This document shows, piece after piece, positions 1 through 64,000 of a stretch of 64,000 nt of DNA. The DNA lies in assembly GCA_030704615.1 (NCBI GenBank), contig CM060733.1:7564001-7628000 (forward strand). The letters run 5' to 3'. The notes below the pieces were generated by a model, which saw only the letters and a program-made list of their open reading frames with translations, did no database searches and was not told where the DNA came from. This DNA comes from Takakia lepidozioides (lineage: Eukaryota; Plantae; Bryophyta). How positions within the stretch are numbered: position 1 is the first letter of the stretch; each line of letters begins with the position of its first letter. The translations under genes were made by a program, and so were the position numbers.

Positions 1-422
1 AACTAGGACTCCCCTTAGAAAAGGATGAAAGAGATGAAGTAGAAATGCCCAATGGACATACAAAGGTCATTGAGACACTACTTAAAAACATAGAGTTGTT
101 GATTGGTAAATATAGATAAACCTTAGAATGGCGAGTGCTCAAACTGGCTCGATATGACGTAATATTAGGCATGCCTTGGATTGAATCTCACAACCCTGAT
201 GTTGATTGGCGTAGAAAGATAGTCAAAACCCAGAATTGAAAAATATGGGGAGATCGAGTGAGGACACCATATCGAAACCTACTATCATTTGTTATAGGTA
301 CTACAACTATATGTAAGAAAAACTTATTATTTGTAGGTTTAATAAGAGACGTGGAAAATCCGAAAAAAAAAACATGAGTGAGGTCCTTATAGAATTACAG
401 AGTGTATTAAAAGAGTTCAAAG

Positions 423-1406
423 ATGTCTCCGCCAAAGAGAAGAATAGATCATAAGATTGAGGTTGTTCCAAGTAGTACTCCTTCTTGTGAAATCCCTTAT
501 CGATTAACACCAAACGAGTTGAAAGAATGTAAGGCTCAAATCGAGGACCTAATATCAAAAAGTTTTATAAGACCAAGTGTATCCCCGTATGGAGCGCCGG
601 TGTTGTTTGTGAAGAAAAAAGATGGAGCAATGCGCATGTGCATTGATTATCGAGCACTCAACCAACAGACAGTGAAGAACAAGTACCCGTTACCACGCAT
701 GGACGATCTATTTGACCAACTGCGAGGAGCAAAATACTTTACGAAGCTTGATCTAATGAGTGGATACAACCAAATTCGAGTCGCTGATAAAGATGTATAT
801 AAGACCGCTTTCCGCACTAGGTATGGACATTTTGAATACATGGTTATGTCATTTGGTCTCACCAATGCCCCAGCCACATTCATGGGCCTCATGAATGATA
901 TCTTTCGCTCATTCTTAGATAGATTTGTGATAGTCTTTTTAGATGATATTATGATCTATAGTAACAACCTTGTCGAGCATAGAAACCACCTCAAACAAGT
1001 ATTACAAGTTCTCCGTGAGAATCAGCTATATGCCAAAGCATCTAAATGTGAATTTGAAAAACAAGAAGTAGATTATCTTGGGCATTGTGTGAGTATGAAG
1101 GGAATTAAGGTAATGAGTGAAAAAATAGAAGCTATTCAGCAGTGGATAGCCCTTGAAGACATTACCCAATTAAAGAGTTTTCTTGGCCTTACCGGATTCT
1201 ACAGACGATTTGTACGGGCATTCTCAAAGATTGCCCAACCATTAACAAATCTTTTGGGCAAAGGAATTAAATGGAAATGGGGTACAGAAGAGGTTAGCAT
1301 TTCAAGCCTTGAAGAATGCGTTGCTTCATGCCCCGATCTTGAAATGGTAGGATCCGACAAGACTAATCAAGCTCTCAGTAGATGTGTCAGGCTCAGCAGT
1401 GGGTGA
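423..1406 (+). pseudogene. Gypsy pol: reverse transcriptase domain
   Basis: Motifs [61 protein letters not shown]; frameshifts into RNase H at ~1300-1380. Confidence 0.95.
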
Positions 1407-2007
1407 GATATTACAACAAGAATGGAAAGACGGATGGCACCCAGTGACATATTTTTCTCGCAAATTGTTACATGCGGAACAAAATTACCATACAACCGAA
1501 CGAGAAGAATTGGCCATCGTTTTGGGTACAAAACATTGGAAGCACTATCTTGGAGACAAAGAGTTCATAGTGGAGATAGACCATAAACCGTTGGTGTACT
1601 TGGAGACACAAAAAGATCTATCGAAGAGACAGATTCGTTGGGTGGAGTGGCGACAACAATTTAATATGAAGATCGTCTATGTAGAGGGAAAACGGCAATT
1701 GGCAGATGCAATGACAAGGATGTCGCGCATGAACACATTGACAGAAATCAACATTCAACCCGATTGGTGGAACAAGATAGCGACGGCTTCTAAAGATGAT
1801 GGGGAGATCGTGGACGCTAAAAAGAAGGGCAAAGTGACAGAAGTTCGAGGGTTGGTATTCAAGGAAGATAAACTTTGGATCCCTGATGAACCTGCATTGA
1901 AGACAAAAGCCTTGTTTGAAGCTCATGATACGGCGATAGCAGGACATGTTCGAGTTGAAAAAATATTCGAACAACTAAAACGAACATTTTATTGGCCGCG
2001 GATGTGA
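1384..2007 (+). pseudogene. Gypsy pol: RNase H and integrase zinc-binding N-terminus
   Basis: Motifs HPVTYFSRKL, EQNYHTTEREELAIV, DHKPL, then AHDTAIAGH and FYWPRM; premature stop at 2005-2007. Confidence 0.92.
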
Positions 2008-2013
2008 GACGAG

Positions 2014-2580
2014 GTGGAGGCGTACGTTCGAAGTTGCATGAGATGTCAACAAAACAAGTCAACAAACCGCAAGCCATCATGTCTTTTACAACCACTACTA
2101 GTACCAAACAGACGTTGGGAACATATGAGCATGGATTTAGTTTGTGAGTTACCTCAAACCTCATCGGGATACGACACTATAGTGGTCTTTGTAGACAAAT
2201 TGAGTAAGATCATACACATCCGTCCCACTAGAAAATTCGTCACTGCACCTAAACTAGCTCGACTATATCTGGAAGCGGTCTATTCTCATCATGGACTATC
2301 TAAAGTTCTCATTACTGACAGGGGTACCCAATTTACTAGCTTGTTTTGGAAAAGCTTATTTGGTCTTTTTAAAATCAAATTAGCTATGTCAACAGCCTAT
2401 CATCCGGAGTCAGATGGACAGACAGAGCGAGCAAATCGTACAATTGAAGACATGTTGCGGGCCTTTACGTTAGAAGAACAAGAAGAGTGGGATTGGTTAT
2501 TACCATTGGTAGAATTTTCATACAATAACTCGGTCAACGCGTCAACGAAAGAAACTCATTTTTTTTTTTATGTATGGTGA
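2014..2580 (+). pseudogene. Gypsy pol: integrase core (rve)
   Basis: CxxC (SCMRCQ), SMDLV, ITDRGTQF and YHPESDGQTERANRTIE carry the D,D35E motifs; frameshift in a T run at ~2560. Confidence 0.93.
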
Positions 2581-2711
2581 ACACCCAAATGTGCCAACAA
2601 CTCTTACGAAGTTTAATTTACCAAAAGATGAGTTATCCAAGGTAGCCACGACTAACGCATTTGTGCAACAAATTCGACGGGGAGTACGTCAAGCTTAAAA
2701 GAAGCTGATGG

Positions 2712-3149
2712 TTGCCCAAAATTGCCAAAAGCAGTATGCAAATGCACGTCGACGGGATGATGAGTTTGCAGTTGGGGATCAAGTGTGGTTGTCTACAACC
2801 CATTTACACAGTAGCATACAAGCTGGAGTTACTACCACATATGAAGATCCACCCGGTGTTTCACGTTTCTCTACTACGTCGTTACGAACCTCGATCATCA
2901 ATATTCAAAGATAATCAAGAACCACAACATTTTCCAGAGTTGATAGACAAAAATAAAGAGTGGGAGGTCGACCGTGTTATGAAAAAACGCACATACAAAC
3001 GAGGGCGACATGAGGTGTTGGAATATTTGGTTTTATGGAAAGGATTTCCATTATATAAAGTTACTTGGGAACCGGTGCAAAATCTCGCAAATGCTCAATT
3101 GACAATTCAAGCTTTTGAAAATTCGAACATCGAGGACGTTGCTTCTTGA
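2712..3149 (+). pseudogene. Gypsy pol C-terminus with chromodomain
   Basis: AYKLELLPHMKIHPVFHVSLL followed by chromodomain EWEVDRVM...EYLVLWKGFPLYKVTWEPVQNL, ending at the PPT. Confidence 0.88.
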
Positions 3150-3162
3150 AAGAGGGGAAGAT

Positions 3163-3571
3163 TGTAACAAGGTAGAATCTAGAAGGTTCTAGATGGAGGA
3201 TGAAAGTTCTCTAGTAAGAAGTTTGACTTAAGGAAGTTTGACTTGAGGCTCTCAAGTCAAACCTCTAAGATATTCATATTATGGAGAGTAGGTCAAATAT
3301 TTGATAAAGTCATATTGTAGAGAATATGTCAAACCTATGAAGGTTGACTTTAACAAATATCTTTGATAAAGTCGTATTGTGGAGAATATGTCGAACCTAT
3401 TAAGGTTGACTTTAGGAAGCTTTGACTTGAGGCTCTCAAGTCAAACCTTTAAAATAATCATATTGTGAAGGGTATATAAACCTACAATGAAAGCCTAGAA
3501 GACATCGAGTTGTTTTGGGAAAAAGTTGAGAAGTACTTCTATTCTAGTTTGTGTAGATCTTGAGTGTTACA
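3163..3571 (+). repeat. 3' LTR (409 bp) of the chromovirus
   Basis: Starts TGTAACA directly after the PPT and ends TGTTACA (7-bp terminal inverted repeat). Has internal duplications and a TATA-like TATATAAA at ~3473. Right flank GGCAT is the candidate TSD. Confidence 0.9.
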
Positions 3572-4435
3572 GGCATCTTGATAAAGAAGAGTTATCTTCA
3601 TCGTGAACGGATGTTATGCGTGTATTACGAGGTCTAATATAAAACTCATCGTGAATGTTATATCTCTCTGTATTATTATTATCTGTTATTGGAATAGCAA
3701 AGTGCATGTTATCCTCGTCATTGTTTTGATGATCAATGTTTGTCCAGATGTTTTGGTTATGGTGGTTTGACAATTCAAATGAACAAGTTTGTAAGTCATC
3801 CCAACAAACATTGGAGTCAGTGTCCTCTTGTACATGAAGTTTATATGTAAAAGAGATTTTATTTGTGATATAGATTCGGCATGTTCAGAATATGCTTCAT
3901 GCCATGTGTTATGAATGCCTATTTATTGTTCTTCTCGTCCTCGAAAATGATGGTATAAAAGAAGTTGTTCTCTTGCTTTATGTTTATTGTAGTGAACAAA
4001 CCTTATTACTTTCATTTTTTTACATTTGACAAATTTATTATTTATAATATTATATGATGAAGAAAATTCAGCTAAGGATAAAGAATCCAATTCCATAGGT
4101 CTGCGTACGTACCTATCTATAATAGAGGGACACATAACGTCAGTGGAATGTGGATCTAATTTTTCTAATGCATTTTGAGGTTTTAGCACAAATATCATAT
4201 TTTGACATGGTGAAGTATTAATAAACTTAAATGAGCGAGAGCTATGATGTAAAGGAAGTGATAAAACTAAGTAGGCTGCAAGTTGGGCAGACATTTGTTG
4301 AGAATTTAAGAAAACATTACCCAACTTTATTATTCGTGTATCAGAATCTACTTTGTCAGCAACACATTTTTGGATGATTGTACGTAATTCAGATGTTATT
4401 GTTTTGTCTAGTTTTGTCATGTAAGATGTACAATG
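3572..4435 (-). mobile_element. Helitron/Helentron Rep-helicase remnant, interrupted by the Gypsy element
   Basis: ORF 3923..4459 reads CTSYMTK...LGNVFLNSQQMSAQLAAYLVLSLPLHHSSRSFKFINT...YVRRP..LDSLSLAEFSSSY...REQLLLYHHFR, matching the Rep-to-Pif1 linker of Helitrons. Decayed coding sequence continues to the LTR edge. Confidence 0.8.
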
Positions 4436-5713
4436 GCAGGGTGTTGTAATCATGTACACGGATATCGAAGAAAATATTCTATCTTACATGTTATTCCTTG
4501 TGAGAAGTCCTTGATGAACACTACTATTGCTACAATGTTTGAGTCCAATTCCGAACATGCAACTGTTCCTTTAGATCAGAAGGAGCTATGGCGAGTGAAG
4601 TGCCATAAGTTATGTGTAGAATGTTTTGAATCTGTTGGGCAACAAAGCTGTCATATGTGTACACATCCACCATGGCCTATAGATTTAAAGCCCTATACAA
4701 GAACTTGGTTGCAATGTACAATAGTTGATAACGTAGTTATCCATTCTATTGAGCAGTTTACTGATGTAGTAAACTTTGCCAAAATAGCACAAAGACAATC
4801 AAAAGATGCAAACTATGTTGTAGCCAAATATAGAATTGGCAGTGGATCTTTCTCTGGGAAAAGTCTGTTGTGAAAATTAGACTTACCTGATGATATTGAA
4901 ATTCATTTAGTTTATAGTGATGTTCCGAACAATTCTAAAGTGAGGATCAAGCCATATTGGTTACATGAAGATACGGTGGATACTTGGGCTGCATACACAA
5001 AATACAACGCAAAGACGACAACCTCAATTGTGGTCCTCAACAGGAAGGGCGTATCGGAGGAAGACCATCTGATTGTGGATTTTGACGATCTCAAGGTAGA
5101 TGACATTTATCTTATCTACATGCGAAATGTGGTGGATACGATGCAAGCCCAGACTATTAAGAGTCTAGCTTATTTGTATTTTCAAACTACACCATACAAG
5201 GGAAGGAGTGGACATGATACTATGAGAGGACCAAGGCCATCCAAAAGCCATGGATATGCAGCAACCATTGCCAGCAAGGGAAATACTGACAAATATTACA
5301 ACAAATCAACATCTGCAGAAGACGAAGTAGCGTTTAGGGATACTGATGATAGTATTGCTTCAAACATTTGGAAAGGAGTTGTAAATAAATTTCCTAGATT
5401 TGTGGCGGACTTATTTGAGGACCAAATATGACCTTTTAGCTATATTAAAATAGGATTGAAAGGGTCGAAAGTACTAGTGCATCAATTCTATATGACAAGG
5501 TCAATTGTAGTGCCTACCCACGTGGACAAATCAGACAAAGACAGTACTATTATCTATTGGACAAAACGAGGGTCACCCACGGAAGAAGATTTTTTTGTAA
5601 ACTAACTGTTCTATAAGTTCGAGACTACAGATGCAGCTACGATATTTATTAGATCCAAATTCTTAGCCTATGGCACACTCACAAGTAAAGATGTAGATGA
5701 AGCAAATTTTTAA
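4433..5713 (+). pseudogene. Stop-interrupted frame: RING-like Cys/His cluster plus putative TET/JBP-type 2OG-Fe(II) dioxygenase domain
   Basis: ORFs 4433..4873, 4940..5431 and the sequence from 5432 share one frame, broken only by stops at 4871, 5429 and ~5603. Motifs: CHKLCVECFESVGQQSCHMC, FYMTRSIVVPTHVDKSD (HxDxxD), TIIYW and IFIRSKFLAYGT. Confidence 0.55.
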
Positions 5714-6372
5714 ATTAGGTATGATGAGTTAGATGAAGAGAAAGTATGATAGTATTTGTGTATATAGAGTTGTATATTATTTGATATTTACATCATTTTA
5801 AAAGATATACTATGTGTTACTACACTGTTACATTATTTTTTGAACATATAATCCTCTTCATTTTTGGCAATGTGACACCCTAAGCCGTGCAAGCAGAATT
5901 CAGTATATATTCCATGTTTTGTACTCTGGAAATGTGAATAGTATACCAGGGGCCATGATCTTTTGTTATAGAGTTCAGTGTGAAGTTCCTGAAAATATCA
6001 CACCCAAAGCATTCTCTTAATCGAAGTTGTACTAATGGGACTAAAAGTGCATGGCTCCTTCCTTCATTGGTACTATTTTCTATCTTGAGGGAGCTTGAGA
6101 AAAGTTTTGATAGCTAGATAGGATGTCTTAACTACAGGACTGGATAGCATTTGTCTTGTTTGTGGGACCTGGACAGGGACTAATCGGTGGCAGTATCTGT
6201 AGGTCACAGAGAACAGGAGCGTGTGTACTTGGGTTACAGTGGCGGTTTGCAATTACAGTAAAGGGCTTATCTACCCCTCAAAACCAAAGTACAATAGCAC
6301 CAGTATTTTTACTATGTACACATGTAAACTATGGATAAATGCCACTAGTTTCTGAACTGATGTATGTGTGCA

Positions 6373-6890
6373 GGGAATGAGACTGCAGAGACAATGGCAT
6401 ACTTTGGAATTATATTGAACTTGGTATTTTACTTGGTACATAGCATCCATGTCAGCTTCCCATATTCATCTACCTTTGTCACAAACTTTATGGGGACTAC
6501 CATCACACCCTTGCTCAGAGCCTTCTCGCCGACCCATATCCGGGACAATATATTAGAAAATAGATATCGTCTTAGGCTGCCCACTGTTTGGCCAATTACA
6601 AACTCTTTTCTTCTCTGCATCTGTTTATTGTTGAAAGGTAGGCAAGCCGCATCCCTGAAAAGATATCGTTGTAGGAAATGATATTGGAATCTTCATTTTT
6701 CTAGGGCTTCATCTTATTGGCACTCTCTGCCAACTTACCTGGCTGTAAGCCTTCGGCTTTTATGTCTACCGATATGAACATGTTTATGGGCAAGTGTCAG
6801 AAGGGAACATCATCACAAATGGCTTTCCTATATGTATCACTCTATACAATTGCATTGGGATTAGGCGGGATCAAACCCTGGACAGTTGAG
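6373..6890 (+). pseudogene. NPF (NRT1/PTR family) transporter pseudogene fragment
   Basis: GNETAETMAYFGIILNLVFYL...VTNFMGT..TPLLRAF, a frameshifted AD-Y-G-Y motif, then GFILLALSA...CQKGTSSQMAFLYVSLYTIALGLGGIKP. These match NPF N-terminal helices. It is truncated and interrupted by a 90-bp insert. Confidence 0.8.
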
Positions 6891-7226
6891 CTCTAGGAAT
6901 AGAAGAGTGATCCCATTTCAATCTTTCTTCATCATCCCAATGTTCACTTCAAATACCCTCCTCTAGGATGTGCACAATGTGGTGATTATGTATGCTTAGT
7001 CCATTGCTTAGTTGACTTTGTTTTCCGAGATTCTCTAGCAGTTTCCGGACATGAAGGGAACGATGAAAGTATATGGGATCGTGTACTTGTATGTGACCAT
7101 TGTTGATTTCCAGTGCGGTTTTCAAGAAAGCCCTTTGTGGCTTTCTGTCGTGGGCTCAAACATTCGAGGACGGGGTTGCACACGCATCTGCATTTTCCGA
7201 ACCAGTTTTTTGTTTTTAATTTACTT

Positions 7227-7245
7227 TATATATATATATATATAT
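7227..7245. repeat. (TA)n microsatellite
   Basis: Direct reading of the sequence. Confidence 0.9.
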
Positions 7246-10200
7246 CTGTTTTATATATTAGATAAAGTAGTATGTATAGTTTTTATTAGTTTATCAATCA
7301 TTGTAATTGATAATATAATTGAATACTTTGAAGCTTTTGCATGAGTTAATAACAAAAGCACAATGAACATAACATAAAATTAGCTCATACTTGTACAAAC
7401 TTTCAAATTAATAGGATTTTGGCATGTTTACAAAATAATTTAAGATTTTCTTAGGCCAATCCCAGTCTTTACACAGTGAAAAGTTAGTTGATCATTTAGA
7501 CCAACGACGGTCTTGACATGGTGTAAACATAGTTCATCACATGTTACATACAATGTAAACCAATAACAGTCTTGACATGGTGTAAGGTCAGTTGACCATT
7601 TTTTCTCCATTGACTTCAACATGATGCAAAGTCTATGCCCTGAAGGGACATAGCCAACAACACTGTTGCCCAACCCTACCCGAAGGACTTGAAACTCCCC
7701 AAATACCCACCCAATAAATTAATTAGCTGACCCCATTTTATAGATAAGTTGGCCACAATGGGTGTCATCCAACATACATTTATGTGGCTTTGAACCCACA
7801 ACCACTTGTAAAAGACAGCTTTGTGCCCTCTTAATCAAATCATTGAAAAGAGCTAGGAAAAAATAACCCAGCCCAAGGCTTTGAAGCGTACAAGGGGATA
7901 CCACACCCTTGACCACAAAACAAGAGTTAGAATCACTGCCAAAAAGCACCAGAGAGCTTAAAAAAAGAAATAGAAAGAGAGAAATATGAGGCCCTCTGAA
8001 ATTGAAGGTAAGCTTTGAAGTTTCTATTATGGATGTTCATGCAGCGTTAGTTGACCTCACTGTCTTCCCCATCAACAAGAGGACTCCCATTCCGCAAGGA
8101 AAGCGATTGTGCCAAAGAATTCTTGAATCAAACATATAGGAACAGAAGAAATCATCATTGCCCCAAGATACATCAAAAGCTTAGTAAAAAATTTCTCTTC
8201 TTTTTTCAGAATATTTGCACACCTCTGCCATCAGAACTACCTAAGCATTTCTCCCCTCCGTCTGAAGTCTGTATAGAGTTTCAACAATACGAGCTTGATG
8301 TTGGGACTGGGACCCTTATAAGCAAAAAAAACATCAATTTATCAAAATCGAATATTCTGTCATAAATTCCCTATTTCTCATGGATGAAATTGCCAAAATT
8401 CTCAAAAACAAATATAGATCTTGGATGAATTTGCCTAATATGGATGATATACATGGATGAAAGTACAGCGGAGGATGATTCTGTCCAAATTTCAGTGGAT
8501 GAGCAGAAAATATGGCTATTTTTTATGCAAAACTCAGTAGCCACTCCTGTTCTTTTCCAAATTTGAAAAAAAAAACACTGGTGCCTGCTGGGTTCTGTGG
8601 CGCAGCAGCCCGACTCGCGCCCACGCCATCCCTGCACACCTCGCCTCCCATTGGCCGGAAGAGGGCAGATCTCCGCCAAGATGCTGACAGGCACACGCTT
8701 GGTCACGTTGACTTGGATTCAGGGACGTATTCTATGCGCAGAATACAGCGCTTGGGTTCAATGCACGGAACAATATTCAGTGCGAGCTTTTCACGGGATA
8801 TAGGGTTCAGTGCGCCCACCATACCCTCATGTTCCGTTGGCGTGCTGGGTTCAGTGTAAGGTGGGGATGCTCTTATGAGTGCTTAGCAAGAGGAGGTGAC
8901 TCGACATATAAGTAGGGAGGAAAGCCCACATGGCATAGAAAGTTGAAGACCTCAATCTTATGGGCTAATGAACAAGAAATTAAACAACTAAAATTGTGCA
9001 TGTTGCTCCGCACTAATACTGACGACCTATAAAAGCAATGTTCAAGTTTTACAAACAGTTCAACACTCCATTTCATTTTGATTGGGGATATATTTAATAC
9101 AAAAATAAAAAATAATGTAAAAACTAAATGCAAGAGTACTTTCGCCCAATTCAAGCAACATAGGCTCCTTGAGCTTTGCTAAGAAAAAAGAGATATTGGA
9201 TCAACCGATTACTTATCCTCCCACATTGATCCGATTATGTTCGTTAAAAGGTGCTTACCTTCCAAACGGAGAGCAGTAGCTCTTCAGTTGCTTCCTTATG
9301 AAGTAGTGATTGTTCAAGGTTGAACATCCATAGTTGGTCCTTCCGAAGGTATGTTGGTTCCTTGTTGCATCTTGGATATGGCCTTGCTTACCTCTTGGTG
9401 TAAGCTCTTAGGCTAGTCAAAAAAAAAATTTAAACAATGTTCAATGGTTACAGATGGCCCAATGGTAAGGCCACCTTATAAGTGGTCGCAGGTTGTCACC
9501 CATTATGGCCAACCCAGCTTTGGCGTATCTGGATCAACTGGCTACTTAATGTGCGCGTACCTACGGACTTTCGTGTCCTTGGAGGACATGGCCCCATTAC
9601 AGCCGTTGAAAAGTGTCCACCCTCCAAACGGAAGGCAATATGATGGAATGACATCATAAGTTGCGTGTGCTTCAACAGTAAGAATCTTCCTTTCAATGGT
9701 TTCAATCTACACCCCGGACCATACATAGCAAGAGTCGTGAGTCAGGAACGGCTGCGACTAGTAAGGTACACTCTAATCAAGAACTTTATATGACAAACAA
9801 TTTCAACAATCCTAGCTCAAATCTTTTTTCAACAACCCTAAACCTTTTTTCTTTGTGGTCCTATACATATTCCAAAGTCACAAACCCCCATGTCATTTTT
9901 TAAGTAAACACATGGCTATAATAAATAAAATCAATGGCCCTACAACCAGTCAAGTCTGCAATCGGTCAAATGAGCTCCTTCATACCACTGTGGAAAAATA
10001 AGAACTAGGCAAGGCAATTTCTACATATAAGGGGGAGCCTTGAAGGCTTTTTCACACATAAGGCAAATTGTTGTCGACTGCAACTATTGCTGCCAGTGGA
10101 AGTTGCCATTATCAAAAGTTTTGAGGCCATACATTCACCCGATCACTTTACTTGTTGCTCTTGTAGCTCACAACAAATTAAAATTTGCATCATAAACATG

Positions 10201-10779
10201 TGTTTTATGCTGAGACCTTTTCATATGCTTTTGTTAACTAAATCTAAAATCTATCAATGTAGGATGCCCAAATGCTATTGTTGTCATTTGCAGATGTTCA
10301 ACTTATTGGTAGCAGCAACAAAAAACACTGACACTCATTTTATACAAGTTTTATCCGCTCCAGCCATTCCATGGCATGTGAACATGCTTTGACGTCGAGC
10401 CGCAAGAAAACATGCATATTCATCATCTCACTAAATCTTCATTTTTTATTTGAAAATTGACTCTTGCCAAAACAAGCGTAACTTATGCATCACTTATGCA
10501 TCACTTGATCTGAACCGCTACAGCCTTCGAGTGGGAAGGTGGACACCTTCATGACATCCAACACATGTGATTTTGAACTAACAACCACTAGTGAAATGGT
10601 ATTATGCCGTGACCATCAGCTATCTATTGGATGTCATCTCATACATTAACTTTATATGAGTTGTGGGAATAAGCTAAACCCTGGTTGGTGCGAACCCTCA
10701 AAAGGCTCTAACAACTACTCTTTGGCAAGGCAAAGTTTCTGGGGAACAGCGTGAGTACATTCTTTTCTCTCTAACTCTC

Positions 10780-11500
10780 CGGCAAGGCAGGGGGGTCTAA
10801 CTTTGAACAATAAACAAATGCAAAGAGGAAATGGAGACAAAAGAGAGATTATCAATGCCCGATGTACAGATGGCTTCAAAGAGAGAGAGAGAACTCCGGC
10901 AAAAGCCGGCGTAACTAAAAGCCACTGCACCTAGGGGGTACTGCCCCCGGTCAGGGGTGGGCTCTATAGGGGGATAAAGTAGTGTCGAGGTACTAAGGAG
11001 AAGAATCTTGTGTAAGACTATTTGACTAGGTGGGTTTGGTTGTTTTCGAGTTTGCGTTTCTTACTAATGATATATGTTAAGGATCTGAAGGCTGGGAGTC
11101 CAAAGACGATATCTAATGTATAGGGCATTCTCATGACAGAGCAATCCTCTTCAAGATCATCAACAACAGAATCCTTGCAAGACCTCTGTTCACCAACTTC
11201 GAAAACACAAGGTTGAGCCGAAAGCCCTAACCCTATTGGGGTCTAATTGCTGGGCAACTCACACACAACAAATTGATGTTTGTGGCCGCAAGGTGAAGTT
11301 AGTTACACTGGCTTTTTGCCGGAGTCTTCTCTCTCTGATATTTATGTGAAGGGCTTTCTAGAGGAAATCTGGAAAGCCCAAGCCAATTGTCTATATCAAG
11401 AAGTCACACTGCTGGAATGAGCCCTCTGTTCCTACTTGTTCCACCCAAACTGGGCGCATGATCTATGACCAAAATGCTATGGCAAACAATGTCACATGAA
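10780..11500 (+). mobile_element. Degenerate 3' fragments of the LINE family seen at 13.2-15.3 kb, split by a segment bounded by inverted repeats
   Basis: 10785-10840 encodes AGGLTLNNKQMQRGNG (cf. AGSLPLNSKQKQRGKG). 11346-11500 encodes VKGFLEEIW followed by the 3' UTR motif AAACTGGGCGC...GGCAAACAA. Confidence 0.6.
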
Positions 11501-12669
11501 TACTCCCCCTCTCTCACTTTGTTAAGGTCTAGGTAACACCATTCAAGAAATGCCTAATCCCGTTATTCTATGGGGAATTTTTGCACAGGAAAATGGAAAA
11601 CAAGTTTCCCTAATCCTAACGTAAAGTATCAACCTATATGGTCAGAAGAGAGGCTGCCCTATATGGTTAGAAGCCCTAGCTGCTCTTTTCATTTAAAAGA
11701 CGAGCCAACAACAGCTGGAGGAGGAGTCACCTTACTCCCTGAACTATGGCTCCAGGCGAGCTACTCACCTAGACTATATATCCCTTGTTTGAGTACCCGG
11801 CTCTGGTAACACCTTCATTTTGGAAATGGGTAAGATAACTAGCACCGCCCCAGCCCCTAGTATAATGTCTTTTCTTTATATTTTGCAACCCATGACTGTC
11901 TCTAAACTGAATATGAACAACAACCACAAGCCTTCACTTTTTTAGAGGGTAGGCATACTCGGACTGTGAAAAAGGGCATAAGGAAGTCTTCATGGTGCAT
12001 CATGCTTGGTGTGGAATGGTGTTGACACTTGCTTGTGATATTCTCAAATACTTGATGGACTGAAGGAAGATGTTAGGATCTAGTCACTAGTGGCAACCTT
12101 GCCATTTGCTGATCCCTTTCACAAGATAAAGCCTATTGCAACCCTTCATGCCTACCATGACATAGGTAGATCACTATGTGGATTTACTTTGACACTGTGA
12201 CCTCTGAGGGACTCGAGTAAGCCCACATGGAGCATTTTGAATTCAAAGAACTGCTTCAAAACAACCAATCCCCTAGCTGCTATGGCTATTCTCATAGCTG
12301 CAATTTTGACTTCTACAAAGATTCCACTAAAAGTATTCAAGTGAGAATCTATGGACATTTCTAATCTACATATGGAAACTAGGAAGAACCTTCTGGTCAA
12401 AGCCTTGGTTGCATATGATATGGCACCCCATGTAAGCAATTGCCAGGTTTGCAGGCATACATGTTCACAAATCTGAATTTTGCAGGACTTTGTGAGGTTT
12501 CTATGTAAAAGCTACTGTCTATATCGAAGTAGCTGGATCATGTCCAGATATATGATGTTGTTAAACACAACAAGACTAGATGCAAATGATCTAGGACTCG
12601 ACAAGTCTTGACATGACTAAATCACACTCGCTAATTTTGTGAAGTCACAACGGGAGTGAGTCCCTCACA

Positions 12670-12770
12670 AAGGTAGTGTCTGTTCCATTTTGTTCCACCA
12701 AAACTGGGCACGGGGCCTATGGCCACAAGTCTACAGCAAACATCGTCTGAGTACATTCTAATTTTTTTCT
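12670..12770 (+). mobile_element. Short 3'-end copy of the same LINE family
   Basis: TTTTGTTCCACCAAAACTGGGCACGGGGCCTATGGCCACAAG...CAAACATCGTCTGAGTACA matches the reverse complement of 13225-13310. A further copy lies at ~15340-15400 on the minus strand. Confidence 0.7.
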
Positions 12771-13221
12771 CTCAATCTTCACATGTGCTTTCCATGGCAC
12801 AAGGCTGTAACAACACATTTGATTAATCTATCAACTTCTGGAAACAGCCTGATTTGTCTTTCTTGTGTCACCCTTGTGTAAAAGGCAATGCAAAAAAAGA
12901 AGCAACTAGAAATTCCTGCAGCCAACCAGTTATCTGACTGGCAACCAATAAAACAGGTCATCTTCAAGAGATAAGCAATCGACTTCTCCAAAGGAACCAT
13001 CGACAACTTTTCCACTCCGTACCATTCTGATTACTGAAATTGTCACAGCTCTCAGCATTGTCTTCAGTCTCTTAACTCAAATAGCGCAAAATGAGGGGTT
13101 GCTATCTTTGGAGAAAACTACACAAGAAACTTGATTATAAACTGTACACTATCCTCACTGTCTTGCCCAGCAACCGGGCACATGGGTTCCCTTCATCTGG
13201 ACTGAGTTACAGGTAGAGAGA

Positions 13222-15311
13222 TTGTACTCATAAGACGTTGTTTGCCGTAGCCTTGTGGCCATTGACCCCGCGCCCAGTTTGAGCGGGAACAAAAGGGACA
13301 GAACCTACCTCTGTCAGGGGCTGACGTTGGTAGTAAGACTTACCTTTCATATAAAGAATTAATCCGGGTTTTCTAGATATCCTCTAGAAATCCCTTCACA
13401 CAAGCATCAATAGGCCTCAGGAGGGCCTGGGCTTTTGGCTCAGCCTTGAGACTTTCAAAGTTGGTAAACAGGGGTACAGGCACAATTCCCTTGATAGAGT
13501 TGAAGAGAGCGTCTCTTTGGTGAGAGAACCCCGGACAGTGTATCAGAAAATGAATACTGTCTTCAGATTGCCCACACAATGGGCAATTGCACTCTCCCTT
13601 TCCTCTCTGCTTCTGTTTGCTGTTCAAAGGTAGGCTTCCTGCCCTGAGTTTAAATTTCAGTCTAGTGCCGAGAGTGGGTAGACCCTTGAGGTCATCCAAG
13701 ATGTCCTCCCCCATGTCACTGACTGGAAACAAGTTCAGGGAGGTTTTCTGCCTACCTTCATTTTCATCAGACAATCTCATGGCAACAGACATGGCATCGG
13801 ACACTACAGCCTCTAAATCAGATTTATCCAGCAGGGTCAAGACTTGCGGATCCAGGTCCAGGACCTTGAGAATCTCTTCTACTCTCTTCTGCCAGGACTT
13901 AAGCCTGTTTGACAGGGCAGTCCTGTTTCCAAGATATAGAGTCGATTAACTTAGGATATCTGGTGTTGGGCATATGTTGCAGCTGACCCCGCCATCTGAC
14001 CTTGAATTCATCTCGTCGGGAGCTTAAGGACGGAATGCCAAACTCACCCCGAACAGCCAAATTGGCTGTTTTGGAGAATGCTGACATACACTCCTTAAGC
14101 ACCCCCACTTGAATGGATTCTAGAGACTTAGCCTGGTTGGAGTTATCAACCCATATAGCAGATCCGTACTCCAAGGCAGGTCTAATAACGCGGCAAAGCA
14201 TGGTTTTCTTAACCTCAGAGTTGACCCCTCTGCAGTGGAAAAATTTAGTGAGCCCCAGAGCTTTGCCCTTGCCAGATTGAACAACTTTCCGGATATGTGC
14301 AACCCAATTACAATCGGAGGAAAATTCAACGCTTAGGTAAGTGTAGGAAGGGAGGACCGGGATCTCTTGGCTACCCCACTGCCACTTAAGATCACTTCCT
14401 CCCTCTCCTCTGTCGTTGAATGCTACCACTGCACATTTGCTGACATTAGCCTCTAGCCCCCAAAGATCAAAGTATCTCTTCGCGCAATCAATCAACTCCT
14501 GGAGATTGGTCGGAGTCTCCCCTATGCCTGCGAAGTCATCCGCAAACATAAGGGCTGGTATGGTGGTATCACCCACCCTTAACCCAAATCCCTCACTTTC
14601 CACATCCTCGAGGAGTTGATTGATAAAAACATTGAAGAGCAGAGGGGAGAGAGTACATCCTTGAGCTACACCTTGGTCTATGTCAAAGAAGTTGGACTTC
14701 TGTCCGTTAACAGTGACACAGCTTTTGGTGTGAGCATACAAGTTGTGGACAACTCTCCACATCTTTCCCTTGATCCCACAAGACCAGAGGCGGAACCATA
14801 GGCCATCTCTCCACACTGTGTCATAAGCCTTTTTGACATCCAGGAAAAAAACATAAGTGGGTTTCCCTTCTTTTTTCCTTCCCTGGATAATCTGGCTTAG
14901 AGTGAAGATATGATCCACACAGCCCCTGTTTCGCCGAAAGCCAGCTTGGCCTTCGTGGAAACAACCTCTAGACTCCAGATCAACCTCGAGACGAGTACTT
15001 ATAACTCTGCAGAATGTCTTGCCAACAGCATTGAGGAGCGTGATGCCACGGTAGTTCCCCGGTTCTTCTCTGTCACCCTTCTTGTATAGATTGACAATGA
15101 CCCCCTGTCGCCAGCGAAAGGGGATCATTTCAGTCTTCCAGATAAGGTTAAAGAGGAGAACTAGGGCCTCTATCATGGGATCGCCACCGTGCTTGATAAG
15201 CTCGTTGACAATACCATCAGGTCCACCAGCTTTATATCCATTTAAATGTTCAATTGCTTCCACAATCTCAGAAGAACTAATGGGAGCGTTGTAAGCCATT
15301 GAAATATACTC
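13222..15311 (-). mobile_element. 5'-truncated non-LTR retrotransposon (LINE; RTE-X/L2-like) with RT and C-terminal CCHC finger
   Basis: ORF 13899..15299 has KAGGPDGI, NYRGITLL, QAGFR, FLDVKKAYD, GVAQGCTLSPLLF and MFADD. The frameshifted continuation 13373..13840 has CPLCGQSEDSIHFLIHCP. A 12-bp direct repeat CAGGTAGAGAGA at 13210-13221 and 15312-15323 is the TSD. Confidence 0.93.
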
Positions 15312-16963
15312 CAGGTAGAGAGAGAGGGAGATAATGCATCATTAAGACAACATTTTACGTGGCCATAGACCCCGTGCCGAGTTTGGGCGAAACAAGAGGG
15401 GAGGGAGGGAGAGAGAGAGATATGGGAGGAAGATTTAAGAGAGGTATAAAAACGCTTCTCACCTTAGCAGAATTATTTGCAGCATGCACCAGTCTGCTCC
15501 TGCACTTCATATACGATCTCTGCCCTCAATCCACGATGTTCAGCCACTGCATCTCCTGTCTTCCAACTGCCCTCACAACGCCCACTAGTAAGATATGCTG
15601 TACTATTGAGGTGGACTAATGAGGCCTCTTGGTGCCATCAATCAATAACATAACCAAAATTTTATCTCGGTCGTGGACATGAGAGCCCTGCAACACACTG
15701 CAATTTGACATACTGGATAATATGCCACCTGTGCACTATAGCCAGCCATCACATACCCTGTGTGCCATGTCCTCTTCATCAACAATTCCATGTCAAAAAA
15801 ATTGCATTGCTTCAGCAAAGTTGCTCCGAAGTACACTTGGTGAGCACCTCGGCGTGAGTGCACTTGCCTTGCAATTGCCATAACAAAGAATCAGGTGTGC
15901 CTGGATTGGAGTTAATCCAACAACCTCAACAGCCAGTAGCATCAGCCTTCCTTGTTCCAACAGACTCCAGGAGAATATAGGGGTTGCCACTCCTAACGCT
16001 GAAATCTGCAGGGGTGGCTCGGAATAAATCATGCAGGAACTCCCTTTGATCTGTGTAAATTTTGCATAATCCTTGAAAGCAAGGGCACTAATGATATGAC
16101 TGGCAACCCCAAACATACTGCAAAGCGGTCCTGTAGCCATCCCTCACACCTGTTGTAAAACTGGAATTAAGTGTGCCAGAGCTTGGACTTCACTGTAGGA
16201 ATGGTTTATTTGGCACCAGAACTCACAAAGTCAACTTGTGCTGACCACAATGTTGCGACAACAGCTTGGCATCCTTCTGTTTCTGTTTTTCGACCTGCCT
16301 TCTTGCAATCAGAGATTCATCTACCTGGACCCCATAATGTTCACTCCCTTTCAACATAATCTCTCCTCCTCCTCTTTTGCCTTAAGAGTGACTTTTGTCT
16401 CTCAGTAGTGAGATTCCCAGACTAATGTGGCAACATGTGCACAAGTTTGCTCAGATGTTCCAAAATTAGTATACACTCATGCCTTTTTACAGCCCTTGCA
16501 GTTTTATGGCATCTGCCAGCAAATGCCAAAACCATATTTCTAAACTCACCCTGACACATGATCTCTGTCTCTCTCTCTCTGTCTCTGATAGAAATATTCT
16601 TATTCTTCCCCGTAATGCACTGCGAATGGCAAACTTCACATCTGTATGCAATGAAACGATCTTAAAATCTTCTGACACACTACTGCTGGAATTGTTGGCA
16701 TGCACCTGCCAATGTCTTTATTGCAATACGCTTACATGAACATCAGTATGTCAAACTCATATTCACTCAAACTGCTTTATGAAATGCTTGCCATGAATAG
16801 TTCGACCCTTGAACACTTCATGCCAAGATGTAAACGTCCAGGAAATGGCCATAATTCCCCTTAAACTGAAAACAAGCATGTTTATGATCCAAGGCACCAC
16901 ACAGACCAATTCAACCTTTTGTCTAAATCTAGTAGAGATGTTTAACAAAACGAAAGAATTAGG

Positions 16964-17302
16964 TTATGAGACCTGTGAAATTGGCCTCTTCCCCAGTCGT
17001 TTAATTTCACGTTCCATGCGTCCCGTCAACATGAGTGCAAACATCTTGAAATCACAGGCAAAAGACCAGAAGGGGTGTCCGAAGGTGGCCGGGGTGTTGC
17101 CTTCAATGAAGAAATGGCTGTACCATGCAAGCCCGTAGCCAAAGAGGGGAGCGAAGAAGAGCAACCACCACTTAATCAGAAGAGCGGCCAAAAAGAACAA
17201 TGTTGCACTCCCTGTTGCACAGAAGTGCCAACGCCTCGTCGCAGCCTTCGAATGCTGGTTGACATAGAACGGCCAGAATTCCTCAAAGCTTCTGAAATGC
17301 AT
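16964..17302 (-). CDS. DUF962 / Mpo1-like small membrane protein (112 aa from ATG 17302)
   Basis: FRSFEEFWPFYVNQHSK..TRRWHF, GYGLAWYSHFFIEGNTPATFGHPFWS...DFKMF; intact single coding exon. The ORF-track start at 17308 is a TTG. Confidence 0.9.
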   Translation of the reverse strand: MHFRSFEEFWPFYVNQHSKAATRRWHFCATGSATLFFLAALLIKWWLLFFAPLFGYGLAWYSHFFIEGNTPATFGHPFWSFACDFKMFALMLTGRMEREIKRLGKRPISQVS

Positions 17303-18581
17303 CTTCAATAATCGTGCCAGGGACTCAAACCTGTGAAAAACTTATTCTATTCTTAAGTTGAGAATCTTTCAAAACCTGTGTCTGACGGTGTGTGAGGAGC
17401 AAGAGGACAATACCAGAGAGGACGTCTTCAGGAAAGAGCAGATGACACTACCTCCTTCGCGTTTGCAAGTTTCTCTAGAGGACTGATTATTGAAGACGAG
17501 CTGCATGAATGATTCTGCTTGCGTTCTCGTGAAGCTGGCATACCTCTTCTCGAACTTGACCTTTGCATGAGAATTCTCGGGAACGGGAAAGACAAATATG
17601 ACACACAATATGCTCGGCTATGAAAACACGTATATCTTGAGACACCTATTTACAGAGCCAGAGAGTTTACTATACATCGATAGATGAAAAAATATTGCAC
17701 AAAGGTCGGAATCAAATAGAAAACAAGAAATTTACAACACGCAGGAAACAGGGGCACGAAACTGTTGATAGACACATAGTGCGGTACCACAATTCACGAC
17801 AGAGAGAGAGAGAGGCTTGTACTCGTGTGCACGCAAGCATAGGTGCGCGCGGAGCCTCGGAGAAAGAGATACGGCCATCCAGATACATACGAATACAGAT
17901 ACTCTACATTATTCGTGTATGCGGCAGAAATTAGATTACATATAAAATTCCGTAATTTTGATTTTTGTCCCTCCTCTGTAAAGGGCCTGAAGTGTGTGAT
18001 CTGTTCGCTCCCAGGTTTCGTCTTCTTTTTTCCTGTGAAGGGAAACACCGTGAGAGGAGAATAAACCTCTTTCACAGTAACCTCGCCGTGAAGGGCTTTC
18101 GCATGGGACACTGCCCAAGGGAAGGGGGAGAAGAACATATTAAGATACCACACCCGTCAAGGTAGCAGGATTTGACCCCAGAATCGTCTGGGAGGCACTG
18201 AGTGCAACACTATCCAACTCCACCTGAGGTACCTGTTGCTGGATTTCGAGAGAAAGAAAAAAGAAATGGGACCATAGGCACCAGTGATGGATTTATTGGC
18301 TTATGTTTTTCAGAAGAAGGGAGAAAGCCCACAAAGATGGAATTCGACCCCAGAATCTCCACATGGTTATTACAGCATTGATATCACTAACTATTCTGGG
18401 TTATCATAATTATTTTTGTTCTTTATCAGCCGAAAGTTTAAATGATAGAAAGCAAACTAGAATACCTAGTTTTAATGAACTGAATTATTAGTCTGAATAA
18501 AGGTGGTGTGCAGGGCGCCGATTGGCCAGCGGCGTACGGTAGTAAGTACCTGCCAAGTACCGATCTGGTACACATAAAAGA

Positions 18582-19945
18582 GCCATGTTCTCGAACGCCT
18601 GGCATGCATCCTTGATGCTCCCACATTTTGCATACACATCAGCCAAGGTAGTCTCCAGAACAATATTTGGGGCAATTGCAGCTTTGATGATGTCAGTGTG
18701 GACCTCTTTGCCCTTTTCAAGGAATCCTAGGTTGGCACATGCATTAAGAAGGCAAGTGAATGTGACCCTGTCAGGTGTCACCCCTTCCATTTGCCATAGA
18801 CCTCGAAAGCCTCCCACCCACACCCATGCTGGGCATATCCTGTGATCATCGCACTCCAAGAGACCACATATTGTTTAAACATATTGTCAAACACTTCACC
18901 CGCATCCTTCGGGCTCCCACATTTGGCATATGTGTCGACAAGTGTATTCTCTAAATTTACATATGATACAATCCAGCTTTGATGACCTATTTCCCTCTGT
19001 CCAGGGCTCCCAGACTGGCACACCAATTGAGAATGCAAATGAAGGTGACCCTGTTGGGGGTCACCCCTTCCCATCACATTTCCTCATAGATCTTTAAAGC
19101 CTCGCTACCACACCCATTGTCAGCATACCCTCGCTCCATGACACCACATCTTGTTGAGGCATCCGACAATTCCATGGTTGCATGAGCCATGTTCAACTTC
19201 CTGGGTTCAAGGCACTGTCGTTTCAAACACTTGACATGCATCTTTTATGCCCGCATTTTGCATACATGTCAACAAGGGTATCCTCTAAGTTCACATGTGA
19301 CTCCATTCCAGCTTTAATGATGTCAGCATGGACCTCCTTCCCCTTTTCCAGGGCTCATAGGTGGGCACACGCATTGAGAATGCAAAGGAATGTTACCCTG
19401 CTGGGCGTCACCCCTTCCCATTGCAGCTGTTCGTTGATCTTTAAAGCCTCTCTAATAAACCCGTGCTTGTATATCCTGCTATCATTATTGTCCACGTAAT
19501 GTATCTTTTTCGCGCATGGTAGCAAACATTTGGCGTGCATCCAACATGCTCCTGCACTTGGCATACATGTTGACAAGGGTGTTGAGTAGAGAAATTTCTG
19601 GCTCAAATCCACTCTGAATGATGTGGCGTGCACCTCTTTTCCCTCTGCTAGGCCCTTCTTGTTGATGCACTCCTGTAAGAGACAGAGATAAGTACTGGCG
19701 TCTATGCGAATGCCTCCTTGGTTCAAAGTGTGCAGAGCCTTCAGTCGTCCTATCTTACATAGTGTTCTCACATCCCAACAAGTGCCGAAAGGGTTCTTGT
19801 TGGCTACCAATCTTGGCCCCCTGTCGAAAGCAGTTGCAATGCTTTAGGTGCTACCCCTGCTCCCAGTCTGATGTCCAGCATACATATGTCTGATTCAACC
19901 CTGCAATCCTGCATAATTGAACAGTCTTATTCCAAACCTGTACAC
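18582..19945 (-). pseudogene. Truncated, frameshifted PLS-class PPR pseudogene, tandem paralog of the neighbouring DYW gene
   Basis: Fragments in shifting frames ([39 protein letters not shown]) are collinear with the N-terminal part of 20817..22748; no E/DYW domain follows. Confidence 0.88.
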
Positions 19946-20816
19946 GATATCACAACTTGTATCTCAAAGTTCAAAGAAAGATCTTGGCATAGGAAGTCAT
20001 CATGCCATCTTCTTCAACCAAACTGTTTCTGCAAGTATGGGCGTAAGACAAATTTCAGCCTGGATTGCTTTACTTGCACACAATTGGGAGACCCAAGAGA
20101 ATGCACATGTGTACCTTTGTTCAGTATCCCTGGAGGCTGGAGAGATGTCACAGCCATGATTTGCAAGGGTCCCAGGCCCGGCATTGCACAGGTGGATGCC
20201 CATCTCCACAGACTGGCCTGTAAATCTGCTGCATGGGGTGTTGCCTACCACCCGTACAGGGCCTTAGGTTTGGCTTCACCCTGCAGGCCCAGACACTCTC
20301 GCTACTCCGAGAGAGGGAGGAGATTGTAAAGTCACAAGAAGAATGCAATTGTCCCCATAGAACACCTCTTTAAAAAAGAGGGCAAGCCCATTTAACTTAC
20401 ACTTTTGCAGAATTGATCATTCCCTGGACATTAAAGATAATTAACTAAATCCATCCATTGGGTGAAGTATCTTACTATGATTCTACTTCATACATATACA
20501 ATATTCGCAGAATATATACTTTGTTGTAAGCTTTGAGTGTTCTGTTGATAGAATGACTGAGGGAGGGATCAGCAGCACACTTTGGGATACTTTTCTTTCT
20601 TCTGAGAACAGTATGGTCAATGGCGTAGATAGCTGCTGTACTCTCCAGCTGCTGTTCCAGAATCATAAATCCTCACCATGGGCAGCTCACAGAAAGTGCA
20701 AAGCCATATGTCGAACACGTTTATTCCTTGTTTACAAAAATCATGACAAAGTATGCATGGGATTTTTTGCCCTCATGTTTGGACCAACACACTTCCTTGA
20801 ATTCCTGTTGCTTGTT

Positions 20817-22748
20817 TCACCAGTAATCCCCACAAGAACAAACCCCGTCTTGAAAGTGGTGAAAGCGATTGGCATCCCGTACTATAATTGCTCGCCCAAC
20901 AATCTTGGAGATGAATTTTGTTGCAGTATGGCAGTCACCACACACCCGAAGGTTCTTGATGATGCGGATAGGCGCCCTGGGAGGCACGCTGATGAGCCCA
21001 AAAGCAATGGCCAACCTCTCACTGTGGTAGCAAAGAGAAACTTCCTTTTGGGCCTCCTCCATATCATGTAATACAAAACGCGTGTCAGGCACATACCCAG
21101 CCTCCTTCATTTGACCAGACAATTTCTCCAGCTCAGCATGGATTTCCTGAATTTGTGGATGCAACTTGTCTTCTGCAATGAAGGTATGCAGCTGGTTGTT
21201 CACCTCAATGGAGCTGCGCCCTGCCTCCTTCCTGACGCCTCTGTCCTCCATCAGTTTTCTTAGCTTTGCTTTATCATCCCACCTGCCAGCTGCAGCATAG
21301 ATATTTGACAGTAGCACATATGGTGCAAGGTCCTGTGGATCCCACTTGAGAACGCAATTTGCTGCATGTTCTGCTAGCTTCACATACCCATGAAGGCTAC
21401 AGGCACCCAGCAAGGCCCCCCATACCGAAGCATCTGGTTCGATTGGCATTTTGTTAATGAATTCCTCTGCCTCCTCCACTCGCCCTGCACGACCAAGAAG
21501 GTCTACTATGCAGCCAAAATGCTCCATTGTAGGAGTCAGGCCATGATCTCGGCTCATTGAATGGAAGTAGTGACAGCCTTCATCCACAAGACCCACATGG
21601 CTACATGCAGAGAGAAGAGATGTAAAAGTGATAGTGTTTGGCTTCAAGGCGTCCTGTTGCATTTGTTCAAATAGTTGCACGGCATCCCTACCACACCCAT
21701 GCTGAGAAAATCCTGCGATCAGGGAGTTCCATGAAACCACATCTCGTTTGGCCATTCTGCCAAACACTTGACGTGCATCCGTCATGGTACCGCATTTAGC
21801 ATACATGTTAACTAGGGCATTCTCCAAATTAATGTATGACATAATTCCAGCTTTCAAAATCATTGCATGGACCTCCTTCCCCTTCTCCAGGGCTCCTAGG
21901 CTGGCACATGCATTGAGTACACTGATGAATGTAACCCTGTTGGGCTTCACCCCTTCCACTTGCATTTGCTCATACATCTTGAGAGCCTCCCTACCATATA
22001 CATGCTGAGCATATCCTGTGATCATTGCACTCCATGAGATTACATCTCGTTTAGCCATATTATCAAACACCTGATGCGCATCCTTCATGCTACCACATTT
22101 GGCATACATGTCAACAATTGTATTCTCCAAAATGATATCCAACCCAATTCCAGCTGTTTTAATGTCAGTATGAACCTCTTTGCCCTTTTCCAGGGCTCCT
22201 AGGCTAGCACACGCATTGAGAACGCAAGTGAATGTGACCCTGTCAGGTGTCACCCCTTTCCTTTGCATCTGCTCATATATTTTCAAAGCCTCCTTAGCAT
22301 GCCCACTTTTGGCATATCCTGCCATCATCATACTCCACGTAAACATATTTCGATCAGGCATTTTGTCAAATACGTGGCGTGCATCCACCACGCTCCCGCA
22401 CTTAGCATACATGTTGACAAGAGTGTTGAATAGAAAGATGTCTGGCTTGCAATTGCATTGGATAATATGGGCATGCACCTGCCTTCCCTCTGCTAGGCCT
22501 TTCATGCGGATGCACTCCTGCAATAGAGATATGTAAGTACTGGCATCTGCCCGATTGCCTCCTTGGTTCAAAATATTCAGTGCTTCTTTCAGTCGGCCTG
22601 CCTTACACAGTGTCCGCACATCCCCACAAGTGCCAGAAGAGTTCTGATTTACTCCTCTTGTTCCACTTTCAAAAGCAGTGCTAATGGTGCGGCCCCTGCT
22701 GCCAGTCTGATGTCCAACAAACAACTGTGCCTGATTCAACCCTGACAT
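20817..22748 (-). CDS. PLS-class PPR protein with E/E+/DYW deaminase domain (organellar C-to-U RNA editing factor), 643 aa from first ATG
   Basis: Intronless ORF with P-L-S triplets, E domain (VWGALLGAC...[14 protein letters not shown]), [20 protein letters not shown] and terminal CSCGDYW. The ORF-track start at 22787 is GTG; the first in-frame ATG is at 22748. Confidence 0.95.
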
Positions 22749-23984
22749 CCTGCATGACTCGGAACTCTTAGTTTGAAACGTTTGCACATTATGTTACACA
22801 ATATATCGCAAAACCCCTAGATATGTTGAAGAAAGATATTTCCACGAGGACAGGCATCTGGTTTTATAGATAGAAATAGTAGGATCCATTCTCAAACTAC
22901 TCCAAGTAGATGACTGCAGCAGTTCTGTAACCCTGTTAATCTATTTGTGTTGGAATCCCCAAAATTATCATCATTAACAATACCCTTTGTATTCTTGACC
23001 TGGAGCTCGATGATGTACATTCAAACTAGAATCATCACCAGATTGTGCTCGACCTTCTATAAGGGCAGCTAGCTCTGCTTTCACCCAAGGAGGCTTCAAG
23101 AAACCATCAATCCAAAGGACCTCCATCGTGCTGTTCTGTCTAAAGTCTGATCTTGGACCTTTCTGTTAAAAACCACAAGTGGATAGCTCAGCTGCCACAG
23201 CTTCAACCATATAGTGCATAAACCAGGCTAAAACAGCCAAAGCTCTATGAACATCTCAAAAAACAGGCAACAACTCCAAACAAACCAACTTCTATGTGGG
23301 TAACCAATCACAGATCAAACAAAAAGAATACCTAACATGGAGCGTGTAATAGTGCAAAACTTTGGCTTTACTATGGCCTTGCGACTAGACAATACTGAGG
23401 CGCCATAGCTGGTGCAAAATGGTTCGCTGAGCTTCAATCCTGCAGATAATGGAACAACCTTGATATACACTACTATCAATATCCATAGTGACCATTTCTC
23501 AATGTCTGCATGTCGTAACAGTATCCACATTTTCCAGTGGAATTCTGCACAGAAATACCATGCACCGTGCACGAGAACTCACGAACATGCACGCTATCCA
23601 AGCATACAATGCAATTTATCATACATCAGCACGCAGCATTTACTTTAACCTACATTCTGCTGTAAGCTGAAATTCATGGGATTACCACAGCACTGAAAGG
23701 GGAACTGTCAGACAGTAGCTGTACCGGAAATGATGCCAACTCCTCCACTCCATCCTTCAGCTGGCACGAACAAACTTTGGTCACAGTTCAATTGCCCCTT
23801 TACCGCCAACGAGTGTGGAGTTTACAGAGGGATGAAAGAGAAGTCGAGAGTCCTGTCCTATAGTGGTTCACTGGACCCCCCAACATTTTGTTCAAGCAGA
23901 TTGAGAAACAATTGCACTCTTTGGTAAATGCCTGAGCATTTCATATCACCTACTTCTACAGGCACAGTTTTTTGCTTGATGCAC

Positions 23985-24135
23985 AGAGAAACAAAGAACC
24001 CAAGAAAGAAATGAAATGAAATGATGCTTTATAACATCCACGGAAAGCTCAAAGAGCTTGTAGGACGAGAAAGCATTTAACGCCTGTTGCAGATATGCTG
24101 CCAAGTCTTTCTGATCCTTGTACTGGAAACCCTCT
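23985..24135 (-). mobile_element. 3' tail fragment of the (CATTT)n LINE family, minus strand
   Basis: GAAATGAAATGAAATGATGCTTTATAACATCCACGGAAAGCTCAAAGAGCTT is the reverse complement of the tail module. Confidence 0.75.
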
Positions 24136-24742
24136 GTGAGGAATTGCCTATCTGGGACTAGACAGTAGTATCTCCCCCGGGATAGGAATTACCTCCATGA
24201 AGGTAGCCTAGGGCCTGTAATTGCTTTCCATTACCAACCCGGCCCGTTGTTGCTCTTTCCCTCCCTCCCTTCTCTACCTTCCCTCGCAATGCTACCGAGA
24301 ATTAGAGAGAACGCTTTTCTGCTCAAGTCTGTTCCACGAGGTCGAATTGGGGGACGATTTTGAAGCGATTGTTTCTTTGTCCTCTGTTTCTGTAGCAAAG
24401 CTTTCCAAGTAGTTTGGAAAAGCTGTTTTTCCCCCTCTCTGTAGGCCCACGGATCCACCTTCTATTCTGCAAATTGCAGGTGTCGTCAATCTGTCTGGGA
24501 TTATCTACCATCACACACGCTTGACGCTTCTCCTGTAATTGGAGCTGAGGTCGCACTAAAACGGGAGTAGAGTCTGTATTCCCACGTCTAGGCAGCACTG
24601 GCAATGCCTGCTCTTGTTGTTTTTCAGTCAAGAAAGGAATTGATCAACCGTGAAGGATCGCCTGCGATGCACAAGCAGGAACGATGAAACTCGCTGTGAA
24701 GCATTTGCTAGCTGGATATGCTACGGTTTGAATTCTGGGACA

Positions 24743-27700
24743 ATGGACAGACAGCTTGTCAATTGCCTTTCATCGCTACGAGATGCGGCAGGCTCGGTGC
24801 TCGGAGGGGACTCCATTGATCTGGCTCCGTTTGTCAACGACCTATCTGATTTGTGCCAGCACCTTGTGTCCGACCAAGATATCTCCTTCGCAATTGCAGT
24901 GATCTTGGATGATGAGACTGGAATTTTTGGTGTGGTGGAAGCGCTTACGCCGATTAGAGACAAAATTGTTCAGAAAGCTCGAGAGTTATGCATGACTTTT
25001 GTGGCCACCTTCTTAAAGCGCATCGGTAGCCGCGCTCATCCATATGCTCCCTTTGTGCAGGTAATAATTTTCCATGCACGTTGTGCTTGCTACTATGATG
25101 TCAATGCCAATCGATAAATCAACACTCAATCCTCCGGCAACCGTCTCCTTCAGAGCTAGCCGTGAAGTGTATATCATGGGTAATGCGTGAAGGAACACTC
25201 AATGACTCCGTCTTTTTCTCTTTCCACTTATTATATAAAGTGTCAGATGTAGCGGATATTATAGCATGCTGTGGATACAACTGCAGTAATGTCAGAGTTG
25301 CCATATGTCTTCCTACGCTGCCCAAACTGCAATTGTGGTCTCTGGCCGCGAGGGCATACATTACCAAATACATAAAATAGATAGAAAGCAGAGGAGACTT
25401 GGAGTGGAATTGCTTATGCGGCCAATTGCAGAGTCTGAAGCCTTAATCCAACCACAAGTAGTGTTGGTCTTGTTTTTTGGGTGAAGAGACACCAGATTTT
25501 AAGCTTGTTTAGGCAGTAGTCCAATTCTTTTTATGCCAAAAGACAAATGTATCCGTGGTAGCATCAAATTGAGAGACATGACAAATGTAGAGCAGCAGTC
25601 AATTGTAGCTTAAAAGCTCATGGCTTCAAGCTAGGGTTTAGGGTTTTAGAGTCACTAAGACTGGTTTGGTGGAGAAGAAGCATCTGTGATTGAATTGCTG
25701 TTGGATATAGTTTTGCGGCCTTACAATCACAGCCTGTTGCACATCTGTGCCTGTGTAGAAGTCTACAACAGCAGTGTTGTGTCAATCCCCTTCATGTATG
25801 GTGCATATCTCAGTCCTTGAATCAAAACGCAATTCACTGTAACCAGATGATTGTTAGCTACATGTGAGCGATATCCGGTTTTAATAAATTTTCAGATCAG
25901 GTCGGGGAGGGTTTGTGTCCCAGCTATGCCCTCCACAAAACACTATATCAAACACAAACAAGAAAAGATTAACCAATTCATTTCGGAGTGGCCAAGAGGG
26001 GTCCCCCTACCATTAGAGTGTCTCTACTTTCAGTGGGTGTAGTACGGTGCCTCACAGGAACAATGCTGTGTTCCTGCATCCCGGGTAGAGCCTGCAGGGT
26101 GTTGATTACTGCATCAATTTTGGATGATGATTTCCACATTGCCTCATCTTCCTCCAGCTGCACACATTCTTGGTAGGAGTGCTTGAGCGACTCCGTTTCC
26201 ATGTGCAATTAGTATATTTTCGCCTTATGGTTTTCTCAAATTTTATCATTCAGAACGATAGAGACTGATGTTTTGTTGTAGTTCTCGCACTTTTTTCTTT
26301 CAAAAGTTTTTTAAGGCTAAAATTCTTAATTTTTTTTCTCGAATGTCTCCATGGTCCGGCTTTCTTCTCCAATCCTCTTCAGGTGTCATAATCCTATTGT
26401 AACTGTATTTGGAGAGAGCTGACACATTGATGTTATATGTTGTCAAATGCAAAAAATGTGAGATGACAGCTGTACCGATGATGATACTGCATATTCAATG
26501 TAACATCCCTTCCTTTCTGATGAAGAGCATGTGGTCTTTGCCTTATTTCTTACTAATGTACATTGGAATTTGTCAGTTTTGTTTTACCTGCCACTGCTAT
26601 TATTGTGTGGTAGGGAAGCAGTGGGTCACCTGAGACAATTTTTGCTAATGTAGGACAGCGTTCAAGAATTCTAAGAAACTTAGGTGAATCTGTATGTTCA
26701 GTCGTCGCATCTTTCTCATTATTGTAAGAACTTTGTCTAGGAATAGATCGAGCAATGCTTCTTCGCTTTTGGCAGTATGGATTTGATCTCAATTTGGGCC
26801 TTGCAGGAGAAGTGTCTCAAGTTTTTCCGGAGGGATGATGCGAAATCTGTACAGGCGGCAGCATTAACTCCCCTACTAGCATTGCTTGAGTCAAGTTTGC
26901 AGCACTCTAGGCCTTCCAATTTGGCTGTGGATTGGGTTCTAGCCAATATGCTCATGCTGGAGTTTCGTAAAGCAAAGACAAATGGAACCTGTAAACTCTC
27001 TCTCCGTCTTTGGGGTTCTGTGGTCATAAGTTGTTCTAATTTTGTGTTGGGGCCCTTTGGGCTCCCAAAAGGTGTAATGATTTATTACGCCCTTGTGAGG
27101 CTTAAGTAGCCTACCAGAGTATTAGAAGGCTTCAGAACAGATATCAAAGTTGATGACCATATTTTTCCGCTGGCCAATGTTTAGGATCAGTTCTGACTTA
27201 TATTATTGTGGGATGTTGTAGTGAGAGCAAACATTATTGTTCTTTTGGGTCGTTTGGTGGAGTACTATAATGAATCCTTTAGTGAGGACAATGTGATGAC
27301 AATTTTAAGGCTATGCCTGGATGCACTGGAAGAGCAGCTGCACCAGCCCTTGTATGTCCTTGTGGCGGGGGCTATGAAGTGTCTTGATTCGCTTCTTACA
27401 TGGTTTGACAGCTCTCTGCCAGCAGGAGGTAATTCTGCCTAAGAACAACAATCTCCGTTAATATGTGTCTATCATTGTTACCATTTTTGAAGCAGCTTGA
27501 AGGAGTTACAGCCTTAGCGACAGGAATTATGATGCTAAAACTACTCACCTAATTTGCCATTTGTGGGGTGGTTAGTAGTTTACAGATAGCTTTTGGAAGC
27601 TTAAGTCCCTACCTAATAGAATTGAACAGGTCTTATTTATTGAATGTGTTCATGGGGTTGGGGCCTTGTGTGCTCAACCACCCTAGTAAAATTTTCTACC

Positions 27701-30700
27701 TCTAGGAAAGTAAAATACTGCTGATTTCTTATCAAATTAATCTCATGGCCTAGTCATGTTTTGACTTATTTCTCAAGTACATGGGAGTGCTACCGGTGTT
27801 TGAGTAGTAATAATGCCACCTCTTATTGGGATTCCTGTAACTAAGCTGTCCAGGCCAGTAGTCCTGAGTGTGGTACAAGATGTTTACTGTTGTTGTCAAC
27901 TTGTAATGCTCAGGTTCCGTGGAAAATTCTAGAAGAGTCTACACATATCTTGAGCAAGTGTTGTGGCCTCGTGAGGATCTTAAAAAATACGAGGGTTTGA
28001 GAGGTAAAGGATGTTCCTTTTTGCGACATCGCATTCCTGACAGCATTGTTGTGTCTTGCATGTGCTAAAAGGTTGATTGCTGGGGATTCTCCTCTGTTGG
28101 CTTGTGAACTTACCAGGACAGTCTGTGAAATGTGTGGGTGATGATTCTGTAGGAGATGTACTCGGAAGTTGTGGCAGAGGAAAATAATCTGATTTAACTG
28201 ACTTGGCATCATCTGATCAGCTGGGCTACAGCTGCTATCAAGACATGCGGGGCTTTTCAGCCTGCGTCTTTTGGAAGATGGAATGAGAAACCTCAAGTGG
28301 CTGCAAGACTACTGGTATGCACTTTCTTGTTCTCATTCTCTCTCCTTATTTTTTTTTTTGAAAAAATTGATTTCCCTTAAGAATGGATTAAGCTTCCCAA
28401 GGTACTGATCACTATGGCATGTATGGAGCTATATGCTTCCTTTCATGGATCAGAAGTTTGGGGTTGTTTTGATCCACTTGAACGGCCAGAGTTTAACCTG
28501 CCCTGACTATCATCCTGTGGACATACAGGACAATTCATGATATTTATGAATGGGTGGGAGGTCAGGCATTTCTGGTTGGTGCACATCACCAGGACGTTGT
28601 TCTTATATTGTAACTACCAAGAGGTTGGGATTCCTTAGAAAAGGCAAATGTATTCTCACTTCTGAGACAAAGAAGACGAAGGTATAGAATGCAATTGCCT
28701 GGAGGTTGGGATTCAGAGACCTATGAAGCATAATATAGTTATTAAAGGGAAGTTGCCAATGCTTGGGGACGAGTGCTTAGCATCAGTGCTAAGCACTACT
28801 CATCTGAGGATGTCCTTCTTTCCGTGGATGGGCTCTAAGGGGCCCCCGTGGACCTTGTGACGATTGTGCTGTATGTTTTCTAGCATGATCTCTGTAGTCT
28901 GTACCATCCTGCAGACCAAACTTTCAATTAGCTTGCTGTGTGGGATCGCCCTGACAATTTTGTGTGGACGTTCCATACCATGATGGGTACAAAAACTGGG
29001 AGGGTGGATATCCTGTGAGGACTAAGCCCTCCAGGGTTCACGGCTGGAAGTTGCAGGGAATTTGCATTTCTCACCCTCCCTGAAGTTTATCCTCTTGCTA
29101 GTTCTAGTCTTTTTTTTTGTTAGGTCTTGTGCTACAAGCTGTCTGGGTTCTCTGTGTACCTGTTAAAGCTTCTTTTCTTTCAACCAGCAGGAAATTGAGA
29201 TTGTGAAATCATACCGGTACCTAGGTCTGGTTATCCACTCCCCCAAGTTTCACTTTGCAGCCACAGCCTTGGACAGATTGACTAAAGGTAAGGCGGCCTC
29301 CGTCCGCCTTCAGGCCAAATGCAAGCAAATACATCTGCGGCATCCCCCGACCAAAAAGTGGCTGTTTGACACCGTCGTCAGCCCTGCTACCATCTATGGT
29401 TGTGAGTTCTGGGCACCTGGTGTCCCTGTCTCCTGGTGGGAAAAGAATTTGGAACCATTACAGTCATCTTTTCTCCAAGCAATGCTTGGCGCCAGGAGCA
29501 CAACTCCATCTCAGATCCTAGGTGCAGAGTTCGCATGTGTACCATTGCAATCCGAGGCCCTCTTCAGGCTTACAATCTTTCTCCATAGATTGCAGGCCCT
29601 TCCACCCAAAGGGCTAGTGGCAAGGGCCCTCACAACATCTATGAGGCTCAAAGCTGCAGGTTTCAGGAACTCCTGGTATGCTCGAGTGGACAGTTTATTT
29701 CAACGTAACGGACTTTCTACTGCTTTCCTATTACCAATGAACCCAGATGAGATGGACATCACAGCCAGACATGACCGCAACAGACTCATTCGGAGAGAGC
29801 TTATGGAATTACATGTCAAGAGAACTTGGATGCTACCCAATCTCACGACAAGCTCCACTTCTATCGAGAGACATTCTTGGTGCTCCGCGATGATAGAATC
29901 TTGAGACCAAATCACCTTTCAGCACCCTTATCTCCTTCCCTTTTGAGGGCATTGGGGCGGTTCAGGGTGGGTTCCCACAACCTACGGATAGAGACTGGCA
30001 GATGGGAAAACCTGCAACGGGAGGACCGCCTATGTCCAGCTTGCATAGGGCGCAGCAAGGAAATTGAAACTGAAGAACACTTCTTCTTCTACTGCCCTTT
30101 ATACTACGAGATCCGTGGGAGATTCCACTGTTTATTCAGTGGAACCCAAACTCTCACTGATGTCTTTCACTATGAGGATCAAAAATGCTTGGCAGCCTAC
30201 CTACACGAGGCCTTCACCCTTAGACAATCGCTAGAACATTAATTGTGGTTTCTGGATTTGTTCCTCTCTCATGTTTTCTTCCATTTTGTCCCATAAGCTC
30301 TACGAGCTTTCCGCGGACGTTATAAAGCACCATTTCATTTCATTTCATTTCTTATCTGAAAAATGTGCATGAGTTTGTTTCTTGTTTGCTGCATGTTCTT
30401 GTCCAATAAGCTCTTTGGGACGTCTTTGGAAACATTTAAGTCCTCTCTTACATAATAAAGTACCATTTCATTGCATTTCCTCCATTTTGAGGACCTGAAG
30501 TTATCATGGGCCTCCCGTGGGTGCGATGGTGGTTTCTCCCTCTCTCCTTATTTCATTTCCATTTCATTTCCATTTCATTTCTTTCTTTGCGCCACACCCC
30601 CCACCAAAACGTGGCTCTTCAACTCGTTTGTCACCCCTGCCGCCACTTATGGCTGTGGGTTCTGGGCACCTGGTGTCCCAGTTTGGCGGGAAAAAAATCT

Positions 30701-33700
30701 AGAACCACTGCAATCATCTTTCCTCCAAGGAATGCTTGGAGCTAGAGGGACAACACCATAACACATTCTATGTGCGGAAATTTCATGCGTCCCAAACTGA
30801 GGCCATCTTCTGCCTTAAAATCTTTCTTACAAGGTTACAAGCCCGTCCCCCCAAAGGGTTGACAGTCTGGGCCCTCACAAAATCTATCAGGCTCCTATGC
30901 AAGCAAGCAAGCAAGCAAGCAAGCATAGGAAAGATGATCCTCCTATACAAGCATTCCTGGTATGCTCGGGTGTCATCTTTTTGTAGAGCAATAGAGTGTC
31001 CATTGCTTCCCTACTGCCACAGAATACGCAGGGGGTGGGTATTGTGTCCAAACAGGACCACAATAGATGCTTCAGAAGAGAACTTATGCAAGTACACGTC
31101 AGGTGGACATGAAAACCAGCCACTTGACAACAAAACTGCAAATCTATCAGGAGACATTAATGATTCTACGGGACGATAAGATCTTGTGGCCTAATTAATG
31201 TGAAGACTGACTATGCCCTGCTTGCGCTGGGCACTACAGGGAGATTGAAAGTGAAGAACATTTCTTCTTTCACTGCACTTTATACTGTGAGACCCATGGG
31301 AGATTCAATCATCTATTCCGGGATACCCAATCTCTCACGGTGGTCTTCCATAACGAGGATCAGAAATGCTTGGCAGCTTACCTGCATGGAACATTGACTC
31401 TTAGACAGCCCTTTGAGCTTTAGTTGCTTTTGGGCTGTTTGTGGCCCCTCTCTCTTTCTTGTTTCTTTCTTCCTCTTGTCCCATAAGCTCTTTGAGCTTC
31501 CACGGACGTTGCAAAGTTCACCTCATTTCTTCTCTCTGGGCCTTCTGGGCATCCGTTGGACACAAGAACCTTCATCTTGTTCTATTCTTCTCTTTTCTTA
31601 GCCACCCCATCTCTACACAGCAATGTGGTATTTGTTTTCCAAACGATTGTTGACAGTGGCAACCCTGCAGCACGCACGTAAATGCACAGATAAGGGATGT
31701 GGCTCTTCCAGCTTATGATCAGTTCATTTTTCAAGTAAGTTAAGAAGCCTGAACTTCCAGAACTAGCTTTAAGCATCATAAGGCACCCATGCTGCAGCGC
31801 CTGATTTTTAGTGCTTCTTCGTTTGCTATGTGTTCTTCTTTGTTTCTTCTCTCCAATTCCATGAGAGATTTATTCTAACCCATTTAGCTCTTCCTCGTGA
31901 TGCATCGGCCTTTCAGGCCTCCAGTACACTCAATAACTTTCCTTTCTCTAACACTTTTCCTATTTGTTCTTCTCTTTCGTAGTCAGTGCAGTGTTGGCAA
32001 ATGACTTGATGTGAAGGGTGCTGCTGTTAGCTTTCATGGGATCTGTCTTCTTAGTTTTGTAATGCATTGTAATAGTTGTTTCGGTTTTGGGGGTTCCAGA
32101 TCTCAAGATCCCTAGTTTCTGACAGCCGGATAACGAATGCCCAACACATTTACAAGGTACGAGCTTTATTACGTGGATGACATTCTGACTGATTAATTCT
32201 AGTATCTCCTGTGCGGTAGTGAGACCAAGTCACGCTTACAGACTAGCAACCAAGTTCAACTCATCTTGCTCATATGCAGCAATTAATGTCTACCAAGATG
32301 AAAGTTGAACCAATTCCAGCAGTGATAGAGCTGTTTGATTTCGAAAATGTTCAGACTATCTTGTGGTTTATATTGCAGCTCTTCATAGCAGATGCTTTGG
32401 GAGTGCTGGACTCTCAGGGAGCTGACCCAAGGAGGGTCTCTCTTGCCATACGTGCTGTGGGAAAGTTGGCTGCGCCAATCATTAAGTTTTCGGGCAAAGA
32501 AAGCTTGAAAGAAGCATTTTACCGGCTTGAGCCCTTTGGTGGATTATCAAGGTTCTTTCTGTTTAGGCCTGGTTTTCTAATGCTTTATTTGTTGTCTTCT
32601 TCCACACACAATGTGGGATGAATGGGGTTGGGGTTTGGGGAATCTTGGGGGACTTTCATACCACAGGCAGGCTTTCTGTGGAGGTGAAGTCCTAGACATC
32701 CCTCCATGCGAATTAAGAACATGTCTATCTAAAATCTGGTTTGGTCATGTCATTTTGTTGTGAACTTCAGAGGAGCAGAGGTACACAATGAATCTCTGGG
32801 ACACGCAGTCACCATTGTGGGGGCATTTGCTGATATGGTCATCCACGTCAATGACGTCGAAGATTTCATGATTTCTTTTATTGCTGAGGTTGGTTCTTGT
32901 TCTTCCAGACCTGAATGCAACAACAATCTTGTTGTCAATTTCCCAGCTGAATGGATTTAGGATGACATTTTCAGACCATCCATAGGGACTCCCGGGTTTC
33001 ATTGGCTGGTGCTCACCTCTTAACTAAATAATAATCAACGTATGCTATGATAAGGCCACAATTGTGGGTCATCCCACTCTCGAAGTCATCAGTCCTGGCC
33101 ACATTCCTGGCTTTTCAATCAGTAAAGTTAGTTCCATCAGATCACCTCCACCAATTTGGCAGAGAAGCTCCTGTGGCAGTTGCCATACAGAAGTCTTGTC
33201 ATGATCATACCCAGAACTATATATGAGGTTGACCATAGTCAAGGTCAGGTTGCACTTGTGTGTGCTTGTGTTGAAGGCCTTTTTGGTTGACACCTTTTGT
33301 CTGAGCATTTTTTGTACTGTCACGGTTGCAGGTCACAGGAAATATCTTCTATCAGTTTCCCCAACTTTTTCCAAAGCAGAAGACAGCTGTTTACACCACT
33401 CTGCGCAGCCTGTTCAAGGCACTTTATATGAAAGGGGCAGTTTTCTCTTTGTTTATAAACAATATAGGTTGGTGCATGTCTCTGAAGATATGAGGCTTAG
33501 CTTGTGTTTTGTTTACTAGCCCTGGGACTCCTTCTGGGTGTCTTGTGTCCAGTTGTGCTTACATATCTTCTTCAGAATCACATAGCAGGACTGCTGATGC
33601 ACTAGGCGCATAAAGATTCTCATGGCTTTCATGTCCTTGTAGTGTGGTCGTCACTTGAGAGGGCGATGGAACCAGTGGAAGCTGCACCTGGGGAGCCAGG

Positions 33701-36700
33701 GGCGCAGCTATGGCAGCAGTATGTGGACCTCTGGTCACATCTTCTGGACTTAGCATCTGATGAAGTGCAGGAACGAGCGTTGGTCACAGAGGAGGAAGAG
33801 ACTCTTGAGGATATAGTTCCCTCCGATGTTGGTGATGTGGGCATAAATGCAACCCAGCTACAAGAGTCCATCTTTGATGCTATTATCCATTGTGTAATTA
33901 AAGTGATGACTGAGCTTAATTTAAAGTACCGTGTGAGACCAGCGACATCGGCTGCTCCTCCAGGTATGCTCAGGATTGTTTGGCAACATTTAGGATATTC
34001 TGGGTAGTTGCTAAGAATTTTTGGGTGTGTTCAGGATCTTGGCAGGATGTTGGTACTGGGTATCCAAGAGCTGTACATTCACTCATTCGACTAAGAGACG
34101 TTAACGTGTAACTTGAATTTGGGTGGGACACAAGAATGCTGGATGTACTAAGCCACTTTTGACTAGCTCTGTTGGAGAGTAGCTGTAGAAAGTTAAGATC
34201 TTAAGAGTCCTTACTCATGCCACCTTGTGGGCGAAGCCAAGGCATGTCATCAGCTTGGGACTGAGAACCTCATGACATGTCTTGTGGCTCAGAGGAGGTG
34301 GAGGGTGGTGCATCAGAGCCAGAAGAGATGGATGCCATTGAGCCCTTGAACTTGTTCCACATGCGCAAGTATCTCAACTTGGTAGGTAAAGAAGGACAAC
34401 TCTACTGGTTGCATTGTTGACTGTGCCTTGTCATCTTAGGGGAAGGAAAGGTTGGTCACTGTCTCTGGATGTTAAGGAGTGCAAAGTTCTCCAACAGATT
34501 TGTGAACTGCTTGTTGTGCTAAGGGCTGCGTGACATTTACATGGTTGTTTGAATCAGGTGGAGTTTGTACAAAAGCTGTTATCAGGGTGAGACCGTAACA
34601 CTTTCTGAAGTGATATGCAAGCTTACACCTCTATTATGTTGACCTGTCATACTCATGCGCTACATTTTAAATGCAGCTGAAATCACTCATATGGTCCGAG
34701 CAATTAGCTTCCTTGATCTTCCCTCAGTAGTTTCTGTTCAATTGGAGAAAGTCAAGATCAAGGATATTGAGGATGTAAGCAGCAGTGATAACTGGTGACA
34801 CCTGATAATTGTTGAAGCCTGTTGTAGAAATCGTAATGAAGATTTCTGATGATGAATGGAGAAGATCAAACCATACCTAACATGTGATAGTGATTCGTAA
34901 TGGCAGTCCATATGCCCGTCTGTTTGTGAAGTGGATCTTTCCCTTCGGCCGTTGCACTATTGACCTCTCAAGCCGGTATCCACTTATCAGCGGCTTCTAC
35001 AAGCTTCTGGCAATTGCCATAAGAACTGCAGATCGTACGGGTTTCTTCACATGTACAGATACGACGATCTCAGTTGAGAACACAAGCTCTTTGTTTGTTG
35101 ACTGCAACGACACTTCCACTACTGAGGTAATGAATTCAGTCAGCTTAGTTGCAACCATGTATCTATATTGACACCATACGTATTAGTTCCAATGGGAAAG
35201 AACGAGCAGAAAGGAAAACACAAGTCCCCATGAGGCCATGTGACATGGTGCAACCACAAGAGAAAACCAAAAGCATTGAAAAAACTGGAATGTCTCCATC
35301 CAATATATGTAAGCTGCTTAGAGGCGTTTAGGACAAGGAATCTTCTCCTGATCTAGTATTAGCCAGGGCAAGGAAAAAGTTGTGACATTTTGTCTTCACT
35401 CTCAGGTGGTGCATATTTAGCACACCGGGTATGTCATTCCAACCCTGAAGTTTCCTCCTATGAAGGGGATGGCTGCCATTCTCTGCCTATATACTCTTAT
35501 GGTGGTGCTCTTAGTCTCCTCTACTTAAGTGACCTGATGCAGATCCTAGAGAAGTTGCTGTAAGTGGCGAAGTTTTATGGCGGTCTCTCGATTGTTGCAG
35601 GCAGGAGTAGCACTGGTCTCTGAACACGATCGATGTCTTTGCAAGGAGCTATTCAGCAAGTATTTGCATGAGGTTCTGGTAGCCAGCAGACGTTACAAGC
35701 TGGAGCTTCTAGCTTCATGTCTCCGGTTATGCTTGTCCGCACCTCCTGATTTGATTGGCATTGCCTCATTGGTTCCACCCATGAGAAGTGCTTTGAAGAT
35801 TGGACTTCGATATCCTTCATACTTGTGTCATGTGTGACAGGGTGGTGTTTTTACGTTGTCCAATTGTAGTGTATGCATACCTACATATATTCAGCATGAA
35901 AAGAAACTTAAATGTAGAGTGAGGGACTTCCTTTAAGTTTTCTTTCATTGGCTGATGCAGTGTCAGGGATTGCTCAAAATCCAAAGTATGAAGATTGATG
36001 TTCTTGACAAAAAATTTGTGCACATATCCACCACTGGCAATGGTTACGATGGATGCAATAGAAAGATGGCAAAAGACTTTCCCCAAGGAGCTTCAACCAT
36101 GGCTTCCCCAAGTTGTTCCCCGCTTAAATGACTACTTGATTGAGGTGGAAACTACTGAAGTTTCGGAGGATACTGGTGAGGTTGATAACCAGCCCTATTC
36201 TGCAGGCAGCCGTGCGATGGCCTCCAATACAAAGAATCTGTCACGAGGTCAACTTGCCCGACTCAAGGAAGCTAGAGCCAAGGAGGCACAGGTGAAGGCT
36301 ACCTTTATTTGCTTAACTGTACCTGAGTTTGTTACTTCTGGAATTCAAGTTGTGGACAATGGTTGAAGATTGTTCATGAACTTAGCCCTTTCTCTGGCTC
36401 TCTTGCATGCGTAGTAGTGTGACTGGCTACTGGTATCATCTTATCTAACCACTGAATATGGAATTCTGTCATTCTTCTTCCACCAACGACATTTGATGTA
36501 TTAAGGCAGAGGGCCACAGTAGCAGTGCTGCTGTTGACATCATGCTTATCAATGTGATGTCATTGCCAGCACACGGTGCACCAACAAAATTGTGTATGGG
36601 TACTATGGCAATTAGGCTGATATCCAGAACCCTCACCAGAACCATCTCGTGCAGGGTTAGAATCCTGCATCCTTACCCTCAATGGTCTGTCACAGCCAGT

Positions 36701-39700
36701 AACTGCAGTTAATTTTGAGTAGGTAATCTCCATGGTCACCAGTGTTTTTCCTTATTTTTTTACTTTTTCATTTTTCCAAAATCGCCACACGGGCCACACG
36801 TAGATTGTACCCAGTCATGTGGTGAGAAGAACGCCGTGGCAGGGTTAGAAAAGTGGCTATAGGACAGGTGGCACGTTTTAACAGGTCCACATAGGCAGAA
36901 ACAGGCACCTGATATTCAAATTTTTGGCGCTTTCTGTCAAATTAGCTGGCCCATTTTCCTGGTCAAAATCTGTCGATTTTTCACCAGGAAAAAAATTATT
37001 GATAGTCACCTTGGGCTTCTTGTGGACATTGTGAATTTCCTCCTTCTGGAGCTACTGTGAGGAAAGATGGATTTCTTTTCCTAAACAAAAAGGATTACCA
37101 CGGAAAATGGTTTGTTTCAACGAGGCAAGGGTTGTTGTTCTACTTTGTGTCCCTTCGAGCCTGTGGGTTTCTCATTGCTTTGTCTTGTTCCATAAGCTCT
37201 TTGACCTTTCCACAGACGTTATAAAGTATCATTTCATTTCATTGCAACCATGAATGAAGGTAGAACTGTACAGATATTGTACTGTTTCCTTCATTTTATG
37301 GTAATTAGGAACATGTCTAACTTTGCAGTGGATGGTGCTGCAGCCTGGGCCCTTTGAGCTCACCCAAGTACGAATGCAAAAATTTTTGGGGCACATTGGA
37401 CGCTTTGCGCATCTCCTTGTCTCTGATGTGGATCTGCTACAGGAGACTGGTACGGGGGGCTTAGCCTGGGACACAGCTGATAGGATCAAATTCACACTAC
37501 CATTCAGGGATGAGAAACCTGACATCTGGCTAGGTATATACTCTCCTGTGGATATACTAGATCGTCTTCTTTTCTTCTTGATTGCCCTAGACCTAGGAAC
37601 CATCCTAGGCACCCTTTCATTTCATTTCATTTCTTTCACCGTTTAGTTTCTAAATTCCATTTTCCCATAAGCTCGTTGAGCTCCGTGTTGATGTTGTAAA
37701 GTTCCTTCAATTCCTGCTGAAGTGGTCATTTCTTTGCACCATTTCATTTCATTTCATTTGTTCTACCCTGTCCCATGGGCCCTCGTGGTCCCCTGTGGAT
37801 GTTATACAGTCACTTTCTTTCTTGGCAGCCTACCTACACGAGGCCTTCACCCTTAGACAATCGCTAGAACATTAATTGTGGTTTCTGGATTTGTTCCTCT
37901 CTCATGTTTTCTTCCATTTTGTCCCATAAGCTCTACAAGCTTTCCGCGGACGTTATAAAGCACCATTTCATTTCATTTCTTATACAATCACCCTGTCCCA
38001 TAAGCTCTATGAGCTTCCCGTGGACGTTATAAAGCACCATTTCATTTCATTTCATTTCTTGACTCTTAGACAATCGTTTGAGTAATAGTTGCTTTTGGGC
38101 GGCTTGTGGCCCCTCTCTCCTTATTGTTTCTTGCTTCCTCTTGTCCCATAAGGTCTTTGAGCTTTCCACAGACGTTGTAAGTACCATTTCCTTTTCTATT
38201 TCATTTCTTTCCCTCTCTTATCTGCTAGCAGCACACCTGCCCTTCTCTGCATATTTTAGTCATTGGCATACCAAGAAGGACATGAAATGGTACTTCATAA
38301 CGTGGGAAGCTAGACCTTATGGTACAAGAGGAAATGAAATGAAATGGTACTTTGCGGAAAGTAAGAAGGAAACAAGAAAGAGAGGGGCCACAAACAGGCC
38401 AAACGCAACTTAAGCCCAAGAGTCAATGCTTCATGCAGGTAATCTGCCTAGCATTCTTGATCCTTGTAATGGAAGACCTTGGTGAGAGATTGGGTATCCC
38501 GGAATAGACAGTTGAATCTCCACAAAAAGAGCAACCTTAGAACCACAGAAAACGACTTTCCACAGGATGGACGTGGGTCAAACTAAGACACAGCCAACAA
38601 GGCCATCTAGCCACTAGTAGCAAGTGGTACCAAGGCATAAGATGAATGTGCAAGAAGTGGGAAACCAGGCTTCACTTCCCAACAACTACCAACAAGAGTC
38701 ACTCTTCATCCACCCCATCATGAGGAGAGTTACACCCACCTACAATTGTAAGGACCCTTAGTGTTTTGTCCCCAGGTGATAGTGAGAGAGCATCCTCTTT
38801 ATTTCCCTTCAAGAGAGCTCACAGGCTGCGATTGGAAAGCCCAGCAGCTGAGTTTAGGAATTTTCCGCTCAACCTTCTCATCTTCATGGGGGTTCACTGC
38901 AGAGGGGACCAAAAAAAGAGAGGAGGCTCCGACGGTAAAATTTAACTGAAGCCATCTTTATGTTGATCTTTCACAGATCCTCTACTCTCAAGAATAGTGG
39001 AGCTGGCAGTTTCCTCAAGTGACCGGCGGACAAAAGTAACTGCAAGTGAGCTATTGCAGGCAGTATGTCTGCTCATGCTTGGGAGTGCTGCCAAGGGCCC
39101 CACCCGGCGAAGAAATGAAGAGACTCAATCTGTACGATTCTTTTTATTTCTTGCCCCAAAGACAGAGGGATATGATGCCAGCTTGCTGTCCATCGAAGGA
39201 CAGTAATCTGGTTTGCAGGCTGTCTTCAAAGGAGCACTGCTATGAAGAAATTTTGCAGTTTAGACAAAAGCAGTTTCTGGATAGAATGTCCATCGTTTAA
39301 AAGAAGTTGTACTCGATTTTGGCCAACTGTCCTCATATGCTTGTATTGTCTTTCCATTGTTCAGGTTCATTTTGAAAAACTCTACCGGCGGTTATTTCCA
39401 GCCATTCTACGGCTTGCTACAGATGTTGAACTGGTATCCTTCCCTGCCATTGACTGTGGCCTTTATCCTTGTGGACGTAATCAATTTCTTCTTTCTTTCT
39501 TGCTTTTGGGCTGTTTTTTGGCTCTGGTTTTGTTTCCACTCTCATGTGTTTTCCATTTTGTCCCATAAGCTCTTTGAGCTTTGCGGACGTTATAAAGTAC
39601 CATTTCATCTCATTTCTTCTTAGGCATTCCCTTGAGCAGTAGTTGCTTTTGGGCTGCTTCTGGCTCCCTCTGGGTGTTTTTTTTTACTCTTTTCTCTTTT

Positions 39701-42700
39701 CTTTTCTGGTCTCTTCTTTCTTGTTTTTCCCTTTTGTCCCACAAGCTCTTTGAGCTTTCTGCGGACGTTATAAAGTACCATTTCATCTCATTTCATTTTC
39801 TCTTTCTTGTTTCTTGTTTCCCTTTGTCCCATAAGCTCTTTGAGCTTTTTGCAGACGTTATAAAGTACCATATCCTTTCATTTCTTCCAAACTCACTCTG
39901 ATATCACACGTTTACTCTTTGCACAAGCTCTTGGTCATCGATGGTATTACATGTTTTGTGGAACAGGTAACTCGGCAGCTGTTCACAGAGTTTGCAAAAC
40001 AACTCACGCACTGGCTCACTAGTAACCAGCAGAGGGAGAATCCTGAGACGATGGCCCTCCTCGATGCAATCCTCGATGGGCTTGTGGATCCTGAAAATGG
40101 TTCCCTCAGGTTGTCAACCCAGCATTTATCTTCCCTCATCCTCACTTGTCCCCTCTTTTACTAGGGGACCTTGGGTCAAGCGCCCTTGAAACAGTAAGAA
40201 CCAGAGGACGGAGCATGATGTTGTGCCCAGTAAGTTTTGAAGGCTTGGCAACACTTGCGCCCATGCTCACACTCCTAGATCTGCAAGGAACTTTTTAGAA
40301 ATGCCTGTTAACCACTACATGTGACAGCTTCTGGAGAAAAAGGATCATGTAAGGTAAAGGTAAAAGGCCTGTTGTAATGGAGATGGGTGTGGTTTATGCA
40401 TGAGATTTTGGATTCTGGGTGATGGGGAGTGTAGGGAATTCTGTGCTGATTGCTTCGTGGAGTTCATAAGCTGGTCTGTCCGGCATGCCCCTCCTGAGGT
40501 CAGACTTTTTGCCATGCAGCTACTTTCTCCAAGATCCTTGCTCCTTGTAGTAACACAAAAACAGTGCAGTTTGTGGTGCCCCTACTTTGGGTGAGATGTG
40601 GTGTAAGAACCCTCTTTTGTTGCAGTTTTACTTTCCTAGCTTGTTTACTATTGATGCCCTCAGACTGCTATTGATCAGTTTATGTTATCCGAGAGATGAG
40701 ACATCATGAAAACATTACGAGGATGTAAAATTCTGGCACAGATCCAAAGCTGAAGTGACATTTATGCTTGGTGATTTCTGCAGTCTGATAACTTTGTCAA
40801 TGTGACGTCAATACTTCGACGGATTTATAACCGCATGGACCATCCTAATTCCTACCATCGACTTGGAGCTGCCATGGCTGCACACCACATGTATCCCGTC
40901 TTGAAAGGAAATGTCAACATTGTAGACCGTCATATTTTTGAGATTATGTTCTTCTGTATCAAGAGCTTGCGGCTCGGGGAGGCAGATGATGAACAAATTG
41001 GTCTCTCTCTCTTTCATTCTTTTTTCCTTTGCTCTTGCAATTCTACAGCACCCCGTAGATCCTCTGGGGCCTTCTATGGTCTTTCTTTTCGATACCCAAT
41101 CTCTCACTCTTCCATTACGAGGATCAGAAATGCTTGGCACCTTACCTCATGAGGCGTTGACTCTTAGACAATCCCTTGAGCAATAGTTGCTTTTGGGTTG
41201 CTTGTGGGGGACCCCTCTCTTTCTTGTTTCTTTATTGTTCCATAAGCTCTTTTGAGCTTTCCGGGGACGTTATAAAGTGCCATTTCATTTCATTTCATTT
41301 CTACAGGAGCTTCTCTATCTTAGACAAGCTCCCAATTGAGACGTTGTTTATGGTTCTGGTGTTTGGTTGTCGGTGACCCCACTTTTCAGACTTGTTTTTT
41401 ATTTTCGTTTGTCCTATAAGCTCTTTGAGCTCTCCATGGATGTTGTAAGGTTCTTTTCTTTTTGTCCCATGGGCCCTGGTCCCCTGCGGATGTTATAAAT
41501 GTTTATTTCCTTTCTATTCTAGGTTCTTTAGGGCTGCTGCTTCTGGCTCCCTCTTTGTTTTCTGTTCTCCTTCTTGTTTCTTGTTTCCTTCTGTCCGATA
41601 AGCCCTTCGAGCTTACGCTATAAAGCACCATTTCATTTCCTTCTCTCTTATCAATCTTTGAGCAAAATGTAGTCAATGTAAACTTGATTGCAACCTTGGC
41701 AAGCCAGGTAATACGGACACTGGCAGGGACAGGAGGCAGAAGAAAAGCTCTAGTTCAGACAGACAAGGGCAGACTGTTCAAGTGAACCACCTTCCAAGAA
41801 TAAGATACCAAAACGAAAGGGAGAGAAGAGGAAAAACCATGAGACACTAGCGTTTTTTCTGCCCCTCTCACGTAGTTTTGGTTTGTTGTCTCCTGTGCAT
41901 GGGATGCAGGGACTGTGAAACAGATGAACAAAACACTCGACCTGTTACAGAGGTTGATTCAGCGGAACATAGCCACCCTGCAGCAAGATCGGAAAGATCG
42001 GCCTATGTTTCCATCTTTGAAGGAGTTCTTAGTCTGGCTATTCCAGCAAACAGGGCGTGTGCAAGAAAAATGTCGCACTAAGTGTATGACTTTGTTCAGC
42101 TCTGTATGTCAAGCCTTGCCTGGTAATTCTTTGGCATTGTATGTTTACCTGACCCTCTTCAATCTCAAGGTTCAAATTGAATTTCTATTGAGTTCCTATG
42201 AATGATTCCTGGTAGTTCTACTTACCCCGTAGGCCCTCTGGATGTCCTGTGGTGTCTTTCTTCTCTCCTTTGCATGTTGTACTTATTCTTTTCATTTGGT
42301 TTCATCATATGCTAAACAACGTCTTATGAGTTCATTTCTTTCATTAGTTCACTGTGGGTGTTAGGATAACCTACTTTTTTTGGGTCTTCTTTGACGTCTG
42401 TTTTGGAAAGGTCAGTTGGACCTTTACAATGCCGCGTTTCTTTCTACGAGCTTTCCGCGGACGTTATAAAGCACCATTTCATTTCATTTCTTTCAAATAA
42501 AGCACCATTTCCATTTCCATTTCCATTTCATCTCATTTCATTTCTTTCTAGTCCTATAGATCCGTTGGCCTCCTGTGGACATAATATATTGTCTTCTTTC
42601 CACCCAGCATGGTAACAGAAAGTGGTTTGTTGAGTGCAATCTACATAGAGCTGCAGGTCTTGCATTTTGACACAAAGTTCTGGAAGTATTCTCTTCATGC

Positions 42701-45700
42701 AGAGGGTTCGCCTGCAAGTTGGTTCCGTGCAAGGATTTCCCCTTTAGACCGTGTTCAAGGACTGTTGAAACCATTTGACATGGAGATTGAGTACCCTGTC
42801 TCTGAGGAAGGGGATATTTCCTTGCAACAAATTCAGCATTGGCTGACACACTTGGTGCGGTCGTTGCACTGGTTTGAGTGGGCTCTGAAAGAAGAACTAA
42901 TTTCTGTGGAAGAACTCCTGCAAGGGGAGAAAGACCATTCCCTCCATATTGCTTCTGCTCTCAGGAGCTTTTTACAAAGTTTGTTCACCCCCTATCAATC
43001 AACTTTTCAGCTTAGTGCAGTGACTCCGGGAGAGTGTGAAACTTATCAGAGCCTGAGGTGCAAGGCTGTGGTCTCCCTTCTTAGTTTTTTCAACCAGATT
43101 TTGAGCACCAGGAAAGGTTCCAAGGAGAAATATGTATTCGAAAGAGAAGGAAATGAAGAGATCCTGTTGGTAAGCTTCATGCCTGTTGGCGATCCAAGCT
43201 TTCAGCGACTATTGTGCTTGTTGTTGTTGCGGCCGCGGGAGCTTGGGTTTGTAATTTCAGAGCCTCAGAAAGCACAAGAACTGGCCAGGCTGGCAATGAG
43301 AGTCATACGGAGGTTGACTGTACTACATGTGCTCAAGAATGGGTTGGTCCAGACTTTGCAGAGTATGTTGGGTGGCAACAACCCAGCGTATGATTTGAGC
43401 TCTCTGAATCTGTCCACAGATGGATCCTTTAGGACAGAGCCTCTTGGATTAGAGGATGCGCTGAGCCTGCTTAAAGGCTACCAGCAGTTGAATGAAGCTG
43501 GTTTATTAATGCCAGTCTTTGGAAGAGAAAGAGCTGCTATGATGGGAGAGAAGTTAATGCTGACAGTGTTCAGGATTCAGAGGGAACCCCCCCCTGCGCT
43601 GGAACCTGTTGCAGCAGAGATGATCACCCTCTCACTAGTTCTTGGGGTGAAATCTGGACGACTGTTGACCCTTATTTTAGATCAAACTATTTTATCTTCC
43701 GCGGTTGACAATCGAAAGATAACGGCAGGGGAAATTTTCTATATGAACTTTCGGAAAACAATCGTCCAGCAGGTAAAGTTTTTCTACAAGGAATGCCTCG
43801 CTCCTCTTCTTAGGGCAGCTGTGGGGAACCCAACTTCTCGGTTGCTTTTGTATGCTTTACTGGATGATTATTTAAAACCAGCTGGGACTGCGGACAGCAT
43901 CACCAAGGGAAGTTTTCTGAGGGAGTTTCTTCAGCACCTTACTTTGCTTCTCCCGTGTTGTCAACCAGAGGCCTCACTCACCACAAAACAGTTCTTTATT
44001 GGTATTCTTCACAAGCTTATGATCATTGACACTGAGCGAGATATGGTGCTCACCCCTGACCAACCTACTTTCCAATTCATTGTGGAGACCTACATTGCAT
44101 TCCTTAGTGGGTCTGGCATGGTGGAAAATGAGGATTCAAGCAGTTCAATTGGCAGAAGTACAGTTTTTACCTTGAGAAGTGCATCCATCATCCTTCTGCC
44201 TCACTTTTTTGGTTCTGCTATCAACAGAGACATCCACGTGCGCCTGAAAAACGCACTGATGCGCATTGTAACTGACCATTTGTTGGTCAGGGAAGCTGAT
44301 TTGCCAGCAGGTTCAAACCAGAGGACCAACTACATGCAGATGCTAACTGGGCTGCTGGGGGCTTTCTCTGCGAGCAAGAGCCTGGAGCTCTTGGAGGTTC
44401 TCTTCCCACTGCTTCAAAACCCAACAAAGTTTTCATCTAAAAAGGTGTCAGAAGCAATTGAGTCGTTTGCGCAAACTATTGGGGATCACCGTGCTTCAGC
44501 TTTCGACTTTTGCCTTGGAATAATCCAGGACAGCAACCAAACACCACAACTGCGGCGTGTGGTTACGGTGAGTGTGTTTGGACCACTGGTCAATGCCTCG
44601 CCACCGTCCTTTGTCGCGTCATGGTATACTGAGCATATGAGCAGATTTTTTAAACTGCTTCAAAAGAGGCCTAGCATAATTGACACAGAGAGGGAGGAGG
44701 AAGATCTCACGAGTAAGATCTGCCACTATGGGTTGGTGGAGCTACTTTTCTCCAAAGTGGACCTCCATTTAATAAAAGACAAAATCAATCCTATTGTTAA
44801 AAATGCTGATCTGATGAAGGAAGCTCAGCTTGACTACCGTGGAAAAAATGATCCAGGATTTTACCCCTTCCCAGAGAACTCTCTTCTCTGGCGAGATATC
44901 CATGTGGCAGCTTACAACTGTCAGGTGGCCGTGATTACATGCACACAGGAACAAGAAAAGTTTTTCTCACTCATATTCAAAGAGGCCCCTGGAAACTTGA
45001 TCTGGCAACACCTGGTAGACTTGAACAAGGTGTATGACCACATACCTGTGGAAACTTCTCAGTTGGCTGTAGCCCAACAGACAATCAAAGGTATGAGGAC
45101 TAAGAGGAAAGCTCAACTGACCAGAGCTGCAGGGAGTTCTCATGAAACTGGTGGAACCCTCTCTTCTCAGTATATGGTGGGGGCTAACCTCACTCAGGAA
45201 CCCATTGTTATTAACTCTTTCATGGGTGGCCACGCCCATCTTGGAGCAACTTCTGATGGTTGGGGTCCCAGCAGTGACGGAGGAGATCAATCGTCCACTG
45301 TGGCAGAGGCTGAGCTTCCTGGGACAGGTATGGGACAAGGGGATACAGGGGGACCTCAAGAGGAGCTCATTGAAACAGCACTGCTTGACCAAGATGATTT
45401 TGATCAGCACCCATGCATGGGGGTTGTGTTGCAGGTGATTGAACACTTACACATAAAATTTGGAGAGGCCCGTTGCAGTAGCCGAGAGATGCCTGACTGG
45501 ATGAAGTCTATTCATGCTACACTTGACAATGCAGGTACAAGTTCTTCATCTTTCAGCCAAAATGTTGTGGTACCGAGTCTGAATTGTCTCAACTCTTGAG
45601 AGGTTTCTCATCTAATGACTCTCTTTTGTATAGCCCAGAAATGTATGAAGAACCTGGTCGCATTTGTTTTCCAGTCCATTGAGACCAGACATGTTGCTCT

Positions 45701-48700
45701 GTACCCTCAAATTTCCCAAAATCCCAGCTTAACATCTTACAATGCAGGTACCCATGTGAATGTCCGTCTCTTTCTTGCTAAATTGGTGACAAAGGCTCGC
45801 AAGGTATTTGCTCCATATGCCCATAGCATGTTCCGGCCCTATGTACAAGCTTTCCTCAATGATCCCCAAAAATCAGGAGGAATGAGTTTTCACTACATGC
45901 TCCGAGACATGTGTATCAGCATATTGCAATGGAATATGCCCTCCCCACCTGACCAGGGGCTCTCATCAAAGCTCATACAGCATTTAATGAGGGTGTCAGC
46001 ACATGGATCGAACCAGGTCTTGCATGCAAACGTAGACATAATACGACTGTTTCTGGAACAGTGGAAGGAGGGTATCACTCTGGAGAGAAATGTGATCTTA
46101 CAATATTTGAAAGCTGGGGGAAGAACTCCAGACATGGCCAATCGTACAGTTAAAATGCAGAGGGCGGTTGGGCTGCAGTTATTAGGCTGTGTGGTTGCCT
46201 CAGGGTTTCCACTCTATGATCCTATACATGATCCAATGGCCCCAGAGGAGCATGTCTGTGAAGCTTTGCTTAACAATCTGAACTGTAAGACAAAGGAGGT
46301 ATATGAAGCTGCAGCTGAGCTGCTTGGAATAGCACTGAAGCAAAGGAATGAATCAACAGAGCCAATCAACAAGGAACTGCTGGAGGTCAAATTGACCAAG
46401 GCTCTCAAGCAGTTGTATAGGGACACAGAGTTTGAAAGATTTCTCAATGTTCTCAGCAAGATTACTGTGCGGTTTCCGAAGTACCTGGAAGGTTACGGAT
46501 CAATGGTGGTGGAACAGCTGCCCAGGTTGTATGGGATTTACAAATTCCTTGCGTTAGACATGCTTCTGCGGTGCCCAAACTGTGAGCCAAATCTTTTCAA
46601 CCAGATTTTGCCTTCCCTCTCCCAATTAATTACCCACAGAGATGAGATTTCCCAGCTCAAGACACTGCAGCTTCTGAAAGATCTCTTGAAGGGGGTGAGC
46701 AAGGAGAGAATTAGTGAAAGAGTCCTCCCCATACTGTGTGACACGTTCAGTGGGCATGAGAGTGGGAACTGCCGTCAACAATACTACGAGATCCTTATGT
46801 ATCTGTACAAAAGTATGGGCATGAATGAAGACCACCTTGTCGTCCGGTCATTGCTTCTGGGCTTGTGTGATAAGTCTGATTCGGTCAGAGACACCTTGCA
46901 CGAGTTTTGGCACTCCCAGCTTTCACAGGTAAGGTTACAAGACTTGAATTGTGTCACATTCTGTCATTTTCGAACCGTATTGTATGAGGTACTTGTAAAG
47001 TGAATTGAGAACCCCCTCCGCTCCCAGTAGAGACAGGGACAATGTTGGAAATGGATGGAAGGATTGACAATCTTTCTGTACTTGTCAATCTTGTCTGAGA
47101 GTGATGTTCATGCAAGTCTAGTCTAGAAGATAAATAAAGAATGATACTAGACGTTAGCAAGGCTAGTGCTATGAACCTCTGTTGTATCCAAGGAAAATTA
47201 ATCCTCCATCATACTGCCTTCTGCTCTGCGGATTTGAAACCACTGTTGCAGGATCTGAGGCAGCGGTTCACTCAGTTGGTCAATAAGATGTACGACCCAA
47301 GTGTGGAAGAACATTGGGCGCAGTTTGTAAATGTTCTTTTGCTCAAGGTATTATTTGACATCTTATCTATATTATTGTCTATGCGTCCGCTTTTGTATTC
47401 CTTTACAAATCAAAATTGAGACCTTGTTTTGCAGGTTTACTATCATAACAACAGGAATAGTGGCATTGAGTTGTGATGTCTAACGGTTGAGTAGTTTTTT
47501 CGCTTTGTTTCAGTAGTCTTTGGTTTGTTCTACCTTGGGCAAGGATTGGACATGCCTGGCAGCATATCTACATGAAGTTCTCCAACATAGAGAACTCTCA
47601 ATTTGGAGTTGCAGTTTTCAGGCTGCTTGTTGAACGCACTCATTTCTCTCTTCATGTCTGGCATGAGTATGCACAGTCTTTGTACCATTCCCCAACCCAA
47701 ACTCCTTCTCCTATAACCTCTAAACCCCTTCACTTCTCTCTCTTTACTACAGCCAATGTCAGTAAGGCAATCAAGAAGCTGCAAAATGGCAGAGCGGTGG
47801 ACATTAAAACTTCAGAGTGAATTCATCAAGCATGCTGCACCTACTTTAGCCCCTTTTATAGCTAACCTCTTCAATGAGGTGGTGCAACGGGGCTTTCCAA
47901 CAGAGTGGACAAAGAGCATCATCCACCCACTTTTTAAGAGCGGTGACAGGCTCGCACCGACAAACTATCGTACTATCATGGTGTCCTCATTACTTGCTAA
48001 ACTGTTTGGGGCAGTAGTGGCCATGGAACTGGATGATTGGGCTGAGTACTCTCGCATTCGTGCTGAGGGACAGGCTGGTTTCCGTCGAAACCGATCCACT
48101 ATTGACCACATCTTCACTCTTCAAGTTATGGTGGAAAGTGCACGCTATGACAAAAGAATGGTCTATGTTTGCTTCGTGGACTTTCACAGAGCCTTTGATT
48201 CAGTTCCTCGGGACCTTCTCTTCCAACGGCTCCATAGAGTGGAAGTCCCTCCAGACATCCTTTGTGCCATCTCTTCTATGTATTAGATTGTCACTGGCAT
48301 GGTCAACGTCGCTGGTGAATTCTCAGCCGAGATCCACAGCAACATTGGAGTCAAACAGGGCTGCCCCCTTTCACCTACCCTGTTCGGGATCTACATTGAC
48401 GCCTTGGAGAATTACATATCAAAAACCATGGGGTTGGGGTCCCATTGGATGGGGACCAACCCAATCAGATCTCCTCTATGCTGATGATGTTGCCCTTTTG
48501 GCACAATCCCCGGTCTTTCTGCAACGCCATCTCAAAATTTTGGAACAGTTCTGCAAAGACTATGGGATGCAGGTCAATCTTAGCAAGACCAAGATCATGG
48601 TCTTCAATGGCCAGGCTGATCGTAGATTCATCTTCAACCAGCAGGAAATTGAGATTGTGAAATCATACCGGTACCTAGGTCTGGTTATCCACTCCCCCAA

Positions 48701-51700
48701 GTTTCACTTTGCAGCCACTGCCTTGGACAGGTTGACTAAAGGTAAGGCGGCCTCCGTCCGCCTTCAGGCCAAATGCAAGCAAATACATCTGCGGCATCCC
48801 CCGACCAAAAAGTGGCTGTTTGACACCGTCGTCAGCCCTGCTACCATCTATGGTTGTGAGTTCTGGGCACCTGGTGTCCCTGTCTCCTGGTGGAAAAAGA
48901 ATTTGGAACCATTACAGTCATCTTTTCTCCAAGCAACGCTTGGCGCCAGGAGCACAACTCCATCTCAGATCCTAGGTGCAGAGTTCGCATGTGTACCATT
49001 GCAATCCGAGGCCCTCTTCAGGCTTACAATCTTTCTCCATAGATTGCAGGCCCTTCCACCCAAAGGGCTAGTGGCAAGGGCCCTCACAACATCTATGAGG
49101 CTCAAAGCTGCAGGTTTCAGGAACTCCTGGTATGCTCGAGTGGACAGTTTATTTCAACGTAACGGACTTTCTACTGCTTTCCTATTACCAATGAACCCAG
49201 ATGGGGTGGACATCACATCCAGACATGACCACAACAGACTCATTCGGAGAGAGCTTATGGAATTACATGTCAAGAGAACTTGGATGCTACCCAATCTCAC
49301 GACAAAGCTCCACTTCTATCGAGAGACATTCTTGGTGCTCCGCGATGATAGAATCTTGAGACCAAATTACCTTTCAGCACCCTTATCTCCTTCCCTCTTG
49401 AGGGCATTGGGGCGGTTCAGGGTGGGTTCCCACAACCTACGGATAGAGACTGGCAGATGGGAAACCTGCAACGGGAGGACCGCCTATGTCCAGCTTGCAT
49501 AGGGCGCAGCAAGGAAATTGAAACTGAAGAACACTTCTTCTTCTACTGCCCTCTATACTACGAGATCCGTGGGAGATTTCACTGTTTATTCAGTGGAACC
49601 CAAACTCTCACTGATGTCTTTCACTATGAGGATCAAAAATGCGTGGCAGCCTACCTACACGAGGCCTTCACCCTTAGACAATCGCTAGAACATTAATTGT
49701 GGTTTCTGGATTTGTTCCTCTCTCATGTTTTCTTCCATTTTGTCCCATAAGCTCTACGAGCTTTCCGTGGACGTTATAAAGCACCATTTCATTTCATTTC
49801 TCTTCAACTGTCTATTCTGGGATACCAATCTCTCATGGGGGTCTTCCATTACGAGGATCAGAAATGCTTGGCAGCTTACCTGCATGAAGCGTTGACTCTT
49901 AGGCAAGCCCTTGAGCTTAAGTTGCTTTTGGGCTGTTTGTGGCCCCTCTCTCATCTTGTCTCTTGTCTGGATGTTATAACGTACCATTTCAGTTCATTGC
50001 CTCTTGTCCCATAAGCTCTTTGAGCTTCCCCTGGACATTATAAAGTTTCTTTCTTTCTGTCTTTCTGTTTTCCTCCCAGTCCCTTGATCATTCGCTTCTG
50101 GAAGACGTTGATAGGGTGATGGCACACAGTCTAATTGACAAGCTCTCTCAGCTCCTTTTATGTCCAGATGCGGACATAGGGATAAGCCCTTTTATGATCG
50201 TCCATTTTGGTTTGCAGTTGTGCGAGGACTCAGTGGACTTCAAACGCCCCATCTTTACTGCTCCCCTTTCTGACTGCGACTTCCATGAATATACCATCAA
50301 CACATCCTGGCTGGGTGGTAGCCTGCCAATGACCCCTCTCTTTTCCAGCAGTCAATCGGTGCAGAGCCTTGGAAACACACAAGAAGGGTTCTCACAAGGG
50401 ACTTTAGACTCTCTTGCGGATGAAGGAGAAGGGGAGACAAGGGTATGGAGGCAGCAACCAGGCATGATACGTGCAACCATGACTCCATCTTTCTCACTTG
50501 CTTTCTCACAAACTCAGGGTGGTGCCTCAAGCTCCACATTAGGTGGTGGTGCTAGTACTCTGTTTGCGATGTCTCAGAGGCCTGCTGAATACTCTGGGCA
50601 AGAAGGGGGAGACCTTGTTGACGGTATAACCAATTTGAGGAGGAGGATTCTTCATCCCCGTGCCACCCAGTCACAGGTCAGTTTATCTTGTATTCTGCTG
50701 AGACTCTAACAAAAATGTGGAAAGAGGTAGGAAGAAGAAAATTAGTGAACATCATATGGTGCCAAAAGAAAATTGACAAGGATTAGCAGAATCTGCAAAG
50801 ACAAAGAAATCTATTCTAGCTTGAAAAGAGTCCTGCAAAGACGAAGAAATCTATTTCTAGCTTGAAAAGAGTCCAGGGACCCAAGGAAAGTTCAAAACAA
50901 GATTTCAAAACCAAGTAAGATACACTAAATTCTTAAGGACTCGGTAAGTTCTCACCTAAAGATTCTGAGATGCAAGGTGCCTCATTAAGTTGGCCTGCAA
51001 AGCATCTCTGGTCTCAATAACTGGACTCTTACAGGGATGAGATGTGTTTGAAGACATTGAAGTATCTCCCCTAATCTAATAACAGTATACTGGATAAAAA
51101 GCAGTTTTATTGGACAAATCTCCTCCTCTCTCGGTAGTCTATTCATCTATCTTTCTCAGACCATAGAATGCGGGCACTGATTCCCCCTCGCCCTGGTCAA
51201 TTCCGTGGATAAGGTGCCAGACAAGTAGAACAGCATCAGCATGCAGTTCTATATATGCGCCACTGATTGTCTCAGGAAACATGTAGCTTGGGGTGAACCG
51301 GCGCTCTGGGCCTTATGTCTAGGTCCCATCAATCAGCTTGTTCCGATGTTGCCTTGTGCCCTTGGTGCATAGTCTCAGCAGATAGATCATGTTTGACTGG
51401 GAGGGACTCCCAAATCTCCTGGACAATGTTGCTAATTTCGTGGTATTATGCAGATCTCTCAGTGGCAGCCAATTGTTTGGTAAGGTCAAAGTCTCTTAGA
51501 AGAGGATGATCCTGATAATGATTTGAATTACAATGGAATAGTAGGACACTCTGCTCAGACAATGTGAATGTTGTGGCGCTCATAGCTCCAACCATCCTTG
51601 GAAGCAAAGGAACCTGCAGCTGCTCCATAATCTGCCTCCGTCAGGACTCTCTCAGCCCCGGCCACCAAATCTCGTAATCATTTATGGGAATGGCAACCAA

Positions 51701-54700
51701 GCCAGATAGTCGTGTCCTAAGGGAATTGTCTTGGATGTGTAGCTGGCTGCATGTCATTTGCCAAGTCTGCCCTTTGCTGCCTTTGTATACCTTATGGGGT
51801 GAATAACCAGTCCCAAGATATTTGTGTCGATTACCTTGATCTTAGGTCTGGCAGACAAAAACTTGTGATCACTTGTATCTGATGTTGCATGCGAGTCTTG
51901 GTCTTCTTCAAGGTTACAATCAGTCCAAATCTCTGGGCATCTCCTGTAAGAGATGCATCAGGTTTGCTGAGTGTGAGTTTTGTGTTTCCCCATGCAACAA
52001 GGGTATCATTCAGGCCAATACAATCTGCAACACATGTAATTTTTGTGTGGTGGCAGGTTTTATCAGGTGTGGTGCGCGCGAATAGAAGGCGAGAGGCTCG
52101 TGCTGCTGTGCAAGCCCTGGAGCGTGCCAACAAGGTGCACATGATGAGACACTATCGCACTGGTAAGACTTCATGTCCTTGACCTCCTTGCCTATGGTTA
52201 TTCAACCAATGCCTGTAAGTCTGGATTTGTCTGAAATGTCCTGACGCAAAGAGAGATCTGGGGTGGCTACACTAATGTACTATATTTCCTTCTTCAGGGA
52301 TGCAGCTTTTTAGGGTATTTTATTCAGCAAGGGAGATCGTCTGCTTTTGCGTTTATGGTGGTGAACATTCATCCACACAGCAATGTGGTTATCTCCTGGG
52401 CTCCTAATAATGCATGATAAGGACGTTTTGTATCTTGCTTGATGCAGGTGAGCTACCAGACATCGAAATCAAGCATGAGGAGATTGTCGGTCCTTTGGCA
52501 GCACTGGCAGAAAGAGACGCTACTTTTGCAAGGCTGCTGCTCACCATTGTATGTCGAGCAATATACACTCTCCCTCTCCCATCCACCACAGGTACAGACG
52601 TCAAGCCTAATGTGAGAATCGGACTTGAGGCTGCTTTGGAGCAGACCAGTAATGGTATCTCATTTGTGGCCTGCATCCAAGCCATTTGCCTCGAGGATCC
52701 AGATATTTGGATCCCACCAAAGCTCGTGGGGGCCGCCAGTCTCAAGTCAACCAATTTCCATTCAGGCATTCTCCTGCTGGAGAAGGAGATCTTGCATGAG
52801 ACCTTTCCTGAGCCAACACCTGGCAGCAGCAACAAACGACACAAGGGCGGGGGAGGCCAAGTCAATAGGGAGCAACGGCCGCTGGAGGATGCTTGGTCAG
52901 AGCTTGCTCAACTTTACAAAGCTCTAGGAGAGGAGGATATTGTTCTTGCAGTTTATCAGAAGCATCTGGCCAGCCAAGGTGCCACCCACCAAGGGTTAGA
53001 AGCCCAACTTGGGGGTGATCCTGAGCAGGCTGTGATGGTGTATGATGACCTTATCAGCCAGTACGAAGCTGGTATGTGCCTAGCCGTTTATTCAGCTCCT
53101 TGACAACTGCCTTTGAATTCAGGAAGGTTGTGGACACGAATGATGGCAGTCTGCATACGTACACTCTCCATGGGCCTTTTTACATATTCTTTCACAGACT
53201 TCGGCAATGCTTGGGAGCCTTTTTTTCGTCTGAGTTGCTATGCAGAAGTGGATTACCCCATTTTGGCTCCTTAGTCACCTGGAGGAAAGAAGACTATCTC
53301 AGATTTTTAACCGTGAATTGTGCTGTTTGGCCCAGTGCTGTAATTACCCAGCTTTGTCTTGGAAGCTTGTTCATCAGACCATAAACATTGCCTCAATACA
53401 ACTCATGTATCAGTGAGCACCCACATGGTTTGTAGCCATAGCTAAGCTGCTGACAAACTCTACAGATTTTTCTTTGCTTTGCTCGAAAGTGATACTTGAG
53501 CACAACAATATTTACTTGCCTATGCTTTTATGGGATCACTGACTTGTTGTTCGATACTAAAACTGCAGGCACTCTGGGTGGTGAAGTGTTGCCGACAGAA
53601 AAGGATATTTGGTACAATCAGCGCCTTGCTTGTCTGGCTGACTTGAATAACTGGAATGTCATTCTAGAAGAGACCTTATTGGAGATCACAAATGACGATT
53701 CTGGTGAGCCTGATTATCAACAACTATGGGAACCTAAAAAACAGGACCTTTACCTTGGCCTGTTTATAAAGGGAGCCCTGAAAGTGGCTACCTTTCATAG
53801 TTCCCTCACAGAATTTGTTCAGTTGTCGCTGGAGGATCCTGTGAAGAGACAGCGCCTATTGAATGAGTTCTCCACGCACCTGGCTACTTTGGATGTTGTG
53901 AATGATGAATGGGATAGAGCACGCTATCACCTTGCACAATGCTTCAAGAACTTCAGAAAGCGATGGTCTGCCCTACACCCCCTAGCAGTGGGAGGACGCC
54001 ACATCCAATTACGCCAGCTACAAAAGACTGTAGAGTTAGATGAGTTTGTGACTTGTATTGCCGAGAAGAAACATATGAAGCTGCCCAGGTTTCTCTCTCT
54101 CTGACTAGGTTCTGCTTGTGTCCCTTGGGGTGTAATTTTTTGTTTCTCTCTTTATCTCCTTCTCTCCTGAGGGCTTTGGGGCGGTTTAGGGTGGGCTCCC
54201 ACAACCTACGTATAGAGACTGGCAGATGGGAAAACCTGCAGCGGGAGGACCGCCTCTGTCCAGCTTGCACAGAGCGCAACCAGGAAATTGAAACTGAAGA
54301 ACAATAGTTCTTATCTTTGACTCTGGTTTCCTGTTTTCTCTCATGTTTTTCTTTCCATTTTGTCCCATAAGCTCTATGAGCTTTCCGCGGACGTTATAAA
54401 GCGCCATTTCATTTCATTTCCCTACAACGAGGCTCTGCCCCTTAGAGAATTACCCAGAGTTGAATTATGAGGCGGCACTGGCACCCCCCAGCTTCTGGGT
54501 GAAGGCATCGCATTACTGAAAGTCCTATGGTTGTGGGGGCTGGTTGTTTGGGGGGGCCCCTTTCTGTTGTTTTTGCTTTTACTTTGTCTCATAAGCTCTT
54601 AAAGCTTGTGGACATTATAAAGTTCCTGCATTTCCTGCTTCATTTCCTCCCCTCTCTTGCAGTCTCAGACTCTCTCCCATATGCTCTTTGAGTTTGTGTA

Positions 54701-57700
54701 GGTATTATAAATTTTGTTCTTGCTTGTGAATTCTGGGCACCTGCTGTCCCAGTTTCCTGGTGGGAAAAGAATCTGCAACCATTGCAGTCATCTTTTCTCC
54801 AAGCAATGCTTGGCGCCAGAGGCACAATTCCATCTCACATCCTGAGTGCAGAATTCGCATTCGTGCCACTGCAAACTGAGGCCCTCTTCCGGCTTACAAT
54901 TTTCGCGTAGGTTACATGCCCTTGGGGGGCTTGTGGCCAGAGCCCTCGCATCTATCAGGCTCAAAAATGCAGGTTTCAAACAATCCTGGTATGCTCGAGT
55001 GGATACCTTTTTTGAACGCCATGGACTCTCTGTTGCTTCACTATTACCAGTGAATCCAGAGGGGGTGGACATCACATCCAAGCACGACCGCAACAGACTC
55101 ATTGGAAGGGAGCGTATGGAACTACATGTCAGGAGAACTTGGAAGGTACCCAACCTCACGACAAAGCTCCATTTCTATCGAGAAACATTCTTGGTTCTCC
55201 GAGATGATAGAATCTTGCGGCCCAATCACCTTTGGGAGTCTTTATCTCCTCTCCTGAGGGCATTGGGGCGGTTCAGGGTGGGTTCCCACAACCTACGGAT
55301 AGAGACTGGCAAATGGGAAAACCTGCAGCGGGAGGACCGCCTATGTCCAGCTTGCACAGGGCGCAACCAGGAAATTGAAACTGAAGAACATTTCTTCTTC
55401 TTCTATTGCACTCTATACTATGAGATCCGTGGGAGATTCCACTGTCTATTCCGTGGAACCCAATCTCTCACTGAAGTCTTCCACTATGAAGATCAGAAAT
55501 GCTTGGCAGCTTACCTGCACGAGGCACTCACCCTTAGACATTCACTCGAACAATAGTTTTTATCTCTGGCTCTGGATTTTTGTTTCCTCTCTCATGTTTT
55601 CTTCCATTTTGTCCCATAAGCTCTATGAGCTTTCCGCGGATGTTATAAAGCACCATATCATTGCATTTCCTCTCTATTTGTGTGGTCTATTTCCAATTGT
55701 GACCCTTCAGCCCCAGCCCCTTGGACTTCTGTCAGACATAATAAATTCCTTTTTTCTTCGTGATGTAGCCTGAAGCAGTCCTTGGTTTGCCCTTCTATGT
55801 CCCATGGGGCATTGCTGACCATTGTGGATGTTATATAGTTTATTTCGTTATTCTTTATCTCCCACAATTTTTGGATAGAGACTGGTAGGTAGGAAAACTT
55901 GCAGCGAGAATATCGCCTATGCCCAGCATGCACCAGGCCCAACGGATGTATCAAAACTGAAGAACACTTCTTCTTTTACTGCCCTCTTGACTATGAGATC
56001 CGTGGGAGATTCCACTGTCTGTTCCGTGAAACCCAATCTCTCACAGAAGTCTTCCGTTATGAGTACCAGAAATGCTTGACAGCTTATCTGCACGAAGCTT
56101 TGACCCTAAGGCAATCCCTTGAGCAGTAGTTGCTTTTGGGCTGCTTCTGGCTCTTCTCTTTGTCTTTTATTCTCTTTCTTGTTTCTTGTTTTCCTTTTGT
56201 CCCATAAGCTCTTTGAGCTTTCTGCGGACGTTATAAAGTTTCACTTCATTTCATGTCATTTCTTTTTGAGTTGGAAGTAAGTTTTGGTTTCATACACCAT
56301 TCAGGACCCCTGGGGGCGAAATAAAGTTCTTCTTTCTTTCTTTCGACATTCGCTAGAACATTAATTGTGGTTTCTGGACTTGTTCCTCTCTCATGTTTGT
56401 CCCATAAGCTCTATGAGCTTTCCGTGGACGTTATAAAGTACTATTGCATTTCTTTCTTTCCGCGGACGTTATAAAGCACCATTTCATTTCATTCATTTCA
56501 TTTCTCATATGGATGTTTCTTACTTCACAGCTTCAGCCAGGATGACCAGAAGCGCCTAAGGTCATACTGCCACACGGCACTTTGTCTCCAGGACATCAGA
56601 AACTTTGTATTGGTTTTGGATGTGGAAATCTGTTTTGCCAATTTCAGTCTCTTGTTTTTTCCTTCTTTTGGTCAAAGCAGGAAAGCCCCAGATAAATCCT
56701 GTCTCATATCTGGAGAAGATTCATTCCTTACCCTTGCCAGAAGCATTCAGCTATGAGCTACAGAAGTGCTTAGCAGCTTAGCCCCACGAGGCAGTCTTTC
56801 CCAGTGACTTTTATGGTTTTCCTGTAAGCTCTTTTGGTTTCTTAGATCTTGTGTCTCCAGAAGTCCTCTGGACCTCTCATGGCTGGTTGTTGGGGTTTTT
56901 GCTTGGAAACCTTTCTGAATCTTCATGTATCCCTCTCTTCTGTACACATTCTGTTTGCCCAATAGGCCCTTTGTCTATCCCACAGGCACTGTGGGCGTCT
57001 TGTTGGTGTAATCTGTTTTCTGTTTCTCGGGAGATGAGTGGAAGATACTACTTGGATGTTACTAAGTTGCTTTTGTTCTCTCTGTCTCTACTTTTATTTG
57101 TTTGTTCGAACTAGTGGTTGCTTGTTGAGGGCCCCACTTGACTCCTCTTGTCCCATAAGCTCTTTGAGTATCCATGGACGTTATAAACTACCATTTCATT
57201 TCATTCTCTGTAAAAGGCCCCTCTCTCTTTCTTGTTTCTGCTCGAACAATAGTTCTTATCTCTGACTCTGGTTTCCTGTTTTCTCTCATGTTTTTCTTTC
57301 CATTTTGTCCCATAAGCTCTATGAGCTTTCCGCGGACGTTATAAAGCACCATTTCATTTCATTTCATTTCTTTCTTGTTTCATGCTTTCTCTTATCCCAT
57401 AAGCTCTTTGAGCTTTCCGCAGAAGTTATAAGGTCTCATTTCATTCCTCTTTCCCACTGACTAATAAGTGTTACTTAGCATTTGTGGTTATAGATAGAGG
57501 AGCTGATATCATAGGCGGTGGAAATCTATTGAAGTGGTCCAAGCAATCTTAGTTGTGTGAAATATAGTATAATATGGGCCTACTGCTCATTATGCTTTTT
57601 GTAATGCCAAAGTGTTGCTCATACGAATGCATTATGTAACACCTTGATCTCATACGTCTGGCTAAATTCTAACTATTTGAACCACGGTTGTGCAGATTGC

Positions 57701-60700
57701 TTAGAGAGTGGCAGAAACGATGGCCTTCACCGGAGTTTGATGATGTGGGGGCTTGGGATGACATAGTACAGAACCGGCTTCTGTTCTTTAACAAATTTCT
57801 GGGGCAAACTGATACGCAGTATGAAAGAGGGTTGAGGGCTCAGCTCCATAAAGAGAGAGCCAACTTGTATTTCCATGCAGCCAAAGGCCTGATGAAGCGG
57901 GGGGCCTACGTTGTTTCCCAGGTTGTATTCCCCTGATTCTCATAGTTTTAAAATTATTTCATGTTTGACATTCTGATTTTTCTGTTGGGTGTGTGTCGCG
58001 ATCTTCAATTAGCAATGTCATGACAGGTGTATTTACTACTACTTGAACTCTTGGACGCAGCTAACGGCCTTTTTCTGCACCTTTGGAAGCTCACTTTGGA
58101 TAAGGTTCATACTTATATGAAGCAGAGTTCCTCTTGACATGATGTGGGTCCTGTTATAAGAGTGAAAGCTGATGCCTTTTCCTTTTTTGTGTTTCTTACA
58201 GAAATATATGAAGGCCTATTCACAAATCAGGTTTGCTGAGAAAGATGAAGTTGATTATGAGCTTTTGAAGGCTCTGGTCAAACTTTGCTGCTTGCAGGCA
58301 GAGCATGTGGACACAGTGACCAAGAGAGTTGAGATGCTGCATCAGGTTGCTTTCCTGCCATATACTTCCTGCAGCCTGCAAGGACCGCAGACTTCTGCGG
58401 TCTTTCATCCATGCAGATTCAGAATGAATGTGCTTTAATGTCCATGTTTGCATCTTGAAATGAATTGTCTGCATATTTGTGAAAAGCAGACTAGCCCAAA
58501 TCAGCCTTCGTAAACATAGCAAGTCTTACCAATAGGTGGTCCCATGACAAAGTCAGACAAGGGATGCTATCACTCAGCCATCGGCTCATCGCAGGCTCTA
58601 GGGTAGGCAGGAAGATGCAGGGAGGCTGAGAAGGAATGGCTAATGAAGTTGGTTGGGGTTTTTGTGACAGGTTCTGTCATATGTTCATAGCGAAGAACAG
58701 AAGTCCCTAGAAGACCCACTCCTTATGCAAGATTTTGAAATGGTGAAAGGAAATCTCTCTTCTCGACTTGCATTGGCAAAGCTCGCATGCTTGCTTAAGG
58801 AAGATCCAGACCCACAGGAGGTTGATAAATGCTTCTCTCTATTGGGGTCGGCTTTCAAGGCGTTCTCCACCCTGGTGGGTGGAAAGACCTCATCCACAAA
58901 TGCATCCACAACCCTGCGACATGTAGCAAAGGCATCCCTTAAGTTTGGTCTCTTTTGTGATGAACTCCTGAAGATACCAAGTAGTGGGGAGCTGGGTATC
59001 ATGATTCGAGCGGGAATTCAGCAAGGCCAGCCTGCGGCAGGGCTGCCACGGTCATCAGAGTACCCAACTCTCATTGTGAGGCATGTGCTCAAAGCTCTAG
59101 CACTTGACAGCTCTGTAAGGGCACAACATGCAGTAGCCAGACTCCTCTCCTTGGTGGGACAGTACCCGGAAACACACACTGAGTTCAAGGACCTAGCTGA
59201 TCAAGTGCCCAACTGGGTTTTTGTAGCCTGGATCCCGCAGATGCTGGCTCTGATGGACCAGGAAGAGGGGGGTGCTCTCATAGGTGTGCTGGAATCCATA
59301 GCAAAGTTATACCCACAAGCTCTCTACTTCGCATTTCATGTGAGCGAGTCTGATTTCGGGAGCACAGGCCGCAACCGGACCCAGCAGTTGATGTCTCTCT
59401 TGAAGAACCCACTTCTGGAAGGGTTTATTCGAGCACTGGAAGATCTCTCTTTCCCAGAGCAGCGGCTGAAGGACGGCCTTGCGCGAATTTTGACACTCTT
59501 GGAGGGCAATGACCGGACTAAGGCCCAGGCAGTGTTTTCTGTGCTCAATCATGATTGTCTGGATCCACAGGCAATGAAAGACAAAAATCGACTGTCTGGA
59601 GAGTATAATCTGAAGTTCGCTCGCGAGTGGGGACCCCGTATAGTGAGTATAACAGCATCTATGTCTCAAGAATAGCGTGGACATGATGGATAGGTGGGAG
59701 GGACAGTATCAAAGGATTGTTGTCTTTCCCTCCTTTGTTCGCTTATGCAATTATCTGTCCCCTTCTTTTGCCCCCACTCCCCAATAAAACACTGAAAGTG
59801 AGGGGGTTGGGTTATATCAACACTTTATGCCCATTCTGTTATACCCAAATTCCTGAAGTCCATTTTCTCGGTGTTTGTGTTACTGAGGTCCAGTTTTTCC
59901 TGCTGCAAGTTGGGAATGTTGTGTCACTTTTTCTGTAGCTAATGAGAATCTATGTTGTGAAATAGAAAAGAACACACTTTTCTATTGTGGTTGACATTGT
60001 TAACTCTGTGGAGCAGGTGAAGGAATTGGGAGAGAATGGGAAAAACCTGCTGTCAATTGACGTCAAGCGATTAAAATCAATTACTATGAGCTACAACAAG
60101 CAGTTGGACAGAAAGCCCAACGGAAAATACAGTATTGCAAGTTTCTCTAAATGGCTTGCTGACTATGACCAATCATGGGGCTTGGAAGGAGACATGATAG
60201 GTGTGCACAGAGAGGGGCTGCTGCCATCAGCAATTGGCCTAAGGGAAACTGACATGCAAGGGAGGGGGATAGAGATTCCAGGGCAATACCAGAATCTCAA
60301 CACTCCTGATTTGGTGTCACACGTGCAGTTAGTGGGGTTTGATCAAACACTTGTCTGCCTAAAATCAAAACAGGCACCCAAGATTCTGACCATGAGAGGC
60401 TCTGATGAGAGAGATTACAAGTTTGTGTTGAAGTGGGGTGAAGACCTGCGGCTAGACCAACGAATTGAGCAGCTCTTTGAAGTAATGAACAGTGCTTTGA
60501 GACGGGACGCATCATGTTCAGAACGCAAGCTGTCAGTTCGAACATATGCAGTTGTCCCACTCTCAAAACAATGTGGGCTGCTCCAGTTTGTGGAAAACAC
60601 ACGTGTTCTGGAAGAGGTTGTCAAAGATGGATTGACCACGAGGCTTCCAGGCCTGATACGGCAAGGCCTAAAGCCGCTGAATACAACTCCTGATACATGT

Positions 60701-62508
60701 CTCCTCGAACCAAGATTGCAGTACCAGGACTGGGTTCAGAAGAGAGGTGGATGTAAGGAGGTGGAAGCCTACAGGAATATGTACAAAAGAGTTGGCTATG
60801 ATGAAGTCTCGCAGAAGTTGAGTGCACTCCGAGCCCAGCTACCATGGGATGCTCTGCAAACTGGATTTGGAAGACTGGCAACGAGTGCTGAGTCGTACCT
60901 GGCTTTGCGGTCACAGTTTGCACGAAGCCTGTCTGTGGTGAATATATGTGGGTACATTGCAGGGGTGGGAGACCGACACCTCTCAAACACTCTAGTTGAT
61001 ATGCGCAGTGGGTCACTTGTGCCCATTGATTTTGGATACAGCTTTGGCACCACGGTAATTCTTCTTCCAGTTCCAGAGCTTGTACCATTTCGACTGACAA
61101 CTCAGCTGACAAACTTCCTGCGACCTCTTGATGCCATCGGTCTGCTACGCAGCGACATGGTTCGCATCATGGGGGCTCTGCACAGGAACCGTGACATCAT
61201 CTCTGCTGTGATGGAGGTTTTTGTGAAGGAGCCATTGGTTGATTGGAAGCAGGAAGCAATGAGGCTACAAAACATTCGGAGAGCCAACAGAGGGAACATC
61301 GGTGGATTGGACGAGATTAGTGCAAACAATCTGCAGGTGATGTTGAACTCCACAAAACCCAGGTGCTAGGCAAGGGAGGGAGGACTCAGAGAGACTGGGA
61401 ATGTACTGATGGATAGCTTGCTTTGAATGTTGGCTATGACATACACACTTGTGGGCATAGTGTAGGAGAGGGCTTATGGAATGAAAAGGAGGTATTCTAT
61501 GTTGGAGGTGTCAAGGCTATAGCCCTTGCACGGCACTCTGAGAACAGAACGGGACGGGTAGCTGAGTGGTAGAGCACCCCACCGGAATGGGGGAGGTCCT
61601 AGGTTCAATCCCTAGCCCGACCACACGCCAGTGGTTTTCCAACATGGTATCAGAGCCAAGGTTGGGGCGGTGGTCAGAATGGGTGGGCATTAGCATAAGG
61701 GCTATGCCTTGAGGGGGAGTGTTGGAGTGTCAAGGTTATAGCCCTTGCACGGCACTCTGAGAACAGAACGGGACGGGTAGCTGAGTGGTAGAGCACCCCC
61801 CCGGAATGGGGGAGGTCCTAGGTTCAATCCCTAGCCCGACCACACGCCAGTGGTTTTCCAACATTCTAAGCCAAAATGAGAGCGATAGTTTAGGTTGCTC
61901 AATGCTTAACATCACAGTTATGCAAGCTGACAGGCATCGCTGTCTTTGTGGCTGATCAAATGGCAAGCTTACTTGCTGTATTTGCAAATAAGCTCCTACT
62001 TAGTGTTCCTTTTTTCGTCGTTTCCAATTTTTAGAGAAGCAGGAAGATATGTGGCTTAGGGGTGCTTGTTTGTTCTATTTGCCACCCTAGGCTGAGTATG
62101 GAGAATCTCACCTGAGAGTAATGCCCCATTATGTCCCCATGTATATGTCAGCGTTTGGTCCTATTGAAGTGGTAACTAATCATCAATCTACCACTCTGCT
62201 GCCAGAAAGAAGCAACTCCTGAACAACAACATGTGGAGCTGAAGGTGGAAAATGCCCAGCGTAGACTGGAACTCTGGAATCCTGCGGAGGTTACAATTGC
62301 AGAGTTGCAGTCCTCAGTCCATGCAAACAAACCCTACACTGCAGCTCTGGAGTCAATTATCCGTGGTGACCCCCATCGTAATGCCCGTGCACGAGTTTCT
62401 GGAAAGATTTGTGCAACTGTTCAGGAACAAGTGGACTGCCTAATTGATCAAGCCACCGACCCTAATTTGCTTGGTCGCATTTTTGCAGGGTGGCAACCTT
62501 GGGTGTAA
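24743..62508 (+). CDS. PRKDC: DNA-dependent protein kinase catalytic subunit (DNA-PKcs), 35 coding exons, ~4136 aa
   Basis: Hand-spliced exons: 24743-25060, 26807-26990, 27222-27428, 27914-28003, 28221-28314, 31671-31734, 32100-32156, 32379-32551, 32771-32888, 33332-33467, 33643-33963, 34293-34381, 34558-34586, 34907-35126, 35601-35809, 36024-36291, 37344(or 37329)-37533, 38977-39131, 39365-39433, 39967-40109, 40435-40498, 40784-41000, 41910-42122, 42703-45534, 45748-46928, 47252-47347, 50218-50676, 52057-52162, 52448-53071, 53569-54088, 57696-57921, 58202-58345, 58671-59642, 60017-61336, 62206-62508. Total is 12411 nt with compatible phases. DNA-PKcs motifs: YPLISGFYKLL, SDRRTKVTASELL, YRTGELPDIEI, EIPGQY, GEDLRLDQRIEQLF, GDRHLSN, IDFG, LPVPELVPFRLT and FATC QVDCLIDQATDPNLLGRIFAGWQPWV. 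Confidence 0.95.
26080..26205 (-). pseudogene. Isolated fragment resembling a RAD5/RAD16-type SNF2 helicase, inside PRKDC intron 1
   Basis: Minus-strand WKSSSKIDAVINTLQALP resembles the SSKIxA motif preceding HELICc in RING-SNF2 proteins; no flanking exons recognised. Confidence 0.4.
29179..30351 (+). mobile_element. 5'-truncated LINE (RTE-X/L2-like) with (CATTT)n tail, PRKDC intron 5
   Basis: Post-RT ORF with YRYLG, YGCEFW and SHNLRIETGRW...CPAC...ETEEHFFFYCPLY; near-identical to 48626-49800. Confidence 0.92.
30590..31520 (+). mobile_element. Older degenerate copy of the (CATTT)n LINE, containing a (GCAA)n expansion at ~30900-30925
   Basis: KTWLFNSFVTPAATYGCGFWAPGVP...LEPLQSSFLQ and the tail module CCCATAAGCTCTTTGAGCTT at ~31481. 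Confidence 0.8.
35810..36023 (+). other. U12-type AT-AC intron (PRKDC intron 15)
   Basis: 5' site ATATCCTT, branch-like TTCTTGAC at 36001-36008, 3' end CAC; splicing restores KIGLRYPPLA in frame. Confidence 0.88.
37600..38525. repeat. Cluster of LINE 3' tails in PRKDC intron 17 (several sense, one antisense)
   Basis: Repeated TCCCATAAGCTC..GAGCTTTCC.CGGACGTTATAAAG..CCATTTC modules. 37823-37980 matches the young LINE 3' end; about 38280-38520 is inverted. Confidence 0.85.
39470..39890 (+). repeat. Tandem LINE 3'-tail modules in PRKDC intron 19
   Basis: At least three modules, at ~39560, ~39737 and ~39827. Confidence 0.85.
41060..41640 (+). repeat. LINE 3' fragments in PRKDC intron 22
   Basis: CCAATCTCTCAC...GAGGATCAGAAATGCTTGGCA plus tail modules at ~41240, ~41413 and ~41595. 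Confidence 0.8.
42703..45534 (+). CDS. PRKDC: DNA-PKcs exon 24 (M-HEAT region, 2832 bp)
   Basis: Lies within ORF 42609..45599 with AG/GT boundaries; contains HVAAYNCQVAVITCTQ...NLIWQHLVDL and HPCMGVV...EMPDWM. Confidence 0.9.
45748..46928 (+). CDS. PRKDC: DNA-PKcs exon 25
   Basis: Contains NVRLFLAKLV, FHYMLRD and KEVYEAAAELLG; AG/GT boundaries. Confidence 0.9.
47600..49800 (+). mobile_element. 5'-truncated LINE (RTE-X/L2-like) with complete RT domain and (CATTT)n tail, PRKDC intron 26
   Basis: NYRTIMV, QAGFRRNRSTIDHIFTL, FVDFHRAFDSV, GVKQGCPLSPTLF, LYADD, YRYLG and a C-terminal CCHC; a few frameshifts and one stop. The left boundary is approximate. An older copy follows at 49804-50045. Confidence 0.93.
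50793..50874 (+). repeat. Tandem duplication of about 40 bp
   Basis: CTGCAAAGAC(A/G)AAGAAATCTATT(T)CTAGCTTGAAAAGAGTC occurs twice. Confidence 0.85.
54150..57450 (+). mobile_element. Head-to-tail stack of truncated (CATTT)n LINE copies filling PRKDC intron 30
   Basis: Copies at ~54150-54420, ~54724-55660, ~55858-56260, ~56348-56505 and ~57130-57445, all in sense orientation. Confidence 0.9.
58671..59642 (+). CDS. PRKDC: DNA-PKcs exon 33 (FAT/FRB-like region)
   Basis: Contains VPNWVFVAWIPQMLA and YPQALYFAF; AG/GT boundaries. Confidence 0.9.
60017..61336 (+). CDS. PRKDC: DNA-PKcs exon 34 (PI3K-like kinase domain)
   Basis: Contains the catalytic Lys motif FVLKWGEDLRLDQR, GVGDRHLSN, IDFGYSFG and FVKEPLVDW. 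Confidence 0.95.
61552..61623 (+). tRNA. tRNA-like cloverleaf inside the 5' LTR (probably not a functional tRNA)
   Basis: A box TAGCTGAGTGG, B box GGTTCAATCC, T stem CTAGG/CCTAG, acceptor stem GGACGGG/CCCGACC (6 of 7 pairs). Confidence 0.6.
61771..61842 (+). tRNA. tRNA-like cloverleaf inside the 3' LTR (probably not a functional tRNA)
   Basis: As in the 5' LTR, with a perfect anticodon arm CCCCC-CCGGAAT-GGGGG (nominal anticodon GGA, C at position 33, 5-nt variable loop). Confidence 0.6.
62206..62508 (+). CDS. PRKDC: DNA-PKcs last exon (FATC domain)
   Basis: Ends VQEQVDCLIDQATDPNLLGRIFAGWQPWV followed by a stop. Confidence 0.95.
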   Translation, partial: KEATPEQQHVELKVENAQRRLELWNPAEVTIAELQSSVHANKPYTAALESIIRGDPHRNARARVSGKICATVQEQVDCLIDQATDPNLLGRIFAGWQPWV

Positions 62509-63516
62509 CTCAAGACTGCTTGAGGTAATCGTCACTTTAGATGCAAAATGTGTTTCTCATTGTAGCAAAAGGCAACATAGTGTACCACGAGTATACATCT
62601 TGGGAGTCGCTGAGGAGAACATAATTGAAAGAGTATGGCTTGTTCACCATAGATTTCTCCACACTCATTGGCTTCATGTTTTTATCAAACATGATACCTT
62701 TTGTCCAAGGGAGGAGTGGAACTAAACTTCTGGTAATATGTAGATAAGAGACTGTTCCAGCCGACCCCTACATATTAAGATGGGCAACTTTTAGTAAAAG
62801 TCTTTACTTTCCAATTTCCAGAGCTGGTATTTGACAGTTGCCCCACTTGCGAATATGCACCAATGACAATCCTCAGAGAAGCTCAACATAATGTTGTGGC
62901 ATATACACCCCTGTGTGCAGTTTGGAAGGCAGACTGGGGATCATTGTGGTCATCAGGAAAGCCTCATTCCAGTAGTGGGACTAGTAAAAATGATTATAAT
63001 GCTCCAGGTTTCTGGAAGCAAGAATTTCGCCATTGCACCTATTGTGTGCACATATTGCCCTGTAAGTCATACCTAAGAAAACCCAGGGACAGGTTACAGT
63101 GACAGGTTCAGTGACAGTTTTAATTCAATGTACAGCTTTTTTGGAATAGTAGCCATTAATATGCATCTGAAATTAACATGCAGTGATAGAAAGCAGCAAG
63201 AAAGAAACACATGACTTGCCAACAAGACCTTTTGATGACTTCAATCTTAGTCAATCACTCAAATCAGTCACCCATGTCAATACAACCCAAGCGTTTGTAT
63301 TGTGATACCTTAACCTCTGTGGCAGACAACTTTTTCAGATGCCCTCAGCTTTGGAAATGGTAGTAAGATTTTACATGCAGCAATTGTGTAGCTGAAGTCC
63401 CCTCAGATAGGATCAGGTTGGTCTTACAGCAAGCATTTCTCGCTTTCTCCCCCACACTTGAACAGTCTCTATTCTGGATTTCGCGCATGGCACCATGATC
63501 ACCTCAACAGCTGCAT

Positions 63517-63917
63517 TCATTCCTTCCATGTCGTCAACCGCATCCTTCCTGGAAAAGTAAGCGGAATTGGCAGTGCAATACTATAATTGGCTGGCTCAGC
63601 TCTAAGCCCACTGTCATAGGTCTTCCACTTCCAGGTTGAGAATGAGAAAGAAATCAGTGCAGCCACATCCTGGCTGCTCTGTGTGCAAACACTAAGATTT
63701 GCCTAGTGTTCAGACCATGCAACATGAAACCGAGTACCGTACTTGCCTATGCTATTCGTCAGGTTGTTTTTGAAGAAGAGGTCCGGCAGTCTTTTTGGAA
63801 TATCTGTAGTTCCGACAGTTATCACTATATTCAAGTGACCACTGAAGGTTGGAGACTACCCAGCTACCTTTCATCCTTTGAAACCCTAATATGATGACAT
63901 TGTGGAGTCCATGAAGG
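63517..63917 (-). CDS. Possible terminal exons of a convergent, unidentified gene
   Basis: GT-AG bounded segments can be joined to ALHGLHNVIILGFQRMK/DIPKRLPDLFFKNNLTNSIGKY/GRMRLTTWKE followed by a stop; no family recognised. Confidence 0.25.
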
Positions 63918-64000
63918 GCCTTTCGAAGTTACGTGGAGCTCTTGCAAATAGATTGCATTTTGTAGGAAGTTATTTTCGCACATATATATTTGTATTGATT

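Follow-up and report, generated by a model that had tools for sequence, protein, structure and literature searches.

What does the interrupted reading frame at 4433–5713 encode, and how did it come to abut a fragment of a Helitron? The question arises on the forward strand of a 64-kb stretch of Takakia lepidozioides DNA (hereafter, the window), where the original prediction saw a RING plus TET/JBP-like dioxygenase gene, possibly travelling as Helitron cargo. From comparisons of the frame with its relatives and with the structure of CMD1, we consider it quite likely that a CMD1-like TET/JBP gene left a dead copy in the interval from 4433 to about 5732 and that the contact of this copy with the Helitron is incidental.

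The reading frame and its relatives

Translation of 4433–5713 gave a single frame of 427 codons interrupted by three internal stops, bearing out the hidden frame that had been proposed. By arithmetic, a random frame of 427 codons at ~35% G+C is expected to hold ~30 stops. Database searches were run with the pieces of the frame separately, and a read-through in which X bridges each break served for one local alignment only. A phmmer search of the central piece (piece B) against 1.84 billion representative proteins returned seven relatives with E values of 6.9e-13 to 4.4e-5. One family member, P0018 on contig L001, is full length (556 aa) and open throughout, and all four pieces of the window frame are colinear with its residues 46–550. 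Because the four pieces fall in order along P0018, the frame is not a product of chance and represents a pseudogene of a real family. Searches of Pfam, PHROGs, and NCBIfam with the window pieces and the relatives gave nothing relevant, and tblastn of the relative P0007 against phages gave no match. A metagenome locus scan with alignment A3 matched patterns and confirmed no relative, and an ESM Atlas feature search with piece B returned low scores only.

The pieces, all on the forward strand, follow the layout of the family. Piece A (4433–4870) holds an N-terminal Cys/His-rich module and matches P0018 residues 46–159 (BLASTP, E 1e-5); it ends at a TGA stop (4871–4873) that lies opposite a Gln of P0018. 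Piece B (4874–5428, 185 aa) is the central region, as placed by the phmmer relatives and alignments A1 and A2. Its motifs Y-F-Q-T-T-P-Y-K-G-R-S-G, S-H-G-Y, and D-S-I-A-S-N-I-W correspond to the family motifs Y-Y-E-T-A-P-Y-x-G-x-S-G-K-D, S-H-G-Y, and G-D-x-I-A-S-N-I-W. After a second TGA, seen in the translation at 5429–5431, piece C (5432–5602) covers the first half of the catalytic core, as judged from alignment A4 and the profile match to CMD1 (PDB 7cy4) described below. The third break is a TAA (5603–5605) opposite a Gln in the L005 copy. Piece D (5606–5710) supplies the second half of the core in alignment A4, reading Y-K-F-E ... I-F-I-R-S-K-F-L-A-Y-G-T, and matches the C-termini of L013, L005, and P0007 with tblastn E values of 3e-8 to 8e-7. 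The main frame closes at a TAA (5711–5713). Across the family, the core is marked by V-H-x-x-H-x-S-K-N-S-x-I-x-P-H-x-D-x-x-D, A-S-I-I-T-W-F, and G-G-x-F-G, followed by K-F-D, H-G-T-L, and (R/K)-x-G-x-A-L-V-N-K.

The end stop itself may be secondary. A run of five T residues at 5707–5711 overlaps it, and a tail in the +1 frame (5707–5732) points to a probable one-base frameshift. Past the run, the +1 frame reads F-K-L-G-M-M-S (5709–5729) before a TAG at 5730–5732. Its F-K-L-G (5709–5720) sits at the family spacing and resembles the F-K-L-G / Y-R-I-G strand that carries a Lys or Arg after the distal His; the window copy has a basic residue after this His position only in the +1 frame. When the read-through was continued in that frame, its alignment to L013 grew from 25 to 49 columns and from 32.3 to 34.7 bits, with no such lengthening in the main frame, and F-K-L-G by itself gave an E value of about 0.5. 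These small gains tentatively suggest that homology probably continues past 5710 in the +1 frame and that the end stop is due to a one-base change in the T run. We also considered that much of the C-terminus had been deleted, Y-D-E-L-D-E-E being what is left of the tail (E 0.32), and set this aside in favor of the frameshift.

At the other end, the open reading frames of relatives begin 20–45 codons upstream of the G-C motif that opens the Cys/His module, and the window copy is without these codons. In the window copy, only two codons separate this motif from the Helitron sequence on its upstream side, so the 5′ end of the gene is missing. The copy is dead and cannot make an enzyme: its 5′ end and the side toward the promoter are gone, three or four stops interrupt it, the distal His of the active site is exchanged for Tyr, the G-G of the core is lost, and a frameshift is probable. 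No contig from two RNA-labeled runs of the same species covers the stretch, which is not proof of silence. The 64-kb window holds no second copy of the gene. A few further copies were found in DNA contigs likely derived from the same sample (87–96% identity, with differences mostly transitions), and most of the family copies examined are decayed. The source gene would have been intronless, about 550 codons long, and a member of a small family in genomes that resemble those of non-seed land plants. In its protein, a Cys/His-rich, probably zinc-binding module at the N-terminus would have been combined with an Fe(II) dioxygenase core of TET/JBP type at the C-terminus.

The first piece of the frame does contain the predicted C-H-x2-C-x2-C-x8-C-x2-C pattern, as part of a longer arrangement, G-C-x-H-x-H ... 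P-C ... C-H-K-x-C-x2-C-x8-C-x2-C. The same arrangement occurs in L021, L002, and P0018, and its presence in all four sequences argues for a real module. Its identification as a RING domain was not upheld. We took a RING to have C-x2-C, 9–39 residues, C-x(1-3)-H-x(2-3)-C-x2-C, 4–48 residues, and C-x2-C (C3HC4 or C3H2C3), together with a match to a RING model. In this family a His directly follows the Cys, and the ligands are not spaced as in C3HC4; the upstream C-x2-C pair is absent from the window copy, P0018, L021, and L002; and no Pfam RING or zinc-finger model matched. The L005 piece gave only sub-threshold zinc-ribbon/FYVE matches (E about 0.02). The arrangement is probably a zinc-binding Cys/His module distinct from RING.

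Genomic setting and possible carriers

The neighbor of the gene is a genuine piece of Helitron. A minus-strand open reading frame at 3923–4459 has 14 homologs with E values down to 9.5e-59. In L012 one of these (P0032) is flanked by Helitron_like_N and PIF1 genes, and in L011 a second (P0029) sits upstream of PIF1. These contexts identify the window sequence as the part of a Rep-Hel gene that connects its Rep domain to its PIF1 helicase domain, an internal fragment of ~0.6 kb at 3851–4438 on the minus strand (tblastn extent 4438–3851). They also contradict a DDE_1 label that the ESM Atlas had offered for this open reading frame. The fragment and the gene meet head-to-head at about 4434–4439, in agreement with the divergent fusion to a truncated Rep-Hel that had been placed at ~4435. 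On the left flank, a very high-copy repeat ends near 3571, beside a Ty3/gypsy pol at 423–3149. No Rep or PIF1 match was obtained by tblastn anywhere in the 64-kb window, and a non-exhaustive search found no Helitron termini in it; a helicase part might be present on the far side of the retrotransposon, past the edge of the window. We envisage the junction as the meeting of two truncated pieces in repeat-rich DNA beside the Ty3/gypsy element.

Transposon-borne genes of this superfamily are well documented. Fungal examples were reportedly described by Iyer in 2014. In Chlamydomonas, CMD1 lies in the transposon DNA-1_cRei, which has no recognizable transposase, and most of the other TET/JBP genes lie in two Helitron2 families, Helitron2-2/2-3_cRei (bioRxiv 10.1101/2022.06.16.496473). 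Eleven DNA-transposon lineages carry TET/JBP genes in fungi, including KDZ, EnSpm, and Helitron (Kojima 2025, PMC12730594). The presence of TET/JBP genes inside Helitrons is therefore already published for both Chlamydomonas and fungi, and the idea is not new. The present family resembles these cases in being multi-copy, often decayed, and set in repeat-rich DNA, with the window copy touching a Helitron fragment. Unlike in those cases, no carrier element emerged here: neither a Helitron nor any transposase is repeatedly linked to the gene, and termini were not seen.

Two kinds of carrier were weighed against an incidental contact. It is possible, although we regard it as somewhat unlikely, that the locus is the remnant of an unrecognized DNA transposon carrying the gene, comparable to DNA-1_cRei with CMD1, or of a CACTA element. 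The multi-copy, mostly decayed state of the family in repeat-rich DNA is consistent with such an origin, as is a 2.6-kb unit holding only the gene that has been duplicated between L005 and L013, and CMD1 itself offers the precedent of an element without a recognizable transposase. The ends of the L005/L013 unit, however, display no terminal inverted repeats or target-site duplications, and between lineages the gene alone is conserved, with no flanking open reading frame in common. Pieces of CACTA transposase close to the gene in L005 and L008 speak for a CACTA element; they differ in position and orientation, however, neither L013 nor the remaining loci have them, and no transposase adjoins the window copy.

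Much less probable, and in our judgment very unlikely, is that a Helitron carried the gene head-to-head with Rep-Hel as an anti-silencing cargo and that an internal deletion removed both 5′ ends. The neighbor is truly Rep-Hel sequence, both genes are cut at one sharp junction near 4434–4439, a single internal deletion would give that same junction, and the Chlamydomonas Helitron2 families and fungal Helitrons provide precedents. Against this stand the lack of any Rep, helicase, or Helitron end found around what is only a ~0.6-kb internal piece, and the behavior of other copies on both sides of the proposed link. At least one other Helitron copy of the same genome continues Rep-Hel coding past the junction: a contig matches the window up to 4434 and then encodes the Helitron motif D-P-Y-A-A-A-T, which argues that ordinary Helitron copies run through this point. 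Four Helitron loci of related organisms (L011, L012, L025-27, and L028), inspected together with their flanks (up to 10 kb per side), do not contain the gene. Conversely, no Helitron piece was found in 22 loci of the gene family (151 kb, about eight distinct places). The repeated linkage expected of a Helitron-borne gene was thus not observed, and the contact with the Helitron looks incidental on this comparison of loci.

Correspondence of the catalytic core with CMD1

Two profiles were compared with 177,635 PDB sequences: A4, which represents the catalytic core of the family, and A6, a four-row version without the window sequences. A4 matched CMD1 (7cy4) with an E value of 7e-5; the next match was a nanobody (E 1.6), leaving CMD1 as the sole non-antibody match. 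A6 recovered CMD1 in the same register with an E value of 1.4e-3, and P0018 alone did so with an E value of 0.19, again in the same register. The match spans only about 65 residues of the core. Single-sequence PDB searches with piece B and with P0007 gave no match, and neither did a profile of the central region. At E values up to 10, the Pfam model Tet_JBP (PF12851) did not match the window pieces, P0001–P0007, P0018, or the P0018 core; either these sequences have diverged too far for the model to recognize them, or the family falls outside it. From shallow alignments, AlphaFold2 twice produced models (mean pLDDT 38.7 and 33.8) too low in confidence to bear on the double-stranded beta-helix fold.

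The residues that this register brings together are those to which the CMD1 structure assigns functions. The H-x-D and H-G-T of the family align with CMD1 H345/D347/H397. In CMD1, His345, Asp347, and His397 are the iron ligands, and Asp350 reads N4 of cytosine (PMC7854593). The complete HxD...H triad is present in P0018, P0007, L005, and L013. The window copy retains HVD, with the His of HVDKSD encoded by CAC at 5519–5521, as had been predicted, and the Asp at 5525–5527. The second Asp of HxDxxD, at 5534–5536 in the window, aligns with Asp350 and is kept in all copies, the window copy included. The AYGT of piece D also lies where it was expected: 50 residues past the HVD His, TAT at 5669–5671 encodes a Tyr in place of the distal iron-binding His (His397 in CMD1), and the relatives read HGT at this position, as the original prediction anticipated for paralogs. 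Within piece C, E-E at 5582–5587 replaces the G-G of the family.

The co-substrate pocket is matched in part. CMD1 binds vitamin C in a pocket formed by Arg244, His249, Thr337, Trp358, and Thr399, with the hydrophobic residues Val342, Ile356, and Phe371. The family core is identical at W358, F371, I356, and T399, has Ser for T337, and has Ile for V342; the Trp that aligns with Trp358 is invariant in the family and lies at 5558–5560 in the window. In CMD1, Trp358 contacts vitamin C, sits in place of the 2-oxoglutarate-binding Arg side chain, and blocks the 2-oxoglutarate C5-carboxylate (PMC7854593). Arg244, Phe245, and His249 were not located in the family, Arg244 and His249 falling in an unalignable region. 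The superfamily signature consists of HxD ... H followed by a basic residue, which is Arg1896 in TET2 and Arg410 in CMD1 (PMC7854593). The family carries an Arg or Lys 16 residues after the distal His (Y-R-I-G / F-K-L-G), outside the HMM alignment to CMD1. In total, the family alignment coincides with CMD1 at each of the three iron ligands and at five more residues of defined function.

The label of CMD1-like TET/JBP is applied because of this profile match and the mapping of residues onto the CMD1 structure, which together support it. Of the dioxygenase assignment in the original prediction, the TET/JBP kinship and the layout of the active site are supported, whereas the Pfam model did not match. 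We find it highly improbable that the family is unrelated to TET/JBP and that chance or convergence produced its H-x-D ... H-G-T pattern and its weak match to CMD1; the Pfam miss, the low-confidence models, the shortness of the match, and the failure of P0007 alone to find CMD1 would fit such an origin, but the E value improves stepwise from 0.19 to 1.4e-3 to 7e-5 as members are added with the register constant, the iron ligands and the five further CMD1 residues coincide, and nothing else in the PDB set matched apart from antibodies.

CMD1 of Chlamydomonas reinhardtii (PDB 7cy4-7cy8) is the closest characterized relative. It has in common with the family the HxDxxD motif, the W-F strand, G-G-x-F, and V-H-G-T, and it is likewise a multi-copy gene among mobile elements. 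The two differ in that CMD1 belongs to a chlorophyte and the family to land-plant-like genomes, and in that no counterpart of the family Cys/His module and central region was found in Pfam and PDB searches. Animal TETs have a Cys-rich region ahead of the core, as does the family. Animal TET1-3 and Naegleria NgTET1, which are 2-oxoglutarate-dependent 5mC oxidases, share the superfamily signature with the family, but neither showed a direct sequence match to it in the PDB search, and unlike them the family has a Trp at the position of CMD1 Trp358.

By analogy with these enzymes, intact members of the family would flip cytosine or methylcytosine into the active site, where it would be read by the Asp of HxDxxD, and would modify the 5-methyl group at an iron center held by His-Asp-His. 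Because the co-substrate pocket residues of CMD1 within the aligned stretch are kept (Trp358, Phe371, Thr399, and Ile356, with Thr337 as Ser), intact members may depend on ascorbate, with a 5gmC-like base as the product, and not on 2-oxoglutarate, which would give 5hmC.

Implications for DNA modification in land plants

In the textbook account, land plants remove 5mC with DNA glycosylases. They are generally said to lack TET/JBP enzymes. A literature search for TET/JBP in land plants found no paper, the phrase form 'TET/JBP' not being matchable in that search. With a CMD1-like family in a non-seed plant, the chemistry known from green algae would reach into land plants, and one could test whether a land plant contains 5gmC or 5hmC. 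The window locus by itself adds little to this, since the copy is dead and the link to Helitrons, the part that would have been new, is not borne out.

A bolder proposal is that some non-seed land plants keep a working, ascorbate-using, CMD1-type 5mC-modifying family with its own zinc module, which spreads selfishly or on mobile elements and counters silencing by methylation. We consider this distinctly unlikely; if true, the DNA of land plants would contain a 5gmC-like base, and the family would have left the window copy as one of its fossils. The intact copy in L001 and L024, a sibling with a frameshift, are separated by 13 non-synonymous and 2 synonymous differences (omega ~1.6, from few sites), which leaves the intact copy as a candidate, at most, for an active member. 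Even so, the catalytic residues are kept over the long term at 30–50% identity, a pattern of conservation that implies past constraint.

Helitron sequence in the window and in a related genome

A fuller Helitron is found in a related genome, at positions 4902-13240 of locus L012. Its open reading frames carry a faint OTU match, Helitron_like_N and PIF1; after them come an Exo_endo_phos_2 ORF and then a Ty1/copia element. The window's own Helitron ORF (3923-4459, minus strand) was assigned to DDE_1 clusters in the ESM Atlas feature search, with a score of 0.93. This identity is contradicted by the genomic contexts of its homologs, which instead indicate a Helitron. As the DDE_1 assignment illustrates, caution is warranted when this search is applied to transposon fragments.

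Sequences flanking the window dioxygenase copy

To the left of the dioxygenase copy, the pol region of a Ty3/gypsy chromovirus (window 423-3149, plus strand) is spread over several ORFs, with matches to RVT_1, RT_RNaseH, Integrase_H2C2, rve, SH3_Tf2-1 and Chromo; stops or shifts of frame interrupt its reading. At 3200-3600 lies a repeat of very high copy number that itself contains direct and inverted repeats; summed contig depth there is ~6,000-25,000, as compared to roughly 50 in unique contigs. Because many contigs part from the window sequence at 3571-3572, this point is probably where the LTR of the retrotransposon ends. Just 3′ of the dioxygenase copy, plus-strand sequence at 6364-6896 and onward probably represents exons of an NPF/POT (PTR2) transporter gene; the PF00854 match of ORF 6717-6896 (E = 1.4e-5) falls narrowly below the family cut-off.

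Surroundings of other family copies

In L005, pieces of a CACTA-type transposase (Transposase_21, DUF4218; 3768-5895, minus strand) are found 3 kb upstream of the family gene, and in L008-L010 such pieces (at 3110-3874 in L008) directly adjoin the truncated family gene. Their proximity could be due to chance, the DNA being transposon-rich. Relative to L005, the family gene region of L013 carries a 1.7 kb insertion (7815-9503). An insertion of ~0.7 kb is likewise present within this region in L022 (about 3577-4314) and L023.
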